From: Candidatus Aquitaenariimonas noxiae
GTDB lineage: Bacteria > Omnitrophota > Gorgyraeia > Aquitaenariimonadales > Aquitaenariimonadaceae
Assembly (NCBI GenBank): GCA_002780005.1
Contig: PEWV01000032.1
Span: 8,123-72,122 of the forward strand
Length of the DNA: 64,000 nucleotides
Direction of reading: 5' to 3'
Part shown: piece after piece, positions 1 to 64,000 of the stretch
How the letters are laid out: each line of letters begins with the position of its first letter
Position numbering within the stretch: position 1 is the stretch's first letter
The notes under the pieces: model-generated
The model's database searches: none
Seen by the model: the letters and a program-made list of their open reading frames with translations, nothing else
What the model was told of the DNA's origin: nothing
Position numbers and translations under genes: made by a program

Positions 1-1
1 A

Positions 2-2440
2 GACGAGAAGAATACCAAGAATAAATTCTACTGCCTTATGATGTTCCCGTACCCTTCCGCGTCCCTTCACGTTGGCCATGGCAGGAATTATATCATAGGA
101 GATGTGGTCGCCAGGTATAAGATGATGAACGGGTTTAATGTCCTTACTCCCATGGGTTGGGATGCGTTCGGCCTGCCTGCCGAGAATGCCGCTATAAAGG
201 GCGGCCTGCACCCTCGAATTTCAACGCTCGCCAATATAACGACGATGAAAAAACAGCTGAACAGATGGGGCGTCGGATATGACTGGGCAAGAGAAGTTAC
301 GTCTTGCCTGCCTGATTACTATAAATGGACGCAATGGATATTCCTGAAACTATACGAAAAGGGCCTGGCGTACAAGAAAAAAGCAGCTGTGAACTGGTGC
401 CCGTCATGCAATACTGTGCTTGCCAACGAACAGGTCATTTCAGGAAAATGCGAGAGGTGCGATACTGACGTTACGCAGAGGGATCTGGAACAGTGGTTCT
501 TTAAAATAACGGCTTATGCCGAAACGCTGTTGAAAGATATAGATAAACTGACGAACTGGCCCGAGCGCGTGAAGATCATGCAGCGAAATTGGATTGGAAA
601 AAGCGAGGGTGTCGAGATAGATTTTAAAATAGCGGATAGCAATAAAATTCTTACCTGTTTTACGACACGGGTTGACACTATTTTTGGTGCGACGTACATG
701 GTGCTTGCCCCTGAACATTCCGAAGTTGACGATCTGATAAAAGGCGCGGTAAACGAAAAAGAAGTTCGCTCTTTTATCCAGAAAGCGAAAAATGAGACCA
801 TGATAGAGCGGTCTGCCACAAATGCCGAAAAAGAAGGTATGTTTACCGGAAAATATGTTATAAATCCTGTTAACGGCAGAAAGATCCCGCTGTGGATAGC
901 GAATTATGTCCTTATGGAATACGGGACAGGCGCTGTTATGGCTGTCCCGGCTCACGACCAAAGGGATTTTGAATTTGCTAAAAAGTATAATCTGCCGATA
1001 GAGGTTGTTATTGACAATCCTAAGGGCAAGCTTAATGCGGCGCTAATGAAAGAGGCATATATAGAAGATGGGGTAATGGTCAACTCTTCCCAGTTTGACG
1101 GCCTAAGCAATAGGGAGGCTATGGGAAAAATAGCGGACTGGATGGAGCAGAAGAAGATCGGCAAACGCAGCGTGAATTATAGGCTTAGAGACTGGCTTAT
1201 TTCGCGCCAGAGATATTGGGGTGCTCCTATACCGATAATTTACTGCGATAAATGCGGCATGGTCCCAGTTCCGGAAAAAGACCTTCCAGTACTGCTTCCG
1301 GAGGATGCCGAGTTCAGGCCCCACGGCGAATCGCCGCTTGCGCGAAGCAGGAGTTTTATGGATGTGAAGTGCCCGAAATGCCGAGGCAAGGCGAAACGCG
1401 AGCCCGATACCATGGATACGTTTGTCGATTCGAGCTGGTATTATTTGAGATACCTGTCCCCAAAAGATGATAAAAAACCGTTCGATCGCGAAGTTGTAAA
1501 TAAATGGCTTCCGGTTGACCAATATATAGGCGGAGTAGAACACGCGATCCTACATCTTTTGTACTCGCGTTTTATTACAAAGGTGTTGTACGATTTGAAA
1601 TTGATAGGTTTTGACGAACCGTTTAAGAATCTTTTTACCCAAGGCATGATAGTAAAAGACGGGGCGAAAATGTCAAAGTCTAAAGGAAACGTCGTAAGCC
1701 CTGATATTCTGATAGACAAATATGGGTCCGATACAGTTAGGCTTTATACGCTTTTTATAGGACCCCCTGAAAAAGATGCCGAATGGTCCGACCGCGGTGT
1801 TGAAGGCGCGTACAGGTTTCTCGGAAGGATATGGAGAGTAGCCGAACAAATTACAAATCATCCGCCTTCGCCAAAGGCTTCGGCGGATGTCCGCCGAAGT
1901 TTCAACAAAGGCGGACACAAATTTCAGCTCACAAGTGAGGCCTCCAAAAAGCTCAGGCGCAAAACCCATCAGACTATAAAGAGAGTCACTGAAGATATTG
2001 AGCAAGGTTTTCATTTTAATACGGCAATAAGCGCGACAATGGAATTGGTAAATGAGATTTATGATGCTATTCAAGAGGCAAAAGAAGGCCTGGGAGATGA
2101 TCCGACCCTGAAAGAAGCGATTAAAACAGTGGCTATCCTGCTTGCGCCTTTTGTTCCACACATCTCAGAAGAGCTATGGCGCAAATGGGGGAATAAAGAA
2201 AGTATTTTTAAACTAAAATGGCCCGCCTACGATAAATCATTAATAATAGAAGAAGAACTTGAGCTTGTTATTCAAATAAACGGTCGGGTGAGGAGTAAAA
2301 TTCTAGTGCCGAAGGATTCGAGCGAGTTAGACGTTAAAGAAAAGGTACTTATCGATGAAAAAATAAAACAGTGGATAGGCGATAAGCCGATAAAAAAGTT
2401 TATATTAGTTCCGGATAAATTGGTTAATATTGTCATATAG
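2..2440 (+). CDS. leuS: Leucyl-tRNA synthetase, 5'-truncated by the window edge (reading frame is open upstream of the Met at 38: ...[19 protein letters not shown])
   Basis: Class I HIGH motif ([11 protein letters not shown]), KMSKS motif ([10 protein letters not shown]) and a LeuRS-type editing region are all present. The upstream frame from nt 2 has no stop and matches the conserved LeuRS N-terminus. Confidence 0.95.
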
Positions 2441-2442
2441 AA

Positions 2443-2799
2443 TTGGCAGGTATGACAAAATACGAAAAGTATATCTTAATATTCCTCGTGTTAATAGCGC
2501 TTATTGGCATGGGGTTTCTTTTTTACCAGAAGGCTACAAACCGGTCGCCTCTCGAAATATTCAATATGAATGAGCCGGGTATCAAAAGCCAAACAGGACA
2601 ATTATCTATTGTTAATATAAATACCGCCCGAGAAGATGAGCTCGCCGCGCTCAAGGGCATAGGCCCGAAGCTTGCCGCAAGGATAATAGAGTACAGAAAG
2701 GCAAACGGATATTTTTCGATCAAGGAAGACTTAAAGAAAGTAAAGGGAATAGGCCAGCATAAGTTCGAAGAGATAAAAGAATTTATAAAAACAGAATAA
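2443..2799 (+). CDS. comEA: ComEA-like helix-hairpin-helix DNA-binding competence protein with an N-terminal TM anchor
   Basis: An N-terminal hydrophobic helix is followed by a C-terminal tandem HhH motif (INTAREDELAALKGIGPKLAARIIEYR...KGIGQHKFEEIK). Confidence 0.85.
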   Translation: MAGMTKYEKYILIFLVLIALIGMGFLFYQKATNRSPLEIFNMNEPGIKSQTGQLSIVNINTAREDELAALKGIGPKLAARIIEYRKANGYFSIKEDLKKVKGIGQHKFEEIKEFIKTE

Positions 2800-2805
2800 A
2801 GGCAA

Positions 2806-4302
2806 ATGAAATACCCCTTAGTAGGCTTATCGATCGCTTTCTGTCTGGGAATAATAATCGCCTCATGCATTAAAATCGCTTTCCTGGTCTTTTACTTACT
2901 CGCCTTTCTTTTTCTCACACTAAGTATTATCTATATAAAACAAAACCTAAAGTTTCATATTTTTGCCCTGGGCGCCTTGTTTTTTCTGGGCTCTGCAGTG
3001 CTCTCAAATGCCAAGATCCTGCCGGTATGCCATATCGCCAATTTTACCCCGAATAAAGGGGAAAGGGTTTATCTTATGGGCATTGTTGACAGTGACCCAG
3101 CTTATGAAGGCCGGTGCTCGTCATTTGTTTTAAAGGCAGAGAGATTAAAAAGGGAAGATATTTGGCAGGCAGTCTGCGGTACGGTTTTAGTAAGGGATTT
3201 TAACAAAAGAGAAATATTCTATGGCGAGCGGGTATTTTTGGAAGGCACATTATATAGGCCGTTTTCTTTTTCAAAAGGGTTTAATTACAGGGATTATTTA
3301 AAACACCAGGGCGTTTATTCCATTGTTAGCGTGAAGAAGGGAAGGGCTTTTGAAATAGTAAATAGCGGTTCAGGCAACAGAATAAAATCTTTTTCTTTTC
3401 GCGCCAAACACGGTATGAGGAATATTATTACAAGCAATTTATCCCCGCTATCGGCAGGTGTCGTGAATGCGATTATTTTAGGCGATAGGCAAAGTTTATC
3501 CGCCCGCCTGAGAGACGATCTGGTCAAATCCGGAACCGTTCACATAATTGCCATATCGGGCCTTAACTTGTGGATAGTCGCATATATAATAATGACACTT
3601 CTAAAAATAACGCGAATTCATATCAAATTGCAATATGCAATCACGATAGTCCTTTTGTTTATTTACTGTATTCTTACCGGTTCCAATATACCCGTTGTGC
3701 GCGCGACGATTATGGCGCTCATCTTTCTTTTTGGTTATCTCATAGGGAGGGAGAGCAACATTTATAATTCCCTAGCGCTTGCCGCATTAGCCATTCTGGC
3801 GTTTAATCCCTGGCAAATTTTTGAAGTTTCTTTCCAGCTTTCTTTTTTGAGCATAATAGCTATCGTTTGGCTCTCTCCAAAATTCTCGAGCCTGTTCCCC
3901 GAGACGTTTCAGAAAAAGACGTGGGCGAGATTCGTAATATTGACGTTTTCTACGTCCATGGCTGCCTGGATTGGGCTTCTTCCCATAATTGCGTATTACT
4001 TTAAAATCATTTCACCGATTACTGTAATAGCAAATATGATCATAGTCCCTTATATGACACTTATAACAGCGGCTAGTTTTGCTTTGATATGCATAGGTAT
4101 ATTAGCGCCTATTTTGGCGCCTTCGTTTGCGGCGAGCTGCGAATTATTCGTTTTGACTCTATTTAAAATAAATTCTCTATTGATTAAAATTCCAGGTGCC
4201 TATTTTAAAATAGGGAAATTGTCTTTCGGAGATCTTCTATTTTACTATATTTTACTAGTCATTATTTTTGGTTTTAATAGAGGAGAAAAAGAGCGAGCTT
4301 AG
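2806..4302 (+). CDS. comEC: ComEC/Rec2 DNA internalisation channel protein (membrane competence domain only, no metallo-beta-lactamase domain)
   Basis: Polytopic membrane protein with a DUF4131-like N-terminus and the ComEC competence-domain motif (HIIAISGLNLWIV). It lies immediately downstream of comEA. Confidence 0.85.
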   Translation: MKYPLVGLSIAFCLGIIIASCIKIAFLVFYLLAFLFLTLSIIYIKQNLKFHIFALGALFFLGSAVLSNAKILPVCHIANFTPNKGERVYLMGIVDSDPAYEGRCSSFVLKAERLKREDIWQAVCGTVLVRDFNKREIFYGERVFLEGTLYRPFSFSKGFNYRDYLKHQGVYSIVSVKKGRAFEIVNSGSGNRIKSFSFRAKHGMRNIITSNLSPLSAGVVNAIILGDRQSLSARLRDDLVKSGTVHIIAISGLNLWIVAYIIMTLLKITRIHIKLQYAITIVLLFIYCILTGSNIPVVRATIMALIFLFGYLIGRESNIYNSLALAALAILAFNPWQIFEVSFQLSFLSIIAIVWLSPKFSSLFPETFQKKTWARFVILTFSTSMAAWIGLLPIIAYYFKIISPITVIANMIIVPYMTLITAASFALICIGILAPILAPSFAASCELFVLTLFKINSLLIKIPGAYFKIGKLSFGDLLFYYILLVIIFGFNRGEKERA

Positions 4303-4384
4303 TTTCTAATTTTTAATGGAAAAGGTCCGGCAAAGTGGCTTTTTTAGCGAAAAAACAAAAACTAACTTTTTTTTGTTTTACTCT

Positions 4385-4413
4385 TGACAAAACCATATAG
4401 TTGTGGTACACTA
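4385..4413 (+). promoter_or_regulatory. Sigma70-type promoter (TTGACA-17 bp-TACACT) upstream of the PilZ gene
   Basis: TTGACA at 4385-4390 and TACACT at 4408-4413 with a 17 bp spacer, about 25 nt upstream of the ATG at 4437. Confidence 0.5.
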
Positions 4414-4436
4414 CTATCAAACGAAAGGTACTATAA

Positions 4437-4802
4437 ATGGAAGAAAACGCGATGGAACGACGCCGGCATAAGCGGATAAAATCCCGCTTGCCGATGAGTT
4501 ATGTAAATTTACGGGAAAAAGGTAAAAGTCCAAAAGGTGTTTTAATTAACGATATAAGTGAGGGTGGTGTTCGTTTTAATTCGGATCAGTTCTTATCATT
4601 AGCCAACCGCCTGCTTGTAACAATCAATATCCCCACGACAATCCGTCAGATCAAGGCCATTTCTAAAATAGCCTGGATTAGAAAAATTCCATTTGGCGAC
4701 CAATACGACGTAGGAAACCAATTTTTAGAGATCAGCAAGGAAGATAAAAAAGAAGTTGCCAAATACATCGAAACGGTTAATCAGCTGGATGTAAAACGCT
4801 AA
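4437..4802 (+). CDS. Stand-alone PilZ-domain protein (putative c-di-GMP receptor)
   Basis: RRRHKR...DISEGGVRF matches the PilZ RxxxR / D-x-S-x-x-G c-di-GMP binding signature. The protein is about 120 aa with its own promoter. Confidence 0.7.
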   Translation: MEENAMERRRHKRIKSRLPMSYVNLREKGKSPKGVLINDISEGGVRFNSDQFLSLANRLLVTINIPTTIRQIKAISKIAWIRKIPFGDQYDVGNQFLEISKEDKKEVAKYIETVNQLDVKR

Positions 4803-4841
4803 AAAGCTCCCGCCTTATTGTAAGTCCCTATCTCGATTCCC

Positions 4842-4870
4842 TTGACAAATAGCGATTTGTTTGTTATATT
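4842..4870 (+). promoter_or_regulatory. Sigma70-type promoter (TTGACA-17 bp-TATATT) upstream of the bamD-like gene
   Basis: TTGACA at 4842-4847, a 17 bp spacer, then TATATT at 4865-4870. Confidence 0.5.
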
Positions 4871-4897
4871 AACTTAGCTCGAAAGGATAATTCTAGT

Positions 4898-5866
4898 ATG
4901 ACTAAGAAAATAATTATATCACTATTAGCCGCACTTCTATGCCTTATGCCTCTTAAGGCGTTTGCGTATTGGGTATGGACTCCCGAAACCGGTAAATGGA
5001 TAAATCCTAAGTATGCCGTAAAGGATAGCCCGGAGGAGCAATTTGATTTTGCAATGGGGTTTTATAAGGGCATTGATTATAAGCGCGCCATAGGCGAATT
5101 CCAGAAGCTTTTACGCTTCTATCCAAAATCAGAACTTGCCCCCACCGCGCAGTACTACGTGGGGCGGTCTCACGAAGATATGGAAGATTATTACAAGGCT
5201 TATCTTACCTACCAAAAGACGATAGATACCTACCCATTTACCGATAAGATCGATGAAATAGTGGAGAGGGAGTATAGGATAGGCAATCTGTTTCTTACCG
5301 GCCATAAAACCAAGATTTTGGGCATGGCGCTCCTGCCAGCTACGGATAAGGCTGTAGAAATATTCAGAAGAGTAGCGGATAATGCCCCTTACGGTAAATA
5401 TGCCCCGCTCGCTCAATTTAAAATAGGTGAGACCTATAAAAAAGAGAAGAATTACGGCGAGGCCATAGTAGAATTTCAAAAATTGGTTGATTCCTACCCC
5501 GAAAGCGAGCTGGTGGATGATGCGAAATATGAAATAGCATTTTGTACATACAAGGCATCGTTGGACCCGGCATATGACCAAACCCCTACGGATACGGCTA
5601 TGCAGCAGTTCGAGGAATATGCAAAGCAGCCCGGAAATACAGAGCTTAGCAAAGAAGGCGCAGCCACGCTGCGCAAGTTAAAAGAGAGAAAAGCGGAAAA
5701 CATTTATCAGGCAGCCTACTTTTACGACAGGCAGAAACATTACGAAAGCGCCATCATATATTACAATGAAATTTTGTCTAAGTTTCCAGATACAGACTGT
5801 GCCGTTAAAGCGCTCTCGAGGTTAAAAATTATAGAGCGAAAAGTGGGGCCGAATACCAAGAAGTAA
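4898..5866 (+). CDS. bamD: Secreted TPR-repeat protein, BamD/YfiO-like outer-membrane assembly factor
   Basis: Signal peptide followed by multiple TPR-like repeats with the BamD-like aromatic/Tyr-rich pattern. It sits next to lptE in an envelope-biogenesis context. There is no canonical lipobox, so the assignment is tentative. Confidence 0.5.
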   Translation: MTKKIIISLLAALLCLMPLKAFAYWVWTPETGKWINPKYAVKDSPEEQFDFAMGFYKGIDYKRAIGEFQKLLRFYPKSELAPTAQYYVGRSHEDMEDYYKAYLTYQKTIDTYPFTDKIDEIVEREYRIGNLFLTGHKTKILGMALLPATDKAVEIFRRVADNAPYGKYAPLAQFKIGETYKKEKNYGEAIVEFQKLVDSYPESELVDDAKYEIAFCTYKASLDPAYDQTPTDTAMQQFEEYAKQPGNTELSKEGAATLRKLKERKAENIYQAAYFYDRQKHYESAIIYYNEILSKFPDTDCAVKALSRLKIIERKVGPNTKK

Positions 5867-5886
5867 TTTATAAATAGGAGTAGCTA

Positions 5887-6426
5887 ATGAAGAAAATTTT
5901 ACTTTTGGCGCTTGTCCTTTTGTTTACAATATCGGGTTGCGGTTACACAACGAAATCGCTTCTGGCTCCGCATCTGCGCACGGTATACATAGAACCGGTA
6001 ATTAACAAAATAGATTTTACAAGGGAAACCACATATGATAACCGCCTTTCGATATATAGGCCGGGGCTTGAGAGGGATCTTACGAAGACCCTGAAAGAGC
6101 GTTTTATATTCGACGGCAATTTAAAAGTTGTGAATGAGAAAGAAAAGGCCGACAGCGAGCTCATGTGTGAGGTTGTCGATTTCTTAAAAGAACCTTTGCA
6201 ATATACAGACGATCAAAATGTCGATGAATACAGATTAAAAATCATAGTGAATATAAAATTTACCGATCTATCTAACAATGTCGTCCTCGTAGATGAAAAA
6301 TCATTCGCAGGGGAATCAACATATACCATCACAGGCACTTTAGCCGGGACGGAATCTGGCACCGAGCAGAACGCCATTACAGACCTCGCGAGAAGGGTTG
6401 TAGAAAAGATAATAGAAGGTTGGTAA
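5887..6426 (+). CDS. lptE: LptE-like LPS-assembly lipoprotein
   Basis: Lipoprotein signal with lipobox (FTISGC) and a size of about 180 aa. It lies immediately upstream of holA, and its TAA overlaps the holA ATG, as in the conserved leuS-lptE-holA arrangement. Confidence 0.55.
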   Translation: MKKILLLALVLLFTISGCGYTTKSLLAPHLRTVYIEPVINKIDFTRETTYDNRLSIYRPGLERDLTKTLKERFIFDGNLKVVNEKEKADSELMCEVVDFLKEPLQYTDDQNVDEYRLKIIVNIKFTDLSNNVVLVDEKSFAGESTYTITGTLAGTESGTEQNAITDLARRVVEKIIEGW

Positions 6427-7403
6427 TGAAAGATCCCAAAAAAGGCAACGTTTACTTATTGATCGGCGAAGAGTCCTACCTTAAAGAAGATTTCATACAA
6501 AAGACAAAAAATAGATTTTTAGACGAATCCAACAAAGAGTTGAATTTCATATCATTTTCCGCAAAAGATTCAGGTATAGAAGATATATTATCAAGCGCCA
6601 AAACCGCCCCGTTTCTTAGCAAAAAAAGAGTTGTTGTGATAAAAGATGTCGAAAAATTAGAGGAAAGAAAAAGAGATATTCTGCTTTCTTTTTTGAAAAA
6701 CCCGCCCGAGAGTGCCTGCCTCATATTAGAATCGAGCAAGGAATCCGGCAGGCAGTTTATGGAAGATAAATTTTTAACCGCTCTTTCAAGACATGCCACG
6801 TTGTTTAAGGCAGAGCACCCTTCTTATAATGCCCTAGACGCTTGGGTAAGGCAAATAGCGGCTTCTTCGGGTAAAAAGATAACAAAAGAAGCCGTTGAGC
6901 TTTTAAAAGAATTATCAGGGAATGATTTGGGAGTTCTTTCAAAAGAAGTTGAAAAACTGATTTCCTTCATAGACAAAAAGGATGCAATAAGCCTGGAAGA
7001 TGTCGAGAAAATAATAGGCAAAAGCGTGAAAGAAGATGTATTTATATTGGTGGATTACATAGGTTCCAAAGACGCTTCCAAGGCGCTTTTGTTATGCAAG
7101 AACCTTCTGCAGCACGGGAAGAAAGCGCACGAAATTATAGGCCTTATAGGGTGGTACTTAAGAAAACTGCTTTTGGCGAAACTTGCGCTCCAGACCGGCA
7201 AGAACCAGGATGTCGTGTTGCGCGAACTGGGGCTGAGGCGTTTTTATATGAATAAGCTGGCCGGTTTATTGGACAATTTTAAGATAGATGAATTGAAAGA
7301 AAAACTCAAGCTTCTCTTTGTCGCCGAAAGGTCCATAAAAACAAGTTCGTCTAAACCTGAATTTATTTTGGATGTTTTAATAAGCAGGCTTTGCGCTGAT
7401 TGA
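6426..7403 (+). CDS. holA: DNA polymerase III delta subunit
   Basis: Delta-subunit N-terminal clamp-loader fold (KGNVYLLIGEESYLKEDFI...) and a length of about 325 aa. It is conserved downstream of lptE. The ORF track's TTG at 6420 is less likely than the ATG at 6426. Confidence 0.8.
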   Translation: MKDPKKGNVYLLIGEESYLKEDFIQKTKNRFLDESNKELNFISFSAKDSGIEDILSSAKTAPFLSKKRVVVIKDVEKLEERKRDILLSFLKNPPESACLILESSKESGRQFMEDKFLTALSRHATLFKAEHPSYNALDAWVRQIAASSGKKITKEAVELLKELSGNDLGVLSKEVEKLISFIDKKDAISLEDVEKIIGKSVKEDVFILVDYIGSKDASKALLLCKNLLQHGKKAHEIIGLIGWYLRKLLLAKLALQTGKNQDVVLRELGLRRFYMNKLAGLLDNFKIDELKEKLKLLFVAERSIKTSSSKPEFILDVLISRLCAD

Positions 7404-7413
7404 TAGCTTCTGA

Positions 7414-7677
7414 CTATTTGAATTTGGCAGCCTTTATTGCGAGGCGAGATATCTTTCGCGAGGCTGCCTTTTTGTGTATAATACCTTTACTTTTTGCCTT
7501 ATTGATTTTTTTGACGAGAATTGAAAAAGTTTTTTTCGCGTTTTCAAAATCCTTAGAGGCTACAAGGGTTGTAAATTGCTTAACTAACGTTTTGATTTCA
7601 TTTTTTACGTCTTGGTTCCGTATGTGTTTTTTCTTACTTACTTTAATGTACTGATATGCTGCTTTTAATTGTGGCAT
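7414..7677 (-). CDS. rpsT: 30S ribosomal protein S20
   Basis: An 87-aa basic protein (MPQLKAAYQYIKVSKKKHIRNQDVKNEIKTLVKQ...) typical of S20. Confidence 0.9.
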   Translation of the reverse strand: MPQLKAAYQYIKVSKKKHIRNQDVKNEIKTLVKQFTTLVASKDFENAKKTFSILVKKINKAKSKGIIHKKAASRKISRLAIKAAKFK

Positions 7678-7752
7678 CGCGTATCTCCTTTTTCGATTAA
7701 TTAGTTAATTACCAAACAGGATTTTAGTATACTATTTTTCTGGAGATTGTCA

Positions 7753-9321
7753 ATGGAAAAGCGCGCGATCATAAAATCTACCGGGATAATAAGCATGGCG
7801 ACGTGCTTAAGCAGGGTCCTTGGTTTTATCAGGGATATTGTAATCGCTCAACTTTTTGGTACCGGTATGTTTGCCCAGGCCTTTGTTGTCGCCTTCAGGA
7901 TCCCTAATATGTTGAGGGACCTAGCAGGGGAAGGCGCCACAAACGCAGCGTTTGTCCCCGTGCTCACCGAATACAAGATGACAAAAAGTGACGCTGAGTA
8001 TTGGCATCTGGCAAGGGTGCTTCTAAATGTGCTTATTGTCAGCCTTAGCGTTATTACAATATTGGGCATCATAGCCTCTCCGCTGATCGTTAGATTGATC
8101 GCGCCAGGCTTTATAAAAGAGCCCGACAAGCTCGAGATCACAATAATGCTGAACAGGGTCCTCTTTCCTTATATATTGCTAATAGGGCTTTCCGCGTATT
8201 CAATGGGCGTATTAAATTCGTTAAGGCACTTTACCACGCCTGCGTTTGGCTCATCTTTGATGAATATTTCAATGATACTTTCAGCTTTATTTTTTTGCCC
8301 GAGAATAGGGGTGATGGGGTTGGCCATAGGTGCCTTGATCGGCGGCGCGATGCAGCTCGGCTTGCAATTACCCGTTCTATATAAAAAAGGCCTAAGGATA
8401 AAAAAAGATTTTGTGTTGTTTCATCCGGAGGCAAGGCGAATTCTCTTTCTGCTCTTGCCCAGGCTCATGGGAACGGCTGTTTACGAACTCAATATTTTCA
8501 TAGACACGATGCTCGGCTCGCTTTCGTGGATTGTGGGCATGGGAGGTGTAGCGGCATTGTATTATTCTAATAGGTTGCTTCAGCTTCCTCTTGCTATATT
8601 CGGCATCGCGCTCGCCCAGGTAACTTTGCCGACAATGAGCGCTTATTCCGCGAAAAAAGATATGGAAGGCGTGAAACGAACCCTTTCTTTTTCATTGCGT
8701 GTGATATTTCTCATTGTAATACCGGCGGCCGCAGGTCTCATTGTTCTAGGCAGACCGATTATAAAGATTCTCTTGGAGAGGGGCGCCTTTGATTCTTATT
8801 CGACGTCTATTACATACAGTGCTCTCCTTTTCTATTCTTTTGGTTTATTTGCTTATGCCGGCGTAAAGATCTTGGTCAACGGTTTCTACGCGATTAACGA
8901 TACGCTCACGCCTGTCAAAACGGCTGCAAAGGCCCTTGCGATAAATACGGTTCTTAACCTGATCTTAATGTGGCCGTTAAAAATAGGAGGATTGGCGCTG
9001 GCGACATCTATCGCAGGCACGTTCAATTTCTTTTTCCTGCTTTCACTGCTTCAGAAAAAAATAGGCGCACTTGATATGGAAGCGATAAGGGATACTTTTA
9101 TTCGCGTGCTTTTAGCATCGCTTGTTATGGGATTAGCCGGCTATGCGCTTTTAAGGACTTCTTATTTTGATTTCGATGGCGGAGGCAGGCTATTATGCAC
9201 TTTGAAGCTTTTTATTCTTATAGGTATAAACATCTGTATTTTTATTGTTTCGGCCGTAGCGTTAAAGGTCAGGGAGATGAAGGAAGCCTTCAGATGGGTA
9301 TCGACATTAAAACAGAGATAA
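7753..9321 (+). CDS. murJ: Lipid II flippase MurJ/MviN
   Basis: MurJ N-terminal signature (LSRVLGFIRDIVIAQLFGTG...AFVVAFRIPNMLRDLAGEGA...AFVPV) and about 14 TM helices. GGAG sits 7 nt upstream of the ATG at 7753. Confidence 0.9.
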   Translation: MEKRAIIKSTGIISMATCLSRVLGFIRDIVIAQLFGTGMFAQAFVVAFRIPNMLRDLAGEGATNAAFVPVLTEYKMTKSDAEYWHLARVLLNVLIVSLSVITILGIIASPLIVRLIAPGFIKEPDKLEITIMLNRVLFPYILLIGLSAYSMGVLNSLRHFTTPAFGSSLMNISMILSALFFCPRIGVMGLAIGALIGGAMQLGLQLPVLYKKGLRIKKDFVLFHPEARRILFLLLPRLMGTAVYELNIFIDTMLGSLSWIVGMGGVAALYYSNRLLQLPLAIFGIALAQVTLPTMSAYSAKKDMEGVKRTLSFSLRVIFLIVIPAAAGLIVLGRPIIKILLERGAFDSYSTSITYSALLFYSFGLFAYAGVKILVNGFYAINDTLTPVKTAAKALAINTVLNLILMWPLKIGGLALATSIAGTFNFFFLLSLLQKKIGALDMEAIRDTFIRVLLASLVMGLAGYALLRTSYFDFDGGGRLLCTLKLFILIGINICIFIVSAVALKVREMKEAFRWVSTLKQR

Positions 9322-10706
9322 AGAATTTGCCGCTTACATGCGGCGTTTATATTATGAAGGATCCTGCCGGAGAGGTGCTATATGTGGGCAAGGCCGGAAA
9401 CATAAAAAAAAGGGTCTCTTCATATTTTTATAAGAAATATGTGCCCTCGGCGAGGCTCGATGCCCTTATTTCTAAAGTAGCGAAGATAGAGAATATCCCT
9501 ACTACCTGCGAAGGTGAAGCCCTCATTTTAGAATCTTCTCTGATAAAAAAATATAAGCCCAGGTATAATGTCGAGCTAAAAGATGATAAGAGTTATCCTT
9601 ACCTTAAGCTGACCCTTGCGGAAACATACCCCAGGCTTTTTATTACCCGCAAAATGACGGATGACGGCTCGAGGTATTTCGGCCCATACACGAATGTTAA
9701 ACTTCTGCGCGAGGCAACGTATATGATAAAAAGGATATTTTCCTTAAGGGTCTGCAATAAGCTTCCGAAACACGTATGTCTCAATTACTATCTCAGGCAA
9801 TGCGTAGGGCCATGTGTCGGCAATATCGATAAGACAGGGTATGATGAGATAGTAAAAGAGCTCATTTTATTTTTAGAAGGCAAGAAAGACGCACTTTTGG
9901 AAGAACTTACTAAAAGGATGGCTATAGCTTCGGCCAAGTTGAATTTTGAAGAAGCCGCAAGGATAAGGAATAGGATCGAGGCATTAAGCGCGATGGTCAG
10001 GGGAAAGGTCAAATTCAATTTTAAAGATATACTGGAGGAGCTAAGGCAGGTCCTTCGCCTTGAAAAACCGCCGATGCGGATAGAGGCGTTTGATATATCG
10101 AATTTCGCCGGCGACCAGTCGGTCGGCTCTATGATATCTTTCTATAACATGAAGTTTGACCGCGCGTTATACAGGAAATTCAAAATAAAAACAGTTGACG
10201 GGATCGATGATTATAAAATGATGCGAGAGGTTATATCAAGGCGATACAGGAGGGTTTTGGATGAGAAGCTGCCCCTTCCCGACCTTGTGATCATTGACGG
10301 CGGCAAAGGGCACTTATCTACGGCAAAAGACGAGCTGGATAAGCTGGGACTTTCGCGGGTGCCTGTTATCGGCATAGCAAAGGAATTTGAGCATATTTAT
10401 CTGCCTGACCAAAAAGAGCCGTTAAAGCTTCCCAGGAACTCGAGCATACTTCAGCTTATTCAGAGGATAAGAGACGAGGCCCATCGCTTCGCCATATCAT
10501 ATCATCATTTATTGCGAGAGCGGGAAAGCTATCATTCGGAACTTGATGCGATAGAGGGTATAGGCGAAACGCGCAAAAGAGCTCTATTAAGGCATTTCGG
10601 AGCATTGGAAAATATCAAAAAAGCAAGGATGGATGAGTTGCTTCAGGTTAAGGGAATAACAAAGAAAGTGGCCAAGGAGATCGCCAGTTATTTTAAAAGA
10701 CAGTAA
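9295..10706 (+). CDS. uvrC: Excinuclease ABC subunit C (compact form)
   Basis: GIY-YIG domain (GVYIMKDPAGEVLYVGKAGNIKKRVSSYF), UVR domain (EEAARIRNRIEAL), RNase H-like endonuclease domain and C-terminal (HhH)2 are all present. The true start is the ATG at 9295 (MGIDIK), overlapping the murJ end. The ORF-track start at 9195 is inside murJ. Confidence 0.85.
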
Positions 10707-10853
10707 GGTTTAAATCACAAATTACAATATACAAATCACAAACAATATACAATAAACAATGACCAAAATCACAAATTAAGGAGTTTGTTAATTGTAATTT
10801 GTAATTTGTTTGTAATTTGGAATTTGTGATTTGTAATTTATAAGGCGTAAGAT
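10707..10853. repeat. Palindromic AT-rich intergenic repeat element (caaatcacaa / caaattacaa units; left arm ...caaacaatatacaata, right arm ttgtttgtaatttggaatttgtgatttg)
   Basis: The two halves are imperfect reverse complements of each other. The same arms recur at 18062-18351, so this is a dispersed inverted-repeat (MITE/REP-like) element. It likely also acts as a bidirectional terminator. Confidence 0.6.
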
Positions 10854-11186
10854 ATGAGCAGGAATATAACTAGACTTTTAAAGGACCAGAAGTTAACTCC
10901 ATTCCAGAAACGAGTGCTTTTAGTTACTTGCAAAATTCCCAAGGGCCAAGTTAGGTCTTATAAATGGGTAGCTAAAAAAGCAGGTAGCCCTAAGTCGTTT
11001 CGGGCAGTCGGGCAGGTTTTAAAAATAAACCCGTTTCCGATCACGATACCCTGTCATAGGGTGGTGAAGAACGGCGGTACCTTAGGTGGATTTGCGTTGG
11101 GCGCTAAAAAGAAAGAAGAGTTGCTTTTAAAGGAAGGCTTGACGGTTGAGGGGGGCGTTGTTATAATTAATAGGAGAAAAGAGTAG
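10854..11186 (+). CDS. Methylated-DNA-protein-cysteine methyltransferase, stand-alone C-terminal DNA-binding/active-site domain (Ogt/MGMT family)
   Basis: Contains the IPCHRVV active-site motif and flanking helix-turn-helix. At 110 aa it lacks the N-terminal domain. Confidence 0.8.
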   Translation: MSRNITRLLKDQKLTPFQKRVLLVTCKIPKGQVRSYKWVAKKAGSPKSFRAVGQVLKINPFPITIPCHRVVKNGGTLGGFALGAKKKEELLLKEGLTVEGGVVIINRRKE

Positions 11187-11189
11187 AGT

Positions 11190-12282
11190 ATGCTGGAAGA
11201 TATAAAAGAAAATCTAAGTAGCCTAAAAAATAAACTCGCTGAGTTACGAGGTTATCTTTGAGGTAGATGAAAAAGATGTTCGGATAAAAGAAATCGAGAA
11301 AGAATTAGCAGAGCCTTCCTTTTGGTCAAGCCCAAAAAAGAACGAAACGATAGACGAACTAAAAGTCCTTAAATCGCTTACAGAACCGTGGCATAAGCTT
11401 GACAGTGAATATAAAAATATAGAAGAACTCTCTTCGATAGTAGAATCGAGCGATACCGAATCGATAGCGCATCTAAAAACTGAACTTCTGGCCTTAACGA
11501 AACAAATAGACGGCCTGGAATTCAGGACTTTATTGAGCGATCCTGTCGACAGGTCGAACGCCATTTTCAGCATAAATTCCGGGGCCGGGGGCACCGAGGC
11601 GTGCGACTGGGCTAATATGTTACTTAGGATGTACAGCAAATGGTCCGACAAGAGGGGGTACAGTATTGAGATACTGGATACTCTGCAGGGCGAAGAGGCC
11701 GGGATCAAAAATGTCACGGCAATCATCCGGGGAGAGTTTGCGTACGGGTATCTTAAGACCGAGAGCGGAGTTCATCGTTTGGTAAGGATATCGCCTTTCG
11801 ACGCGAATAAACGGCGCCATACATCTTTTGCTTCGCTTGATGTGATACCTGAAATAAGCGATGATATAAAAATTGATATAAACGAAAACGATTTAAAAAT
11901 AGACACCTTTCGTTCCGGCGGAAGCGGCGGGCAGCATGTGAATGTAACTGATTCTGCCGTAAGGATCACGCACCTGCCGAGCGGCCTTGTAGTTCAGTGC
12001 CAAAACGAAAGATCTCAGTATAAAAATAAAGCCATGGCCATGAAGATTTTAAGGGCGAAACTATACGAACTGGAACGAAAGAAAAAATTTGAAGAATTGA
12101 CCAAACGATACGACGAAAAACAAAAGATCGAATGGGGCTCGCAGATACGCTCTTACGTTATGCAGCCCTATTCTTTGGTTAAAGACCACAGGACCGGGTT
12201 TGAGACATCGAATGTCCAGGCGGTTATGGACGGCCAAATAGACGAGTTCATAGAGGCGTATTTAAAGCAAGGGAAAAAATAA
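11190..12282 (+). CDS. prfB: Peptide chain release factor 2, expressed through a programmed +1 ribosomal frameshift at CTT TGA (11256-11261)
   Basis: Frame 0 reads [23 protein letters not shown] then TGA. An SD-like GAGGT lies 3 nt upstream of the shift site. The +1 frame continues [13 protein letters not shown]...SGAGGTEA...[24 protein letters not shown] with the GGQ motif, through to 12282. Confidence 0.9.
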
Positions 12283-15200
12283 TGAATTTTATTATGGGAT
12301 TACTCAAATCCATTCTGGGTGGTATTGTAAGCTCTCAGAGCACCAGGGAATTAAGACGAATAAAGACAATAGTGGATGAAATAAACAGCTTTGAACCAGA
12401 GATATCTAAATTATCCGATGAAGGACTCCGTTTAAAAACAACAAAGTTCAAGGAGCATGTTGCCGCAAAGAAAGAAGAATTGCGCCTTGAAATCGAAGAG
12501 CTCGAAGAAAAAGCCAGGACCGCTACCTTCTCCCAGGAAAAAGACAGGCTAAGGCTAAAACTCAAAGTTTTAAGAAATAAAATGTTCAACGACATCCTGC
12601 CCGAAGCCTTTGCCGTTGTAAGAGAGGTGGGTAAGCGAACCCTTGGGATGCGGCACTTCGACGTCCAGCTTATAGGCGGGATAGTTATACATGAAGGAAA
12701 AATATCCGAGATGGCAACCGGTGAAGGGAAAACTTTAGTGGCAACTCTGCCGGCGTACCTTAACGCGCTTACCGGAGAAGGGGTGCATATAGTTACGGTC
12801 AACGATTATCTGGCCAAACGCGATAGAGATTGGATGGGCCCAATCTATGAATTCTTAGGGCTTTCCGTAGGCGTGATCCAGCACGATATGTCGCCCGAGG
12901 CAAGACAGAAGGCGTACGGTTGCGATATCACATACGGCACCAACAACGAATTCGGATTTGACTATTTAAGGGATAACATGGTCATTTCAAAGGAAGATAT
13001 CGTTCATAGGAGACTTAATTTTGCCATCGTTGACGAAGTGGACAGCATTTTGGTAGATGAATCCCGAACGCCTTTGATCATATCCGGTGCCACCGATACA
13101 ACAAATACATTTTATGTCGAGATGAGGCCTGTCGTTGACCATATCGCAAAACTGCAAAAATACCTTATTAGCGATTTCTTGAATAAGGTCAAAAAGATGA
13201 TAAACGACAAGGGGGACGGGGAGGAGACAAAGAAGCTTCTATACCTCATATACAAAGGTTCGCCGAAAGAAAAAGATTTCTTAGACCTTACTTTGAAAGA
13301 TACAAAAATGAAAACACTTTTCGATAAGGCGCTCGGCCTTTACGAAAGTAAATTAATGGAAAACGAAAGGTCTACGCTTCTGGAAAACCTATATTTTGTG
13401 TTTGATGAAAAAACCAGAGAAGTTACCTTCACGTCAAAGGGCGAAGATGTCATGCGCCAGAAATTCAACGTGGAATTCATGATAGAGGACTTGGAGGCAA
13501 AGCTTTCCGAGATAACGAGCCGGGAAGACCTAAAAGAAGAAGAAAAGCTGATAAAAGAGAGCGAAATTACCAATCAGTATGTGCAGCAGCAGAAACGCGT
13601 TGATAGCATAAAACAGTTATTAAAGGCATACATACTGTTCCGCAGGGATGTGGATTATATTATTCACGAAAATAAAGTCGTTATTGTGGATGAATTCACG
13701 GGCCGCATGATGCCCGGCAGGCGTTTTTCAGAGGGCCTGCACGAGGCGATCGAGGCTAAAGAAGGGGTTGAGGTCCAAAAGGAGTCGCAGACCCTGGCAA
13801 CGATTACGCTGCAGAATTTTTTTAGGATGTATGGCAAGCTGTCCGGCATGACCGGCACGGCGGCAACCGAGGCCGATGAATTTGAAAAGATATACGGGCT
13901 GCAAGTTATTGTCATACCTACCAATAAACCTTTATCGCGGACAAATCTTGGCGATGTCATATATAAAACAGAAAGAGAAAAATTCAACGCCATATGTTCG
14001 GAGATAGAGGCTCTATACAAGGAAGGCAGGCCGGTCCTAGTAGGAACTATATCTATTGAAAAGTCTGAGACGTTGGGCAAGCTATTAAAGCGGCGCAACG
14101 TGCCGCATTTTGTTCTAAATGCCAGGTATCATGAAATGGAGGCGCATATAGTTGCGCAGGCAGGAAGATATCAGGGCATCACAATCGCTACAAATATGGC
14201 CGGCCGCGGTACCGATATCCTTCTAGGAGGCAATGCCGAGTATTTGGCCGAGGACGCTCTTAATAAGCTTGAGATAGAGTCGCCTGAGGAGAAAAGAGAG
14301 GTTAAAAAGAAGTATCTTGAGGAATACAAGAGAAAGACGGATGAGGAGCACGAGAAAGTTGTTTCGCTGGGCGGATTGCACGTGATCGGAACGGAAAGGC
14401 ACGAATCCAGGAGGATAGATAACCAGCTGAGAGGGCGATCCGGAAGGCAAGGGGATCCCGGATCATCCAAATTTTACCTCTCTTTAGAGGACGATCTCAT
14501 GCGGATCTTCGGTTCCGACAGGATAAAGATGATTATGGAGCGCCTAGGCATGGAAGAAGGCCAGGAAATACAGAACCCTCTCGTCACCCGAGCCATAAGG
14601 ACCGCGCAGAAAAGGGTAGAGACGCAGAACTTCGAGATAAGGAAACACCTTCTTGAATATGACAATGTTATGAATCAACAGAGGGAACTCATATACGAAC
14701 GAAGGCGAAATATTATTTTGGAGGACAATCTTACCGAAGAAGTTTTTGATATTTTAGGCACGATATTAGAAGATTGGCTGCAAGATTTTGAAGGCTATGA
14801 AGAATATCTCGAGGATTTTTGCAAGAAGCTGCGGATCAAGTTTTTATTAGGCTTTAACCCGAAGGATCTTTTGGAATTTTCAAAAGATGAAATAATAGAT
14901 AAGATCATCGAAACAGCAAAAGTTTATTACTCAAAGAAAGAAAAAGTGCTGGGAGAAGACAAGGCAAGATTTTTGGAAAAGATGATCATGCTTAGATTGA
15001 TAGATATGAATTGGAAAGATTACCTTTTCAGCATGGACCAGCTCAGGGAAGGCATCATGTGGCGCTCTTACGGACAGAAAGACCCTCTCGTGGAATATCA
15101 ACATGAGGCGTTTACCATGTTCAGCGACCTTATAAAGACAATAGACGAAGAAATAGTGGAAAGGCTTTTCAAGACGTTTGCCGTAGAAGAAAAATTTACG

Positions 15201-15419
15201 CAGAGCGTGTTCAAAAAGGAAAAAGAGACTTTTGTGCACGAGGAATATTCAGCCCTTAATGCCCAAGCCGGTCCCGCCGATGCGTCCGAGCCGTCTCCAG
15301 CTATGAGTATGCAACCCGCTCGGGATATTACGTTTAAAAGAGAAGAACCAAAAGTCGGAAGAAACGACCCCTGCCCGTGCGGCAGCGGGAAAAAATATAA
15401 GAAATGTTGCGGTAGATGA
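12282..15419 (+). CDS. secA: Preprotein translocase ATPase SecA (long form, about 1045 aa, with insertions)
   Basis: DEAD-like motor and Walker A (GEGKT), the SecA helical scaffold, and the C-terminal zinc-finger [14 protein letters not shown] are present. The start overlaps the prfB stop (TAATG). Confidence 0.95.
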
Positions 15420-17011
15420 ACGAGACAGTGGAAAGTGATCAAGTGGTCAAGTGGTCAAGTGGTCAGGCAATAAAACGCTTGGCTACCCGGTTATTTGGCC
15501 GTTTATCATTATGTGTACTTTCCTCTGTTTTACTGATCTTCTCCTTTCCTAATTTTGAATTTTCCTTCGTGGCGTGGTTCGCCCTTATTCCTTTCTTTTT
15601 TGCGGTACGGGGAGAGAGCGATGGCGGCGCATTCTTTCTGGGATTTATTACGGGATTGATTTTTTACCTGGGCTCTATGTATTGGCTTATTCACGTGACC
15701 ACGCTCGGTTTTATACTATTGTCCATGTATTTAGCTTTATATTTCGGAATAGCCGGAATTTTTTTAAGATATATAATAAGCGATATACGCAGCGCCGTTT
15801 TGGCCGCGTCTCCCATATGGGTTGCGTTGGAATATCTGCGCTCGACTATACTTACGGGAATGGGCTGGTCGCTTTTAGGTTATTCGCAGTATAAAAATTT
15901 GTCGATAATTCAAATCGCCGACATAACTGGCCCGTACGGCATTTCCTTTCTTATTGTAATGACAAATGTCCTAGCGTATCAATTATTGAGCGGCCAATTG
16001 TCTAGAGAATCAAAATCGCTTACTAATCCGGCAATGAGGCAAGTGCTTATCTCCGTCTTATTTATACCGATAGTATTGGGCTATGGCTATTCCAAGCTTA
16101 ACAAGAGCGAAAGCGGCATACCTCTAAAGATCTCTGTTGTTCAGGGCAATATTTCGCAGCATCAAAAATGGGATGAAAATTATACAGATTTTATTTTCGG
16201 ACGCTATTATGTTCTGACAAAAGAAGCAGCCTTAGACAAGCCGGACCTTATAATATGGCCGGAGACATCCTTTCCGGGATATTTCGGAGCTGAAAAAGAA
16301 CTGACAGATAAAATGAAAACTCTGGTGAGTGAGGTAAAAATACCGGTTCTTTTCGGCGCGCCTACAAACGATCACAACAGCGCTTTTTTGATTTATAAAA
16401 CAGGAGAAGTAACGCAGCAATATAACAAAATCCATCTGGTTCCATTTGGCGAATATGTGCCTCTTGAGAAGTGGCTTGGTTTTGTTCATAATATAGCGCC
16501 TTCTCCTATTGGAGGTTTTAAGGCCGGAACTGAATACACAATTTTTTCCCTGCCGTCTGCAACCCATAGCCTAAAACCTAAAACCCGTAACCTATCAACT
16601 GGCTTTAGCGTCCTCGTCTGCTTTGAGGACATATTCCCTCAGCTTGTAAGGCAATTTGTCAAACAGGGCGCGGCATTTTTGGTTAACATTACAAATGACG
16701 CGTGGTTTGAGGAAAGTTCGGCCCCTTATCAGCATGCGCAGGCTTCCGTATTCCGCGCGGTTGAGAACAGGGTTAATGTTGTACGGGCCGCGAATACCGG
16801 CCTTTCCTGCTTCATAAACCCTACAGGAAAGATTTTCAGCAGGGTAGAGGATCGAAGCGGGAAGGATATATTTGTAGATGGTTATGATACGGCGGATATA
16901 ATAATAGAACATAAAAATTCTTTCTATACAAAATACGGAGATATTTTTGCATACTTATGCATAGCCATTTCTGTCATATTTCTAACAAAAAATAATAATC
17001 AAAACGAATAA
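15416..17011 (+). CDS. lnt: Apolipoprotein N-acyltransferase
   Basis: N-terminal multi-TM region plus a CN-hydrolase domain ([13 protein letters not shown]...VCFEDIFP...NITNDAWF). The ATGA start/stop overlaps secA. Confidence 0.85.
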
Positions 17012-17152
17012 GGTAACATTTCTCACCTTCCTTGAGCGTCAAAATCCAAACTTATTTAGCGATATAAAGTTAAGAAAAATAGTTTTTGCCGATTTTACTA
17101 GTAGGCGCATGATTTAATCTTGACTTGCCGATGCTATTTGTGTTAACATAAA

Positions 17153-18061
17153 ATGGTTATGAAACGTAAAGCGATACGCAGCGTTCTTTATTATCTTTTA
17201 ATAATTGCTAGGTTCATAATTAGGCTATTTCCTTTGGGGCTGGGGCTTTTTATAGGAGGTATATTAGGAAGATTAGCATATTATATAGTAAGAAAAGAGC
17301 GCATAAAGACACTCGCTAATTTAAGACTTGCCTTTGGCAAAGAAAAATCAGAAAAGGAAATCAGGCGTATAGGGCGTGAAGTATTTGCTAATTTAGGCAA
17401 GAATTTGGTAGAATTGGCTGATTTTCCGAAAATAAATAAGTCAAACATAAATACCCTTGTTAGTGAAAACGGGTTGCATAAAATTAACAAGGCGCTCGGC
17501 AAGAAAAACGGTGTTATAATATTAGCGAGCCATTTTGGGAACTGGGAATTACTGGCCGCGTATTTGACGCTCAAAGATTATAGAGGCCCTGTCATAGCCA
17601 GGAAGATATATTACGAAAAGTATGACCGCTTACTCAACGATCTCCGGGCCAGCAAGAATGTCGAAGTGATATACAGGGATGAAAGCCCGAAAAAAATATT
17701 GCGGGTTTTAAAAAGCGGCGGCATGATAGGGATTTTGGCGGATCAGGACGTTGATAGCGTTGAAGGCGTGTTCGTTGATTTTTTTGGAGAGCTGGCATAT
17801 ACGCCTACGGCGCCTGTCAGCTTAGCCTTGGCGACCGGGGCCCAGATTCTTCCGTGTTTTCTTATAAGGGAAGGGAACCGGCGAACTTTTATTGTTGAGG
17901 ATCCTATAGAACTGGAGATCAGCGGCAATAAAGAAAGAGATGTAGCGATTAACACCCAAAAGTGGTCAAGGGTGATCGAATCTTATTTGAGAAAATATCC
18001 CGAGCAGTGGGTTTGGATGCATAGGCGCTGGAAGACAAGGCCAGAAGATAAAAATAAATAA
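17153..18061 (+). CDS. lpxL: Lipid A biosynthesis late acyltransferase (LpxL/HtrB family lysophospholipid acyltransferase)
   Basis: LPLAT HX4D/E motif (SHFGNWELL) in an approximately 300 aa protein with an N-terminal membrane anchor. Confidence 0.7.
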   Translation: MVMKRKAIRSVLYYLLIIARFIIRLFPLGLGLFIGGILGRLAYYIVRKERIKTLANLRLAFGKEKSEKEIRRIGREVFANLGKNLVELADFPKINKSNINTLVSENGLHKINKALGKKNGVIILASHFGNWELLAAYLTLKDYRGPVIARKIYYEKYDRLLNDLRASKNVEVIYRDESPKKILRVLKSGGMIGILADQDVDSVEGVFVDFFGELAYTPTAPVSLALATGAQILPCFLIREGNRRTFIVEDPIELEISGNKERDVAINTQKWSRVIESYLRKYPEQWVWMHRRWKTRPEDKNK

Positions 18062-18351
18062 CAAATCACAATGTTCAAATTGCAAACAATATACAATACC
18101 AAAATTGCAAAATACGAAATCCTAAATTCGAATTTCGAAACAAATCCTAAATTCGAATGTTCAAATGTTCAAAACAATAGTTTTAGTCATTCGGATTTTG
18201 GTGATTCGATATTGTTTCGTATTTCGTGCTTCGTATTTCGAATTTAGATTGTCCCGCATGAAGTTTTTCTAGACGAGATTCAGCGGGATCCCGCAAAAGC
18301 GGGATAATTTGTTTGTATATTGGAATTTGTAATTTGGAATTTTAATAAATA
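18062..18351. repeat. Second, longer copy of the palindromic intergenic repeat family (shared arms caaacaatatacaata / ttgtttgtatattggaatttgtaatttgg), with an internal nested inverted repeat and a GC stem-loop (atcccgc-aaaa-gcgggat, 18288-18305)
   Basis: A 16-nt exact match (caaacaatatacaata) and right-arm similarity to 10707-10853. The internal segments cgaaatcctaaattcgaat and attcggattttggtgattcg are mutually reverse-complementary. Confidence 0.6.
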
Positions 18352-19200
18352 ATGTATAGACTACTAGCAGTCTCGATTATACTAATATTAGCCTTGTCAG
18401 GTTGCGGAAAGAAAAAAGAGCCTCTAGCTAATCCCGACGCCATTAAAGCGGCGGGTATCGGCCAGAAAATACTGCAGTTTGAGTTAACCGCGTATACCGA
18501 CAGGGGAGTGAAGCGCTGGGAAGTAAAAGGCGAGTCTGCAAACGTGGTAGATGAGGTAGTTGAGTTGAAAAATGTAATAGCGACGACTTACAGACAGGAT
18601 ACAACTCTCACGCTTGAGGCGGACGAAGGTTTCTATAATAGAGTCTCTAGTAAAGTTCATCTGGAAAAAAATGTGGTGGTCACTACCGGGGATGGGGGCA
18701 GGCTCTTGACGGATGCCTTGGATTGGGACAGCAAGAATAATATAATAACTACGGATAAACCTGTCTTGATCAAAAGGCAAGAGATAAATCTTTGGGGCAC
18801 GGGGGCGAAGGGAGAGCCGGAGTTGAAAAAAGCGCAATTCGTGAAACATATCAAAATAGAAATGGATAAGGGCGCGACACATATAATCTGCGACGGGCCG
18901 CTGGATATAGATTACGAAAATAACGTGGCATTCTTCAATGATAACGTGAGGATTACGGATGAGAAAGGCGAGATCACTTCGGATAAACTTGACGCGTATT
19001 TGAATCCGCAGACAAAGACTATCGTGAAGGCTATAGCGAGGGGAAGGGTCAAGATACTCAGGAACGAAAATTATAGCTATAGTGATGAAGCAATATATCT
19101 TGCAGAAAGCCATAAAGTTATATTGACAGGCAGGCCCAGAATTGTGATATATCCCGATGAAAAATTTGATGCTTCTTTTTTTGGAGACAAGAATGAATAA
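18352..19200 (+). CDS. LptC/LptA (OstA-like) family LPS-transport periplasmic protein, lipoprotein-anchored and possibly a two-domain fusion
   Basis: Lipobox LALSGC, a beta-jellyroll OstA-like sequence pattern in a 282-aa protein, and lptB immediately downstream. Confidence 0.6.
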   Translation: MYRLLAVSIILILALSGCGKKKEPLANPDAIKAAGIGQKILQFELTAYTDRGVKRWEVKGESANVVDEVVELKNVIATTYRQDTTLTLEADEGFYNRVSSKVHLEKNVVVTTGDGGRLLTDALDWDSKNNIITTDKPVLIKRQEINLWGTGAKGEPELKKAQFVKHIKIEMDKGATHIICDGPLDIDYENNVAFFNDNVRITDEKGEITSDKLDAYLNPQTKTIVKAIARGRVKILRNENYSYSDEAIYLAESHKVILTGRPRIVIYPDEKFDASFFGDKNE

Positions 19201-19927
19201 CGACGGGCATCTATTAAAAATAAAAGGTTTGGTGAAGGAATACGGCGGAAGAAGAGTCGTGAATGAAGTCGACATATCCGTAGGCAGAGGAGAAATAGTA
19301 GGCCTTCTCGGGCCTAACGGGGCCGGCAAAACGACCACATTTTATATGGTTACGGGAATAATCGCCGCAGACAAAGGCAATATAATATTTGATAATAAAG
19401 ATATTACAAATTTTCCGATGTATAAAAGAGCTAAATGCGGAATAGGATACCTATCGCAGGAACCTTCTATATTCAGAAAGTTGACCGTTGAAGAAAATAT
19501 AATGGCTATATTGGAGACGCTAGGGCTTTCCTATAGAGAGCGAAAAAAAAGGTTGGAGGAACTTTTGGGAGAGCTCAAAATTTCCCATCTCAAGAGAAAC
19601 AAGGCCTATACCCTATCCGGAGGAGAAAGAAGAAGGCTCGAGATAACAAGGGCGCTCGTTACAAATCCGCTTTTTATACTTTTGGATGAGCCCTTTAGCG
19701 GCATAGATCCCATAGCCGTGTTTGAATGCCAGCAGATAATAAAAGAATTAAAAGAAAAAGGATTGGGCGTTCTTTTGACGGACCACAATGTAAGAGAAAC
19801 CCTCTCCATAACGGACAGGGCCTATATAATGGCCGACGGAAAGATCCTCATTTCAGGCAATAAAGACGAACTGATTACGAACCCAAAAGCCAGAGAAATT
19901 TATCTCGGCGAAAAATTCACCATGTAG
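19193..19927 (+). CDS. lptB: LPS export ABC transporter ATP-binding protein LptB
   Basis: Walker A (GPNGAGKTT), ABC signature (LSGGERRRLEI), Walker B (ILLDEP) and the LptB-type C-terminus. The start is the ATG at 19193 (MNNDGHLL) after GGAGA. The ORF-track start at 19157 is an in-frame upstream extension. Confidence 0.9.
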   Translation: MNNDGHLLKIKGLVKEYGGRRVVNEVDISVGRGEIVGLLGPNGAGKTTTFYMVTGIIAADKGNIIFDNKDITNFPMYKRAKCGIGYLSQEPSIFRKLTVEENIMAILETLGLSYRERKKRLEELLGELKISHLKRNKAYTLSGGERRRLEITRALVTNPLFILLDEPFSGIDPIAVFECQQIIKELKEKGLGVLLTDHNVRETLSITDRAYIMADGKILISGNKDELITNPKAREIYLGEKFTM

Positions 19928-19934
19928 GGAAAAA

Positions 19935-21206
19935 ATGAAAACAAAAATGACGGAATTAAAAGGATGCAGGAGACTCTTGGAGATCGAAATACCCCAGGAA
20001 GAGGTAGAGAGCAAGTTTGCGGAGGTCTATAAAGAGATCCGAAAAGTTGCAAAGGTGCCGGGCTTTAGGCCGGGCAAGGCCCCCGAAGATATTATTGAAA
20101 AACATTACAAATCAGAAGCCGAAGAAGAGGTTTTAAAATCGCTGATCTCATCCTCATATGATGGAGCCGTAAGGGAGTTAAAAATTTCTCCCATAGAATT
20201 GCCTCAAATAGTCGATATAAAATTGGAAAGAGGCAAACCTTTTATATACAAAGCCGAGGTAGACACAAGGCCCGATATAAAAATAAAAAAATATAAAGGT
20301 CTAAAAGTTAATAAAAATAAACTGAATATAGGAAACGCCGAGATAGAAAAGGCGCTGTCCGAGCTCCTGGAGCTGAATGCAAAATTTGTTTCCGCTGAAA
20401 CACGCAATATCGCGGATGGTGTTTATACCGTGTGCGACTTGAAGTGCTTTGCCGATGGAAAGGAAATTTTTAAAAAAGACGCCCTGTGGCTGTCTGTGAA
20501 CGAGAATATGGGCATAAAAGATCTGCATAAGGGCATGCTGGGCATGAAGAAAGACGAAGAAAAAGGTATTGTCGCCCGGCTTCCGGAAAATTATCCGGAT
20601 AATACTTTAGCGAATAAAGATGTTATGTATAAGGTAAAGATCCGCGATGTAAAGGAAAAGAAGCTGCCAGCGCTTGATGATAACTTCGCTAAAGACCTTG
20701 GCAAGAACGATTTGGCCGAGCTCAAAGACGCCGTAAAAAAAGATCTGTCAAAACGCTCCGAGATCTCTATAAAAGAAGACATGAAGAAACAAATAATAGA
20801 CCAGCTTATTGAAAATTCCTCGTTTGAAGCGCCCGAATCGGTAGTGAACAAGCAGCTGGAAAGTATGGTAAGCGACACTAAAGACCGGATGTTATATCAA
20901 GGGATAAAAAAAGGGGATATAGAATCAAATGTTTCAAAAATAGAAGAACGGCTTAGGCCGCAGGCCGCCAGAGAGGTAAAGGCATTATTCTTGCTAAATG
21001 AAATAGCTAAAACAGAGAATGTACAGGTTGAACCCGCAGAGGTCGATAAGGCTATTGAAATTATTGCCAACCAGGTCAAAAAAGATAAAAAGAAATTATT
21101 GGAGGAATACGAGGAAAAGGACCTTCTGCAGAATATTATTGAACAGATCAGGGAAGAAAAAGTGATGGAGTTCTTGCTGAAAGAGGCTGAAATAACAGAA
21201 AAGTAG
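19935..21206 (+). CDS. tig: Trigger factor
   Basis: Ribosome-binding N-domain motif (GFRPGKAP), an FKBP-like middle domain and the C-terminal domain. It lies upstream of clpP as in most bacteria. Confidence 0.9.
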   Translation: MKTKMTELKGCRRLLEIEIPQEEVESKFAEVYKEIRKVAKVPGFRPGKAPEDIIEKHYKSEAEEEVLKSLISSSYDGAVRELKISPIELPQIVDIKLERGKPFIYKAEVDTRPDIKIKKYKGLKVNKNKLNIGNAEIEKALSELLELNAKFVSAETRNIADGVYTVCDLKCFADGKEIFKKDALWLSVNENMGIKDLHKGMLGMKKDEEKGIVARLPENYPDNTLANKDVMYKVKIRDVKEKKLPALDDNFAKDLGKNDLAELKDAVKKDLSKRSEISIKEDMKKQIIDQLIENSSFEAPESVVNKQLESMVSDTKDRMLYQGIKKGDIESNVSKIEERLRPQAAREVKALFLLNEIAKTENVQVEPAEVDKAIEIIANQVKKDKKKLLEEYEEKDLLQNIIEQIREEKVMEFLLKEAEITEK

Positions 21207-21298
21207 TTAGTAGATAGTAGTTAGTAGTTAGGGAGGGTCATTTCTACCTTCTACCTAACCCCTGGCTGCTAACCCCTAACTACTAAATCAAGGAGGAT
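21207..21298. repeat. Palindromic tig-clpP spacer (tagttagtagatagtagttagtagttaggg ... ccctaactactaa); likely terminator/attenuator hairpin
   Basis: The two arms are extended reverse complements of each other and are followed directly by the clpP SD AGGAGG. Confidence 0.5.
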
Positions 21299-21301
21299 GT
21301 G

Positions 21302-21898
21302 ATGAGTATCTTGATACCAATGGTGGTTGAGCAGACCGGAAGGGCGGAAAGGGCATACGATATCTATTCGCGCTTATTAAAAGATAGGATTGTTTTTATA
21401 GGCACTCCAATAGACGACAACGTTTCCAATATAGTCATTGCGCAACTTTTATTCCTTCAGATGGAGGACCCGGAAAAGGATATTAATATTTATATAAATA
21501 CCCCGGGCGGATCGGTTACAAGCGGTCTGGCAGTTTACGACACAATACAATTTATAAAACCGGATGTTAACACATACTGCATGGGCCAGGCTACCAGCAT
21601 GGGTGCCTTATTGCTCGCTGCAGGGACGAAAGGCAAAAGATACGCGTTACCGCATGCTAGGATCATGATCCACCAGCCTTGGGGAGGAGTGCAAGGCCAG
21701 GCGTCCGACATAGGGATACAGGCAAAAGAGATTTTGCGGTTGCGGGAAAAGATAAACGAACTTTTGGCTAAACATACAGGTCAGCCGATTGACAAGATCC
21801 AAAAGGACACCGATAGAGACTACTTCATGAGCGCGGATGAAGCCAAATTGTACGGCCTAGTGGACGATGTTGTAGTATCTATAAAGGCAAAGAAATAG
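21302..21898 (+). CDS. clpP: ATP-dependent Clp protease proteolytic subunit
   Basis: Ser-His-Asp triad context ([11 protein letters not shown]...HQP) is present. AGGAGG sits 5 nt upstream of the ATG at 21302. Confidence 0.95.
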
Positions 21899-21922
21899 TA
21901 CTTAAGGAGATTCGTAACGGCT

Positions 21923-23236
21923 GTGAAAGATAAAGATTTGATCATAGGGGCCGGGATATCCGGCCTTTCTTGCGCCTGGGTTTTAAAGGACCGATGTATT
22001 GTTTTGGAAAAAGACGCCACTATAGGTGGCTTGGCGAAAACAAAGAAATTTAATGCCTTCCGATCCGATCTCGGAGGCCATAGGTTTTTTACAAAAAATG
22101 TAAATATAGAAAATTTTGTGCAAGACCTTATAAAAGGCGACTTGCTTAAGATACAGCGCAAAAGTAAAATATATCGAAACAAAAAATTTATAGATTATCC
22201 CTTAAAGGCCTCGGTCGCGCTTCATTTAAACCCCTTGGATGTTTTAATTTCTTTCTTTACCTATCTATTAAGGCGTATAAAACCCCTGCCCGAAGTCTCC
22301 TTTGAAGATGCCTCAAAAAATCGTTTCGGAGATAGGCTTTATGAGTTATTTTTTAAAGTTTATACGGAAAAGATATGGGGGGTCAGATGCGATAAGCTTT
22401 CAAAAGAATTTGTAGATGCAAGATTGCAGAATATTTCTCTAAAGCGGGTTATCATGCATGCCTTGCTGTCGAAACAAAAGGATATAAAATCTTTTGCCGA
22501 TGTTTTTATATATCCCAAAATGGGTATAAACGAGATAACCGAGGCGCTCTCGAAAGATCTAGAAATAAGGCTAAATTCGGAAGTAACCGGTTTTGTTCTT
22601 TCGAAAGATCGCATAGAAAAGGTGATCTTGAATAATTCTCATGAAACGGAATGCAAAAATGTTATCTCCACCATGCCCCTTACGGATTTGACAAGGCTTC
22701 TTGAGCCTCCTGAGGAGATCTGGGATAGCTTGAAAAGTTTGAAATTTAGAAGTTTGATCTATGTATTTTTGATATTGAAGAGAAAGAAATATAGCGATAA
22801 TCACTGGATATATTTTCCTGGCCCTCAGATTTTTGGAAGGCTTCACGAGCCGAAAAATTGGTCGCCTTTCATGGCACCGGAAGATAAAACAGGGGTCGGA
22901 GTAGAGGTATTTTGCTTCGAAAATGACGATGTCTGGAAAATGTCCGACCTGGAAATAGCCCATCAGGCTATAATGGAGCTGCCTCTTTTAAAAAAATTTG
23001 AAGTAGAAAACCATTTTGTAACTAGAATTGAAAATGCTTATCCTTTGTATGAAGTTGGGTATAAAGAAAAATTAGATAAAATTAAAAAGTTTTTGTCTTC
23101 ATATAGTAACCTCTTTATTTTAGGAAGGACAGGTTCCTTTAGTTATATCAATATGGATGCCTGCATTGAAGAAGGGTTGAAATTGGGATGTTTCTTAAAC
23201 AATGTTCCCGCTAAAGAAACCCCGACATTTATATAG
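21923..23236 (+). CDS. FAD/NAD(P)-binding oxidoreductase (amine-oxidase / UDP-galactopyranose-mutase-like fold), paralogue 1
   Basis: N-terminal dinucleotide-binding motif (IIGAGISGLSCAW...EKDATIGGL). It is paralogous to the ORF at 33432-34763 (shared GGL...D.GGH.FF and WIYFP blocks). Confidence 0.6.
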   Translation: MKDKDLIIGAGISGLSCAWVLKDRCIVLEKDATIGGLAKTKKFNAFRSDLGGHRFFTKNVNIENFVQDLIKGDLLKIQRKSKIYRNKKFIDYPLKASVALHLNPLDVLISFFTYLLRRIKPLPEVSFEDASKNRFGDRLYELFFKVYTEKIWGVRCDKLSKEFVDARLQNISLKRVIMHALLSKQKDIKSFADVFIYPKMGINEITEALSKDLEIRLNSEVTGFVLSKDRIEKVILNNSHETECKNVISTMPLTDLTRLLEPPEEIWDSLKSLKFRSLIYVFLILKRKKYSDNHWIYFPGPQIFGRLHEPKNWSPFMAPEDKTGVGVEVFCFENDDVWKMSDLEIAHQAIMELPLLKKFEVENHFVTRIENAYPLYEVGYKEKLDKIKKFLSSYSNLFILGRTGSFSYINMDACIEEGLKLGCFLNNVPAKETPTFI

Positions 23237-23335
23237 TAGGAATTGATACAAAATCATATAAAAGCTTAAACGCGTATCGTTATTCATTTAGCCTAGATTA
23301 AGCACAACAAAATTGATAGAACGAAAGGTATATTA

Positions 23336-24319
23336 ATGAATTGGTCAAAAAAAGTATTATTAATAACTGGTGGCACAGGTTCGTTTGGTCAGAAATTTGC
23401 CGAATTCATGCTGAAAAAGTACAAACCAAAAACGATAAGGGTATTCAGCCGGGACGAACTAAAGCAATGGGAGATGGCGAAAAAATTTAATAATAACTCA
23501 CAGATAAGATTTTTCATTGGTGATGTTAGGGAAAGAGATAGACTAGAACGGGCAATGGATGGTGCAGATATTGTCGTTCACGCCGCAGCCTTAAAACAGG
23601 TGCCTTTATGTGAATATAATCCCTTTGAAGCAGTAAAGACCAATATACTTGGCGCTCAGAATGTGATAAATGCAGCCATAGACTGCAATGTCGAAAAGAT
23701 AATAGCAATAAGTACAGATAAAGCAGTTAATCCAGTAAATTTATATGGTGCAACCAAGATGTGTATGGAAAAATTGTTTGTTGCTGCAAATTCTTACGTG
23801 GGGGACAAACATCGGACACGGATGAGTTGCGCTAGATATGGAAATGTCGTAGGTTCACGGGGGAGCGTTATACTCTTATTTGAAGAACAGAAATTAACTG
23901 GCACAATTACTGTTACTGATAAAAAAATGACTCGTTTCTGGATTGGTTTAGAACAAGGCGTAAAATTTGTAATTAGATGTATCGAAAAAATGTATGGAGG
24001 CGAAATTTTTGTACCAAAAATTTCCAGTATGAGGATTGTTGATGTGGCCAAAATAATGGCACCAAACTGTAAAATTAAATATGTTGGAATTAGACCAGGA
24101 GAGAAAATCCACGAGTGCCTCCTTACAGAAGATGAGGCAAGACACGCCGTAGAGTATAATGATTTTTTTGTAATTATACCTGGTAGTTCACTGTGGCCTT
24201 ATGAGAATTACTATGAAGATGGTAAAAAACTCCTTGATGGCTTCAGATATACCAGTGATTCCAATAAACGCCAGCTCACTAAAAAAGAATTGGAAAAAAT
24301 ATTAAAAGGATTGAAATGA
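23336..24319 (+). CDS. pseB: UDP-N-acetylglucosamine 4,6-dehydratase (inverting), PseB/FlaA1
   Basis: LITGGTGSFG Rossmann motif, YxxxK in an SDR-extended fold, and about 327 aa with a PseB-like N-terminus (KKYKPKTIRVFSRDELKQWEM). Confidence 0.85.
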   Translation: MNWSKKVLLITGGTGSFGQKFAEFMLKKYKPKTIRVFSRDELKQWEMAKKFNNNSQIRFFIGDVRERDRLERAMDGADIVVHAAALKQVPLCEYNPFEAVKTNILGAQNVINAAIDCNVEKIIAISTDKAVNPVNLYGATKMCMEKLFVAANSYVGDKHRTRMSCARYGNVVGSRGSVILLFEEQKLTGTITVTDKKMTRFWIGLEQGVKFVIRCIEKMYGGEIFVPKISSMRIVDVAKIMAPNCKIKYVGIRPGEKIHECLLTEDEARHAVEYNDFFVIIPGSSLWPYENYYEDGKKLLDGFRYTSDSNKRQLTKKELEKILKGLK

Positions 24320-25473
24320 AGCGTATTCCTTATGGATGGCATACCATTGATAAAGAAGACATCAAGGCAGTAGTAGAGGTATTACAATCGAAACGGCTTA
24401 CGCAGGGCCCTACAATAAAAGAATTTGAAGAAGCTCTTTGCAAATATACGGGCGCTCAATATGCGGTGGCGGCATCAAGCGGAACGGCGGCGTTACACCT
24501 CGCTTGCATTGCAACAGAAATAAAAAAGACAGACGAGATAATAACTTCCCCCATAACTTTTGTTGCTTCAGCAAATTGCGCAGTATATTGTGGTGGAACG
24601 CCAGTATTTGCAGATATTCAGCCAGATACGGTAACCATTGACCCGCAAGAAATAAAAAAAAAGATTACCAAAAGAACAAAAGCTATAATTCCTGTCCATT
24701 TTTCTGGCCACCCTTGTGACTTAAGAGAAATTAAAGATATTGCAAAAAGATATAATTTAATAATTATCGAAGATGCCTGTCACGCATTAGGTGCGGAATA
24801 CAGAGGTACGAAAATCGGTTCCTGTACGTATTCAGACATGACGGTTTTTAGTTTTCATCCCATAAAATCAATTACCACCGGTGAAGGCGGCGCTGTTTTA
24901 ACTAATAGAAAAGATTTATATGAAAAACTCTTGCTGTTGCGGAATCATGGTATTACGAAAGAGAATTCAGAATTCAGAATTCAGAATTCAAAATTAATTG
25001 ACCCATGGTACTATGAAATGCAAGAGCTTGGTTTTAATTATAGAATTACTGATTTTCAATGCGCCTTAGGAATAGCCCAGTTAAAAAAAATAGATTCATT
25101 TTTACAGAAAAGAAGGAGAATAGCCGCTATTTATAATAGAGAATTGTTACACATCGAAGGCATCAACCTGCCAATAGAAAAACCATATGTAAAATCATCT
25201 TGGCATCTGTATTGTATAAGACTTAGTAACACAACTCAAAGAAGATTTGTATTTAATAGGTTGCAACAATCGGGCATCGGCGTTCAAGTCCATTATATCC
25301 CTGTCCATCTCCAGCCTTATTATAGAAAAAATTTTGGCTACAAAAAGAATGATTATCCAAAGGCAGAAGACTATTATAAGACCACAATTACTATCCCGCT
25401 GTTTCCGCGTTTGGATATAACTGCCGTTCACCGTATCATTTCTAAAATAAAAAAAGTTGTGAAAAATGCTTAA
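24316..25473 (+). CDS. pseC: DegT/DnrJ/EryC1-family PLP aminotransferase, PseC-like (UDP-4-amino-4,6-dideoxy-N-acetyl-beta-L-altrosamine transaminase)
   Basis: DegT-family signature (KRLTQGPTIKEFEEALCKYTGAQYAVAASSGTAALHLA) and a PLP-lysine region (FSFHPIKSITTGEGGAV). It overlaps the pseB stop. Confidence 0.85.
   Translation: MKRIPYGWHTIDKEDIKAVVEVLQSKRLTQGPTIKEFEEALCKYTGAQYAVAASSGTAALHLACIATEIKKTDEIITSPITFVASANCAVYCGGTPVFADIQPDTVTIDPQEIKKKITKRTKAIIPVHFSGHPCDLREIKDIAKRYNLIIIEDACHALGAEYRGTKIGSCTYSDMTVFSFHPIKSITTGEGGAVLTNRKDLYEKLLLLRNHGITKENSEFRIQNSKLIDPWYYEMQELGFNYRITDFQCALGIAQLKKIDSFLQKRRRIAAIYNRELLHIEGINLPIEKPYVKSSWHLYCIRLSNTTQRRFVFNRLQQSGIGVQVHYIPVHLQPYYRKNFGYKKNDYPKAEDYYKTTITIPLFPRLDITAVHRIISKIKKVVKNA
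24963..24990 (+). repeat. Perfect heptanucleotide tandem repeat (GAATTCA)x4 inside the pseC coding sequence
   Basis: Seen directly at 24963-24990. It encodes NSEFRIQNS. The unit length is not a multiple of 3. Confidence 0.8.
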
Positions 25474-26470
25474 AGAATGGGACATAAGGCCAGAAAAAGC
25501 AGCACAACTACTAAATAGGTTGAGATTACAAGATATAAAGTCGCATTTTCTTGATGATAAAGGTAATATCATAAATAGTTACTTTCTGGAAGTTAAATGT
25601 CCTGCCTGCGGGAAGAGACGAAACTCTCAAAAGTTTAAAAAGGAAAGTTTCAGTTTTAAATGCTGCAGTAATTGCGGTACTTTGTATGTATCGCCAAGGC
25701 CTAAACCGCCTAAACTGCATGAATACTATAGGGATTCGGGATCAATCGCATTTTTTATTAAGGAGATTTTAGAAAAAACAGCCAAAGCCCGTAAAGAGAA
25801 AATTTTACTTCCTAAAGCCAAAAAAGCAATTTTTTATTTGAAAAAGTTTAGAGTTTCACGAAAACTATTGGTTGAAATTGGTGGCGGAAATGGGTTATTT
25901 CTTGAAACTATGAAAGAAATACGATCTGGGTTTAAAAGATATCTGAATATTGAACCATCCAAAGAAGGCGCGCGTTTAACGCAGAATAGGGGCTTCGACG
26001 TAATAGAAGACATTATTGAAAATGTAAAAGATTTGCATGCTGATTGTATTTGCGCTTTTGAACTTATCGAACATCTTTTCGACCCCCTTAGTTTTTGTAT
26101 TAAGATTAAAAGATTACTTAATAAAAATGGGATTTTTATATTGACTACTCCAAGCACAGAGGGTTTAGATCTCATGCTTTTGGGCAGAGATTCTGATAAT
26201 ATCAGCGCACCAAATCATCTAAATTATTTCAATATTCACTCGATTGAGATTTTACTTAAAAGGGCAGGATTAAAGACAGTCGCTATAGAAACGCCAGGCG
26301 TTTTAGATATAGATATTCTTAAAAACAAGGTTGTCAATGGTTATAAACTTGAAGATAGATACATTTCATTCTTACTAAAGCAACCCAACGAAGTTTTAGA
26401 AAAATTTCAGCTGTTTTTGCAACAAAATAAATTGAGCAGCCATATGTTTGTTGTAAATAAGAAAATATAA
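25466..26470 (+). CDS. Class I SAM-dependent methyltransferase with an N-terminal Cys4 zinc ribbon
   Basis: CPACG...CSNCG zinc ribbon, then the SAM-binding motif I (LVEIGGGNGLF) and an acidic motif II (ELIEHLFDP). Confidence 0.7.
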   Translation: MLKEWDIRPEKAAQLLNRLRLQDIKSHFLDDKGNIINSYFLEVKCPACGKRRNSQKFKKESFSFKCCSNCGTLYVSPRPKPPKLHEYYRDSGSIAFFIKEILEKTAKARKEKILLPKAKKAIFYLKKFRVSRKLLVEIGGGNGLFLETMKEIRSGFKRYLNIEPSKEGARLTQNRGFDVIEDIIENVKDLHADCICAFELIEHLFDPLSFCIKIKRLLNKNGIFILTTPSTEGLDLMLLGRDSDNISAPNHLNYFNIHSIEILLKRAGLKTVAIETPGVLDIDILKNKVVNGYKLEDRYISFLLKQPNEVLEKFQLFLQQNKLSSHMFVVNKKI

Positions 26471-26537
26471 ATCTATATGCACAAGACAGCTCTTTTAAGA
26501 AACACATTGAGATATAGAAATATCAAGGGATATTAAA

Positions 26538-27668
26538 ATGAAGCATTGCAAGAAATGCTTGATGCCCGATACGAGGCCCGGCTCCATCTTCGATGCAGAA
26601 GGTATTTGCCAGGCCTGCCGGAATTATGAGGAGAGAAAAAAAGTAAATTGGGAAGCAAGAAAAAAAGAGTTGCGTAGACTTTGCGATACTTACAGAAGAG
26701 ATGATGGCTATTACGATTGTATTATTCCTGTGAGCGGAGGTAAAGACAGCCATTTTCTTGTTCATACGATGAAGGTAGAAATGGGCATGAACCCAATTCT
26801 AATAACCGTAGGAGATCCGTTTACTAAAACAGAGGCAGGGGTAAGAAATTTTAAGAATTTAGGGGATACATTTAACTGTGACCATGTTTTATTCAATATA
26901 AGTGCCAATCTATTCAGAAGAGTTACGAAAATAGCATTTGAAGAGTTTGGAGAGCCTCTACGATTTGTGGAAACAGCAATATATACCGTTCCTTTCAAGT
27001 TAGCTGTTACATTAGAGGTGCCATTGATTATATTTGGAGAAAATTTTGCCTATGAATATGGGACCACGGATAAAGACGGCTACGCTGCAACGGGATATAT
27101 ATTCCAAATGTTTAAAAAAATAGATACTAATTTGTGGTTACAAAAAGGTATATCCAAGAAAGAATTTAATGCCATCACGCCACCCACAGATGAAGGATTG
27201 AGAAAGGTTAGACCCGAAGCGGTTTTTATGAGCTATTTTAGCCCTTGGAGTAGCATAACTCATCTTGAAGTTGCGAAAAGATATGGATTTAGAGATTTGA
27301 CGTATGAATGGAAAAGAGAAGGATGCGTTGAAGATTTTGAACAAATAGATTCGATGGGCTATATGGTACATTTGTGGATGAAGTACCCCAAATTTGGATT
27401 TCAGAGAACCTCTGATATCGTAAGCAGGCGCTTAAGAGAAGAAAGGCTCAGTTTGCCAGAGGCTAAGGAACTCATCATGCTCAATGACCACAAGTTAGAC
27501 AGACGCGCAATGGAAGATTTTATAAGTTTTTTAGGGTACACTCCAAAACAATTTTGGGAGATAGTTGATAAATTTTGGAACCGCGAAATATTTGAAAAAG
27601 TCGATGATGCATGGCGCTTAAAAGATTCTGCATATAAAGACGCAGCTCCAAGAGCAAAAAATGGTTAA
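26538..27668 (+). CDS. pseA: PP-loop N-acetyl-sugar amidotransferase (PseA/WbuX/LfnA family)
   Basis: N-terminal CxxC...CxxC and the PP-loop SGGKDS motif, at a length of about 375 aa. This is the family that forms acetamidino derivatives of nonulosonic/hexosaminuronic sugars. Confidence 0.7.
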   Translation: MKHCKKCLMPDTRPGSIFDAEGICQACRNYEERKKVNWEARKKELRRLCDTYRRDDGYYDCIIPVSGGKDSHFLVHTMKVEMGMNPILITVGDPFTKTEAGVRNFKNLGDTFNCDHVLFNISANLFRRVTKIAFEEFGEPLRFVETAIYTVPFKLAVTLEVPLIIFGENFAYEYGTTDKDGYAATGYIFQMFKKIDTNLWLQKGISKKEFNAITPPTDEGLRKVRPEAVFMSYFSPWSSITHLEVAKRYGFRDLTYEWKREGCVEDFEQIDSMGYMVHLWMKYPKFGFQRTSDIVSRRLREERLSLPEAKELIMLNDHKLDRRAMEDFISFLGYTPKQFWEIVDKFWNREIFEKVDDAWRLKDSAYKDAAPRAKNG

Positions 27669-28302
27669 GGTTACCGTGCAGTTGAAAAAGTGGAAAAATA
27701 AGGTTGGTAAAGAGTATACCGATAGAAATAGTATTTCTTTAAATGATTTAGAAAAATTATACAAAAGCAATTTTGGAATAACCAGAACGGAATTGAATAA
27801 ATTATTTTTAGGTAGAATGGGTAGGGCTATTCGAATTCTCGAAGTAGGCTGTAATATCGGGAATCAGTTGCTTTGTTTGCAAAAAATGGGTTTTAAAAAT
27901 TTATATGGAATTGAACCGCAGGATTATGCAGTAGAAATTTCTAAAAAAAGAACTAAGGGCGTCAATATTATCAAAGGCGATGTTTTCGATATGCCATTTA
28001 AAGATAATTATTTTGATCTTATTTTTACCTCAGGTGTGCTTATACACATTAGTCGAAAACACATAACAAAAGCAATAAAAGAAATTTATAGGTGTAGCCG
28101 TAAATACATCTGGGGGTACGAGTATTATTCAAAAAAACGCAGAGAGATTCCGTTTAGAGGCAAAAGAAATTTCCTCTGGAAGGCAAATTTTATTGAGATT
28201 TATACAGATATTTTTCCTGATTTAAAACTCATAAAAGTTAAGTACCTCAAATATCTGAAAAACGATAATATGGATACAATGTTTCTTTTTAAGAAGGTTT
28301 AA
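27661..28302 (+). CDS. Class I SAM-dependent methyltransferase (pseudaminic-acid-biosynthesis-associated methylase type)
   Basis: Motif I (ILEVGCNIGNQL) and motif II/III (FDLIFTSGVLIHI) in an approximately 210 aa protein embedded in the pse operon. Confidence 0.7.
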   Translation: MVKVTVQLKKWKNKVGKEYTDRNSISLNDLEKLYKSNFGITRTELNKLFLGRMGRAIRILEVGCNIGNQLLCLQKMGFKNLYGIEPQDYAVEISKKRTKGVNIIKGDVFDMPFKDNYFDLIFTSGVLIHISRKHITKAIKEIYRCSRKYIWGYEYYSKKRREIPFRGKRNFLWKANFIEIYTDIFPDLKLIKVKYLKYLKNDNMDTMFLFKKV

Positions 28303-28308
28303 TAGCCG

Positions 28309-29172
28309 ATGAAAGTAGGAGCTATAATTCAAGCAAGAATGTCTTCGACAAGATTACCAGGTAAAGTTTTGAAAGAACTTCCTTATAATAGCGGCATTAC
28401 CGTCTTAGAGCAAGTAATTAGAAGATTAAAAAAGTCTAAAAACCTAAAGAAGATCGTAGTTGCTACTACAACTGAAAAAAGCGACAAGGTAATTATTAAT
28501 ATTGCAAAAAAAGAAAATATAAGATGTTTTAGGGGAAGCAAAGAAGATGTTTTGTCAAGATATTATTTTGCTGCTAAAGAGAACGATTTGGATGTTGTCG
28601 TAAGAATAACGGGTGACTGCCCTTGTGTCGATCCAGAAATCGTAGATTTAATTATAACAAAACATATAGAAGCCGAAGCCGATTTTACTACAAATTGCTT
28701 TAAAAGAACATATCCGCATGGATTAGATGTGGAATCATTTAACTTTAATATATTGAAAGAGGCCCATGCGAACGCTCATAACGCTTACGAGAAAGAACAT
28801 GTAACCCCCCATATTTATGGAAACCCCAATGTGTATAATATTATTCAAGTAGAAGCTCCTCGGGATCTTTATGCGCCTAAAATACGAATAACATTAGATA
28901 CCGAAGAAGATTACGCATTATTATGTGTGATATTTGACCACCTTTATATAAAAAATGAATATTTTAACGCTTATGATATCGTAAATCTTTTCAAAGAAAA
29001 ACCTTGGCTTTGTCTGATAAATAAAAAAAGCCTACAGAAGAAAGCATATAATTCATTTAAGGAAGAATGTCAACAAGCTATTAAAGCACTCGATTTACAT
29101 GGTCTAAAAAGAGTCAGCAATTTTCTTAGAAAACAATTGAATGAAGATCATAATCTTAACCGAAGGCGGTAA
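28309..29172 (+). CDS. pseF: SpsF/PseF-type cytidylyltransferase (CMP-pseudaminic acid synthetase-like)
   Basis: N-terminal nucleotidyltransferase motif (AIIQARMSSTRLPGKVLKEL) of the acylneuraminate cytidylyltransferase superfamily. Confidence 0.75.
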   Translation: MKVGAIIQARMSSTRLPGKVLKELPYNSGITVLEQVIRRLKKSKNLKKIVVATTTEKSDKVIINIAKKENIRCFRGSKEDVLSRYYFAAKENDLDVVVRITGDCPCVDPEIVDLIITKHIEAEADFTTNCFKRTYPHGLDVESFNFNILKEAHANAHNAYEKEHVTPHIYGNPNVYNIIQVEAPRDLYAPKIRITLDTEEDYALLCVIFDHLYIKNEYFNAYDIVNLFKEKPWLCLINKKSLQKKAYNSFKEECQQAIKALDLHGLKRVSNFLRKQLNEDHNLNRRR

Positions 29173-30094
29173 AAATATAGGTTTTGGTCATATCGCGAGA
29201 TGTCATTCTTTATATCAGGCCTTCCGCGAAAATGGATATTCACCAGAACTTATAATATTTAGCGATAATAGCATTGAAGGATTGTTAGACCACGCCCAGT
29301 ACCAAATCGTAAACTGGCTTAAAAAGCCCCATATTGTTTTTCAACTATTAAAAAGTGCTACCATGGCTATTATTGATTCCTACTTAGCAAAGAAATCTCT
29401 ATATTATAAAATTTCAGAGATAATGAATGGCAGGGTGGTAGCAATAGATGATTATAATAGAGTGGAATATCCAGCTGGAATTGTGCTTAATCCTTCTCTA
29501 TATGGCAATCGATTACATTATTCCAAAAGAGAAGGCGTAACATATCTATTGGGAAAAGATTATATACTGCTGCGAAGAGCTTTTTGGAATATCCCAAAGA
29601 AACACATTAATAGAAAAATTAGAAATATTTTAATTACCTTTGGCGGAACCAACCGCCATCGCTTGATTAACACAGTAACCCATTTTCTTAAAGAAGAATT
29701 TAACTGTAACTTCTACACTATTGGACCCCAGAAAAACATACATGACGCTCATGGCACGCTTAATTTAATGCTAAAAGCCGATATCTGCATTTCCGGCGGT
29801 GGCCAGACTATTCATGAATTAGCACGAGTTGGAGTGCCTACAATTGGAATCTGTTTTGCTGAAAACCAAAGGTATAGCTTACAAGAATGGCGCGATAGAG
29901 GATTTATTGAATATATAGGTTGGCATAAGAATAAGAAACTGTTATCTGATTTATCGAAGGGCATTAAGAAACTCAAGTCCCATAAGAAAAGATGTCAGCA
30001 ACATAAAATAGGAAAAGCGCTTGTGGACGGGAAGGGCGCAATGAGATTATTAAAAGTATTGGCTAATAAAAGATGGATAGGAAATATAGGTTGA
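29141..30094 (+). CDS. pseG: UDP-2,4-diacetamido-2,4,6-trideoxy-beta-L-altropyranose hydrolase PseG
   Basis: PseG signature (GGKNIGFGHIARC), a GT-B-like C-terminus (ISGGGQTIHELARVGVPTI), and a position between pseF and pseH. Confidence 0.8.
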   Translation: MKIIILTEGGKNIGFGHIARCHSLYQAFRENGYSPELIIFSDNSIEGLLDHAQYQIVNWLKKPHIVFQLLKSATMAIIDSYLAKKSLYYKISEIMNGRVVAIDDYNRVEYPAGIVLNPSLYGNRLHYSKREGVTYLLGKDYILLRRAFWNIPKKHINRKIRNILITFGGTNRHRLINTVTHFLKEEFNCNFYTIGPQKNIHDAHGTLNLMLKADICISGGGQTIHELARVGVPTIGICFAENQRYSLQEWRDRGFIEYIGWHKNKKLLSDLSKGIKKLKSHKKRCQQHKIGKALVDGKGAMRLLKVLANKRWIGNIG

Positions 30095-30579
30095 AAATAA
30101 GAGAAGCAACAATGGAAGATTGTTATGATATGTGGATATGGAGGAATCGTCCAGCAGTAAGGAAATGGTGTTTTGATGCAAAAAAGATTAGTTATAAATC
30201 CCATAAAGAGTGGTTTGGAAAAGCGCATAATGACAAATATGTAAGAATATATATTGTTGAGAATGTAAAGAAAGAAAAAATAGGAACCGTGAGGTTTAAA
30301 ATAAAAATAAATAGACAAAATTGCGCCTATCTTAGTGTTTATCTAAACTCTCTTTTCTTGGGAAAAGGTTTTGGTCATAGGATTGTTAAAAAAGCTACTG
30401 ATTTTTTTCTCAAAGAGAAAGAGGGGGTTACGCATATTATCGCTGAAGTCTTTGAAGACAATATCGCCTCGCAGAGGGTATTTGAAAAAGCAAGTTATGT
30501 TTTAGTGAAAAGAATGACAAAGCAGAATAAGAAAATAAAAGTTTTTATGTATGAAAGAGGCTATGGATTTGGATATTAA
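30073..30579 (+). CDS. pseH: GNAT N-acetyltransferase PseH (UDP-4-amino-4,6-dideoxy-N-acetyl-beta-L-altrosamine N-acetyltransferase)
   Basis: GNAT fold motifs (LGKGFGHRIVK) in an approximately 165 aa protein located between pseG and pseI. Confidence 0.75.
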   Translation: MDRKYRLKIREATMEDCYDMWIWRNRPAVRKWCFDAKKISYKSHKEWFGKAHNDKYVRIYIVENVKKEKIGTVRFKIKINRQNCAYLSVYLNSLFLGKGFGHRIVKKATDFFLKEKEGVTHIIAEVFEDNIASQRVFEKASYVLVKRMTKQNKKIKVFMYERGYGFGY

Positions 30580-31591
30580 ATTTTTAAAAAATTGTTTTAT
30601 TGTCACCGAAATTTCTGCCAATCATTGTCGGAATTTTAAACAGGCGATTGCTTTAATAAAAAAAGCAAAGGAGTGCGGTGCTGATGCGGTGAAATTCCAG
30701 ACGTATACTCCAGACACTTTAACTATAGATGTAGATAATAAATATTTTAGGATAAAACACCCTAAATGGAAAGGGCAGACACTGTATCAATTGTACAGAA
30801 AGGCATATACGCCTTGGTTGTGGTTTAAAAAGTTAAAAAGGATAGCAGATAGCTTAGGGATTATATTTTATTCTACCGCTTTTGATAAAACTAGTGTTGA
30901 TTTTCTGGAAGAATTAAATGTGCCTATACATAAAATCTCCTCATTTGAATTGGTTGATTTACCTTTAATTGAATATGTTGCCAGGACAAAAAAACCGCTT
31001 ATGCTATCAACTGGAATGGCAACCTTATCCGAAGTTAAAGAAGCAGTTAATGCCGCGGAGAAAGCGGGAGCAAAAGATATAATTTTATTAAGATGCGTTA
31101 GCAATTATCCTGCCAAGCCAGAAGAAATGAATTTAAAAACCATTCTACATATGCAAAAGTTGTTTAAATGTCCTATTGGACTTTCAGATCACACATTGGG
31201 AATAGCGGTGTCACTTGCGGCAGTTTCCCTGGGTGCAAAAGTAATAGAAAAACATTTTATCCTATCGCGGAATATTAAAACACCAGATAGTTTTTTTTCC
31301 ATTGAGCCACAAGAACTATTAGAACTTGTTAGGAATATAAGAATTGTTGAGAAATCTTTGGGTAGGGTACATTATGGATCAACCGAAGGCGAAACAAAAA
31401 ACAAAGTTTTCAGGCGTTCTCTTTTTATAGTGAAAGATATTAAAAAAGGAGAAAAATTTACTGAAGAAAATATAAGGTCTATAAGACCAGCATATGGGAT
31501 CCATCCAAAATATTTTAAACATGTTATAGGCAAGAAAGCAAAAAGAGATATTAAAAAAGGCGCGCCTTTAAAATTGGAATTAGTGAGTTAG
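30551..31591 (+). CDS. pseI: Pseudaminic acid synthase PseI (NeuB-family nonulosonic acid synthase)
   Basis: NeuB TIM-barrel signature (EISANHCRNFKQAIALIKKAKECGADAVKFQTY...KISSFELVDLPLIEYVA) and a C-terminal SAF/antifreeze-like domain. Confidence 0.85.
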   Translation: MKEAMDLDIKFLKNCFIVTEISANHCRNFKQAIALIKKAKECGADAVKFQTYTPDTLTIDVDNKYFRIKHPKWKGQTLYQLYRKAYTPWLWFKKLKRIADSLGIIFYSTAFDKTSVDFLEELNVPIHKISSFELVDLPLIEYVARTKKPLMLSTGMATLSEVKEAVNAAEKAGAKDIILLRCVSNYPAKPEEMNLKTILHMQKLFKCPIGLSDHTLGIAVSLAAVSLGAKVIEKHFILSRNIKTPDSFFSIEPQELLELVRNIRIVEKSLGRVHYGSTEGETKNKVFRRSLFIVKDIKKGEKFTEENIRSIRPAYGIHPKYFKHVIGKKAKRDIKKGAPLKLELVS

Positions 31592-31709
31592 CGATAAGCG
31601 TTAGTTAACTTTTTCAAATATTTCTTGAAATTTTATAAGCCGTTTAGAAAAAAAGCTCTTTTTTATAAAACCCCTAATGATGACCAAAGAAAACAAAGGG
31701 AATTTATAG

Positions 31710-33422
31710 ATGGATTTATCCTTTTTCAAAAGATTTATAGAGTCATCGCCTACGCTATGGCGATTTTTGAGCAGAATTAGATTAATTTTAAATGGGCAAC
31801 CTCGATGGAAACCGGTGTTGGATAAAGATAGAACACGGTGGACCACATATATTAAGAAAGCAAAATTAGGGCCAAATATATTGATTGCAACAAGTTTAGG
31901 CTCTCATTTAGCAGCATCGAGATTGGAGAGTTTACTTGCAGTTGCTTTAACATTACGAGGGGCCTCGGTTTCTATTTTGCTATGTGATTCTGCTTTGCCA
32001 GCATGTCAAGAAGCAGATGTCGGGAGGTGTCCAAACAGAAAACATTTTATCCGCTATGGCCCACGAAGAGATTTGTGTATAGGGTGTTTTTCGCCGGCGT
32101 ATAAGATGTATCGATCTCTCGGTATCAATGTCTTTCGATATAGCGAATTTATTACAGCGGATGAATTAGCCAATGTCCATAATATTTCATCTACATTACC
32201 GCTTGAAGACATTCAGAATTATAGATTGGATGGTTTATCCATTGGGGAGCATGCCTTGGCGGGAGCGCTGAGATTTTTGGCCAGAGGGACACTTGACAAC
32301 GAACCTTATGCAGAATCAATTCTGCGGCAGTATCTCAAAGCTGCCTTAATAACTGTTTATGTTATGCAGCATCTACTAGAAAAAAGCCATTTTGAGCATG
32401 CGGTATTTCATCATGGAATTTATGTTCCTCAAGGATTAATTAGAGAGGTGTGTCACCACTCTGGCGTCCGAGTGGTTAATTGGGATCCAGCATATCGAAA
32501 AAACTGCTTTATTTTTGGTCACGGTGATAATTCTTTTCGCACTATTATGACAGAACCCGTAGAAAAATGGATAAATATTCAATGGGGTTCTGGGTTAGAA
32601 ACAGAGTTGATGAGATATCTAAAAAGTCGTTCATATGGTACTCAAGATTGGATTTGTGTTCATCATAAAACTTCTAAAGAAGACTTAAATACTATCGCTG
32701 CTAAAATAGGGGTAGATTTTTCAAAACCTTGTATTGGCATGCTTACTAATGTAATGTGGGATGCACAGATCTACTACCAAAATAATATATTTAAGAATAT
32801 GTTGGAATGGGCCTTGGAAACAATTGAATATTTTGCAAAACGTCCCGAGTTGCAACTGCTGGTCCGCGTACATCCAGCAGAAATTCTAGGTATCATGACT
32901 TCTAAGCAGCTGTTTATTGAAGAGATAAAAAAAGTTTTTCCTGTATTGCCGAAAAATGTCTTTATTATTCCACCCGAAAGTCCAATCAGTACTTATGCGG
33001 CTATGCTGCAGTGTAATGCTGTAATTATTTATTCCACAACAGCAGGGATGGAACTGGCAGCTTTAGGAATTCCTATAATTGTTGGGGGTGGGACCTGGTT
33101 TCGAAATAAAGGGATTGGAATGGCAGCTGATTCTAAGGAAGATTATTTCAGGCTACTTAACCGGTTGCCTTTAAAGCACCGATTAAAAAATGATTTAATT
33201 GAGCAGGCACGGAAATATACATTTCACCTTTTCTTTCGGAGAACGATTCCTATAAAGTTTGCGAAAGAATCTGTTTTTCACTCTTTTGTACAGACCCCAT
33301 ACGTGATAAATGTACAGAATATCAGTGAATTATTGCCGGGCCAAGATAAAGGACTTGATATAATTTGTGATGGCATACTTTATGGGAAAGATTTTATTTA
33401 TCCTGCAGAATTATATATATAG
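31710..33422 (+). CDS. Large (570 aa) soluble protein of unknown function immediately downstream of pseI; candidate nonulosonic-acid transferase / surface-carbohydrate biosynthesis protein
   Basis: No family motif I can assign confidently. It is Cys-rich near the N-terminus (CDSALPACQEADVGRCPNRKHF...CIGC) and has a Gly-rich loop near the C-terminus (GIPIIVGGGTWF) suggestive of a GT-B-like fold. The assignment rests mainly on operon position. Confidence 0.35.
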   Translation: MDLSFFKRFIESSPTLWRFLSRIRLILNGQPRWKPVLDKDRTRWTTYIKKAKLGPNILIATSLGSHLAASRLESLLAVALTLRGASVSILLCDSALPACQEADVGRCPNRKHFIRYGPRRDLCIGCFSPAYKMYRSLGINVFRYSEFITADELANVHNISSTLPLEDIQNYRLDGLSIGEHALAGALRFLARGTLDNEPYAESILRQYLKAALITVYVMQHLLEKSHFEHAVFHHGIYVPQGLIREVCHHSGVRVVNWDPAYRKNCFIFGHGDNSFRTIMTEPVEKWINIQWGSGLETELMRYLKSRSYGTQDWICVHHKTSKEDLNTIAAKIGVDFSKPCIGMLTNVMWDAQIYYQNNIFKNMLEWALETIEYFAKRPELQLLVRVHPAEILGIMTSKQLFIEEIKKVFPVLPKNVFIIPPESPISTYAAMLQCNAVIIYSTTAGMELAALGIPIIVGGGTWFRNKGIGMAADSKEDYFRLLNRLPLKHRLKNDLIEQARKYTFHLFFRRTIPIKFAKESVFHSFVQTPYVINVQNISELLPGQDKGLDIICDGILYGKDFIYPAELYI

Positions 33423-33431
33423 AATTTAAAG

Positions 33432-34763
33432 ATGAAAGAAAATCCTAAGATTGTCATTATCGGCTCTGGTCCCTGTGGAATAGGTGCGGGATGGCACCTT
33501 TTTAAAAATGGATATAATAATTGGGTAATCTATGAGAAAAATGCCTATCCGGGGGGGTTATCAGCAAGTTTTAAAGATGCAAAGGGTTTTACCTGGGATA
33601 TAGGAGGGCATGTTTTATTCTCTCATTATAAAGAGTTTAGTGGATTTTTAGAAGAGGTCTTAGAAAAAAAATATTTAGTACATAATAGAAACTCCTGGGT
33701 TAGGGCGATTGAGAGCTGGATTCCATATCCATTTCAAAATAATATCCATTATTTACCTCAAAAAGAGTTTGAAGAATGTTTTAAAGGTCTTGAAGAACGT
33801 TCCTGTGGGATTTGCAAAGTAAGTAATTTTCAGGAATGGATAGAAACTAACTTTGGTAAAGGGATTTCAAAATATTTTATGATATCGATGAATCAAAAAA
33901 TGTGGTCTTATCCTTTAGACAAGATGTCCACGCAATGGATAGATGAAAGGATAAGCCCTGTAAGCTTAGAAGCAATAAGGCAGAATATGAAGGGCAATAA
34001 AATAGACAGTAGCTGGGGACCAAATAGTACTTTTATCTACCCTTTTTTTGGTGGTATAGGCGAGGTCTTCAGAAGAGCGGTAGTTAAATTCAGGGATAAG
34101 GTGAGGCTAGAAAACCAAGTTTATAAAATAGATTTAGACTCTAAAAAAATATTTTTTAAGAATGGAATGGAAGATAAATTTGATATTTTAGTAAACACCT
34201 CGAACCTTATAGATTTCATTAATATTCTCTACCCACAAAATCCCAGCATTGTCAAAGCTTCAAAAAGACTAAAATACAATAGGCTCTTTATCGTAGGCAT
34301 TGGTCTTAGGAGAGAAAGAAAAGACCCAAGAACCTGGATATATTTTCCTGAAGAAAAATATATTTTCTATAGGGTAACTAACCTCTCAAATTACTCACCT
34401 TATAATGTTCCCAATGGTCATATGCAGAGTTATTCTTCTTTGCTTACAGAGATTACCTTGTCCGAAAATGCACCGGCGAATAGAAAATTCTTTATAGAAG
34501 AAACTGTAAAGGGCTTGATAGATACAGGTATGCTCTCAAAAGCTGATGAAAGTTTAATAGAAAGTATTTTTTCCTTAGAGGTAGAAAATGCTTATCCTAT
34601 ACCCACAGTAGACAGGGATGAGGTTCTATATAAAATTAATGAATTCCTTGAGTCTCAAAACATCTATTCCCGAGGTAGATTTGGTTCCTTCAAGTATGAG
34701 AGGGGGAATATGGATGACTGTTTTATGCAAGGATTTGAGATTGCCCACAGAATGGTGATTTGA
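33432..34763 (+). CDS. FAD/NAD(P)-binding oxidoreductase (amine-oxidase / UDP-galactopyranose-mutase-like fold), paralogue 2
   Basis: Dinucleotide-binding motif (VIIGSGPCGIGAGW...EKNAYPGGL). It is paralogous to the ORF at 21923-23236. Confidence 0.6.
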   Translation: MKENPKIVIIGSGPCGIGAGWHLFKNGYNNWVIYEKNAYPGGLSASFKDAKGFTWDIGGHVLFSHYKEFSGFLEEVLEKKYLVHNRNSWVRAIESWIPYPFQNNIHYLPQKEFEECFKGLEERSCGICKVSNFQEWIETNFGKGISKYFMISMNQKMWSYPLDKMSTQWIDERISPVSLEAIRQNMKGNKIDSSWGPNSTFIYPFFGGIGEVFRRAVVKFRDKVRLENQVYKIDLDSKKIFFKNGMEDKFDILVNTSNLIDFINILYPQNPSIVKASKRLKYNRLFIVGIGLRRERKDPRTWIYFPEEKYIFYRVTNLSNYSPYNVPNGHMQSYSSLLTEITLSENAPANRKFFIEETVKGLIDTGMLSKADESLIESIFSLEVENAYPIPTVDRDEVLYKINEFLESQNIYSRGRFGSFKYERGNMDDCFMQGFEIAHRMVI

Positions 34764-35776
34764 AAATGAAGTTTTCTATAATAATTCCTGTGCACAACGA
34801 GCAAGATAAGCTGAAACCCTGCCTGGACGCTATATTTTCTTCCGAAACCAAAGATTTCGAAGTTATTGTCGTAGATGATAAAAGTACCGATAAATCTGTT
34901 GAAATTGCTGAAATGTATCCCTGCAAATTAATAACCCTGGGGGAAAATAAAAGGGCAGCTTATGCAAGGAATATAGGAAGAGCTAATTCTGAGGGCGACA
35001 TTTTTGTATTTATAGACGCCGATGTAATAATAAAAAAAGATACTTTAGATGTCATATGGCAGAGTTTCAAAGAAAATAATGACATAGCTGCTGTCACCGG
35101 TATTCTTTCTAAAGACTGCCCTTATAAAAATTTTTTCAGTCAATATAAAAATCTCTATATGAATTATGTCTTTAGAAAATGCCCGAAATATATCGATTTT
35201 CTCTATGGCTCAATTATTGCTATAAAGAAAGAACATTATTTGCCGTTTAATGAGGGGTTTAAAATTACCGACGATACAGAGCTAGGGCAAAGATATAAAG
35301 AATTAAATAAAAAAATACTCTTAAACCCTAGCCTAGAGGTAATACATAGTAAAAGGTATAATTTTAAGACAATTATAAAAAACGATTTTTTTGTTCCGTT
35401 CTGGTGGTCAAAGTCTTTCATATTGCACAGGGGTTATTGGGATATTTTTCGAAAGAAAAGATTTGCCCATGCCCGAGTAAGCCAGATAATAAGCGTTTTG
35501 GTGTCATGTTTTTTGCTCATCTCTTTATTTTTTCAATGGAATCCAATAGCACGGCACATCTTTCTTAGCCTTCTATTTTTATTCATACTTCTGAGTTATA
35601 ATTTTTTTCTTTTTCTATATAAAGAGAAAGGTTTTCTATTCTTGCTAAAATCTATTATATTTACATATCTAGATATGTTGGTAATGGGCTTAGGAATATT
35701 AACAGGGTTTATCGATTGTTTGGTTAAAGGTTTCTGTAAGAGAAGTAAGAGATTGTTTAAAACTTCAATACAGTGA
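34760..35776 (+). CDS. Family 2 glycosyltransferase with C-terminal transmembrane helices
   Basis: GT-A motifs (IIIPVHNEQ...VVDDKSTD...FIDADV) followed by a hydrophobic C-terminal third. Confidence 0.75.
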   Translation: MKMKFSIIIPVHNEQDKLKPCLDAIFSSETKDFEVIVVDDKSTDKSVEIAEMYPCKLITLGENKRAAYARNIGRANSEGDIFVFIDADVIIKKDTLDVIWQSFKENNDIAAVTGILSKDCPYKNFFSQYKNLYMNYVFRKCPKYIDFLYGSIIAIKKEHYLPFNEGFKITDDTELGQRYKELNKKILLNPSLEVIHSKRYNFKTIIKNDFFVPFWWSKSFILHRGYWDIFRKKRFAHARVSQIISVLVSCFLLISLFFQWNPIARHIFLSLLFLFILLSYNFFLFLYKEKGFLFLLKSIIFTYLDMLVMGLGILTGFIDCLVKGFCKRSKRLFKTSIQ

Positions 35777-35826
35777 CCGAGTAATCAATTGCAATTATTC
35801 TTAAAAAATATAATTATGTTAAGATA

Positions 35827-36969
35827 ATGCCTAAACTAAAAATTCTTTTTATAACCGAATACTACCCTTACGAAGAAAACATCAGAGGTCTGTTTATTAA
35901 GGAACATGCTAAAGCGGCAAGTCTCTACAATGAGGTGATAGTAATTAATGGTTTAGAGGTTGAAAAACCAACAAAAAAATTATATAAAATCAATGACACA
36001 ATAAATGGAGGCATTAGAGAAATACATATATGCTACTATGCACCAAGGCCCTTCCCAAAAATTTTCTATCCTGTCTATTTATGGGCTTTACTCAAAATTG
36101 TCAAAAAATTGTTGAATGAAGGCTTTATGTTTGATGTTATTCATGCACATGAATATTTTTCTGCTTTTCCGGCTATATTATTGAGCAGATATTTTCGGAT
36201 ACCGCTAGTAATCACCGAACATTTCAGTTACTTTCCATTAGGAGCGATGAAAGGCTTGAAACTTTTGAAAGCACGATTGGTAATGAATCGGGCAAATGTA
36301 ATATTGCCGGTAAGCTATGCGCTGCAGAAAGCTATTGAGGGTTGTGGTATTCGCGGTAATTTTGAGATAATTCCCAATACTGTAGATACTCGTCTGTTCT
36401 ATACGAGTAGAAAAAAAGATGAAGATAAACAGATGAAAAAAATATTGTTTGTAGGTTTGCTCAAACCTACAAAAGGCATTTTTTGTCTCATTGAGGCTTT
36501 AGCGAAAGTTAACGAGATGCGGCATGATTTTAAACTGGATATAGTTGGAGATGGACCATGTCGAGCAATACATGAAAGACAAGCAAAAGATTTAGGGCTT
36601 GAAGACAAAGTTATTTTTCATGGGTTAAAAACTAAAAAAGAGGTTAGTCAATTTATGATGGAAGCAGATTTTTTTGTTTTACCTAGCGAATGGGAAAATC
36701 TGCCGTGCGTCTTGATTGAAGCAATGGCATCAGGTTTGCCTGTTATTGCGACCAAAGTAGGCGGTATTCCTGAAATGGTAACCGAGAAGGCCGGAAAATT
36801 AGTGTCGCCTAAGAATTCCAATGCCCTGGCAGAGGCAATAAATTATATGCTGGACCACTATATAGATTATTCATCCGAAGAAATTGCCATGTATGCAGAG
36901 GAAAGATACAGTTATAAAACGGTGGGGAAGGCTTTAGATAGGGTGTATAGAGATTTAAGCAAAGAGTAG
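35827..36969 (+). CDS. Family 4 (GT-B, retaining) glycosyltransferase
   Basis: C-terminal EX7E-type motif (PSEWENLPCVLIEAMASGLPVIATKVGGIPEMV). Confidence 0.8.
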   Translation: MPKLKILFITEYYPYEENIRGLFIKEHAKAASLYNEVIVINGLEVEKPTKKLYKINDTINGGIREIHICYYAPRPFPKIFYPVYLWALLKIVKKLLNEGFMFDVIHAHEYFSAFPAILLSRYFRIPLVITEHFSYFPLGAMKGLKLLKARLVMNRANVILPVSYALQKAIEGCGIRGNFEIIPNTVDTRLFYTSRKKDEDKQMKKILFVGLLKPTKGIFCLIEALAKVNEMRHDFKLDIVGDGPCRAIHERQAKDLGLEDKVIFHGLKTKKEVSQFMMEADFFVLPSEWENLPCVLIEAMASGLPVIATKVGGIPEMVTEKAGKLVSPKNSNALAEAINYMLDHYIDYSSEEIAMYAEERYSYKTVGKALDRVYRDLSKE

Positions 36970-37030
36970 CTAATATGCAGAATGCAATCATGACAGATAC
37001 GCATAGGTGATAGAATCTTAAAAGATTAAA

Positions 37031-38587
37031 ATGATAAAAGTGTGTTTAATCTCTTTATATGAAGATATAAGTTCTAATGGGATACGATACTTATCTTCAT
37101 ATTTAAAATCTAACGGCGTTGCAGTAAATATGATATTTATGCCTGCAGATATTTCTGATTTTTGTTATAAAGGAAAAAATGATACAAAGAAAGAAATAAA
37201 CATATTAAAGAACTTATTAAATCAGCTTTCCCCCGATCTGATAGGAATAGGTGTTATGGCTAATTATTTTAACAGAGCAGTTCGCATAACAACAGAAATA
37301 AAGAAAGATTTTGATATTTCTGTTATTTATGGAGGTATTCATGCAACAATGTGCCCTGAAGAATGTTTGGAATATGCAGATATAGTCTGTGTAGGTGAAG
37401 CTGAAGAAACGATGACAGAGTTGTGCAAGTCTAAAAATAATCCAGATGCATTAAGGGATATTAAAGGGATATATTACAAACTAGGTGATAAAGTAAAAAA
37501 GAACGAAATTAGGCCTTTAGAAGAAGATTTAGATAAATATCCTTTTCCAGATTATTCGTTAACGGGAGACTTCTTGATTTTAAATAATAAGCTAGAGCGT
37601 ATTCAAAAGAATCACATGGAGAGCTTATTACCTTTGCATCCTTTTGGTGTTGTCACATATAGGCTGATGAGCTCTCGAGGATGTCCTTTTTCATGTACAT
37701 ATTGTTGTAATGAGGCACTTCGGCAAATCTATTCTGGAAAAGGGAAATATCTCAGAGAGAGAAGTGTAAAAAATGTTATTAATGAAATGCTGACTGTAAA
37801 AAATAAATTTAATATACAGGCTTTTCGGATTATGGATGATTCTTTTTTACATCATTCTCTTGAGTGGTTTAAAGAATTCAATAAACTGTATAAATCTAGC
37901 GTTAATTCGCCATTTAGTTGCTTATCAAGTCCCGGCAATGTAACTGTTGAAAAAATGAAGCTATTAGTCGATTCCGGCTTAAGACATATTCAAATAGGGT
38001 TGCAGAGTGGAAGCGATAGAATTAACTTCGAGCTCTATAAAAGAAAGATAAGCAGCGAAAAAACGCTCGCGGTGCTCAACATAATTAATTCACTAAATCC
38101 AAAGCCAAAGGTAGACTTAGATATTATTTTCGATAATCCTTTTGAATCTGATTTAGATAAGATTCAGACAATATATTTTCTGTGTAAAATAAACAAAATG
38201 CAAAATGTGCTATTAGCCTGCTATAGTTTAGTTTTTTATCCTAAAACACAAATATATTATAAAGCAATAGAAGAGGGCATTATCCATGAGAAAGATAGGA
38301 AGAAAGCATATACTCAAGATTTCAGAAAGATTAAGAATACTTTTTTAAATAATTTATGTTTAGGTGCTTCACTTTACAAGTTTTCACCTAAATCGGTTAA
38401 TTTCTTTTTAAAATATAAAGTCTTATATTTCCCTTTTCTGATAGCACAAAAAGCTATTTCTTTCATAAAAAAATTACTTAGTTTTTCACGTAATGTACGA
38501 AGAAGAAAAAGCAAAAAACTCCCACTATTATCCTCAACATTAATAACAAAAACAATATTCCTTGACTCAAAGTTAGAAAAGACATAG
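37031..38587 (+). CDS. Cobalamin (B12)-binding-domain radical SAM protein
   Basis: N-terminal B12-binding Rossmann-like domain (IGIGVMANYF...VIYGGIHATMCPEE) followed by the radical SAM CxxxCxxC motif (SSRGCPFSCTYCCNE). Confidence 0.8.
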   Translation: MIKVCLISLYEDISSNGIRYLSSYLKSNGVAVNMIFMPADISDFCYKGKNDTKKEINILKNLLNQLSPDLIGIGVMANYFNRAVRITTEIKKDFDISVIYGGIHATMCPEECLEYADIVCVGEAEETMTELCKSKNNPDALRDIKGIYYKLGDKVKKNEIRPLEEDLDKYPFPDYSLTGDFLILNNKLERIQKNHMESLLPLHPFGVVTYRLMSSRGCPFSCTYCCNEALRQIYSGKGKYLRERSVKNVINEMLTVKNKFNIQAFRIMDDSFLHHSLEWFKEFNKLYKSSVNSPFSCLSSPGNVTVEKMKLLVDSGLRHIQIGLQSGSDRINFELYKRKISSEKTLAVLNIINSLNPKPKVDLDIIFDNPFESDLDKIQTIYFLCKINKMQNVLLACYSLVFYPKTQIYYKAIEEGIIHEKDRKKAYTQDFRKIKNTFLNNLCLGASLYKFSPKSVNFFLKYKVLYFPFLIAQKAISFIKKLLSFSRNVRRRKSKKLPLLSSTLITKTIFLDSKLEKT

Positions 38588-38690
38588 CGATAGTTGTGAT
38601 ATCGATATTATTGTCTTATCTAACGATGAGGAGATTCCTTGACGCCGAAAAGGAGCTATCGAAAAATATTGAAAAGCTAACTTTATGTAG

Positions 38691-39758
38691 TTATAAATTT
38701 ATTTTTGAAAAAATCTTTGAAATAATAGGAACACGGACCTCTCGATAAAATCCTAACCTGTTGCATTCTCTACAACTAGGCAAAGAGCCCCTTTTTATCT
38801 CTTTTCTTAGCTTTACGCGTCTTTCAGAAAACCAAATCTCCGGCCCATCAACTAGGCAGTTCCCATATTCATAGTAATATAAAAATTCGCATGGAAAAAA
38901 GTTTCCCCAAGGGTCTATAAGAATGGTTGTTTTAGTCCTGTTGCAGTCGCGATATAGCAGAGGACATAATTTATTTAATAGATACCTGAGGCACTGTTCA
39001 ATTTTTATAAAGAGTACATTTCGATTTGTTTTTTCTTTGTAAGTTCTCAAAAGATAATAATATCTTGACCAAATTTCCTCTTTTTCTTTAAGCGTAAGCA
39101 GCAAGCAATCCGGGTCTATGGCTCTATGGCATCCTATTCTTTTGCCTTCGAAGTAAGTATCTTTTAAACTTTTATTAAAATCGACCAAAAAAAGTAATTT
39201 AAAATCAGCGTTTTTTTCTTTTGCAAACAGATACATTTCTTTTAAATGAATATAATTTTTTTTAGACATTACAGGCCATATTGATACCACGGGATGTTGC
39301 TTGTTTTGTTTTTTCTTCTCTTTCTGGAGAGCATCTATTCCTTTTGATGCTTCTAAAAAAGCCCCTTTTCCTCTCATTAAATCATGATATTTTTCCGGGC
39401 CGTCTATTGAAAACCTTATGCGGTGAAGTTCGCCTTTAACTAATTCTTTTGCCACGGACTCATTTATTAAAGTTCCATTGGTAACAATTTCCGTGAACGC
39501 TGAAGGAGAAATTTCCCTGATTATTTCTGGCAGGTCTTCTCTTAGCAGGGGTTCACCGCCCAAAAATCTGACACAATTGACACCAAAATGAGATTTATAA
39601 GTTTTGAAAGTATCAATAATCTCCTTGGTGGTTAATTCCGGCTTGTCGCTACGTTCATCGAGCTTCCATACATTGCACATTCTGCACCTAAGATTGCACT
39701 TGTATGTGATATCAAACGTTAAAGTTGTAGGGTAGCCCCGGCTTTTATTTTTTATCAT
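38691..39758 (-). CDS. Radical SAM protein with a SPASM/twitch-type C-terminal Cys-rich domain
   Basis: CNLRCRMC radical SAM motif, GGEPLL glycine-rich SAM motif, and a C-terminal CxxC...CRECN cluster. It is paralogous to the truncated minus-strand ORF at 63339-64000 (shared SIDG.E..HD.MR...GAF block). Confidence 0.75.
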   Translation of the reverse strand: MIKNKSRGYPTTLTFDITYKCNLRCRMCNVWKLDERSDKPELTTKEIIDTFKTYKSHFGVNCVRFLGGEPLLREDLPEIIREISPSAFTEIVTNGTLINESVAKELVKGELHRIRFSIDGPEKYHDLMRGKGAFLEASKGIDALQKEKKKQNKQHPVVSIWPVMSKKNYIHLKEMYLFAKEKNADFKLLFLVDFNKSLKDTYFEGKRIGCHRAIDPDCLLLTLKEKEEIWSRYYYLLRTYKEKTNRNVLFIKIEQCLRYLLNKLCPLLYRDCNRTKTTILIDPWGNFFPCEFLYYYEYGNCLVDGPEIWFSERRVKLRKEIKRGSLPSCRECNRLGFYREVRVPIISKIFSKINL

Positions 39759-39801
39759 ATTATTATCCTAACCTTATTTTAAGCCTCTAAGCCCGAGTAT
39801 C

Positions 39802-39908
39802 AATATAGCACAGAGATAGTTGTAATTTCAATAAATTATTGATATGTTACAGCTGGCGATAAAGATGGAAAATATTACATTGAAACCGTGTCTATTTTGT
39901 GATATATT
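39802..39908. promoter_or_regulatory. Divergent near-consensus sigma70 promoter pair between the two radical SAM genes
   Basis: Plus strand: TTGAAA (39880-39885), 17 bp spacer, TATATT (39903-39908). Minus strand: TTGAAA (rc, 39826-39831), 18 bp spacer, TATATT (rc, 39802-39807). Confidence 0.5.
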
Positions 39909-39941
39909 AATTGCGAAAAAGGGGTATCCTAGTTTAACAAG

Positions 39942-41208
39942 ATGGCAGATGTAATTTTATTCCAACCAAAAACGTCTAAAGGATCGGCGAAAGAACTACT
40001 TTCCAGAGCCCCCGTAGGGTTATTATTTGTAGCAGCCCCCTTGGTTAAAAATAATTATAAGGTTAAAATCATAGATCAGGAAACAGATATCTATTGGCTT
40101 GATGAATTGAATAAGGAGCTAAATGATTCGACAATTTGTGTAGGAGTTTCTTCAAGGACCGGCAGGCAGATTTCAGAAGGATTAAAATTTTCCAAAATCG
40201 TCAAAGATAGATATAATATACCGATTGTTTGGGGGGGGCGTACACCCAAGCATGTTGCCAGAACAAACAATCATGAACAGTTTAATTGATATTGTAGTTA
40301 GAGGCGAAGGAGAAGAATCATTTTTAAAAATTGTCACAGCGTTAAAGTGTGGTAATAGCCTTAATGATATACCGAATATCTGGTGGAAAGATAATGATAA
40401 AGTTTATTCAACACCAACAGATGGACTTATCAATCTAGACAACCTGCCCCCATTACCCTACCAATTGTTGGACTTTGAAAAATATATTGAAATACCGCAA
40501 ACCAATCTTCCAAATTGTAAACGTATTATTGAGGTATATACAGAGAGGGGATGCTGCCATAGATGCGGGTTTTGCTATAATATTAATATGCATCAATGTA
40601 AATGGCGAGCGCTTGCAGCTTCTAAGGTCGTGGAGCAAATAGAATGCCTTGTTAAAAATTTTGTATTGGATGGGATTAATTTTAATGCTGATAATTTTTT
40701 TGTAGACAAAAAGAGAGTAGCTGATATTTGCGCAGGGATTATAAAAAGAAAAATTAAAATTTCTTGGCAAGCTGGCTGCAGAATAGATTATTTTGCCAGA
40801 TATGATAATTCATTTATCGATTTATTAATAAAAAGTGGTTGTCGTAAGTTAAATTTTGGACTTGAGAGCGGTTCGCAAAGAATATTAAATTTGATACAAA
40901 AAGACATGAATTTAGACGACGTTTTTAAGGTTAACGCAAAATTGAAGAAATGGCAAATAAGAGTTGATTATGATATTATGGCCGGTTTCCCGGAGGAAAC
41001 CAAAGAAGAGGTGTTGCAGACTTATAAGATTATGTTTAGGTTACATCATGAATATCCAAAGGCAACGTTTTTTGGACCGTATATATATACACCCTATCCC
41101 GGGACACCCTTATACGACAAGTGTCTGGAAATGGGATTTAATCCTCCGGAGAGACTTGAAGATTGGGAAATTTTGAATGGTGTGGGAAAACATATTTATC
41201 ATTCATAA
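39942..41208 (+). pseudogene. B12-binding radical SAM protein split into two ORFs (39942-40289 and 40225-41208) by a frameshift in a G8 homopolymer (40231-40238); a G7 tract restores a continuous protein (...NIPIVWGGVHPSMLPEQ...)
   Basis: The N-terminal ORF is a B12-binding domain and the downstream ORF carries the radical SAM motif (ERGCCHRCGFC). Removing one G fuses them at the conserved GGVHP motif. This is either phase variation or a homopolymer sequencing error. Confidence 0.7.
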
Positions 41209-41500
41209 ATCCTAGCTATTCAAAATGGTTAAAGAAAAGCGCTAGTATACTTAGATTATCTTTTATTCATGTTAAGGGCCTACAGTGGATGGGATGGTGG
41301 TTTAAAGTTAGGGCAAAAATAATTATTAAGTTTAATATAATTGGACCGATACCCGAGGAAAAAGTAATTCATTTTGCCAAAATTATAATTGCTTTTGTTA
41401 AAAAATTATTGAGGGTAAAATAATTAAAATTAATTCTAAGATTACGCCTGGCAAAAAAGAGAGATGGAAGGAATTATAAAGCCATGCTTAGAAGGAGACA

Positions 41501-42760
41501 TTGGTTTATAATAAAATTATCAAAGGTAACATCGGTAAAATCCTGCCATATTACATTTTACGCCAAAAAACGATAGAAAAAATGAATAAAAAGGTTTGTA
41601 TCATTTACCTCTCTTATTTAAAGTGGGATATTCGTATTAGAAAACAGATTGTAACCTTAAAAAAGGAAGGTTATGACATTGCCAAGGTTGGAATTATAGA
41701 TTCAGTTTCAGTTATTGAGGGAGTTGACAGTTTGCCGTTATCTTTCAGTTGGTCACGTATGCTTTCTTTGCTGGAAATGGTTTGTAAAGGTTTACAACTT
41801 GTGGTAGGAAGGATTTTTGAATGCGTATATGAAAGAATCTATCGGAATAAATATTTTGAGCAAATATTTCAAGTCTTAAGTGATAAAAAATTTGACCTAT
41901 ATATAGCAAACGATTTGAACTCCTTGCCCCCAGCGATCGAACTTAAAAAGAAGAATGGCGGAAAGGTGTTATTCGATGCCCACGAATACAGCCCTCTACA
42001 GTTTGCGAATAGGTGGTATTGGAATTTTTTAATATTTCCTTATAGGGATTATTTATGCAAAAAGTATCTTCCTCAAGCTGACTATATGATAACTGTGTGT
42101 GATTCATTGGCTGATAAATACCATAAGGAATACGGAGTCAAATCAGAAGTTATAAGAAATATTCCTTTTTATTGCCGTGTTGATTTTAAGAAGACAAATC
42201 CGTCTGGAATAAGAATGGTTCATCATGGGGTAACCTCAAGTGCTCGGAGGCTTGAGAATATGATATACCTGATGAGGTTTTTAGATTCTAAATTCACGCT
42301 TGATTTTATGTTGTTAAATGTTGATAAAAGCTATATTAAAAAATTAAAAGGATTAGCAAAAAATGTCGCGCCTGATAGAATAAGATTTAAAGACACCGTA
42401 CCGCCCCATGATATAATAAAAACATTGAAAAACTATGATATAGGTATATATCTCTTGGGGGCTTATAACTTTAATCTTAAATACGCGCTACCCAATAAGT
42501 TTTTTGAGTTTATGATGGCAGGCCTATGCGTTGTTGCAGGTACTTCACCCGAAATGGGGAAGATTATTAACCAGTATAACTTTGGTATATTTGTTGATAA
42601 AATTGACTATAGAGAAACGGCAAAAGTGATTAATCAATTAAGTAAAGAAGAGATAGACCAGATGAAAATGAATTCGCTTTCTGCTGCTAAAGAATTGAAT
42701 GGAGAGTTAGAAATGAAGAAATTTAGTGAAATTGTCACTAATTTGTTAGAAAAAAAGTAA
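41501..42760 (+). CDS. Putative glycosyltransferase (GT-B-like, family 4-related); the start is likely the internal ATG at 41582 (MNKKVCIIY)
   Basis: An N-terminal region typical of GT-B N-domains (KVCIIYLSY...), a C-terminal nucleotide-sugar-binding-like region (FEFMMAGLCVVAGTSPEMGKII), and a glycan-island context. Confidence 0.5.
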   Translation: MVYNKIIKGNIGKILPYYILRQKTIEKMNKKVCIIYLSYLKWDIRIRKQIVTLKKEGYDIAKVGIIDSVSVIEGVDSLPLSFSWSRMLSLLEMVCKGLQLVVGRIFECVYERIYRNKYFEQIFQVLSDKKFDLYIANDLNSLPPAIELKKKNGGKVLFDAHEYSPLQFANRWYWNFLIFPYRDYLCKKYLPQADYMITVCDSLADKYHKEYGVKSEVIRNIPFYCRVDFKKTNPSGIRMVHHGVTSSARRLENMIYLMRFLDSKFTLDFMLLNVDKSYIKKLKGLAKNVAPDRIRFKDTVPPHDIIKTLKNYDIGIYLLGAYNFNLKYALPNKFFEFMMAGLCVVAGTSPEMGKIINQYNFGIFVDKIDYRETAKVINQLSKEEIDQMKMNSLSAAKELNGELEMKKFSEIVTNLLEKK

Positions 42761-42792
42761 AAACATTAAATGAGAGTGCTAGTTTCACTCTA

Positions 42793-43680
42793 ATGAGAAT
42801 ATCAATATTAATTATAACTCATAACAGGGGCGATGATTTAAAGATATGTTTAGATTCGTTAGTAAAACAGTCAAGAAAGGCAGATGAAGTAGTCATAATA
42901 GATAATGGCTCGACAGGCGGAACAAAATCCGTTATTGATTTTTTTAAGGATAAACTGCCTATAAAATATTTTTATGAATCCACTAGCTCTATACCTAAAT
43001 CGAGAAATATGTCTTTAAGAGAAGCTAGCGGTGATATATTAGCTATCCTTGATGATGATTGCATAGTAGAGAATGATTGGACGGAAAATATTGAGTTCTA
43101 TCATAGAAAGTATCAAGCTGTCGCCATAATCCAGGGAAGGGTAATCCCTCTAGAGGCTTCTAGTTTGGTAGGGAAGACGTATATAGCGGCTGCAGAAGCC
43201 TATATAGAAAGGAATTTTTTTGCTGGGAAAAGCCAGGATTCAGAGGTTGAGTTGCCAAGAATAATCAATGGTTTCATTTCTCTAAAAAAAGAGGAGGTGA
43301 ACAGATTAGGCATTTATTTTAAAGAGGAATTTCCATTTTTTTCCGATAAAGAATTCGGCATAAGATTGCAAAAGATAGGCACTAAAGTTCTCTATGCGCC
43401 TAGCATACTAATATACCATAAGTATAAATTTAAGTCGTTTTTTGCTCTTTTTGTACGATATTTCCGTATGGGCAGGATAGATTCAAAGCTAAAAAAAATA
43501 TATGGAAGTTTTGAAATTAACCCAGGCTTGAGTCAATTATATCAGACGGCAGCGGTTATCATGGCTGATAAACGCGTTCGTTATATGGCAAAAATAATAA
43601 TGGTGTCAGCATATGTTTTAAGGTCGATCTCCTATGCTATTGGGTATTGTTACCAAAATTTAAGACACTGGTTCAAATAA
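42793..43680 (+). CDS. Family 2 glycosyltransferase
   Basis: GT-A motifs (ISILIITHNRGDDLKICLDSL...VVIIDNGSTGGT...ILDDDC). Confidence 0.75.
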   Translation: MRISILIITHNRGDDLKICLDSLVKQSRKADEVVIIDNGSTGGTKSVIDFFKDKLPIKYFYESTSSIPKSRNMSLREASGDILAILDDDCIVENDWTENIEFYHRKYQAVAIIQGRVIPLEASSLVGKTYIAAAEAYIERNFFAGKSQDSEVELPRIINGFISLKKEEVNRLGIYFKEEFPFFSDKEFGIRLQKIGTKVLYAPSILIYHKYKFKSFFALFVRYFRMGRIDSKLKKIYGSFEINPGLSQLYQTAAVIMADKRVRYMAKIIMVSAYVLRSISYAIGYCYQNLRHWFK

Positions 43681-43799
43681 TATTAGACTACAATGTGCTG
43701 GATGTTAGAAATTTAGCAGGTGAATTACAGCTGGCAGTAGTTTTGATATTAAAACAAAACCATCTGAGATTGTCGGTATCACTTTTTAGATTTTTATCT

Positions 43800-43828
43800 T
43801 GCAATAAAAACAAAATAACGTTATAATT
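43800..43828 (+). promoter_or_regulatory. Sigma70-type promoter (TTGCAA-17 bp-TATAAT) upstream of serC
   Basis: TTGCAA at 43800-43805 and a perfect TATAAT at 43823-43828, about 45 nt upstream of the ATG. Confidence 0.5.
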
Positions 43829-43874
43829 ATAAACTGCTTTAAGCAATACATAAAAAGAAAGGAATAAGTTTAAG

Positions 43875-45011
43875 ATGAGAAAAAAATATTTAATGACACC
43901 AGGACCTACACCTATCCCCCCGGAGGTTTTACTGGAAATGGCAAAACCTATTTTGCATCATAGGACTCCTCAATATCAGGCCATATTTAAAGAGGTGAAC
44001 GAGGGGTTAAAGTATGTTTTTCAGACATCAAATGATATTGTGACTCTGGCTTCAAGCGGTACGGGTGCGATGGAGGCGAGCATTGTTAATCTATTATCAA
44101 AAGGCGATAAGGCGATTGTCATACGGGGAGGAAAATTCGGAGAAAGATTCGCAGAAATATGCTCCGCGTATGGAGTCGAAGTCATCCCTATCGACATACC
44201 TGAAGGAAATGCCCCGCAGGCGCCTATAGTTCGCGACACGCTGGCAAAGAATCCGAAGGCAAAAGCGTTATATGTGAATTTGTGCGAAACGTCTTCAGGC
44301 TCGGTATATGACATAAAATCCATCGCCGAGATTACCAAAAAAACTTCTACGGTATTAGTGGTTGACGCGATAAGCGGATTGGGCGCAGACGATATTCAAA
44401 CCGACAATTGGGGAGTCGATATCGTTGTATCCGGCTCTCAAAAAGGCTTGATGATGCCTCCCGGTTTGGCATTTTTAGCGATTAGCCAAAAAGCATGGAA
44501 GGCTATGGAATCCTCAACGCTCCCGAAATACTATTTTGATCTAAAGAAAGCGAAAAAGGCGCTGGATAAGACAGATACCCCGTTCACCCCTGCAGTTTCG
44601 CTTGTTATAGGCCTTAGGGAAGCGCTTCGCATGATCAAGGAAGAGACAGCCGAGAAAATGTTTGCAAGGCACAAAAAGTTGGCAGATGCCACAAGAGAAT
44701 CCGTCAAGGCATTGGGTTTGGAGCTTTTTTCTAAATCCCCGTCAAACGCAGTTACTGCGGTAAAAGTCCCTGCCGGCATAGACGGCGAAAAACTCGTTAA
44801 GAATTTAAGGGACGTTCACGGTGTGACCATAGCTGGAGGGCAAGATGAGCTTAAAGGAAAAATTTTCCGCGTAGCCCACCTGGGATTTATGGAAAAATTT
44901 GATGTTATTACGGCAATATCGGCCATAGAGATAGGATTGAAAGAATTAGGCTACAAATTTGAATTGGGAAGTGGAGTGAAGGTTGCCGAAAAAATGCTGG
45001 CGGAGGGATAA
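43875..45011 (+). CDS. serC: Class V aminotransferase, phosphoserine aminotransferase (archaeal/SerC-type) or serine-glyoxylate aminotransferase
   Basis: Class V aminotransferase fold with PLP-lysine context (VVSGSQKGLMMPPGLAF) and serA immediately downstream. Confidence 0.7.
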   Translation: MRKKYLMTPGPTPIPPEVLLEMAKPILHHRTPQYQAIFKEVNEGLKYVFQTSNDIVTLASSGTGAMEASIVNLLSKGDKAIVIRGGKFGERFAEICSAYGVEVIPIDIPEGNAPQAPIVRDTLAKNPKAKALYVNLCETSSGSVYDIKSIAEITKKTSTVLVVDAISGLGADDIQTDNWGVDIVVSGSQKGLMMPPGLAFLAISQKAWKAMESSTLPKYYFDLKKAKKALDKTDTPFTPAVSLVIGLREALRMIKEETAEKMFARHKKLADATRESVKALGLELFSKSPSNAVTAVKVPAGIDGEKLVKNLRDVHGVTIAGGQDELKGKIFRVAHLGFMEKFDVITAISAIEIGLKELGYKFELGSGVKVAEKMLAEG

Positions 45012-45012
45012 C

Positions 45013-46602
45013 ATGGCTATAAAGATATTGGTGTGCGATCCGTTGCACGATGAAGGTTTAAAGGTATTAACCGGAGAAAAAGAGTTTAAGGTAGATGTGA
45101 AGCCCAAGCTCTCGCCCGCCGAATTGGAATCGGTCATAAAAGGGTATGAAGCGGTTATTGTGCGCAGCGCGACAAAGATTACCAAAGGAGTTATAGAAGC
45201 GAGTGACAAATTGAGGCTTATAGGAAGGGCAGGCGTAGGTCTTGATAACGTTGATGTGGAATCCGCGACCAAAAAAGGCATAATCGTATTAAATGCCCCT
45301 GCCGGGAATACGATATCTACGGCAGAACACACTTTCAGCATGATCATGGCCCTTTCCCGAAACATAGCCCAGGCTAACGCTTCCATGAAGAGGGGTGAAT
45401 GGGAGAAGAAAAAATTTATGGGAATAGAGCTTTACGGGAAGGTGCTTGGGGTCGCCGGATTGGGAAGGATAGGGACAGAAGTTGCCAAACGCGCATTGAG
45501 CTTTGAGATGAAGGTGATCGCCTATGACCCATTCCTTTCGGCAGAGCAGGCTAAAAAAATAGGCGTAGAGCTGGTAAGCCTGGATGAAGTTATAAAAAGA
45601 TCGGATTATATAACGGTGCACACGCCCTTAACCGACGAGACGCGGCATATGCTGGGCGAGGCCGAATTCAAAAAAATGAAAAAGGGGGTGCGGATCATCA
45701 ACTGCGCGAGAGGCGGCATTATCGATGAAGGCGTCCTTGTAAAGGCCATTGAATCCGGGCATGTTGCCGGCGCGGCCTTTGACGTATTCGAAAAAGAACC
45801 GTTAGATACGGCAAGCCCATTATTAAAATTTGATAATGTGGTATTAACGCCTCATCTCGGGGCTTCTACCGAGGAGGCCCAGCTGAACGTTTCGCTTGAT
45901 ATCGCAAATACCGTTAAGGATGTCTTGCTGGGTAGAGGCATAAGAAATGCCGTAAATATCCCGTGCGTTGACCCGGAACTCTTAAAGAACATAGAACCAT
46001 ATCTTAAATTGGCTGAAAAAATAGGTTCTCTGCAGACTCAACTGGCAGAGGGTCATATAAAGAAGGTGCAAATAAAATATGTCGGAGAGATCATAAATTA
46101 TGATTTAAAGCCGGTTACTATAGCTTTGGTCAAAGGTATACTTGAGCCTATATTGCAGGAGACCGTGAATTACGTGAATGCCTTGGTCATAGCCCGGGAA
46201 AGAGGCATAGAAATAATTGAGTCAAAGGCAAGTGCGATAGAGGATTTCGCCAATCTTATTTACGTTAAGGTGGAAACGGAAAAGATGAAGAACTCCGTAA
46301 TGGGGACACTGTTTACAAAAGTTGACCCGAGGATTGTAAAGATAAACGATTATTATGTGGATGCTGTGCCGGAAGGGCATATGCTTTTTATACGAAACAA
46401 AGATCTCCCCGGGGTAGTCGGCGAGATAGGCACTATTCTTGGCGATGGTAAAATAAACATTGCCGGAATGACTTTCGGAAGGCAGAAAAAAGGCGGAGAC
46501 GCGCTCTCTATTTTGAACGTTGACATGCCAATACCGCAGAATGTCCTTGAAAAAATAAAGAAGGCAAAAAATATTTTTGAAGCAAAGACCATAAAACTAT
46601 AA
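45013..46602 (+). CDS. serA: D-3-phosphoglycerate dehydrogenase with C-terminal ACT domain
   Basis: NAD-binding GxGxxG (GVAGLGRIGTEVA), catalytic His/Arg region, and a C-terminal ASB/ACT domain. The start is the ATG at 45013 (MAIKILV). Confidence 0.9.
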   Translation: MAIKILVCDPLHDEGLKVLTGEKEFKVDVKPKLSPAELESVIKGYEAVIVRSATKITKGVIEASDKLRLIGRAGVGLDNVDVESATKKGIIVLNAPAGNTISTAEHTFSMIMALSRNIAQANASMKRGEWEKKKFMGIELYGKVLGVAGLGRIGTEVAKRALSFEMKVIAYDPFLSAEQAKKIGVELVSLDEVIKRSDYITVHTPLTDETRHMLGEAEFKKMKKGVRIINCARGGIIDEGVLVKAIESGHVAGAAFDVFEKEPLDTASPLLKFDNVVLTPHLGASTEEAQLNVSLDIANTVKDVLLGRGIRNAVNIPCVDPELLKNIEPYLKLAEKIGSLQTQLAEGHIKKVQIKYVGEIINYDLKPVTIALVKGILEPILQETVNYVNALVIARERGIEIIESKASAIEDFANLIYVKVETEKMKNSVMGTLFTKVDPRIVKINDYYVDAVPEGHMLFIRNKDLPGVVGEIGTILGDGKINIAGMTFGRQKKGGDALSILNVDMPIPQNVLEKIKKAKNIFEAKTIKL

Positions 46603-46629
46603 TAAGCCGGATAAAGAGAGGAATAGTAG

Positions 46630-47895
46630 ATGAACAAGGTGAAAGCAAAGACTAACAAGATATACATAATTGACGTAACAAACAGGGACGGTGTTCAAAC
46701 GTCGAGATTGGGTCTGGCAAAGCTCCAGAAGACGATGATAAACATGTATCTCAATGATATGGGTATTTATCAGAGCGAATTCGGTTTTCCGGTTACGCAT
46801 CACGAGACTAATTACCTGAACGCAAATATAGAACTTGCGAAACTCGGTGTGCTAAAACCGATAATATTATCGGGTTGGATTAGGGCTATAAAAGACGATG
46901 TGATAAAGGCAACAACTTTCACTAATGTCGAGAATTTAAATATCTCCATATCCACATCGGACCAGATGATACAGGGTAAATTTCAGGGCAAATACACAAG
47001 AGAAGACGTAATAAAGGAAATGACGGAAGCCGTAGACACCGCAAAAAAGAAAGGCATAAAGCGCCTGGGAGTTAACGCTGAAGATGCATCAAGGACGGAT
47101 ATGAATTATCTGATAGAGTTTGCGTGCGCGGCCAGGGATCACGGCGCTTTTTCGATCCGATATTGCGATACGCTCGGTTATGACGACCCGCAGACGATTT
47201 ATGATAGAATATATAAGTTAGCCAGAGCCGTTAAGCTCCCCATAGAGGTACACTGCCACAATGATTTAGGCATGGTCGTGGCCAATTCGGTTCTGGGCGC
47301 TAAGGCAGCTATCGATGCGGGAGTTGACGCTTACGTGAATACCACCGTTAACGGGATGGGAGAACGTGCAGGAAACGCTGACCTGGTGAGCGTGATATTG
47401 GCAATAAGGTATGCAAGCGGCCTATCAGGCAAATACATTTTAGATGAAAAGATAAAGTTGTCGAACGCCTGGAGGATAGCTAAATATGCCTCTTATGCGT
47501 TTCGTATTCCGATACCTATAAATCAGCCAGGTGTCGGGGCAAACGCGTTCGCGCACGAATCCGGTATACACGCGGACGGCGCGTTAAAGGACAGACGCAA
47601 TTACGAATTGTACGATTTTGAGGAGCTTGGCAGGGGAGAACCCGAAATAATAGAGACAGGTAGAAAAATAACAGCCGGCGAATATAGCGGTATAAAAGGG
47701 TTTCGTAACGTTTATGATACGCTTGAGATTAAATTCAAGGATGATAAAGAGGCCACAACGATTTTGGAGCTTGTAAGATACGCAAACGTCCATACGCAGC
47801 AACCTTTGACCGATGACGAGCTTAAATTTATCGCGAAATATCCCGATATTGCGCAACAGATTTTTACAATGTCTCCTCTTAAAAATATAAAATAA
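46630..47895 (+). CDS. HMGL-like DRE-TIM metallolyase (2-isopropylmalate / citramalate / homocitrate synthase family) lacking the LeuA regulatory domain
   Basis: TIM-barrel HMGL-like domain with a divergent N-terminal motif (IDVTNRDGVQ versus the canonical D-T-T-LRDGEQ) and metal-binding HxH (VHCHND). Confidence 0.6.
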   Translation: MNKVKAKTNKIYIIDVTNRDGVQTSRLGLAKLQKTMINMYLNDMGIYQSEFGFPVTHHETNYLNANIELAKLGVLKPIILSGWIRAIKDDVIKATTFTNVENLNISISTSDQMIQGKFQGKYTREDVIKEMTEAVDTAKKKGIKRLGVNAEDASRTDMNYLIEFACAARDHGAFSIRYCDTLGYDDPQTIYDRIYKLARAVKLPIEVHCHNDLGMVVANSVLGAKAAIDAGVDAYVNTTVNGMGERAGNADLVSVILAIRYASGLSGKYILDEKIKLSNAWRIAKYASYAFRIPIPINQPGVGANAFAHESGIHADGALKDRRNYELYDFEELGRGEPEIIETGRKITAGEYSGIKGFRNVYDTLEIKFKDDKEATTILELVRYANVHTQQPLTDDELKFIAKYPDIAQQIFTMSPLKNIK

Positions 47896-47919
47896 TTTAT
47901 CGAAAAACGGAGGTGGGTC

Positions 47920-48705
47920 GTGAAGAAGATCGCAATAGCATTTTGCATAGCTTGCCTTGTATTATTTCTGGTAGGTACATTTTCTTATGCCCAGGAAGAT
48001 TCAGAGGCGAACCAAGGTTTCATGAGGAAGGCGTGGAAAAAGGTTTCCTCCGGTAAAAAAACAGATTCAAAGACGACAAGCAAAGAACCGGCAAAGGTCG
48101 AGACTAAAAAAGTAGAAATTAAAAAAGAACAAAAAGCTAAGGTTACAACAAAGCAGGAAATTACGGTAAAAGAGGCTGTGGTAAAGGAAGAAGTTAAGAA
48201 AGAAGAGACCAAGGCTGCATCCAAGGAAACGCCAAAAGAAGTATTAAAACAAGAAAAGGCCGAGCCTAAACGCACGAGAGAAGAAATGCTGACTGACATA
48301 AATAAAAGTCTTTCTATGTATGGAAAAGAAATTTCGGCAAGGGTCCCAACTATAGTGAAAACAACAGATAAAAAAGGCAAAGAGATTTATAAGACTAAAA
48401 AGGCTTCGGGAGAACAGGTTAGTTTCGAAAGTTTAAACGATGCCGACCTTTCTAAAGTATATCACAAAATAATTAACGAAGAGCGTCTAATCAGGGCGGA
48501 AGATTTAAATAGGCAACTTCAACAGATCAGACAAGTACAAGTCCAGAATCAGCCGGTTATGCCGAATGCCCCTGCGACCGTTACGCTTCCGCCAGTCCTA
48601 CCCCCTTTGCCTCAGATGCCTCCGCCGACTCCGCCGGCCAAAGCGTACATGTCTCCTAAGGCTGTAAGACCTCCGCCGTCGCTACCGCCGACGCAAAGAA
48701 GGTAA
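47920..48705 (+). CDS. Secreted low-complexity Lys/Glu-rich protein with Pro-rich C-terminus
   Basis: Signal peptide (AQE cleavage), a long KE-rich predicted helical region, and a C-terminal PPLPQMPPPTPP segment. A GTG start follows GGAGGTGG. Confidence 0.5.
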   Translation: MKKIAIAFCIACLVLFLVGTFSYAQEDSEANQGFMRKAWKKVSSGKKTDSKTTSKEPAKVETKKVEIKKEQKAKVTTKQEITVKEAVVKEEVKKEETKAASKETPKEVLKQEKAEPKRTREEMLTDINKSLSMYGKEISARVPTIVKTTDKKGKEIYKTKKASGEQVSFESLNDADLSKVYHKIINEERLIRAEDLNRQLQQIRQVQVQNQPVMPNAPATVTLPPVLPPLPQMPPPTPPAKAYMSPKAVRPPPSLPPTQRR

Positions 48706-48720
48706 AACTAAAGGACTAAA

Positions 48721-50010
48721 ATGCCAAACATAGTTGTCGTAGGTGCACAATGGGGAGATGAAGGTAAAGGCAAGATAATAGATATCTTGGCTTCGGACGC
48801 CAATTACATTGTAAGGTACCAAGGCGGCAGTAATGCCGGCCATACAGTGGTATTGAAAGGCAAAGAGTTCATTCTCCATCTTATACCTTCCGGAATATTA
48901 CACCGAGGTAAAGTCTGCATAATAGGTAATGGCGTTGCCTTTGATCCGATGGCTTTTCTCGAGGAAGTGGAAACGTTGAAATCCAAGGGGATAGATGTCA
49001 CAAAGCGCAACCTTGTGCTTAGCGAAAAGGCCCATGTAATTTTTCCGTATCACAAGAAACTCGATAGTCTCAGGGAGGCAAAAAAAGGCACGACTACTAT
49101 AGGTACAACAAAAAGGGGCATAGGGCCGTGTTATGCCGATAAAGTTTCTAGATGCGGCATAAGGGTTCTGGATCTAATGGATTCTAAAAATTTAAGAGAG
49201 AAATTAAAATTTAATATCAAAGAAAAGAACACATTATTTAAATATCTTTACAACTCAGACGGAGTTTCCTTCGACGAGATATATGCTCAGTATAGGGATT
49301 ACGCGAACCAGATAAGGCCTTTTGTCGGGAATACGACCATAATTTTAAACGAGGCCATAAAAAAGAATAAAAGGATATTATTTGAAGGAGCGCAAGGCAC
49401 CCTTCTGGACATAGACCACGGGACATATCCTTTCGTTACATCCAGCAGCGCAACATCGGGAGGCGCGTGTATCGGTACAGGCATAGGCCCGACGCATATA
49501 GATAAGGTAATAGGCGTAGTTAAGGCATACACTACGCGGGTAGGCGAGGGGCCGTTTCCTACAGAATTTCCGTCCGATTTAATAAATAAAATCAGGAACC
49601 GCGGGAAAGAGTTTGGAGCCACTACCGGGAGGCCGCGGCGTTGCGGCTGGTTTGACAGCATAGTTGTGAAGCATTCAGTCCTCGTGAACGCAATAGACGA
49701 AATAGCCGTGACAAAACTCGACGTTTTAGACCAAATGCCCAAGATAAATATATGCGTCGGATATAAATATAGAAATAAAGTATATAAATTTTTCCCGCCG
49801 GATATAAATGTATTAAATGAGTGCAGACCCATCTACCAAGCTCATCCCGGATGGCTCAAAGATACCAACCAGATCAAAAAGTTTGAAGATTTGCCGTATA
49901 ACGCCAAAAGATACCTGAATACGTTAAAAAAATTATTAGGGGTGAAGATAACTATTATTTCTGTCGGGTCTGAACGGGGCCAGATTATTAGATGGGGTGC
50001 GAAAAAGTAG
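48721..50010 (+). CDS. purA: Adenylosuccinate synthetase
   Basis: P-loop (GAQWGDEGKGK) and GHTVV motif. Confidence 0.95.
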   Translation: MPNIVVVGAQWGDEGKGKIIDILASDANYIVRYQGGSNAGHTVVLKGKEFILHLIPSGILHRGKVCIIGNGVAFDPMAFLEEVETLKSKGIDVTKRNLVLSEKAHVIFPYHKKLDSLREAKKGTTTIGTTKRGIGPCYADKVSRCGIRVLDLMDSKNLREKLKFNIKEKNTLFKYLYNSDGVSFDEIYAQYRDYANQIRPFVGNTTIILNEAIKKNKRILFEGAQGTLLDIDHGTYPFVTSSSATSGGACIGTGIGPTHIDKVIGVVKAYTTRVGEGPFPTEFPSDLINKIRNRGKEFGATTGRPRRCGWFDSIVVKHSVLVNAIDEIAVTKLDVLDQMPKINICVGYKYRNKVYKFFPPDINVLNECRPIYQAHPGWLKDTNQIKKFEDLPYNAKRYLNTLKKLLGVKITIISVGSERGQIIRWGAKK

Positions 50011-50017
50011 GTATTCC

Positions 50018-50046
50018 GCAATTATTCTTGACTAAGTTGGGTTGGG
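50018..50046 (+). promoter_or_regulatory. Sigma70-type promoter (TTGACT-17 bp-TATAGT) upstream of the OmpA-like gene
   Basis: Seen directly at 50018-50023 and 50041-50046. Confidence 0.45.
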
Positions 50047-50085
50047 GTGTTATAGTAGTAGCTCTAAAAGGGAGGTTATTCATCA

Positions 50086-50766
50086 ATGACCAAGAAAAAT
50101 TTAACGACCGGTTTAGTTATAATTCTTTCATTATTTCTTAGCGGATGCGCAGTTAATTTTTATAAAGCAAATCCCCGCGACAAAACTAAAATTAGCGAAC
50201 TTTCAAGTGAAGTGAAGAGGCTCGAAGCCCTTAAGGCCGAGGAAACAGCTCGCATGGAAGAGGCTATGAGGGATTTAGAGAAAAAACTGAAGCAAGAGAT
50301 CGCCGACAAGCAGGTAAGCCTTAAGATGGCCGAAAACGGCCTGGTGATTACTTTTGTGGCGGAAGTCCTGTTTGATTCCGGAAAAGCAGATCTAAGAAAC
50401 GAGGCGCATTCTGCTTTAGGTAAAGTAGCCGATGTTATAAAGGAGAGGGTTGGCGATAGGGATGTTGGGGTTGAAGGCCACACAGATAATGTTCCTATTA
50501 CCCATTCCGGTTGGAAATCGAATTGGGAACTGTCTACCACCAGGGCTACCAGCGTGTTGCATTATTTAGTGAATAACTGCGGTCTTAAGCCCGAGAGGCT
50601 TTCAGCTATAGGTTATGGCGAATATAGGCCGGTTGCCTCCAACGATACCGAAGAAGGCCGCCAGAAGAACAGGCGTGTCGAAATAGTTATATTGCCTAAG
50701 ACTACGGAAAGACTCAAAGCGGAACTAGCAGAAGAGGAAGCGAGAGAGTCAGAGGGAGTGAAATAA
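50086..50766 (+). CDS. OmpA-family peptidoglycan-binding lipoprotein with N-terminal coiled coil
   Basis: Lipobox LSGC and an OmpA C-like domain (GHTDNVPI...NRRVEIVI). Confidence 0.8.
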   Translation: MTKKNLTTGLVIILSLFLSGCAVNFYKANPRDKTKISELSSEVKRLEALKAEETARMEEAMRDLEKKLKQEIADKQVSLKMAENGLVITFVAEVLFDSGKADLRNEAHSALGKVADVIKERVGDRDVGVEGHTDNVPITHSGWKSNWELSTTRATSVLHYLVNNCGLKPERLSAIGYGEYRPVASNDTEEGRQKNRRVEIVILPKTTERLKAELAEEEARESEGVK

Positions 50767-50803
50767 ATCTTAGGCTCAAATAAATAGGATGAGCTATTTT
50801 TAT

Positions 50804-50832
50804 AAGGGGGAGCCGAAAAACTCCCCCTTACT
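50804..50832 (+). terminator. Rho-independent terminator-like hairpin (aagggggag-ccgaaaaa-ctccccctt)
   Basis: A 9-bp GC-rich stem with an 8-nt loop, followed by a T-rich tail (ttactaatt) downstream of the OmpA-like gene. Confidence 0.5.
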
Positions 50833-50847
50833 AATTAGGACGGTATT

Positions 50848-51552
50848 ATGGATGCTGGAAAACTTCCTGTACATGTAGCGATGATAATGGATGGTAACGG
50901 AAGATGGGCGAGAAAAAAGCGATTGCCTAAGATACTCGGCCATCAGGCAGGGGTGGAGTCTATAAGAAGGGTGATCGAAGCGGCGCAGGAAATGGGCATT
51001 AAGATATTGACGCTTTATGCCTTTAGCACGGAGAATTGGTCAAGGCCCAGAAATGAAGTCAAAGGCCTTATGCGGCTTCTTGAGCGATACCTGGACAACG
51101 AAAGAGATAAGCTTCTCAAACATAATATCAGGTTCAATGTTATAGGCAATATAGATAATTTCCCAGCTGCTGTTAAGCAAAAACTGTACGACACTATCGA
51201 GGTTACCAAAAACAATACCTCCCTTATGTTAAACCTGGCGTTGGGATACGGCGCAAGGACTGAGATCCTGGAAGCGGTAAAACAAATAGCGCAGGATCTA
51301 AGGGACAAAAAAGTAAAGATCCCGGATTTGGATGAAAACTTATTTTCGAGCTACCTTTATACAAAGGGTATCCCCGATCCGGACCTTCTCATAAGGACCA
51401 GCGGCGAGATGCGTGTGAGTAATTTTCTTCTTTGGCAGATATCATACACCGAACTCTACATAGCAAAGAAGCTTTGGCCTGATTTCAAAAAAGAGGATTT
51501 TAAAAGGGCAGTAGAAACTTTTATGGCGAGAGAGCGCAGATTTGGGAGATGA
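50848..51552 (+). CDS. uppS: Undecaprenyl pyrophosphate synthase (cis-isoprenyl transferase)
   Basis: HVAMIMDGNGRWA motif. Confidence 0.95.
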   Translation: MDAGKLPVHVAMIMDGNGRWARKKRLPKILGHQAGVESIRRVIEAAQEMGIKILTLYAFSTENWSRPRNEVKGLMRLLERYLDNERDKLLKHNIRFNVIGNIDNFPAAVKQKLYDTIEVTKNNTSLMLNLALGYGARTEILEAVKQIAQDLRDKKVKIPDLDENLFSSYLYTKGIPDPDLLIRTSGEMRVSNFLLWQISYTELYIAKKLWPDFKKEDFKRAVETFMARERRFGR

Positions 51553-51556
51553 CAGC

Positions 51557-52363
51557 ATGTTTTTAAAAAGACTCTTATCTTCTATCGTTTTAGTAGGCTC
51601 GGTCTGCGTAATAATATTTCTTTTGCCTGATTGGGTATATTCTTTAGTGGTTGCCGGTTTAATCGGTTTTGGATTATATGAATTTTATTCGCTTGTTTCG
51701 AAAAAGGGAATATTTGTATATAGATATTTCGGAGTAATTCTGGGCGTGTTGGTGCCCTTGATCATTCATTTAAAGGTCGGCGGATTTATAATGGATCTAG
51801 AGCCTTTTTATATAGTAATAGCATGCCTCTTTATAATAGTGATTCAATTTACAAGGAAAGACAATAGCCAAGCCCTTACCGCTATCTCTGTCACGCTATT
51901 CGGGATCCTTTACATAAGTTGGCTCTTTTCATATTTTATAAAGATTAAATTCCTGGATAACGGCGCGCTACTGGCGGCCTTTGTGATCTTAGTGACAAAG
52001 GCAGGCGACGTGGGGGCCTATCTCGTCGGAAGCACTATAGGAAAACACCCCCTGATCCCGCGGATTAGCCCGAAAAAGTCAAAAGAAGGGCTGATCGGCG
52101 GACTAATCTTTAGTTTAGCGGCGGCTTTGATGAGTAAAAAATTTCTACTTAGTTTTGACTATTCCCATTTAGCGGTATTAGGCCTATTGTTAGGCATAGC
52201 CGGCCAGATCGGAGATCTATCAGAGTCTTTGATAAAAAGAGATTGCGGCGTAAAAGATTCGGGTAAGCGTTTTCCTGGAATGGGCGGAGTTCTAGATTTG
52301 ATAGATAGCCTCCTTTTCACAGTCCCTATATTTTATTTTTACATTAAGGTTTTTACCTCATGA
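51557..52363 (+). CDS. cdsA: Phosphatidate cytidylyltransferase
   Basis: Multi-TM CTP-transferase 1 family with the C-terminal signature region ([24 protein letters not shown]). The ATG at 51557 sits 9 nt after GGAG. The ORF-track start at 51542 overlaps uppS. Confidence 0.85.
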
Positions 52364-53523
52364 AAAAAATCGTTTTGTTAGGTTCCACTGGTTCTATAGG
52401 CACTAATACTCTCGATGTCGTGTCGCGCTTTCCGGGTAAATTCAAGATAGACGCGTTAAGCGTGGATTCGAATATCGATCTCCTCCTTCGCCAGATTAAG
52501 CAATTTAGGCCGAAGGCCGTGGCAGTGCGGGATATAAAGAAAGCGGCCATTTTAAAAAAGACAGCCAGCTCAATAATAAAAGGCTTAAAAATATACGAGG
52601 GTGATGAAGGTGTCGAGGAATTGGCAGGCAGGAGAGACGCCGATATAGTAGTAGTGGCGATAAGCGGTACGGCTGCCCTTTCGCCTATACTGCGGGCGAT
52701 GGGATCCAAAAAAAGAATAGCCTTAGCCAATAAAGAAGCTCTTGTCAGCGCCGGGAAAATAATCACGGATTTTGCTAAGAAGAAAAAAATTGAAATTATA
52801 CCTGTAGATAGCGAGCATAGCGCAATATTTCAATGCCTGGACGGGAAAGGGAGTAGGTCATATCTTTCTAAAATATACCTTACGGGTTCGGGCGGCCCAT
52901 TAAGGAATGTGTCAAAAAAGGATTTTAATAAACTTTCAACAAAAGATGTATTGAATCATCCCAAATGGAAGATGGGGAAGAAGATCACAGTTGATTCGGC
53001 GACGCTTATGAATAAAGGGCTTGAAGTGATAGAGGCGCATTGGTTATTTGACGTAGAGGTGGATAAAATAGAGGTTCTCATCCATCCCGAAGCCATAATA
53101 CACTCTATGGTGGAGTTTTCAGACGGAGCGATATTGGCGCAACTCGCCAATCCTGATATGAGATTGCCGATTTTGTATGCCTTAAGTTTTCCCGAGCGAT
53201 ATAAGACAATTTTTCCCAAGGTCGCGTTTTCCGAGATAAGAAAATTTTCTTTCTATAGTCCTGATACAGGAAAATTTCCATGCCTAAGTTTAGCTTATCG
53301 GGTTATCAGGGACGGTGGATCAAGCCCGTGCGTTTTAAACGCTTCGAACGAAGAAGCCGTGAAGGCGTTTCTCTCGGGGCGCATTAAATTTACCAAAATA
53401 CCCGTCATTATAGAAAAGGTTTTATCAAAGCATAAGAATATTAAAAATCCTACCCTTACTGATATATTAGACAAAGAGAGATGGGCCAAAGAGGAGGCGA
53501 AAGTACTGTGTTGTCATTCCTAG
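52360..53523 (+). CDS. dxr: 1-deoxy-D-xylulose 5-phosphate reductoisomerase
   Basis: N-terminal NADPH-binding motif ([16 protein letters not shown]) and DXR core motifs ([21 protein letters not shown]). Confidence 0.95.
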
Positions 53524-54590
53524 CGTTTATATTTGCATTAGGTTTGCTTATAATTGTTCATGAATTTGGCCATTTTTTTGTAGCTAAAAGATATGGGGTT
53601 AAGGTTGAGAGGTTTTCGATCGGTTTTGGCCCTAAGATATTCGGGGTAAAAAAGGGCGATACCGAATACACGGTGTCTTTAATACCCTTAGGCGGTTATG
53701 TGAAAATGGCAGGCGAAACCTGCGAAGACGACATCAAGGGCGAGAAGTGGGAATATCTTTCACAGGCTCCTGGAAGGCGTTTCAATATCTTATTCGCAGG
53801 GCCCCTATTGAATTACATACTTGCCTTTCTCATCTTTAGTCTTATATTCATGATAGGTTCGCCTGCGCTGAGCACTAAGGTGGGAGAACTTTTGGATGGG
53901 TATCCGGCTAAAGATTCCGGTATTAAGGTAGGCGACCGCATAGTGGCTGTCGACGGAAAATCGGTTGTTTACTGGGAAGACCTTACAAATGAGATACATA
54001 AAAAGTTTAATAAAAAAATAACATTTACGATAAAAAAGGATGATCGAGAGTTTCAAGCCACGATTGAAACCAAAACAAAAGAAGTAGAAAATATATTCGG
54101 CCAAAAAATGCAGATAGCCCTTATCGGCATAGCGCCGTCAGACGAACTTTTGACAATGAAATTCAATCCTATAAAGTCATTTTACGTTGGGGGTAAAAAA
54201 CTTATAGGACTCACAGGCCTGACTTATAAGGCGCTTTGGATGATGATCACGGGCGGGCTCTCACCAAAAGAACTCACCGGCCCGATAGGGATATATGTCA
54301 TAACCGGGAAGGCCGCGCAATTAGGTTTTATTTATTTTATAAATATAATCGCTGTTATTAGTTTTAACCTGGCCTTATTCAATCTTCTTCCCCTGCCCAT
54401 ATTGGACGGAGGGCATATATTCTTTTTGGGGCTCGAGAAACTGAGAGGGAGACCGCTATCCAAGAGAAAACAGGAACTTATTACTCAGATAGGGCTTACT
54501 TTTATAATCTTTATCGCAATAGCAGTTTCTTACAATGACATAATGAAATTCGGCGTGTTTGAAAAACTAAAAGGTTTATTTAAAAGATGA
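53508..54590 (+). CDS. rseP: RIP site-2 metalloprotease RseP
   Basis: HEFGH zinc motif in TM1, a PDZ domain, and the C-terminal LDGG motif. The start is probably the GTG at 53508, 10 nt after GAGGAGG. The ORF-track start at 53481 lies inside the dxr 3' end. Confidence 0.85.
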
Positions 54591-55636
54591 GTATTAAAAG
54601 ACGCAAAACAAGAAAGGTGAAGGTTGGTTCTATTTATATAGGAGGGAATGCACCTATATCTATACAATCCATGGCAAAAGCTGATACCAGGGATGTGAAC
54701 GCTATTGTCAGTGAAATAAAGAGGCTTCAAGGTGCGGGCTGCGAGATCGTGAGGGTAGCGGTTAAGGATAAAGAAGCCGCTCACGCTTTAAAAGACATAA
54801 AAAAGAGAATAAATATACCGCTCGTGGCGGATATACACTTCGATCCAAGGCTGGCTATGCTGGCGATAGAAAATCACGCGGATAAGATACGGATAAACCC
54901 AGGCAATACGAAAAAGAATGATCTTTTGGATATCGCCAATCTCGCAAAAACCAAAAAGATCCCTATCCGGATAGGCTTAAACTCAGGTTCTACGCCCAAG
55001 GGGGTAACCATGATAGCCCTTGCCCAGGAAACTATAAAACTATTTCAGAGGTGCAGCTTCCGTGATATAATAATTTCATTAAAAAGTTCAAACATCCTTG
55101 AGACGGTCGATGCTTATCGCAGGATGGCAGTTTTATGCGACTATCCGTTTCATTTGGGATTAACCGCGACTGGGTTGCCTGAAAGCGGTATAGTTAAATC
55201 GAGCATATGCATAGGAACCTTGCTTTTATCCGGCATCGGCGATACGATAAGGGTTTCTTTGACAGGAGATTCCGTTAAAGAAGTAAGCGTGGTCAAGACC
55301 ATACTCTCGTCGCTTGATATAAGAAGGTTTGGCCATGAAGTTATTTCCTGTCCTACTTGCGGAAGATGCCAGGTCGACCTGGAAGGAATAGTTAAAGAAC
55401 TTGTCGAGCGGCTTGAGCAGAAGGGACGCGCAAAGGGTAATATACGCCCTCTTCGCATAGCGGTCATGGGTTGCGAAGTGAACGGTCCGGGTGAAGCGAG
55501 AGATTCAGATATAGGGATCGCGGCAGGGAAGCACAGCGGCGTTTTATTCAAAAAAGGTAAGATCGTAAGAAAGATAGAAGAAAAAGATTTTGTTGATACG
55601 CTTGTCAAAGAGATAGATACAATGGGGCACTCATGA
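54587..55636 (+). CDS. ispG: 4-hydroxy-3-methylbut-2-enyl diphosphate synthase
   Basis: GcpE TIM-barrel N-domain and a C-terminal [4Fe-4S] domain with CPTCGRC...GC..NGPGE. Confidence 0.95.
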   Translation: MSIKRRKTRKVKVGSIYIGGNAPISIQSMAKADTRDVNAIVSEIKRLQGAGCEIVRVAVKDKEAAHALKDIKKRINIPLVADIHFDPRLAMLAIENHADKIRINPGNTKKNDLLDIANLAKTKKIPIRIGLNSGSTPKGVTMIALAQETIKLFQRCSFRDIIISLKSSNILETVDAYRRMAVLCDYPFHLGLTATGLPESGIVKSSICIGTLLLSGIGDTIRVSLTGDSVKEVSVVKTILSSLDIRRFGHEVISCPTCGRCQVDLEGIVKELVERLEQKGRAKGNIRPLRIAVMGCEVNGPGEARDSDIGIAAGKHSGVLFKKGKIVRKIEEKDFVDTLVKEIDTMGHS

Positions 55637-57336
55637 AGTGGTCAGAAGCATTAATTCCGACTTTAAAAGAAAATCCATCTGACGCAGAAGTCATAAGCCA
55701 TAAACTTATGGTAAGGGCCGGATTGGTAAGAAAGCTCATAGCCGGCGCTTACTCATATCTTCCTTTAGGAGTTAAGGTTTTAAATAAGGTAGAAGGTATT
55801 ATACGCCAGGAGATGAACAAAAAAGGGGCGCAGGAAGTTTTATTGCCGGCTATTCACCCGCCCGAGCTTTGGAAAAAAACCGGCAGATATGACCTCATAG
55901 GCGAGGACATGATAAAATTTAAGGATAGACATGGCCGCGAGATGGTTTTGGGCCCGACGCATGAGGAGATAATAACAAATCTTATCGCAAGTGAGATCCG
56001 CTCTTACAGGCAATTGCCCCTTACCCTATATCAAATTCAGACGAAGTTCAGGGATGAGCCGAGGCCGAGATTCGGCGTTATAAGAAGTTGTGAGTTTATT
56101 ATGAAAGACGCCTATAGCTTTGATGCGAACTTGGAAGGCTTGGAAAAAAGTTATAAAAAGATGTATGATGCCTATTGCAGGATATTCGAACATTGCGGGC
56201 TCAATTATATCCCGGTGGAGGCGGATCCCGGGTTTATGGGCGGTAATGTGTCGCATGAATTCATGGTTCCTGCCTCAAGCGGAGAGGACGTTATAGTTAC
56301 CTGCGATTCATGCAAATATGCCGCGAGCGTAGCCGTTGCCAAATGTTTCGAACCAGGAACAAAAAACCCTGGCCCTAAAACCCGCGAGGCTATAAAAGAG
56401 GTTTCCACGCCGGGCGTTAGCACTGTTGAAAAAGTAAGCCAGCTTCTTAAGGTTAAACCTTCAGAGCTCGTAAAAACTCTGATCTATGTAGCAGATGGAA
56501 CAGGCCTAGCCGTATTGGTTCGCGGCGATTTTGACATTAATGAAACAAAGCTGAAGAATATCTTAAAAGCCGAGATCCTAACACTTGCCGACGAGAAAAC
56601 GATCGAAAAGCTTACAGGCGGGCCCTTGGGTTATAGTGGGCCGGTTAATCTTAAAGGTATAAAAATAATAGCCGATTCGAGCGTCAAAGGGATGAATAAT
56701 TTTGTGACCGGCGCGAACAAAAAAGATAAGCACCTTATAAATGTCAATCTCCAAAGGGATTTTAAAGCGGATGAATGGGCGGATTTAAGATTCATTACGG
56801 AAAGTGACACCTGCCCGAAATGTAAGGGAAGCATAAAAATAGGCCATGCTATTGAGGTGGGTCACACGTTTAAGCTTGGAACAAAATATACAAAAGCCCT
56901 CGGCGCCATGTATCTTGATAAAGAGGGAAAAGATAGGGAAATAATAATGGGCTGTTATGGTATCGGAGTTAATAGGATTATAGCCTCATGCATAGAGCAG
57001 AATAACGACAAGGACGGTATCGTATGGCCTTTATCCATAAGTCCTTACGAAATCGTTGTCATACCTATCAATATTTTAGATGATAAGCTCAAAACTGTTT
57101 CAGAGAAAATATATAAAGATCTGACCGATGCTGGCTATGATGTTTTGTTTGATGACAGAGACGAAAGGGCCGGCATAAAATTCAAAGATATAGATTTGAT
57201 AGGTATTCCCCTTCGGATAGTTATCAGCGAAAAGAACCTAAAAGATGGAAATGTAGAGATTAAATTTCGGAATACTCAAAAAACGCATTTTATAAGTGAA
57301 AAAGAAATTATAAAAGAAGTTAAGAAATTTTTGTAA
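55633..57336 (+). CDS. proS: Prolyl-tRNA synthetase (bacterial type with INS editing domain)
   Basis: Class II motifs 1-3, an editing insertion, and the C-terminal anticodon-binding domain. It follows the uppS-cdsA-dxr-rseP-ispG block. Confidence 0.95.
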   Translation: MKWSEALIPTLKENPSDAEVISHKLMVRAGLVRKLIAGAYSYLPLGVKVLNKVEGIIRQEMNKKGAQEVLLPAIHPPELWKKTGRYDLIGEDMIKFKDRHGREMVLGPTHEEIITNLIASEIRSYRQLPLTLYQIQTKFRDEPRPRFGVIRSCEFIMKDAYSFDANLEGLEKSYKKMYDAYCRIFEHCGLNYIPVEADPGFMGGNVSHEFMVPASSGEDVIVTCDSCKYAASVAVAKCFEPGTKNPGPKTREAIKEVSTPGVSTVEKVSQLLKVKPSELVKTLIYVADGTGLAVLVRGDFDINETKLKNILKAEILTLADEKTIEKLTGGPLGYSGPVNLKGIKIIADSSVKGMNNFVTGANKKDKHLINVNLQRDFKADEWADLRFITESDTCPKCKGSIKIGHAIEVGHTFKLGTKYTKALGAMYLDKEGKDREIIMGCYGIGVNRIIASCIEQNNDKDGIVWPLSISPYEIVVIPINILDDKLKTVSEKIYKDLTDAGYDVLFDDRDERAGIKFKDIDLIGIPLRIVISEKNLKDGNVEIKFRNTQKTHFISEKEIIKEVKKFL

Positions 57337-57435
57337 AAGAATCCAACCTGTCTCTCACATTTTTTCCAGTCACCTTTCAAAAAATAATTATTAGGCTCTG
57401 TCAACTTTTTGCAAATAGCAGGTCTATATAGAGTA

Positions 57436-58863
57436 TTATATTTTAGTTTTTATGCTAATTTCACTTGCAAGGAACTTTTCTACATATAGCAAATGAACCG
57501 TATGCAGGCATAAAAGATATAGAGGGGGAAATATCGCACCTAATATCCTTATTTCCCATCCGGCACCAAAAACAATAAATAATGGAATTATAAAAATTAA
57601 AGTTAAAATCAACAAATATCTTATTGGAAGCGGTTTCTTGGTCCATTTATAGAAAATTAAAAAAGAGATAAGTATAAGTAAAAAAATATTTCCGCCTTGT
57701 GGAAATATATCTATACCTAAACAATAAGGGTCACAAAACATAAAATATGAGTGTGGTGATAAAAAAAATGCAATGTGCTCTTTTGCCTGCCATATTACAT
57801 GAGTACCGCTAGCCCTTGCGTATAAGACTGCCAAAAATGATAATATTCCACAGACAATAGATGCATGAGCTATTATATGTTTTAGAAATTTTTTATTTGG
57901 CATGGTCCTATATTTTAACGCTATAAAATACAAAAGAAGTAACGCTCCGGTCTCTTTGTTTAAAATACTCATAGAGAACGATAAATAATATAACAACCAT
58001 TGTTGTTTAATTAAAAAAATCAAACACACTATAAAAAATAGCAATTCTGGAAAATCGTAAATATAACCACCGTATAGAAATGTCCATGGCAAAATAAGTA
58101 AAGCAAAAACCGGAGAATAGTCTAAAACTGCCGGGTGAACACTGTATACACATTTAGTCAGATGCCGGGTTAATAGCATAAGTAGCAGCAAGCAGATATA
58201 TAAAAAAATGAAAACCAAGTGATACTTTAATGTGAGCACCAAATGATATTTTAACATTAAACTAGTATTAAAAGTCTCACAATAAGATATATTTCTCATA
58301 ATAGGCGAGTTTTGCATCAAAAAGTTACTAATTGAAACCGAGATATGTCTGGGTACTATTGCTACTATAAGATTAATAAGCATTGGCGATAACATTCTTG
58401 AGACAGAAGGTTTATATGCAGTACCATCTAACATCTGAAACAAACATGCTAATAAGCAATTGTTAAACCTTAAAAGAAACCACTTTACCGTAAAAGATGT
58501 TAATACTATCAAAGCGGCTAATAAATATATGAAGAACAGCAACGTTTTTCGACAGAATTTTCTCGTTTTATTTTCGTTTGGTTTAAAAAGAATCCTTAGG
58601 CAAAACAATAAGCAAAATAGAATAATATTATTAAACTGAAAGAAAGCAATATGTGCTTTAGCAAGGTAATAGTCGAAAGGTAGCGCATTGTCTTTTATCA
58701 AAGCCGATTTTAAGAAACTATCAGACTGCGTGTTATATAATTTAGCCAAAGATATGTCAAAGAATGACAGATAAAATAGCCATATAGCTATTAAACAAAC
58801 AAAGAGCCCTATTGAGAAAAGAGGGAGTATATTATGTGATTTATATTTGTTTTTGGATGTCAT
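57436..58863 (-). CDS. Polytopic integral membrane protein (at least 10 predicted TM helices); candidate GT-C-type glycosyltransferase / polymerase-like protein
   Basis: Very hydrophobic 475-aa protein with no recognisable soluble domain. It contains a short internal duplication (LMLKYHLVLTLKYHLVF) and lies next to the radical-SAM module. Confidence 0.35.
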   Translation of the reverse strand: MTSKNKYKSHNILPLFSIGLFVCLIAIWLFYLSFFDISLAKLYNTQSDSFLKSALIKDNALPFDYYLAKAHIAFFQFNNIILFCLLFCLRILFKPNENKTRKFCRKTLLFFIYLLAALIVLTSFTVKWFLLRFNNCLLACLFQMLDGTAYKPSVSRMLSPMLINLIVAIVPRHISVSISNFLMQNSPIMRNISYCETFNTSLMLKYHLVLTLKYHLVFIFLYICLLLLMLLTRHLTKCVYSVHPAVLDYSPVFALLILPWTFLYGGYIYDFPELLFFIVCLIFLIKQQWLLYYLSFSMSILNKETGALLLLYFIALKYRTMPNKKFLKHIIAHASIVCGILSFLAVLYARASGTHVIWQAKEHIAFFLSPHSYFMFCDPYCLGIDIFPQGGNIFLLILISFLIFYKWTKKPLPIRYLLILTLIFIIPLFIVFGAGWEIRILGAIFPPLYLLCLHTVHLLYVEKFLASEISIKTKI

Positions 58864-58866
58864 TTT

Positions 58867-61299
58867 TTAAGAAGACTCTTTTTTAATTATTAGTCGAATT
58901 AAAGTGCCCTTGTCATGTAACACAACCCTGTTGAACAATTTTAACAGGCAATAACGCACGGATCCTTTTTTAAAAAAAGGCCTATAAAAAAAAGTGGAAT
59001 ATTCCTGAACTTGTAGAATTTTATATTTGCAGAAATAATCACTGATAATATCTTTCGCAATAAAACCTTTATTTTTATCGATTAATATTTTGCTATTTTC
59101 AGCGGGAGAGTGGAAGTCGACCATTTTTATAATTTCTGTTTTAGAAAGGTCTCTTTTTACGAGATGGATTTTTTTTAAGTGTTCATTGATGTGTGCTTGG
59201 TGATAATCGGTTATTTTTTTTCCGCCACCAAACATTTTAAACAATTCTGCAAACAGCCGCAAATATGCGAAGGTAAAGAATTTTTTGTTCTGTTCATGTG
59301 ATATAATAATCAAACCATTTTTGTTTAAAATTCTATCTATTTCTTTTAAGCAACTTCCGTAATCAGGGAGATGATGCAATACTGCATTCAATGTAATAAC
59401 ATCAAACGTTGAATCAGAGAATGGCAATTTTTCCGCATCTCCCTGAACGAAAAAGATAAATTGTGTGCAAACGCTATCCTTAAATCTTTTTTTTGACTCC
59501 AGAAGCATATTGTAGCTGAGGTCATAGCAGACGAGGGTATCGATTGTTTCTAGATAATTTTGTATAGTGTTGCCAACAAATCCAGTACCGCTGCCAAGGT
59601 CTAAAATAGATAACTTGAATCCATCTCTACCTCGAGCCTCATTTAGGCGCTTAGACGCTATATTCTTCCACCATAGTATATCTCCTTCTAACACTTCGGG
59701 ATGGTTAGAATCGTATGTTTCTGCTTCGCTTTCATGATAGATATGATTTATTTCCTTGATTAATTTAACATTATATTCTATAGGGTCAGTTTGATTAAAA
59801 AATCTTTTAATTCTTCGTGATATTTCCCACAGGTAGCTTCGAAAAACATAAAGAGCCCATTGGTCTTTGCGAATAATAGATACTAACAAGTCGGCGGCGA
59901 TAATGACAGGTATTTGGGGAAGGTATTTAAAATATATATATAGTTTTTTCCTAAGAATAAATTTTGTGATATTCGAAGGTAATATAGGAAGAGCCCTAAA
60001 TAGTATTTGGAAATTAAGCAGATTGCATTTTTTCTTATCGGCGACAACGGAACCTGTAGAAAGATAGTTTTTCTGAAGACCTTGATTTATATTTTCAGTT
60101 ACATATTTTTCATTTATAATACAATTACGCAATGCGTACTTGGTTATATCAACTTCAGGGAAATATTCAAGCCAAAAAATACTTGCTCTTATCATATGTT
60201 TTCTTTCAGATAGGAATTCAATTGCCTGCAAAACATCTTCGTCTTTTTCACCGGGAAGCCCTACCATAACATCTACGGAATAGTTTAATCCAGCATCATC
60301 TAATGCATTAAGAGCGTGATATATTTCTTCATTTGTTTCTTGTCTGTTTAGCACTTTTCTGCGTATGCAGGGATTAAGCGATTCTATACCTATTTGAACA
60401 TGCCAACATCCAGCTTCTTTTAAGGCAGCAGCTATGCCAGGCGTGATAGTTTTTGGGTGACCCATAATTCTCAAAGGCACACCTATTCCTTTTTTATATC
60501 TTTCAAGAAATTCTAATGTCCAACTTCCGGAAGCCGCAAGGATGTTGTTCTTTATGTCTACACGTTTATAATTATAGCGTTCTTTCATAATTTTTAGTTC
60601 AGAAATTACACTTTCTACGGATCTCTCACGATAAAAAGGACTTAAATTATTTTCTTTTTCCCAATGCGCATAAAAATTCTGAGAACAATAAGAACAAGTA
60701 GCAATGCATCCCTTGTTCGTAACAGTAAGATAATAATCAGATATAGGTATGTATTTTTTAAATAATTCCTTATCTAGCAGGGGAAGTGTATCAAGATTTT
60801 GCATTAGAGATCGTGGGTTATTTTTTATAATTTCACCATCTTTTTTAAACCATAAATTTTTTATAGAATAATCCACACATCTGTTTTTCAAGCTCTCCAG
60901 AAGTTCAAGAAGCGGATACTCTCCTTCTCCCAGGCAAATAATATCTACACAATCTTCTGCTATGCATGTATCTGGTACTGATGTCGGATGTACTCCTCCC
61001 ATAATCACAGGCACATTTATTGTTTTCTTAACAGTTCTAGCTATGTCTAAACACCATTGATAGTTATCGGCAAATACTGAGAAAGCCAGAAGGTCTGGCT
61101 GATAATGGATGATATCCCTTATGACCTGTTTTTTATCACTCAATATTTTTGACAGAAACGGAATAGAAAAATATTGCTTATCATCAAAGAGGCCCCTGTC
61201 GAAAGCAAGGGTACATTCATGTCCATGCTGTTTCAATATAGCAGACAACGCTTCAATAGAAATTATTTCGGATCCGACAGCTGCAAACATTACTTTCAT
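58867..61299 (-). CDS. Fusion protein: B12-binding radical SAM enzyme (N-terminal ~450 aa) + class I SAM-dependent methyltransferase (C-terminal ~250 aa)
   Basis: B12-binding domain (VPVIMGGVHPTSVPD), radical SAM motif (CIATCSYCSQNFY), then methyltransferase motif I (ILDLGSGTGFVGN) and motif II/III (FDVITLNAVLHHLPD). Confidence 0.8.
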   Translation of the reverse strand: MKVMFAAVGSEIISIEALSAILKQHGHECTLAFDRGLFDDKQYFSIPFLSKILSDKKQVIRDIIHYQPDLLAFSVFADNYQWCLDIARTVKKTINVPVIMGGVHPTSVPDTCIAEDCVDIICLGEGEYPLLELLESLKNRCVDYSIKNLWFKKDGEIIKNNPRSLMQNLDTLPLLDKELFKKYIPISDYYLTVTNKGCIATCSYCSQNFYAHWEKENNLSPFYRERSVESVISELKIMKERYNYKRVDIKNNILAASGSWTLEFLERYKKGIGVPLRIMGHPKTITPGIAAALKEAGCWHVQIGIESLNPCIRRKVLNRQETNEEIYHALNALDDAGLNYSVDVMVGLPGEKDEDVLQAIEFLSERKHMIRASIFWLEYFPEVDITKYALRNCIINEKYVTENINQGLQKNYLSTGSVVADKKKCNLLNFQILFRALPILPSNITKFILRKKLYIYFKYLPQIPVIIAADLLVSIIRKDQWALYVFRSYLWEISRRIKRFFNQTDPIEYNVKLIKEINHIYHESEAETYDSNHPEVLEGDILWWKNIASKRLNEARGRDGFKLSILDLGSGTGFVGNTIQNYLETIDTLVCYDLSYNMLLESKKRFKDSVCTQFIFFVQGDAEKLPFSDSTFDVITLNAVLHHLPDYGSCLKEIDRILNKNGLIIISHEQNKKFFTFAYLRLFAELFKMFGGGKKITDYHQAHINEHLKKIHLVKRDLSKTEIIKMVDFHSPAENSKILIDKNKGFIAKDIISDYFCKYKILQVQEYSTFFYRPFFKKGSVRYCLLKLFNRVVLHDKGTLIRLIIKKESS

Positions 61300-61726
61300 A
61301 AGATTACCCCATGTTATAGCATATAATTTTTATGTTTTGATTTTTTTACACTTAAAAGATCTGACAGCATAGTAACTAAATTTCAAAAAAAGAAATAGGT
61401 TACCAGCATAATTAGAAACTCGCCTTTGAACTAATATATAATTCAGATTTGAAAAGAATCTAAATAAAAAATTATCTGGGATGGATGTAATGAGTCTAAA
61501 AAAAGGTTTCATAACTATGTATATTTTTCATGGTAATAGAGATATCCATCCAGGCAGACGTTGTAATACTACAATGCGTTGTGTATCTTTTCCAGATAGA
61601 AAAGAACGAGCCGGAAAATAATTCATGATATTGCTTTGTACTTTTTGCATATCGTAGTATCTTGCTATTTCCGTATGAGGATAAGGTTGTAGTATCGTTG
61701 GGGTCATAAAAGCGCCCATTTTTGTA

Positions 61727-61867
61727 TTAGCCAATCAATTTGTTATATTTTTCAAATGATAAACTCACTACATCAGTATCATGGCCAGCGTTTTTTAAGA
61801 CGGCAGACATTGCTTGAAAACCATTTAACTCAAATGATGAAAGCTGAACAAATAATATTTTTGCCAT
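61727..61867 (-). pseudogene. Remnant of a B12-binding radical SAM N-terminus (MAKILFVQLSSFELNGFQAMSAVLKNAGHDTDVVSLSF...), 47 codons then a stop; the remaining ~430 bp to the upstream gene is non-coding
   Basis: Clear similarity to the N-terminus of the 58867-61299 protein (MKVMFAAVGSEIISIEALSAILKQHGHECTLAF). The otherwise gene-dense region 61300-61894 has only short, unrelated ORFs. Confidence 0.5.
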
Positions 61868-61894
61868 AAGCACTGTTTTAATTAATCCCTTGTC

Positions 61895-63328
61895 TTACTT
61901 CGAGCCTTGAATATTTATGAATGAATAGAAAGCCATAAGTAATTTTTTTACATCTTCTATTGAATTAATTGAAAGTAATTGTCTAATAATCATTCCAGGG
62001 TTGAGATATAGTCTTCTGTAAGCCTCTTTTTGTTTTTTTAGCAGTATTTCTTTATCAAGTCCAAAGGGAACAAATATGGGAGTAGAGGAGGAAATTAACA
62101 GTTTGTCAAAATGAGAGCGAGAAAACACCCCATATGTTTCTGCTTTATTCCAGAGTTCTGTTCCTGGATATGGTGTCATAAGGCTAAAGACAGGATAATG
62201 CGATTTTAATGAAAGAGCAAAGTTTATTGTTTTTTCTATTGTTTCCAACGTTTCCCCGGGGTTTCCAAGTATGAAGAATGTTTTTAACATTAATCCAGAT
62301 TGCAAAGCTAGTTTGCATGTTTTTGTAACTTGATTTAGGGATACATTTTTTTTTATTAAACGAAGAATTCTTTCATCACCGGATTCAACACCAATAGCCA
62401 CAAGCCAACATCCAGATTTTTTCATCTCCTTAAAAATACCTTTATCTTTGATATTAGCATGCATATTAGCATACCAGCTTATAGCAATTCTTTTTCTTTT
62501 CAGCAATCGACATATGTCATATATACGATTTTCGTTTATAGAAAAAGTATCATCGCAAAAAAATACTTCTTTTACGCCAAACTGTTTGGTTAAAAATTCT
62601 ACGTAATCAACTACATATTCTGCACTATGCAAACTAACAGATTTGCCAAAAGGGGTATTACAAAAAATGCACTGATGGGGGCAGCCCCTTGAAGTAATAA
62701 TTGGCATAAAAGGCAATTTTTTGTAGTGAAGAAGATATGGTTTGTATTTAGAAATAGGTGGCAATAAATGAATAGCTGGAAATGGTAACGTGTCCAAATC
62801 GCTTATTCTGCCCCTTGGTTTGTTTACAATTATTCGATTATCAGAGGTTTTGAATACCAGGCCGTCTACATTAGAGAGATTTTTGGAGTTACTTTCAATA
62901 CTGTTTGCTAATTCCAATAGGGTTTTTTCGCCTTCTCCGATAACGCAATAGTCAAAAGGTATTTGTTCTAATGAACTTTCCGCCAGAAAAGTAATATGAG
63001 GACCTCCTGCAACAATTGATTGAACAACATTAGCTTTTTTAATTTCTTCAACTAATTTCGCAACTACATGACAAGAAGGCGTGTTGACATATATGCCTAC
63101 TAGCTGAGCAGATTGGTTTTTTAAATATCGAACAATATCAACAGTGGAAAGATGTAAGACATTTGCATCAAGGATTTTCACTTCATAACCATTTTTTATC
63201 AGGTAACTAGCAAGAGAACATAAACCGATCGGAGGTTGTAATGAGGCAAGAAGGCTGTATTTCCCATAGATATCTTTGATATCAGCGGGTGGATTAATTA
63301 ATATAATTTTAAGCCTGGCCTGTTTCAT
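61895..63328 (-). CDS. Cobalamin (B12)-binding-domain radical SAM protein
   Basis: B12-binding domain (IVAGGPHITFLAE) and radical SAM motif (TSRGCPHQCIFCNTPF). Confidence 0.8.
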   Translation of the reverse strand: MKQARLKIILINPPADIKDIYGKYSLLASLQPPIGLCSLASYLIKNGYEVKILDANVLHLSTVDIVRYLKNQSAQLVGIYVNTPSCHVVAKLVEEIKKANVVQSIVAGGPHITFLAESSLEQIPFDYCVIGEGEKTLLELANSIESNSKNLSNVDGLVFKTSDNRIIVNKPRGRISDLDTLPFPAIHLLPPISKYKPYLLHYKKLPFMPIITSRGCPHQCIFCNTPFGKSVSLHSAEYVVDYVEFLTKQFGVKEVFFCDDTFSINENRIYDICRLLKRKRIAISWYANMHANIKDKGIFKEMKKSGCWLVAIGVESGDERILRLIKKNVSLNQVTKTCKLALQSGLMLKTFFILGNPGETLETIEKTINFALSLKSHYPVFSLMTPYPGTELWNKAETYGVFSRSHFDKLLISSSTPIFVPFGLDKEILLKKQKEAYRRLYLNPGMIIRQLLSINSIEDVKKLLMAFYSFINIQGSK

Positions 63329-63338
63329 ATACCTATAT

Positions 63339-64000
63339 TTAGAACAATGCTACATAATCTTTAAGGATAGAAAGCACTCCCTTATATTTCAACAGCGCAC
63401 TGACAAAACCCATGCATCGTATGGTGCAGTTTTTACAAAATTGATGTTTACCCTGCAAAATTCCGAACTTCATAACATTTTTTTTATCATAATAAATACT
63501 TCTAATATCACCCTTACTTAGCTGTAGAGGTAAGCCGTTACATGGAAAACTTATGCTTCCGTCCTGCTTGAGAGAAATAGCGATGTCCATCGCTCTGCAG
63601 CCATAGGAATCCAAGCCCCCATGTTGTATAATACTAAAAAATGGTTGAACGTTTGTAATTAGATTTTTATACTTCACCCTAAGAGATTTTATAGTATTAG
63701 CGTATTCTGAAAGAAAACTCGTATTAGAATCGAACATATTTTTTCCGGTCTCATTCATGGGTGTATATATACTTTTACTTAAAATCCCTATCGAAATTTT
63801 TACTCCTAATTTCTTAGCAATATCGCATAAGTCCTCCAACATTTCATAAGAAGTCGTAGGAGTATAAATTGTGGTAATCTGAGTTTTGCAATTTTTAGAA
63901 TTTAAAAATCGAAGTGTTTCAAGAGCTTTATTAAACGCGCCGGGAGCTTGTCGCATGGAATCGTGAAAATCTTCCGTGCCATCAATGCTTACATGTATCA
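63339..64000 (-). CDS. Radical SAM / SPASM-domain protein, N-terminus off the window (reading frame open to 64000)
   Basis: The sequence continues without a stop upstream of the Met at 63956 (...IHVSIDGTEDFHDSMRQAPGAF...). It has a C-terminal Cys cluster (CKNCTIRC) and is paralogous to the 38691-39758 product. Confidence 0.65.
   Translation of the reverse strand, partial: IHVSIDGTEDFHDSMRQAPGAFNKALETLRFLNSKNCKTQITTIYTPTTSYEMLEDLCDIAKKLGVKISIGILSKSIYTPMNETGKNMFDSNTSFLSEYANTIKSLRVKYKNLITNVQPFFSIIQHGGLDSYGCRAMDIAISLKQDGSISFPCNGLPLQLSKGDIRSIYYDKKNVMKFGILQGKHQFCKNCTIRCMGFVSALLKYKGVLSILKDYVALF

Follow-up and report, generated by a model that had tools for sequence, protein, structure and literature searches.

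In Candidatus Aquitaenariimonas noxiae, a gene for a cobalamin-dependent radical SAM enzyme in a surface-glycan island is broken by one extra G in a homopolymer tract. The tract is out of frame on all of the contigs that cover it, which makes this a disabling lesion throughout the sampled population. Our preferred reading, to which we attach a rough probability of 0.58, is that of an accessory glycan gene that was recently inactivated, with a slippage-prone tract now drifting in length and a neighbouring gene that is starting to decay. We infer loss of function, with slippage as the mutational mechanism, to be the most likely course. The features are collected in Table 1, where the window is the whole 64-kb stretch of DNA that was analysed.

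Table 1. Features of the frameshifted gene and its surroundings (positions in the window).
Feature	Position	Strand	Basis or remark
Whole frameshifted gene, cobalamin-dependent (class B-type) radical SAM, ~493 aa when repaired	39942..41423	+	Translation, Pfam, orthologue colinearity
N-terminal fragment ORF, 115 aa (PIU41837.1/COS99_03435)	39942..40289	+	Exact protein on 21-23 contigs
G8 tract on the W-G-G codons, +1 insertion, length-polymorphic (G8/G9)	40231..40238	+	In-frame form TGG GGG GGC = G7
Downstream ORF, 327 aa: remaining B12-binding domain and radical SAM core, C204-x3-C208-x2-C211	40225..41208	+	
1-nt deletion private to this assembly	41167..41168	+	Comparison with other contigs
C-terminal tail, in a third frame in the window only, aligning to orthologue C-termini	41163..41423	+	
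Radical SAM/SPASM neighbour, 355 aa here, divergently transcribed	38691..39758	-	Pfam, contig comparison
Control tract, in-frame G7 inside intact gene 33432-34763	33551..33557	+	Length constant in 11 covering contigs

The run of eight G was reported in a preliminary description, which took the two ORFs flanking it to be the halves of a single enzyme and G7 to be the in-frame length. That they form one enzyme is borne out by Pfam and by colinearity with orthologues, but they are not clean halves, as the break lies inside the B12-binding domain. The ORFs overlap at the tract in different frames. Deleting one G fuses them, so that the junction reads ...IPIVWGGVHPSMLPEQ...; the repaired reading across the tract is ...YNIPIVWGGVHPSMLPEQT... 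and the peptide across the junction is IVWGGVHPSMLPEQ. In the repaired protein, PF02310 (B12-binding) matches residues 24-128 with 44.1 bits (gathering cut-off 32.1), and PF04055 (Radical_SAM) matches residues 202-362 with 51.5 bits (gathering cut-off 29.5). Only in the repaired translation are the B12-binding domain and the CxxxCxxC radical SAM core both present. The frameshift point is at residue 98/99, about three quarters of the way through the B12-binding domain and off the domain boundary, and the 115-aa fragment accordingly consists of about three quarters of that domain and then 17 out-of-frame codons. An ATG lies at 40252, 13 nt past the tract, and gene callers predict a 390-aa product; in all other contigs the downstream ORF reaches its natural stop at that length. 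NCBI gives it as 40252-41208 (COS99_03440, PIU41838.1, 318 aa) and lists this and the N-terminal fragment as "hypothetical proteins". In annotation, COS99_03435 and COS99_03440 belong together as fragments of a single frameshifted gene.

The combination of an N-terminal B12-binding Rossmann domain and a CxxxCxxC radical SAM core is that of TokK, TsrM, OxsB, BchE and HpnJ. What sets this gene apart from them is its membership of a clade that occurs in polysaccharide clusters, together with its frameshift here. None of the NCBIfam equivalogs passes its cut-off for the repaired protein, the best being BchE at 148 bits vs a cut-off of 481, and the relatives with solved structures in the PDB (AprD4, OxsB, TokK and TsrM) are distant. 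It is a reasonable guess, and only that, that the product might methylate or similarly modify a sugar. At 39938, in the spacer between ribosome-binding site and start codon, C and T both occur (T in 4 of 11 contigs); the site lies 4 nt before the ATG with which the broken gene begins.

Exact matches of window proteins assign the DNA to the MAG of Candidatus Aquitaenariimonas noxiae (Omnitrophota, taxid 1974741); a literature search on that name found nothing. The locus recurs at >99.7% identity in many public assemblies, including ENA megahit assemblies, a SPAdes contig, Logan assemblies of SRA runs and JGI metagenomes. One related contig belongs to BioProject PRJNA229517, which is Crystal Geyser groundwater according to one paper. 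All samples appear to come from a single aquifer population, this being documented for one of them, and the contigs are not to be counted as independent lineages. Some of the assemblies were probably built anew from runs already used for others; they are independent as assemblies, but not all of them are independent as samples.

The 115-aa protein encoded by the G8 allele turns up unchanged in the output of several assemblers (megahit, SPAdes, Logan and JGI), and G8 was also read directly in the DNA of the fetched loci. A second length, G9, is present in five assemblies (ERZ27293347, ERZ27293362, ERZ27293413, JGI 3300025021 and SRR5435972); the G9 product was found on four contigs, with L025 in addition. 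A pattern scan of JGI metagenome contigs for variants of the tract from G6 to G14 returned one contig only, carrying G8. An in-frame allele, G7 or G10, is absent from every contig found (at least 26), metagenome assemblies being a record of the majority allele in which ON cells at a few per cent would go unseen. The protein collections give the same picture. When the repaired protein was compared with 5.8 billion cluster representatives, the sole 100%-identical match was the 390-aa downstream fragment, the 90% identity cluster of which holds only fragments of 318-399 aa. Among ~15 billion proteins there is no full-length protein with >69% identity to the repaired one.

Homopolymers are classic sites of error, and the window does hold one probable consensus error, at 41168 (see below), so one might suppose that the true tract is G7 and the gene intact. 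We find this scarcely credible. G8 stands on at least 21 contigs across assemblers and repositories, a separate G9 allele exists, and no assembly has G7. Those other ORFs of the window that were tested against Pfam match at full length (LeuRS, ComEC, MurJ, UvrC, SecA, Lnt, trigger factor and others), and an ORF-tiling scan of the window detected no further frame breaks; therefore, a general homopolymer error is not the cause. The extra G is real and not an assembly error.

The preliminary description also pointed to a second possible frame break near the 3' end and offered it as a sign that the gene is decaying. The break is present in the window as a 1-nt deletion. All other contigs covering the site have one base between GGG and AAA, either C (n = 7, encoding Ala) or T (n = 5, encoding Val), and most orthologues have Ala at the affected residue. 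Since the deletion is private to this assembly and falls exactly on a biallelic site, we read it as probably a consensus artefact, and the shortened 3' end of the gene in the deposited MAG probably stems from faulty assembly. Decay is the reading that fits better, but the 3' break cited for it is confined to this assembly and is probably artefactual. Population-wide, the gene has one lesion only, at the G tract. Aside from the tract, ~493 codons of AT-rich DNA stay open in every other contig with no stop codons, a point that counts somewhat against the preferred reading: either the inactivation is recent or the frame is being maintained.

Over its whole length the repaired protein is colinear with nine intact orthologues (489-508 aa, 58-69% identity), and the alignment is gapless across the junction. 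W97, G98, G99 and H101 are invariant in all nine, as are the cluster cysteines C204, C208 and C211; the repair restores these W-G-G-x-H residues. The Gly-Gly of the tract corresponds to the third element of the classical cobalamin-binding fingerprint DxHxxG...SxL...GG. The tract itself is absent from orthologues. In the orthologues whose DNA was fetched (69% and 62% identical), the W-G-G codons are TGG GGC GGT; the tract is not maintained in homologues, which are single uninterrupted ORFs containing both domains. The tract is therefore lineage-specific; it results from which synonymous codons were used for an invariant Trp-Gly-Gly and is not a conserved device. A scan of genome contigs with the repaired protein found no relative and so yielded no syntenic orthologue. 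Seven substitutions unique to the repaired protein fall at columns where the nine orthologues do not vary, a count within the range of 2-21 found for the orthologues. Some of them are radical, among them D278G, Y235C and P205C, the last in the Cys motif region beside the cluster cysteines. The neighbourhoods of the orthologues are polysaccharide clusters with Wzx-like flippases, Wzy, Wzz, glycosyltransferases and more B12-radical SAM paralogues.

The comparison with orthologues bears on two ways in which the broken gene might still function. One is that the gene has been split into two working pieces, with the 115-aa and 390-aa fragments both made, acting jointly or each alone, and the second arising by re-initiation at ATG 40252. 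The closeness of that ATG to the tract would suit such an arrangement, as would a promoter-like site upstream of 39942. We consider it highly unlikely, as the break falls at the invariant W-G-G-x-H inside the B12-binding domain and not between domains, the N-terminal fragment ends in its 17 out-of-frame residues, and the close homologues listed are all single two-domain polypeptides. The other is recoding, in which RNA polymerase slippage, or ribosomal frameshifting of +1 (on G8) or -1 (on G9), would yield some full-length enzyme. Homopolymer runs are known sites of transcriptional slippage, and the 390 codons past the tract are open in all other contigs. Set against this, efficient slippage is known from longer A/T runs, opposite directions of shift would be needed for G8 and G9, and the orthologues, being single ORFs without the tract, offer no conserved slippery site or two-frame architecture. 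Recoding is very improbable in our estimation.

In the 64-kb window (38.7% G+C), the tract is the sole G/C run of 8 or longer. Dinucleotide-preserving shuffles contain 0.98 G8 runs on average, and 53 of 100 shuffles contain at least one, with one observed. Runs of G7 or longer number 3 against 4.0 expected, so within the window there is no enrichment. The tract is notable by its location and not by its existence. The second-longest G run, at 33551-33557, lies in a gene (33432-34763) resembling NAD-binding oxidoreductases. An 11-mer, TTACAGCTGGC, is common to the upstream regions at 39847 and 43725; 10% of shuffles equal these two copies, and it was dropped.

The location is what suggests phase variation, as the preliminary description had proposed and as in the poly-G genes of Campylobacter jejuni. 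Such SSR-mediated variation would make this a contingency locus in which the tract slips at high frequency among G7 (ON), G8, G9 and G10, a minority of cells make the enzyme and bear a modified surface glycan, and OFF cells happen to dominate the samples. Several observations favour the idea. The G8 tract is within the coding region of a surface-glycan gene whose ORF is otherwise intact in all other contigs, and it satisfies the cut-off of at least 7 G/C that is usual for candidate phase variation in the Campylobacter phasome (PMC6321876). The functional analogy is strong, since Cj1295 is a poly-G gene of the flagellin glycosylation (pseudaminic acid) locus of C. jejuni (PMC3068675). The length polymorphism is natural, G8 and G9 occurring between flanks that are >99.7% identical and G9 being found on two SNP backgrounds. 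The JGI contig L007 breaks off right at the tract, as would happen with two alleles in that sample.

The length variation part of the proposal is therefore upheld, but the switch part is not, as no in-frame ON allele is found in any assembly. Neither the contigs nor the protein collection holds one, and G8 and G9 are both OFF. The orthologues have no tract, G/C tracts are not over-represented in the window, and the one further long tract, G7 at 33551, does not vary. A four-gamete/haplotype test for recurrent slippage was dropped. All four gametes are seen for pairs of ordinary SNPs as well, which makes recurrence inseparable from recombination or chimeric consensus, and recurrent slippage is not demonstrated. 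Also counting against phase variation are an excess of polymorphism in the gene and frameshifts in its neighbour, as described below. On balance we hold SSR-mediated phase variation to be unlikely, though it has real substance. More specifically, it is doubtful that a G7 or G10 minority expresses the enzyme and so alters a pseudaminic-acid surface glycan on an ultra-small Omnitrophota bacterium.

Contig ends near the tract were tried as a proxy for heterogeneity, on the basis of De Bruijn k-mer geometry; L007 alone ends exactly there, which is suggestive. A different kind of contig, L018 (JGI Ga0210031_1028646, 2.4 kb, of interest at its positions 538-2372), carries the G8 form of the broken gene up to window position 40700. 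At a junction at ~40700 it runs in frame into unrelated membrane-protein-like sequence. Either the contig is chimeric, or it represents a strain whose copy of the gene has been shortened further by a rearrangement.

The preferred reading of recent inactivation draws on the variation in the gene and beside it. Over 16.8 kb, 5 of the 12 SNP sites are in the broken gene, which makes up 8.8% of the length (binomial p = 0.0025). The density of SNPs is ~8 times the local one, with 5 sites in the 1.48-kb gene vs 7 in the other 15.3 kb. Four of the five are nonsynonymous, and a nonsynonymous majority holds in the other genes too. A dN/dS-style comparison was considered as evidence of relaxed constraint and is uninformative, nearly all population SNPs being nonsynonymous in every gene. 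The indels are more sharply localised. Among the contigs compared, all indels at 30000-43798 are confined to 38735-41168, that is, to the broken gene and the SPASM neighbour, at four sites. Two are in the broken gene (the G tract and 41168, with its private deletion), and two are 1-nt deletions within the SPASM gene. One of the latter, at 38735, is found in 8 of 12 contigs and produces a 352-aa form with an altered C-terminus. The other, at 39035, is found in 5 of 10 contigs, where it joins T6 and T3 into T9 and leaves a 250-aa form without the SPASM domain. The contigs L008 and L009 end exactly at the 38735 and 39035 sites.

The sequence of events under recent inactivation would be as follows. 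In this lineage, the conserved Trp-Gly-Gly of the B12-binding domain may have come to be encoded as TGG GGG GGC, creating G7. Replication slippage would then have added one G to give G8, shifting the frame inside the B12-binding domain and bringing a stop 17 codons on. In part of the population the tract would have slipped again to G9, and with both lengths out of frame the gene would be under relaxed constraint and its tract length drifting. That the tract acts as a switch with regular returns to ON is improbable.

The locus therefore has features in common with two known systems. Like Cj1295 of C. jejuni and the Campylobacter phasome, it has an intragenic run of at least 7-8 G, and the gene concerned is an accessory member of a cluster for pseudaminic-acid glycans. 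As in the C. jejuni poly-G genes, tract length varies between natural samples and one G switches the frame. The differences are that only OFF lengths (G8 and G9) are found here, without enrichment of tracts in the window; that the tract appears as a by-product of the W-G-G codons and is missing in orthologues; and that the host is an uncultivated member of Omnitrophota. Like homopolymer-frameshift pseudogenes, it has one inserted base in a mononucleotide run, fixed across the sampled population, together with extra polymorphism and frameshift alleles in an adjacent, possibly co-functional gene. Unlike the usual homopolymer pseudogene, it has as yet no nonsense mutations or large deletions, and its tract is still changing length. 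The gene is either at the very start of decay or still reversible.

A homopolymer frameshift in a surface-glycan gene is of a known kind, and this one is mildly unusual only in its phylum and in a polymorphism that can be read across public metagenomes. It shows a mononucleotide tract that varies in length among groundwater bacteria of one natural population, from a phylum without cultivated members, in a strain-variable pseudaminic-acid island. A literature search found no paper on phase variation (SSR) in Omnitrophota. If the tract were a true switch, the population would already contain surface variants when challenged, for instance by phage or by host recognition, and this would perhaps be the first SSR phase variation in Omnitrophota, readable from metagenome time series. 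If there are OFF states only, it is an ordinary early-stage pseudogene. The locus is a cheap and concrete target for asking, at the level of reads, whether candidate-phylum bacteria use simple-repeat phase variation.

The surface-glycan island in which the preliminary description placed the gene is well supported by its contents. PseC and PseI score above curated NCBIfam equivalog cut-offs and PseG is matched more weakly; a WbuX amidotransferase, a cytidylyltransferase and several GT2 and GT4 glycosyltransferases are also present. A second B12-radical SAM gene lies at 37031-38587. The pseudaminic-acid pathway occupies 23336-31591, with an acetyltransferase and a methyltransferase in addition to the genes just named (the amidotransferase being WbuX-type). 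Three radical SAM genes and several glycosyltransferases come next, and the whole makes up an elaborate cluster for a nonulosonic-acid glycan. Midway through the island, the 570-aa ORF at 31710-33422 has no Pfam or NCBIfam match. To the right, position 43799 is intergenic, between a GT2 gene (42793-43680) and an aminotransferase gene (43875-45011). The contigs L003, L004, L005 and L016 end exactly there, and L015 goes on into unrelated sequence. It looks like a strain-variable junction, and is probably the right-hand boundary of a variable glycan island. A tRNA search over the whole window found none. The window is otherwise tightly packed, with non-coding gaps of >500 bp at 10707-11226 and 61330-61894.

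Follow-up and report, generated by a model that had tools for sequence, protein, structure and literature searches.

Radical SAM (rSAM) and cobalamin-dependent enzymes are known for the tailoring of antibiotic sugars and of hopanoid and tetraether lipids. The literature searched reports no role of these enzymes in the assembly of bacterial envelope glycans, and we know of no described LPS pathway, from that literature or otherwise, that includes an rSAM enzyme or an rSAM enzyme with a B12-binding domain (B12-rSAM). The operon analysed here resembles LPS inner-core assembly (the GT9 enzymes WaaC/WaaF, EptB/EptC-type phosphoethanolamine transferases and the GT-C enzymes ArnT/RgtA-D) in combining a GT9 with a GT-C glycosyltransferase and, as in the decoration of the LPS core, in having a membrane-anchored alkaline-phosphatase-superfamily (AP) enzyme with a threonine nucleophile. 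In contrast to the EptB/EptC type, its AP domain belongs to the PF01663 type and would face the cytoplasm, as suggested by the fusion to a SAM methyltransferase in nine loci, and in contrast to WaaC/WaaF, its GT9 stays under the heptosyltransferase cut-offs.

Enzymes of these classes modify the carbon atoms of carbohydrates in antibiotic sugar tailoring, e.g., the cobalamin C-methyltransferases GenK/GenD1, the twitch dehydrogenase BtrN, the diol dehydratase AprD4 and OxsB. The closest solved structures to B12d, the B12-rSAM of the cassette described below, include AprD4 and OxsB, and as OxsB and AprD4-like enzymes illustrate, not every rSAM with a B12-binding domain is a methylase. However, the antibiotic pathways belong to secondary-metabolite clusters and act on soluble small molecules, whereas here an envelope glycan context with membrane-bound partners is found, and the sequence similarity to the aminoglycoside and nucleoside enzymes is at the superfamily level only.

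In the hopanoid side-chain pathway (HpnH, HpnI, HpnJ, HpnK), which is compared here together with calditol synthase, the B12-rSAM HpnJ acts on a membrane lipid to which a glycosyltransferase has added a sugar, and remodels this sugar. Here, shc and hpn genes are absent from all loci, the partners are a GT9, an AP enzyme and a methyltransferase (MT), and the B12-rSAM B12c reaches 229.6 bits for HpnJ (TIGR03471), its best curated match, against a cut-off of 577.6. The clusters for tetraether lipids (Tes/Mss, the SPASM/twitch enzyme Hbs, and the B12-rSAMs Hgm and GrsA/B) also combine a small SPASM/twitch rSAM with B12-rSAMs and likewise occur in anaerobes, Omnitrophota included, but the cassette lacks tes and mss, its scores are under the cut-offs, and its glycosyltransferase fusions and neighbours point to sugars.

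Genomic setting and operon organisation

The window, i.e. the whole stretch of 64,000 nucleotides that was analysed, originates from the Omnitrophota metagenome-assembled genome (MAG) 'Ca. Aquitaenariimonas noxiae'. The genes flagged by a first-pass annotation are present, with four B12-rSAM genes in the window, one of which is a fusion to a class I methyltransferase, next to small SPASM/twitch-type rSAMs and a polytopic membrane protein. The host is an LPS-making Omnitrophota bacterium; a lipid A acyltransferase and a BamD-like protein are encoded within the window. Both module islands, one at 37-41 kb and one at the window end, have a low GC content (0.30-0.37, vs 0.41-0.46 in the flanks).

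The flagged genes at the window end are the distal half of a ~11-kb, low-GC, transposase-flanked operon between rimP-nusA-infB and proS. Its content past the window end was read from identical contigs (e.g. L001), giving the gene order GT9, rSAM361, AP475, rSAM349, B12c, a putative remnant, B12d::MT and GT-C. Three layers are distinguished, namely the core (GT9, rSAM361, AP475, MT and B12d), the accessory rSAM349 and B12c, and the lineage-specific GT-C. The first-pass annotation had regarded a triad of two B12-rSAMs flanking a SPASM rSAM as the conserved unit. The actual unit consists of GT9, rSAM, AP-family enzyme, MT and B12-rSAM, and most of it lies outside the window, beyond its end. The flanking arrangement itself is found in the island module at 37-41 kb but not in the flagged module, which reads rSAM, B12-rSAM, remnant, B12-rSAM::MT and membrane protein.

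Core enzymes of the operon

B12d::MT (58867-61299, minus strand) encodes an 810-aa fusion with Pfam B12-binding, Radical_SAM and class I methyltransferase domains, in agreement with the initial description of one B12-rSAM as carrying a C-terminal methyltransferase. Residues 1-505 (59785..61299, minus strand) form the cobalamin-type radical SAM domain B12d (B12-binding 53 bits, Radical_SAM 69 bits), the signature gene of a conserved cassette. Residues 506-810 (58867..59784, minus strand) form the class I SAM methyltransferase domain (Methyltransf_11 74 bits, Ubie_methyltran 67 bits), which is the core methyltransferase of this cassette. Orthologues of B12d with 45-70% identity are found in many phyla; C198, C202 and C205 of the CxxxCxxC radical SAM core are invariant in their alignment, and in the MT domain the SAM motif D62-G64-G66-G68 is conserved. 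In the NCBIfam profile search, B12d remained below every family cut-off, while PF02310 and PF04055 were above the gathering cut-offs in B12a, B12c and B12d. Judged by its predicted model (pLDDT 90), B12d shares the architecture of the solved cobalamin rSAMs, with TsrM, MgmA, CysS, OxsB, TokK and AprD4 as nearest structures (TM about 0.6-0.67), and a structure search with the model placed TsrM, MgmA, CysS, OxsB and TokK on top (E 1e-20 to 2e-16, TMq 0.60-0.67). The C-terminal helices of B12d are predicted to form an amphipathic/hydrophobic bundle, so that a lipid substrate would fit as well as a lipid-linked glycan.

The GT9 matches PF01075 with 95.5 bits (cut-off 22). Its best NCBIfam match is heptosyltransferase II with 95.8 bits against a cut-off of 134.6, and it stays under the curated equivalog cut-offs of heptosyltransferase I, II and III alike. 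Its PDB matches are the structures 3TOV and 1PSW (WaaF) of LPS heptosyltransferase II; TibC is not matched. A Cys4 motif at the C-terminus is common to the GT9 orthologues of the cassette.

AP475 is a membrane-anchored alkaline-phosphatase-superfamily enzyme of domain type PF01663 that aligns as NPP-type. The catalytic-type residues D223 (metal ligand), T260 (nucleophile, in LTNPAF), D405 and H406 are conserved, as are many polar residues of its membrane domain. A pair of anaerobic sulfatase-maturing enzyme and sulfatase does not fit, as AP475 lacks the formylglycine motif C/S-x-P-x-R of sulfatases and has L-T260-N-P-A-F as nucleophile motif. Beyond residue ~205, the AP::MT fusions are free of hydrophobic segments, which would place the AP domain on the SAM-containing (cytoplasmic) side. 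The remaining core enzyme, rSAM361, is a small SPASM rSAM whose SPASM domain (PF13186) scores 23.7, above the cut-off of 21.5.

Accessory genes

The last operon gene (57436..58863, minus strand) encodes a 475-aa polytopic membrane protein with ~11 hydrophobic segments, as had been described for the gene adjoining the module. It has a predicted GT-C glycosyltransferase fold and is a lineage-specific accessory gene.

B12c (61895..63328, minus strand), a 477-aa B12-binding radical SAM protein of an HpnJ/BchE-like clade (B12-binding 76 bits, Radical_SAM 96 bits), is paired with the upstream rSAM349 as an accessory unit. Its orthologues (49-54% identity) occur in three loci (L011, L014 and L031) and adjoin rSAM349 orthologues in L014 and L031. 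The 'cyclase' names carried by homologues at JGI are automatic labels. The HpnJ profile scores 77-122 bits on B12a, B12b and B12d, below 577.6 as for B12c, and the BchE (TIGR02026) cut-off of 481 is unmet, with B12c giving the best score (162 bits).

Within the window, rSAM349 is represented by the C-terminal 220 residues of a small SPASM/twitch-like radical SAM protein (63339..64000, minus strand), the gene running past the window end. The full-length protein (L001, 8941-9990) matches Radical_SAM (90 bits) and Fer4_12, and five C-terminal cysteines (C264, C283, C318, C321 and C325) are conserved in six orthologues; orthologues are present in 7 of the 25 cassette loci. Neither the fragment nor the full-length protein matches SPASM (PF13186) at E<=0.01. 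A SPASM/twitch assignment for both modules is borne out by Pfam for SPASM1 of the island, whereas rSAM349 has the conserved C-terminal cysteines only.

The decayed fifth B12-rSAM copy of the first-pass annotation corresponds to a 46-codon ORF (61727..61867, minus strand) in the 596-bp gap between B12c and B12d::MT. Its best phmmer matches in a local 245-sequence database are indeed the N-termini of B12d-family proteins, but these are weak (E about 0.003-0.03) and blastx gave no match. It is possibly a remnant of the N-terminus of another B12d-like gene. The remainder of the gap has no detectable similarity.

Conservation of the cassette

The five-gene cassette of GT9, rSAM, AP enzyme, MT and B12-rSAM is a strongly conserved (45-70% identity across phyla), uncharacterised unit in many bacterial phyla, without a curated family, a solved structure or a paper in the literature searched. 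The core recurs in 25 loci, in which B12d is accompanied by MT (21/25), AP (20/25), GT9 (16/25) and rSAM361 (15/25). When only the 17 loci longer than 12 kb are counted, these numbers are 16 for MT, 17 for AP, 15 for GT9 and 14 for rSAM361. The taxa include Omnitrophota, Nitrospinota, Planctomycetota, Magnetococcales and Thalassospiraceae, as well as the cultured strain Desulfobacter vibrioformis DSM 8776. GT9 is missing from the D. vibrioformis and Thalassospiraceae loci, and a CTP_transf_3 cytidylyltransferase is present in the former. Three loci (L011, L018 and L022) come from MAGs labelled Patescibacteria or Uhrbacteria, which are expected to be without LPS, pointing to misbinning or to a target other than LPS.

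Gene fusions tie the cassette parts to each other and to sugar chemistry. MT orthologues stand alone in seven loci and are joined to AP in nine; in the present operon, P0002 and P0003 they are part of a B12-rSAM fusion. At the level of B12d, MT fusions are seen here and in P0002, P0003, P0282, P0324 and P0372. SPASM-rSAM fusions of B12d occur in P0082, P0303, P0386 and P0396, and the B12d clade is fused to GT4 in P0367 and P0421. In two loci (L030 and L032), an Epimerase and a GFO_IDH_MocA gene take the place of rSAM361, a swap that we take to parallel BtrN versus the NAD-dependent dehydrogenases.

LPS genes adjoin the cassette in a few loci only: a kdsA-type DAHP_synth_1 gene, with a CBS gene, in L031 and an LpxO-type hydroxylase in L032. 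Elsewhere the neighbours are WecG, Bac_transf, Wzy_C and nucleotide-sugar enzymes (L008) or UDP-glucose dehydrogenase, an epimerase, GT1 and GT2 (L007). No shc, hpn, tes or mss gene was found in any of the 25 loci, nor hpn or shc in the window.

The module in the glycan island

The 37-41 kb module combines members of the same three enzyme clades in a set of its own, which serves the pse/GT island. B12a (37031..38587, plus strand; 518 aa, Pfam B12-binding and Radical_SAM) belongs to the same broad clade as B12d, with 26% identity. More than 1,383 relatives of B12a are found in Omnitrophota, CPR, DPANN and Electrothrix, surrounded by GT4, GT2, Wzx, Wzy, Wzz, MT and epimerase genes, with a PMT_2::rSAM-SPASM fusion in one locus. 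Directly upstream of B12a lie GT2 and GT4 glycosyltransferase genes (34760..36969, plus strand; based on the Pfam matches of the same genes on L036-L041), the GT4 gene ending 62 bp before it. Towards the island end, a GT4-like glycosyltransferase (41501-42760, plus strand; Glycos_transf_1 28 bits vs a cut-off of 26.4) is followed by a putative GT2-like one (42793-43680, plus strand), read from an N-terminal DDxxxxD-type GT2 pattern.

SPASM1 (38691..39758, minus strand), a 355-aa radical SAM protein with a SPASM domain (Radical_SAM 86 bits; SPASM 26.0 vs 21.5), lies on the opposite strand between B12a and B12b. It was thought to be a paralogue of its counterpart in the operon, but the window fragment of rSAM349 has no blastp match to SPASM1 at 1e-3; the full-length protein shows 38% identity over 133 residues of the generic rSAM core.

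The module is partly inactivated in this population. SPASM1 is truncated to 250 aa in five of seven assemblies by two 1-nt deletions (38735 and 39035). B12b (39942..41208, plus strand), a B12-binding radical SAM gene of the B12c-like clade with B12-binding and Radical_SAM domains, reads as two ORFs (39942-40289 and 40225-41208) owing to a +1 frameshift in a G8 tract (40231-40238). Owing to this split, its halves stay below the cut-off of 32.1 (20.9 and 18.6); with one G removed, an intact 421-aa protein reading IVWGGVHPSM is obtained. The GG(V/I)H(P/A)T loop ascribed to all four B12-rSAMs is exact in two (GGIHAT and GGVHPT), while B12c has GGPHIT and the GG/VHPS of B12b is cut by the frameshift.

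Poly-G contingency genes are known from the phase-variable surface-glycan loci of Campylobacter, and here too a run of G residues breaks up a gene of the glycan island, with G8 and G9 variants coexisting in the population. In C. fetus, glycan loci hold poly-G-bearing genes of MoaA/PqqE-type rSAM, SDR, MT and formyltransferase enzymes (PMC6321876). In contrast to the Campylobacter genes, no in-frame B12b allele was observed: the window and six more assemblies of this population carry a G8 tract and P0280 a G9 tract, both out of frame, and the exact 421-aa product is absent from a collection of 15 billion proteins. The population's other inactivations stem from a nonsense mutation and from indels outside repeats, so that decay is as likely as switching.

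The pseudaminic-acid pathway (23336..31591, plus strand) has the order PseB, PseC, a gene of unknown function, WbuX amidotransferase, Pse methylase, cytidylyltransferase, PseG-like, PseH-like and PseI. Its description as complete holds for PseB (483), PseC (530), PseI (469), WbuX (311) and Pse_Me-ase (170), all above the NCBIfam cut-offs, but PseG (113) and PseH (70) are below. The flagged module shows no conserved linkage to pse genes.

Proposed function and alternative explanations

Most likely, the cassette decorates a lipid-anchored cell-surface sugar chain by means of vitamin-B12 radical chemistry. On balance, and with modest confidence, we consider that the operon with this uncharacterised core tailors a lipid-anchored surface glycan, the LPS inner core being the most probable target. 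The glycan reading, already put forward in the first-pass annotation, is supported by the GT9 in 16 of 25 loci, the GT4 fusions, the GT-C neighbour and the island relatives among Wzx, Wzy, GT2 and GT4 genes; the LPS inner core is probably the substrate.

The core would act at the cytoplasmic face of the inner membrane, most probably on the Kdo/heptose inner core of LPS, with chemical steps that we infer from enzyme class. A heptose-type sugar would be added by GT9, after which a sugar carbon may be oxidised, epimerised or dehydrated by the small rSAM or, in two loci, by the NAD-epimerase and Gfo/Idh/MocA oxidoreductase in its stead. B12d would then alkylate, most likely methylate, an unactivated carbon, the AP enzyme would add or edit a phosphoryl substituent via its threonine nucleophile, and the class I MT would perform an O- or N-methylation. 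After flipping, GT-C could add a further sugar from a polyprenyl-phosphate donor. Tentatively, and with clearly less confidence, the cassette might install an undescribed structure on the lipid A-proximal LPS core in anaerobic diderms of many phyla, for example a sugar that is C-alkylated or carbocyclic and carries a methylated phosphoryl substituent.

The same enzymes might instead serve another glycoconjugate, either one assembled on a polyprenyl carrier (a capsule, O-antigen, exopolysaccharide or wall glycopolymer) or an activated ulosonic acid such as CMP-Kdo or CMP-Pse, which we regard as possible but rather improbable. It would suit the polysaccharide-type neighbours in L008 and L007, the D. 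vibrioformis locus with a cytidylyltransferase and no GT9, the Patescibacteria/Uhrbacteria-labelled MAGs and the island module inside the pse/GT island. However, the GT9 family is chiefly associated with the assembly of the LPS core, kdsA- and LpxO-type genes adjoin the cassette in L031 and L032, and the cassette and the O-antigen-like island are separate in the window.

Known lipid-modifying enzymes of these classes are Tes/Mss, Hbs, Hgm, GrsA/B, HpnP/R and HpnJ. Modification of a membrane lipid by the rSAMs (methylation, cross-linking or cyclisation of alkyl or isoprenoid chains), with the glycosyltransferases adding only the head group, is unlikely and weaker than the glycan reading. Lipid-tailoring clusters do combine a SPASM/twitch rSAM with B12-rSAMs, and Omnitrophota carry Hbs and Mss homologues (bioRxiv 10.1101/2023.10.20.563219; PMC11868695); the HpnJ match of B12c, the predicted helix bundle of B12d and the conserved membrane domain of the AP enzyme fit as well. 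Against this, scores are far under the cut-offs for HpnJ (230 vs 578), Tes (NF045702; 51-64 vs 450, i.e. 51.1 for SPASM1 and 63.9 for rSAM361) and a ladderane-type family (74-147 vs 360), none of the 25 loci has tes, mss, shc or hpn genes, the clade is fused to GT4 glycosyltransferases, and rSAM361 is substituted by typical nucleotide-sugar enzymes.

Peptide or protein maturation, either in a RiPP pathway or by a GT9 of the autotransporter-heptosyltransferase type that glycosylates a protein which is then modified by the rSAMs, is very improbable. SPASM rSAMs and B12-rSAMs are common among RiPP maturases, weak NCBIfam matches to ApyD, WgkB and PapB were obtained, and the Cys4 motif of the GT9 orthologues would agree with it. 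However, the core genes abut or overlap and the cassette loci share no conserved ORF of 25-90 aa, in line with the earlier failure to see a RiPP precursor. Protease, transporter and leader-recognition (RRE) genes are absent as well, RiPP family scores are all 5-10 times under the cut-offs, and GT9 matches 3TOV and 1PSW rather than TibC. In the same HMM comparison with known families, no protein reaches the cut-off of HpnJ, BchE, Tes or RiPP maturases.

Finally, the original view of the modules as two copies of one B12-SPASM-B12 triad duplicated within the genome is rejected on identity values and orthologue contexts: although the same three clades feed both modules, B12a is nearest B12d and B12b nearest B12c, and SPASM1 resembles rSAM349 (yet scores slightly higher against rSAM361-type orthologues elsewhere), identities are 25-38% (25-29% for the B12 pairs) vs 45-70% for orthologues in other phyla, gene order and orientation differ, the flagged module draws on two separately conserved sub-modules, and the island module lacks the GT9, AP and MT core.

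Significance

The cassette is found in abundant, mostly uncultured anaerobes, and its presence in the cultured D. vibrioformis DSM 8776 makes the question experimentally approachable. If an undescribed structure is indeed installed on the LPS core, lipopolysaccharide biosynthesis would gain its first example of cobalamin/radical-SAM chemistry. A positive result would also provide new chemistry for LPS or polysaccharide structure and a function for a family of thousands. The B12a/B12d clade, with thousands of members of which some are fused to GT4 or GT-C, would then represent a general but overlooked class of radical glycan-tailoring enzymes spanning Omnitrophota, CPR bacteria and DPANN archaea, and many of the rSAM-rich 'biosynthetic clusters' of candidate phyla, rather than making RiPPs or lipids, may be loci for surface glycans.

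Gene content of the two modules

A lipid A acyltransferase, a BamD-like lipoprotein and Lnt are all encoded in the window, and therefore the host, Omnitrophota MAG CG07_land_8_20_14_0_80_42_15 (alias 'Candidatus Aquitaenariimonas noxiae'), is an LPS-making diderm. ORF listing and Pfam scans confirmed the gene content described for both modules by the first-pass annotation. The flagged module, on the minus strand, consists of a 475-aa polytopic membrane protein with a GT-C fold (57436-58863), the 810-aa fusion B12d::MT with B12-binding, Radical_SAM and class I methyltransferase domains (58867-61299), the 477-aa B12-binding radical SAM (rSAM) protein B12c (61895-63328) and the C-terminal 220 residues of a small rSAM, which continues past the window end (63339-64000). 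Module 1, inside the glycan island, comprises B12a (37031-38587, plus strand), the small rSAM SPASM1 (38691-39758, minus strand) and B12b (39942-41208, plus strand). Rfam scanning at gathering thresholds gave zero matches in the window and in L001, the locus covering the region just past the window end, and both are therefore without a cobalamin or SAM riboswitch. No tRNA genes were found in the window, and the promoter/terminator scan gave a signal no greater than chance.

The observation was only partly confirmed, since the gene content stood and the duplicated triads did not. Identity among the four B12 proteins is 25-29%, far below the 45-70% of each module protein to its orthologues in other phyla, and the modules as within-genome duplicates were rejected. 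In blastp at 1e-3, the part of the edge rSAM inside the window does not match SPASM1, while the full-length protein matches it at 38% over 133 residues of generic rSAM core. Unrelated small rSAMs of other genomes match SPASM1 about equally well. Nor do two B12 genes flank a small rSAM in the flagged module, and the strict GG(V/I)H(P/A)T loop ascribed to all four B12 proteins is present in two and absent from the other two. The supposed decayed fifth copy, in the 595-bp non-coding gap between B12d::MT and B12c (61300-61894), comes down to a 46-codon ORF (61727-61867) with weak phmmer similarity to B12d N-termini (E about 0.003, small database). Blastx of 61300-61895 against all locus proteins found nothing, and the C-terminal 'fragment' of the gap had no phmmer matches. 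Judging by sequence, what does hold is a toolkit recurring in both modules at clade level: B12a with B12d, B12b with B12c in an HpnJ/BchE-like clade, and the small rSAMs in a third.

A cassette conserved across phyla

An identical B12c protein is present on 14 contigs from groundwater metagenomes, on which the whole island is visible beyond the window end. Its order is transposase, GT9 (398 aa), the small rSAM rSAM361, AP475, the small rSAM rSAM349, B12c, B12d::MT and the membrane protein, flanked by rimP-nusA-infB on one side and proS-ispG-rseP-dxr-cdsA on the other. In AP475, an alkaline-phosphatase (AP) domain of the Phosphodiest/Sulfatase type comes after an N-terminal membrane domain.

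Searching with the 810-aa protein showed that the rSAM domain of B12d forms a sharply conserved family of ~505 aa, found at 45-70% identity in Omnitrophota, Nitrospinota, Planctomycetota, Magnetococcales and Binatia; the family profile retrieves 5,667 cluster representatives at E<=1e-30. Scanning one genome per species, together with contig look-ups, yielded 25 non-redundant loci. B12d is accompanied by a methyltransferase in 21 of these (16/17 of the loci >12 kb), by an AP enzyme in 20 (17/17), by GT9 in 16 (15/17) and by rSAM361 in 15 (14/17). The one cultured host is Desulfobacter vibrioformis DSM 8776 (locus L020), whose cluster, with rSAM361, AP::MT and B12d::SPASM, occupies part of the first ~21.6 kb of scaffold NZ_JQKJ01000003.1. 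The accessory pair rSAM349 and B12c recurs in a subset of loci. Among the loci searched, the membrane-protein family is confined to the window's own lineage, the HMM from alignment A2 having matched only the window's own gene and no GT-C homologue in other cassette loci. Longer clusters carry additional SPASM rSAMs, an SDR and PMT_2-type GT-C proteins. A PurH-like AICARFT_IMPCHas protein of about 500-525 aa, unusual for a glycan locus, is also recurrent in extended clusters (L022 7744-9294, L031 16921-18402, and L021, L023, L024 and L026); its companions are the extra SPASM rSAMs, the SDR and two small proteins without a known family.

Transposase or integrase genes lie directly beside the cassette in three unrelated hosts (L001 3791-5086, just past the window end; L008 2603-3707; L020 37-1577), being Transposase_mut in one host and HTH_Tnp_1 with rve in the others. 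The GC content of the cassette island is 30-36%, compared to 41-45% in its flanks; the island of pseudaminic acid (pse) and glycosyltransferase genes (about 22-44 kb) is low in GC too. Low GC, mobile-element flanks and a patchy distribution across phyla at 45-70% identity together suggest that the cassette was horizontally transferred.

At the sequence level, gene fusions connect the cassette parts with one another and with sugar chemistry. In nine loci the methyltransferase forms one protein with the AP enzyme, in seven it stands alone, and here and in a few relatives it is joined to B12d. A fusion of B12d to a SPASM rSAM occurs in D. vibrioformis (P0082, whose context in the genome scan is L020) and in other genomes. 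GT4 fusions are found within B12d's clade (P0367 and P0421, 34-36% identical to B12d and 31-32% to B12a), and B12a relatives have GT4, GT2, Wzx, Wzy, Wzz and epimerase genes as neighbours. A 300-kb CPR contig of Ca. Buchananbacteria (L034, 1-17497) carries six B12-binding rSAM genes along with GT9, GT4, GT2 and a Wzx-type flippase, as well as an 854-aa protein in which a PMT_2 (GT-C) domain is fused to Radical_SAM and SPASM domains.

Properties of the cassette proteins

None of the cassette or module proteins reaches a curated NCBIfam cut-off (HpnJ, 230 vs 578; BchE, 162 vs 481; Tes, 64 vs 450; heptosyltransferase II, 96 vs 135), and no close solved homologue was found. The predicted model of B12d (pLDDT 90) is structurally similar to all solved cobalamin rSAMs as well as to AprD4, and its C-terminal helices are predicted to be hydrophobic or amphipathic.

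AP475 retains an NPP-type metal and Thr-nucleophile site, and many polar residues are conserved in its membrane domain. As hydrophobic segments are absent from the AP::MT fusions beyond about residue 205, we infer that the AP domain lies on the cytoplasmic side, where SAM is available. A role of rSAM361 as formylglycine maturase for this neighbour was rejected because of the NPP-type Thr nucleophile motif. In L030 (6158-9035) and L032 (6148-9001), a NAD-epimerase and a Gfo/Idh/MocA oxidoreductase, with a third gene for a ~300-aa protein of no known family, stand in place of rSAM361, suggesting a sugar redox or epimerisation role for the latter. This set may replace the radical step with one that tolerates oxygen.

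A C-terminal C-x2-C...C...C motif (C359, C362, C373 and C378; residues 359-378; gene at L001 5241-6437) is common to all 12 cassette GT9 orthologues compared. It falls outside the part aligning to solved LPS heptosyltransferases and may be a metal-binding finger.

Population state of the islands

B12b is frameshifted by +1 within a G8 tract (40231-40238), exactly at the 'GGVHPS' loop, and reads as an intact 421-aa protein once one G is taken out. The tract is G8 in the window and in six further assemblies of the population, and others carry a G9 allele (P0280, 111 aa); neither the assemblies examined nor an exact look-up yielded an in-frame allele (G7 or G10). This could reflect phase variation or a fixed pseudogene. 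Glycan loci of Campylobacter fetus, with poly-G tracts in small rSAM, SDR and methyltransferase genes (PMC6321876), are a precedent for such an rSAM gene. In 5/7 assemblies, two 1-nt deletions (38735 and 39035) shorten SPASM1 to 250 aa with loss of the SPASM domain, and in 3/6 a nonsense substitution at 58314 splits the GT-C gene product into 183 and 287 aa. Both islands are undergoing piecemeal inactivation in the population and, given these lesions, have the behaviour of rapidly evolving surface-glycan loci; module 1 is unlikely to be fully functional.

Within the pse island, a WbuX-type N-acetyl-sugar amidotransferase and a 'pseudaminic acid biosynthesis-associated methylase' (26538-28302) both score above their NCBIfam cut-offs, suggesting that the product is not plain Pse5Ac7Ac but a Pse derivative with an acetamidino group, methylation or both. 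The pse genes are bracketed by two FAD/NAD-binding proteins (21923-23236 and 33432-34763) resembling amine oxidase or UDP-galactopyranose mutase, the former PRK07208-type at 344 bits, below its cut-off. After pseI, a 570-aa protein with only a faint Capsule_synth match (31710-33422) is a candidate Pse transferase.

Proposed function

The glycan interpretation of the first-pass annotation is supported, and the evidence best fits a pathway that tailors a lipid-anchored glycan at the cytoplasmic membrane face. Based on enzyme class, from which all proposed roles derive, the rSAMs would perform radical redox or alkylation, the AP enzyme phosphoryl chemistry and the class I methyltransferase O- or N-methylation, with the GT-C protein making the last, periplasmic glycosyl transfer. 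The LPS inner core is the most probable target, because GT9 belongs to the core, kdsA- and LpxO-type genes adjoin the cluster in two loci and the hosts are diderms. Another polysaccharide or an activated ulosonic acid is plausible as well, given the O-antigen-type neighbours, the CMP-sugar synthetase in D. vibrioformis and the three cassette loci labelled CPR. A purely lipid target has a compositional precedent in the SPASM plus B12 rSAM clusters for tetraethers, but tes, mss and hpn genes are absent. Against RiPP or protein maturation, no conserved small ORF for a precursor was found in the cassette; the first-pass annotation likewise saw no RiPP precursor in its modules.

Full-text searches of the literature outside subscription journals, pairing radical SAM with heptosyltransferase, LPS, pseudaminic acid, capsule, O-antigen or Omnitrophota or using the organism name, turned up no account of the cassette. 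In a 2026 review of B12-rSAM enzymes, carbohydrates come up in an antibiotic context only (PMC12931638). What the analysis brings out is a radical SAM/B12 cassette, widely conserved and uncharacterised, that probably tailors a glycan and has a cultured host in which its function can be tested.

What the first reader, a model, noticed from the sequence alone, without database searches (positions are those of the whole stretch)
58867..61299. Unusual 810-aa fusion of a cobalamin-binding radical SAM enzyme with a class I SAM methyltransferase
A single ORF carries a B12-binding domain, a CxxxCxxC radical SAM core, and then a complete Rossmann-fold methyltransferase (motif I ILDLGSGTGFVGN; motif II/III FDVITLNAVLHHLPD). 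B12-rSAM methylases normally act alone, because methylcobalamin is the methyl donor. Fusion to a second, SN2-type methyltransferase suggests sequential C- and O/N-methylation or a distinct bifunctional chemistry. I do not recognise this architecture as a characterised enzyme class.
Basis: partly seen in the sequence, partly recalled or inferred. Interest (0 to 1): 0.55.

Follow-up and report, generated by a model that had tools for sequence, protein, structure and literature searches.

The report
Natural B12-radical-SAM / methyltransferase gene fusion
The 810-residue protein is a genuine but rare joining of two enzymes, a vitamin-B12-dependent radical SAM enzyme and an ordinary SAM methyltransferase, that are separate neighbouring genes in most relatives; this shows they work together in a widespread, still uncharacterised pathway that probably modifies the cell envelope.

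Summary
Observation confirmed. An 810-aa ORF lies at 58867-61299 on the minus strand. It carries a B12-binding domain (residues 13-133), a radical SAM core (195-363, C198-x3-C202-x2-C205) and a complete class I methyltransferase (about 513-810).

The fusion is not an assembly chimera. The gene is 100% nucleotide-identical in three other assemblies of this Omnitrophota population (GenBank PIU41853.1, "hypothetical protein"). A 59%-identical fused homologue recurs in five contigs.

The architecture is rare but not mysterious. More than 100 orthologues are about 500-aa stand-alone B12-rSAMs. In most loci with enough flank, the orthologous ~290-aa methyltransferase abuts them.

Fusions arose independently. 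One differs from a split pair by one A in a homopolymer. Fused forms are never monophyletic on the tree.

The same methyltransferase family is also fused to a membrane-anchored alkaline-phosphatase-superfamily enzyme, to GT4 glycosyltransferases, and in reverse order to another B12-rSAM. All sit in a conserved core: GT9, rSAM, AP enzyme, MT, B12-rSAM. This core occurs in many phyla.

Most likely it is a tethered two-step tailoring enzyme acting on a lipid-linked glycoconjugate. Substrate and chemistry are inferred, not shown. Interest is moderate.

The parts
58867..61299 (-). Fusion gene, 810 codons plus stop: B12-binding domain, radical SAM domain, helical domain, 10-residue linker, class I methyltransferase
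   Evidence: identical nucleotide sequence in L008, L009 and L010
60901..61263 (-). B12-binding Rossmann-like domain (residues 13-133; GGVHPT at 101-106)
   Evidence: Pfam PF02310 E 3e-14; G101, G102 and H104 invariant in 54 homologues
60211..60717 (-). Radical SAM core (residues 195-363), with the cluster motif C198-x3-C202-x2-C205 at nt 60685-60708
   Evidence: Pfam PF04055 E 8e-19; the three Cys are invariant; motif position
59794..60210 (-). C-terminal strand and helical region of the rSAM module (residues 364-502). Stand-alone orthologues end here.
   Evidence: AF2 helices 421-501 at high pLDDT; stand-alone proteins P0004, P0008 and P0018 end at the equivalent position
59764..59793 (-). 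Fusion junction, linker QTDPIEYNVK (residues 503-512). No in-frame stop or start relic. The next in-frame Met is M598, beyond motif I.
   Evidence: comparison with the split junctions in L005 and L007 and the fused junction in L001
58870..59763 (-). Class I SAM methyltransferase module (residues 513-810; Methyltransf_11 at 566-666 = nt 59302-59604). Orthologous to stand-alone ~290-aa neighbours.
57436..58863 (-). Downstream 475-aa polytopic membrane protein (about 11 hydrophobic segments, no Pfam or NCBIfam hit). Its start lies 3 nt after the fusion gene's stop, so it probably belongs to the same operon.
   Evidence: Not conserved at sequence level with the membrane proteins that follow the other fusions.
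61300..61894 (-). About 600-nt spacer holding short same-strand ORFs that look like relics of an internally deleted paralogue of the same B12-rSAM family
   Evidence: orfA 61727-61873 matches the extreme N-terminus of orthologues (tblastn E 5e-4 to 9e-3); weak colinear match of orfB; present unchanged in L008-L010
61895..63328 (-). Second B12-binding radical SAM gene of the operon (477 aa), most similar to HpnJ but below its cut-off
   Evidence: HpnJ E 7e-68, 230 bits against a cut-off of 578
63339..64000 (-). 3' part of radical SAM gene rSAM_B (335-344 aa in the full contigs), cut by the window end. The rest of the operon (AP enzyme, rSAM_A, GT9) lies beyond the window.
   Evidence: L008 gene table

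Best explanation
The ORF is a genuine fusion of two adjacent genes of one operon. The first gene is a cobalamin-type radical SAM enzyme of about 500 aa. The second is a class I SAM methyltransferase of about 290 aa, of the broad UbiE/COQ5-like Methyltransf_11 group, that normally abuts or overlaps it. Because the two genes touch, a small indel near the stop codon is enough to weld them, and this has happened more than once. The product is a tethered two-enzyme protein with a linker of about 10 residues. Inferred mechanism: the N-terminal module uses its [4Fe-4S] cluster, SAM and cobalamin for radical chemistry at an unactivated position, either C-methylation or a rearrangement. The C-terminal module carries out an ordinary SN2 methyl transfer from a second SAM to an O or N atom of the same intermediate. 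Both act in a conserved pathway. Its core is a GT9 heptosyltransferase-like glycosyltransferase, a radical SAM enzyme, a membrane-anchored alkaline-phosphatase-superfamily enzyme, this methyltransferase and this B12-rSAM. The pathway most likely decorates a lipid-linked envelope glycoconjugate at the cytoplasmic face of the inner membrane. Shown here: the fusion is real, both modules are intact, the pairing and the core cluster are conserved, and fusion is recurrent. Inferred only: the substrate class, the order of steps, and whether the rSAM module methylates.
For: Fusion is real. The 2433-nt gene is identical in three other assemblies (L008, L009, L010); the underlying look-up read 14 contigs carrying the neighbouring B12-rSAM gene. 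The protein is on record from NCBI, JGI, ENA and Logan on 8 contigs. Fused homologue P0003 (59% identity) lies on 5 contigs, and P0002 on one.
Neighbours are the norm. The orthologous methyltransferase is the abutting gene in L005 (1-nt gap), L006 (4-nt overlap, upstream) and L007 (11-nt overlap). In 20 GTDB genome loci it abuts the B12-rSAM, free or fused to the AP enzyme, in most loci with enough flank.
Fusion mechanism and recurrence. P0002 differs from the split pair in L005 by A7 to A6 just before the stop, and it keeps the old start Met. In the NJ tree P0002 is sister to split P0004 in 200/200 bootstraps, and the window protein is never sister to P0003 (0/200). The three linkers are unrelated.
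Both modules are intact. The Cys triad, GGxHPT, the GxGxG motif and the acidic and His residues are conserved. The fold models are confident and the fold matches agree.
Pathway context. The core GT9, rSAM_A, AP, MT and B12-rSAM genes recur in Omnitrophota, Magnetococcales, Nitrospina/Nitromaritima, Desulfobacter vibrioformis, Planctomycetota and others. The methyltransferase family is also fused to the AP enzyme (6 representatives), to GT4 glycosyltransferases (3) and, N-terminally, to another B12-rSAM. The AP enzyme has an N-terminal polytopic membrane domain of about 200 aa.
Precedent. In gentamicin biosynthesis GenN (a SAM N-methyltransferase) and then GenD1 (a Cbl-rSAM C-methyltransferase) act on neighbouring atoms of one sugar (PMC5819394).
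Against: No member of this B12-rSAM family, this methyltransferase family or the cluster has been characterised, so substrate and chemistry rest on context only. No NCBIfam equivalog cut-off is met for any cluster protein. Structural neighbours of the rSAM module include the non-methylases OxsB and AprD4. Fold matches of the methyltransferase are generic and do not give a substrate class. The full-length model gives no reliable inter-domain geometry, because the methyltransferase part had a shallow and partly misaligned MSA. P0002's fusion rests on one contig and one homopolymer base, so it could be a sequencing error. The downstream membrane protein is not conserved among the fused loci. The rSAM/SPASM genes in the cluster would also fit a peptide substrate.
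Confidence: 0.6

Rival explanations
1. Artefact: the ORF is an assembly or sequencing chimera of two adjacent genes (a missed stop or a frameshift error).
For: In relatives the two genes abut, so a single base error could fuse them. P0002 differs from a split pair only by one A in an A7 run. The same window does contain a B12-rSAM gene split by a frameshift in a G8 run.
Against: The gene is nucleotide-identical in three further assemblies from at least two projects, while flanking DNA shows a few SNPs. It is deposited independently in NCBI, JGI, ENA and Logan. The junction has no homopolymer and no in-frame stop or start relic, and its linker is about 10 nt shorter than the split arrangement, so a one-base slip does not explain it. 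The fused homologue P0003 is recovered in 5 contigs.
Confidence: 0.03
2. The methyltransferase-like domain is not an independent tailoring enzyme but an accessory of the B12-rSAM reaction. It might load or re-methylate cobalamin, as the reactivation domain of methionine synthase does, or act only as a SAM- or substrate-binding scaffold. The fusion would then be a single-reaction machine with new chemistry.
For: The pairing with B12-rSAMs is strong: the gene abuts fusN in most loci, and it is fused in reverse order to a different B12-rSAM (P0232). The very short linker suggests the two proteins touch.
Against: The same methyltransferase family is fused to a membrane AP-superfamily enzyme (6 representatives) and to GT4 glycosyltransferases (3 representatives), none of which use cobalamin. 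All catalytic-type motifs of a working class I methyltransferase are conserved. From general knowledge of the characterised Cbl-rSAM methylases, which was not checked in the papers read here, cobalamin is methylated by SAM bound in the rSAM domain itself, without a helper domain.
Confidence: 0.1
3. The fusion and pathway are as in the best explanation, but the B12-rSAM module is not a methylase. It would catalyse a cobalamin-assisted rearrangement, cyclisation or ring contraction (OxsB-, HpnJ-, BchE- or Grs-like), and the methyltransferase would supply the only methyl group.
For: Fold neighbours include OxsB and AprD4. The second B12-rSAM of the operon is most similar to HpnJ. A pathway that already has a class I methyltransferase does not need the rSAM to methylate.
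Against: Most characterised Cbl-rSAM enzymes are methylases, and TsrM, MgmA and CysS are the top structural matches. Sequence alone cannot discriminate.
Confidence: 0.25
4. The cluster matures a ribosomal peptide (RiPP) rather than a glycoconjugate. B12-rSAM C-methylation and class I N/O-methylation of a peptide would occur as in proteusin or bottromycin pathways.
For: Two rSAM genes in the operon resemble rSAM/SPASM peptide maturases (NCBIfam hits, all below cut-off). The fusion's weak NCBIfam hits include ApyD and rSAM_ocin_1.
Against: The tools used here identified no precursor-peptide, protease or exporter gene. The gene tables list none, but no dedicated search for precursors was run. The invariant partners are a GT9 glycosyltransferase and a membrane-anchored AP-superfamily enzyme. 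The methyltransferase family is repeatedly fused to GT4 glycosyltransferases. The core is conserved in order across many phyla, which is unusual for RiPP clusters.
Confidence: 0.08

Closest known systems
Cobalamin-dependent (class B) radical SAM enzymes with solved structures: TsrM, TokK, CysS, MgmA, OxsB
   Same: N-terminal Rossmann-type B12-binding domain, CxxxCxxC radical SAM barrel and C-terminal helical region. These are the top Foldseek matches (E 1e-19 to 1e-16). PDB sequence hits are to TokK, CysS and OxsB.
   Different: Only 12-16% identity. No known family cut-off is reached. None of the characterised enzymes carries a class I methyltransferase domain (reviews read describe only N-terminal or C-terminal helical extras). 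The substrate is unknown.
Class I SAM methyltransferases of the UbiE/COQ5 / Methyltransf_11 group (e.g. TM1389, UbiG, PmtA-type PE N-methyltransferase, RebM)
   Same: Motif I GxGxG, the acidic residue after strand 2, and the seven-stranded fold. Pfam scores are above the gathering cut-offs. Foldseek E is about 1e-11 to 1e-9.
   Different: UbiE/MenG equivalog cut-offs are not reached (69 bits against 216). The module has a two-helix N-terminal extension and an insertion between strands 5 and 6. It forms its own orthologous family tied to this cluster.
GenN / GenD1 of gentamicin biosynthesis (separate proteins)
   Same: A class I SAM N-methyltransferase and a cobalamin-dependent radical SAM C-methyltransferase act consecutively on adjacent atoms of one sugar (PMC5819394). 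This is the working model proposed here.
   Different: They are separate polypeptides in an actinomycete antibiotic cluster. No sequence orthology was shown. Here the enzymes are fused and sit in an envelope-type cluster.
Split orthologous gene pairs and sister fusions in the same cluster family (L005, L006, L007; AP::MT in L020, L021, L023, L025, L028; MT::B12-rSAM P0232; MT/GT4 fusions P0194, P0252, P0273)
   Same: The same two protein families and the same conserved core of GT9, rSAM, AP, MT and B12-rSAM.
   Different: In these the methyltransferase is free or welded to a different partner. Only the window protein's cluster, P0002 and P0003 have the order B12-rSAM then MT.

Membership tests
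Cobalamin-dependent (class B) radical SAM enzymes | N-terminal B12-binding Rossmann-like domain (PF02310) | tested here: met
   Pfam 53.3 bits against a cut-off of 32.1; AF2 pLDDT above 90; fold matches to TsrM, CysS and OxsB
Cobalamin-dependent (class B) radical SAM enzymes | CxxxCxxC [4Fe-4S] motif within a radical SAM barrel (PF04055) | tested here: met
   C198, C202 and C205 are invariant in 54 homologues; Pfam 68.9 bits against a cut-off of 29.5
Cobalamin-dependent (class B) radical SAM enzymes | Actually binds cobalamin and uses it in catalysis (methyl transfer or rearrangement) | not testable with these tools
   Needs purified, reconstituted protein. AprD4, a fold neighbour, is reported in the literature to lack cobalamin, so the fold alone is not proof.
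Named B12-rSAM equivalogs (HpnJ, BchE, ApyD, PhpK, rSAM_ladder_B12, MJ_1487 family) | Score at or above the NCBIfam curated cut-off | tested here: not met
   The best hits are 74-80 bits against cut-offs of 251-750
Class I SAM-dependent methyltransferases | Motif I (E/D)xGxGxG, an acidic residue ending strand 2, and a seven-stranded Rossmann-like sheet | tested here: met
   LDLGSGTG at 566-573, D593, and the conserved His pair of LHHL; Methyltransf_11 74.2 bits against a cut-off of 21.2; AF2 pLDDT 89 with 7 strands; Foldseek
UbiE/MenG quinone C-methyltransferases | Score at or above the NCBIfam equivalog or subfamily cut-off | tested here: not met
   69.3 bits against 216 and 66.8 bits against 158. 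There is no quinone-pathway context.
Conserved GT9 / rSAM / AP / MT / B12-rSAM cluster (unnamed, defined here) | The B12-rSAM orthologue is encoded next to the orthologous methyltransferase, together with GT9, rSAM_A and a membrane AP-superfamily gene | tested here: met
   The full operon is seen in L008-L010. The same core is present in L005, L006, L007, L012, L013, L015, L020, L022, L023, L025, L028 and L029.
RiPP maturation B12-rSAM C-methyltransferases (PoyC / ApyD type) | Co-located precursor peptide and family-level score | tested here: not met
   ApyD 77.5 bits against 750 and rSAM_ocin_1 70.7 bits against 282. No precursor-like gene appears in the gene tables. The absence of a precursor was not searched for exhaustively.

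The most novel reading that the evidence does not exclude
The recurrent covalent links among the B12-rSAM, the class I methyltransferase, the membrane-anchored AP-superfamily enzyme and the glycosyltransferases mark a membrane-bound multi-enzyme machine. It would build a so far undescribed, multiply methylated (C- and O/N-methyl, possibly phospho-linked) envelope glycolipid decoration shared by Omnitrophota, Nitrospinota, Magnetococcales, Desulfobacterota and others. In the fused enzyme the two SAM-using active sites might cooperate on one centre, for example by exhaustive methylation, rather than merely acting in sequence.
Probability: 0.12. Interest if true: 0.7.

Novelty: new variant of a known kind. 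Interest (0 to 1): 0.4.

Why it matters
The fusion works as a Rosetta stone. It shows that an uncharacterised family of cobalamin-type radical SAM enzymes and a particular class I methyltransferase act together. Together with the sister fusions, it ties both to a membrane-anchored alkaline-phosphatase-superfamily enzyme and to glycosyltransferases. That defines a conserved five-gene module of unknown product, found in many mostly uncultivated phyla and in at least one cultured bacterium, Desulfobacter vibrioformis DSM 8776. This gives a concrete entry point for experiments. For radical SAM enzymology, a naturally tethered Cbl-rSAM plus SN2 methyltransferase would be a convenient single-polypeptide system for studying two consecutive SAM-dependent steps. 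It does not by itself demonstrate new chemistry.

Tried and rejected
- Plus-strand reading of the coordinates gives only stops; the gene is on the minus strand.
- The word-indexed homologue search with the methyltransferase domain alone missed even the known fused relatives. The exhaustive representative search was used instead.
- In alignment A1, MAFFT placed the free methyltransferases under the N-terminal half, so the methyltransferase part of the full-length model was of low confidence. It was remodelled alone from alignment A3.
- Pairwise BLASTP of the downstream membrane protein against the membrane proteins that follow the other fusions found no significant similarity. That gene is therefore not part of the conserved core.
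- The promoter and terminator scan of 57200-62000 found no more sites than shuffled sequence.
- The Rfam scan of 57000-64000 found nothing, and in particular no cobalamin riboswitch.
- NCBIfam on all operon proteins reached no equivalog cut-off.
- Literature searches for this architecture or cluster returned nothing relevant. Two reviews of Cbl-rSAM enzymes mention no such fusion.
- I tried to read a TAATG stop/start relic in the window junction. It would need two compensating indels, so I did not rely on it.
- The idea that the AP enzyme is a soluble phosphomutase was dropped when its N-terminal membrane domain of about 200 aa was seen.
Full report
**1. The observation**

The coordinates hold one uninterrupted ATG ORF of 810 codons, on the minus strand (58867..61299). 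The plus strand is full of stops.

Pfam places three domains, all above the gathering scores:
- B12-binding at residues 13-133
- Radical_SAM at 195-363
- Methyltransf_11 at 566-666, within a wider UbiE-like match at 525-690

AlphaFold2 models residues 1-500 at pLDDT above 90. Modelled separately with a clean alignment, the C-terminal 306 residues give pLDDT 89 and pTM 0.89, with the seven-stranded class I methyltransferase fold.

Foldseek matches the N-terminal module to TsrM, MgmA, CysS, OxsB and AprD4. It matches the C-terminal module to many class I methyltransferases.

**2. The fusion is not an artefact**

The window comes from Candidatus Omnitrophica bacterium CG07_land_8_20_14_0_80_42_15 ("Ca. 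Aquitaenariimonas noxiae"). The protein is PIU41853.1 / UniRef100_A0A2J0L165, annotated as hypothetical, and is on record from NCBI, JGI, ENA and Logan on 8 contigs.

Three further assemblies carry the 2433-nt gene with zero differences: two ENA MEGAHIT assemblies and one groundwater assembly from SRR1534154. Two of them show 7 SNPs in the surrounding 8.7 kb.

Two diverged fused homologues exist. P0003 (809 aa, 59% identity) lies on five contigs. P0002 (830 aa, 63% identity) lies on one contig.

The window junction is RRIKRFFN-QTDPIEYNVK-LIKEIN. It has no homopolymer and no in-frame stop or start relic. The next in-frame Met is M598, past motif I, so the methyltransferase cannot be made separately.

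**3. What the fusion is made of**

Of the 120 best homologues, all but four are stand-alone B12-rSAMs of about 500 aa, 46-73% identical over the first 62% of the query. The exceptions are the three methyltransferase fusions and P0082, which is fused to a second rSAM/SPASM domain.

In their contigs the orthologous methyltransferase of about 290 aa is the touching gene:
- downstream with a 1-nt gap in L005
- downstream with an 11-nt overlap in L007
- upstream with a 4-nt overlap in L006

In 20 loci from GTDB genomes, the methyltransferase abuts the B12-rSAM in most loci that have enough flank. None of those 20 loci has the B12-rSAM::MT fusion.

The pairing is the rule, and only the covalent link is rare.

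**4. How the fusions arose**

P0002's DNA differs from the split pair in L005 by one A in a homopolymer (A7 to A6) a few codons before the stop. That shifts the rSAM frame into the methyltransferase frame and keeps the old initiator Met. This is either a very recent mutation or a sequencing error.

The rSAM half of P0002 is 89.7% identical to split P0004 but only 73% identical to the window protein.

In an NJ tree, P0002 is sister to P0004 in 200/200 bootstraps. The window protein and P0003 are never sisters (0/200). The three linkers are unrelated in sequence.

Fusion has therefore happened at least twice, and probably three times. That is expected when two co-translated genes touch.

**5. 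The wider context**

The complete operon, seen in the longer contigs, runs in this order:
- GT9 heptosyltransferase-like gene
- rSAM_A
- AP-superfamily enzyme (Phosphodiest/Sulfatase)
- rSAM_B
- an HpnJ-like B12-rSAM
- a spacer of about 600 nt
- the fusion gene
- a gene for an 11-segment membrane protein

An IS256-type transposase lies on one side and convergent proS on the other.

The core of GT9, rSAM_A, AP, MT and B12-rSAM recurs in Omnitrophota, Magnetococcales, Nitrospina/Nitromaritima, Desulfobacter vibrioformis DSM 8776, Planctomycetota, Uhrbacteria-labelled MAGs and others.

An exhaustive search with the methyltransferase domain, followed by Pfam, shows the same methyltransferase family fused in four other ways:
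- to the C-terminus of the AP enzyme (six representatives; this is the arrangement directly beside the B12-rSAM in L020, L021, L023, L025 and L028)
- to GT4 glycosyltransferases (P0194, P0252, P0273)
- to a second methyltransferase (P0174)
- N-terminally to a different B12-rSAM (P0232, closer to the operon's second B12-rSAM)

The AP enzyme has a polytopic membrane domain of about 200 aa before its catalytic domain, a layout like that of EptA or LtaS. A SAM-dependent domain fused to its C-terminus implies that its catalytic domain faces the cytoplasm. This last point is inference.

No cluster protein reaches any NCBIfam equivalog cut-off. I found no literature on the cluster or on this architecture.

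**6. Most likely mechanism**

The protein is a tethered pair of consecutive tailoring enzymes.

The N-terminal module would cleave SAM reductively and use cobalamin for radical chemistry at an unactivated position. C-methylation is the commonest outcome in this class. A rearrangement is not excluded, because OxsB and AprD4 are among the structural neighbours.

The C-terminal module would transfer a methyl group from a second SAM to a heteroatom of the same intermediate.

Three lines of context argue for a lipid-linked glycoconjugate substrate handled at the inner face of the membrane: the GT9 gene, the membrane-anchored AP enzyme, and the fusions to GT4 glycosyltransferases.

Gentamicin biosynthesis provides a precedent for a class I N-methyltransferase (GenN) followed by a Cbl-rSAM C-methyltransferase (GenD1) on adjacent atoms of one sugar (PMC5819394).

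Shown: a real fusion, intact motifs, conserved pairing and cluster, and recurrent fusion. Inferred: the substrate, the order of steps, and the nature of the rSAM reaction.

**7. Rivals**

- Assembly artefact: about 3%. It is refuted by the identical independent assemblies and by the diverged fused homologues.
- Methyltransferase domain as a cobalamin-loading or scaffold accessory: about 10%. It is disfavoured because the same family is fused to enzymes that do not use cobalamin.
- Non-methylating rSAM module: about 25%. This is a variant of the main model.
- RiPP maturation: about 8%. No precursor peptide was seen, and the invariant partners are a glycosyltransferase and a membrane AP enzyme.

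**8. Novelty and verdict**

Both modules belong to well-known superfamilies, and the fusion is a simple read-through of neighbouring genes. It is therefore a new variant of a known kind, not new chemistry.

Its value is as a Rosetta-stone link. It defines a conserved, uncharacterised five-gene module, probably acting on the cell envelope, found across many phyla and in at least one cultured carrier in which it could be tested.

Interest is 0.4.

Noticed in passing
window 39942-41208 (+): A B12-binding radical SAM gene in the other glycan cluster is split into a 115-aa ORF and a 327-aa ORF by a frameshift at a G8 run (40231-40238). With G7 it would read IVWGGVHPSM in frame. The same G8 is present in three other assemblies (ERZ27293349, SRR5435975, ERZ27293391). 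This could be a fixed pseudogene or the 'off' state of a phase-variable homopolymer in a surface-glycan gene.
   Followed up: partly
window 61300-61894 (-): The spacer of about 600 nt upstream of the fusion gene holds three short same-strand ORFs. The first (61727-61873, MAKILFVQLSSFELNGFQAMSAVLKNAGHD...) matches the extreme N-terminus of the same B12-rSAM family in several loci (tblastn E 5e-4 to 9e-3). This looks like the relic of an internally deleted paralogue. It is identical in all assemblies.
   Followed up: partly
L008 7510-8937 (beyond the window end; same operon): The alkaline-phosphatase-superfamily enzyme of the operon has an N-terminal polytopic membrane domain of about 200 aa. 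In relatives about 50% identical it carries the methyltransferase fused to its C-terminus (ORFs of about 790 codons in L020, L021, L023, L025 and L028; representatives P0171, P0176, P0183, P0186, P0218). This implies a cytoplasm-facing AP domain, unlike EptA or LtaS.
   Followed up: partly
L021 8819-11719 (Desulfobacter vibrioformis DSM 8776; protein P0082, 910 aa): In this cultured bacterium the orthologous B12-rSAM is fused to a second radical SAM/SPASM domain and is preceded by an AP::MT fusion. This is another fusion within the same cluster, and a possible experimental system.
   Followed up: no
window 61895-63328 (-): The second B12-rSAM of the operon is clearly closer to HpnJ than to other families (E 7e-68, 230 bits, still below the 578-bit cut-off). 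HpnJ is the hopanoid-associated enzyme thought to contract a sugar ring. This hints at carbocycle or ring chemistry on a glycosyl head group.
   Followed up: no
window about 23300-43700 (+): A separate large surface-glycan cluster. It holds NeuB-like, PseG-like and acetyltransferase genes (29141-31591), several GT2 and GT4 glycosyltransferases, a further B12-rSAM (37031-38587) and an rSAM/SPASM gene (38691-39758, minus strand). This small genome carries an unusually high density of radical SAM genes in its glycan loci.
   Followed up: no
L008 3833-5086 (just beyond the window end): An IS256-family transposase (Transposase_mut) lies directly upstream of the GT9 gene that opens the operon. On its other side are rimP, nusA and infB. 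The operon may have been inserted or rearranged here.
   Followed up: no
L001 3206-4720: The membrane protein downstream of the fused homologue P0002 carries a DVHPPLYYLLLH motif reminiscent of ArnT/PMT-type GT-C glycosyltransferases. The window's downstream membrane protein (57436-58863) shows no detectable similarity to it.
   Followed up: no
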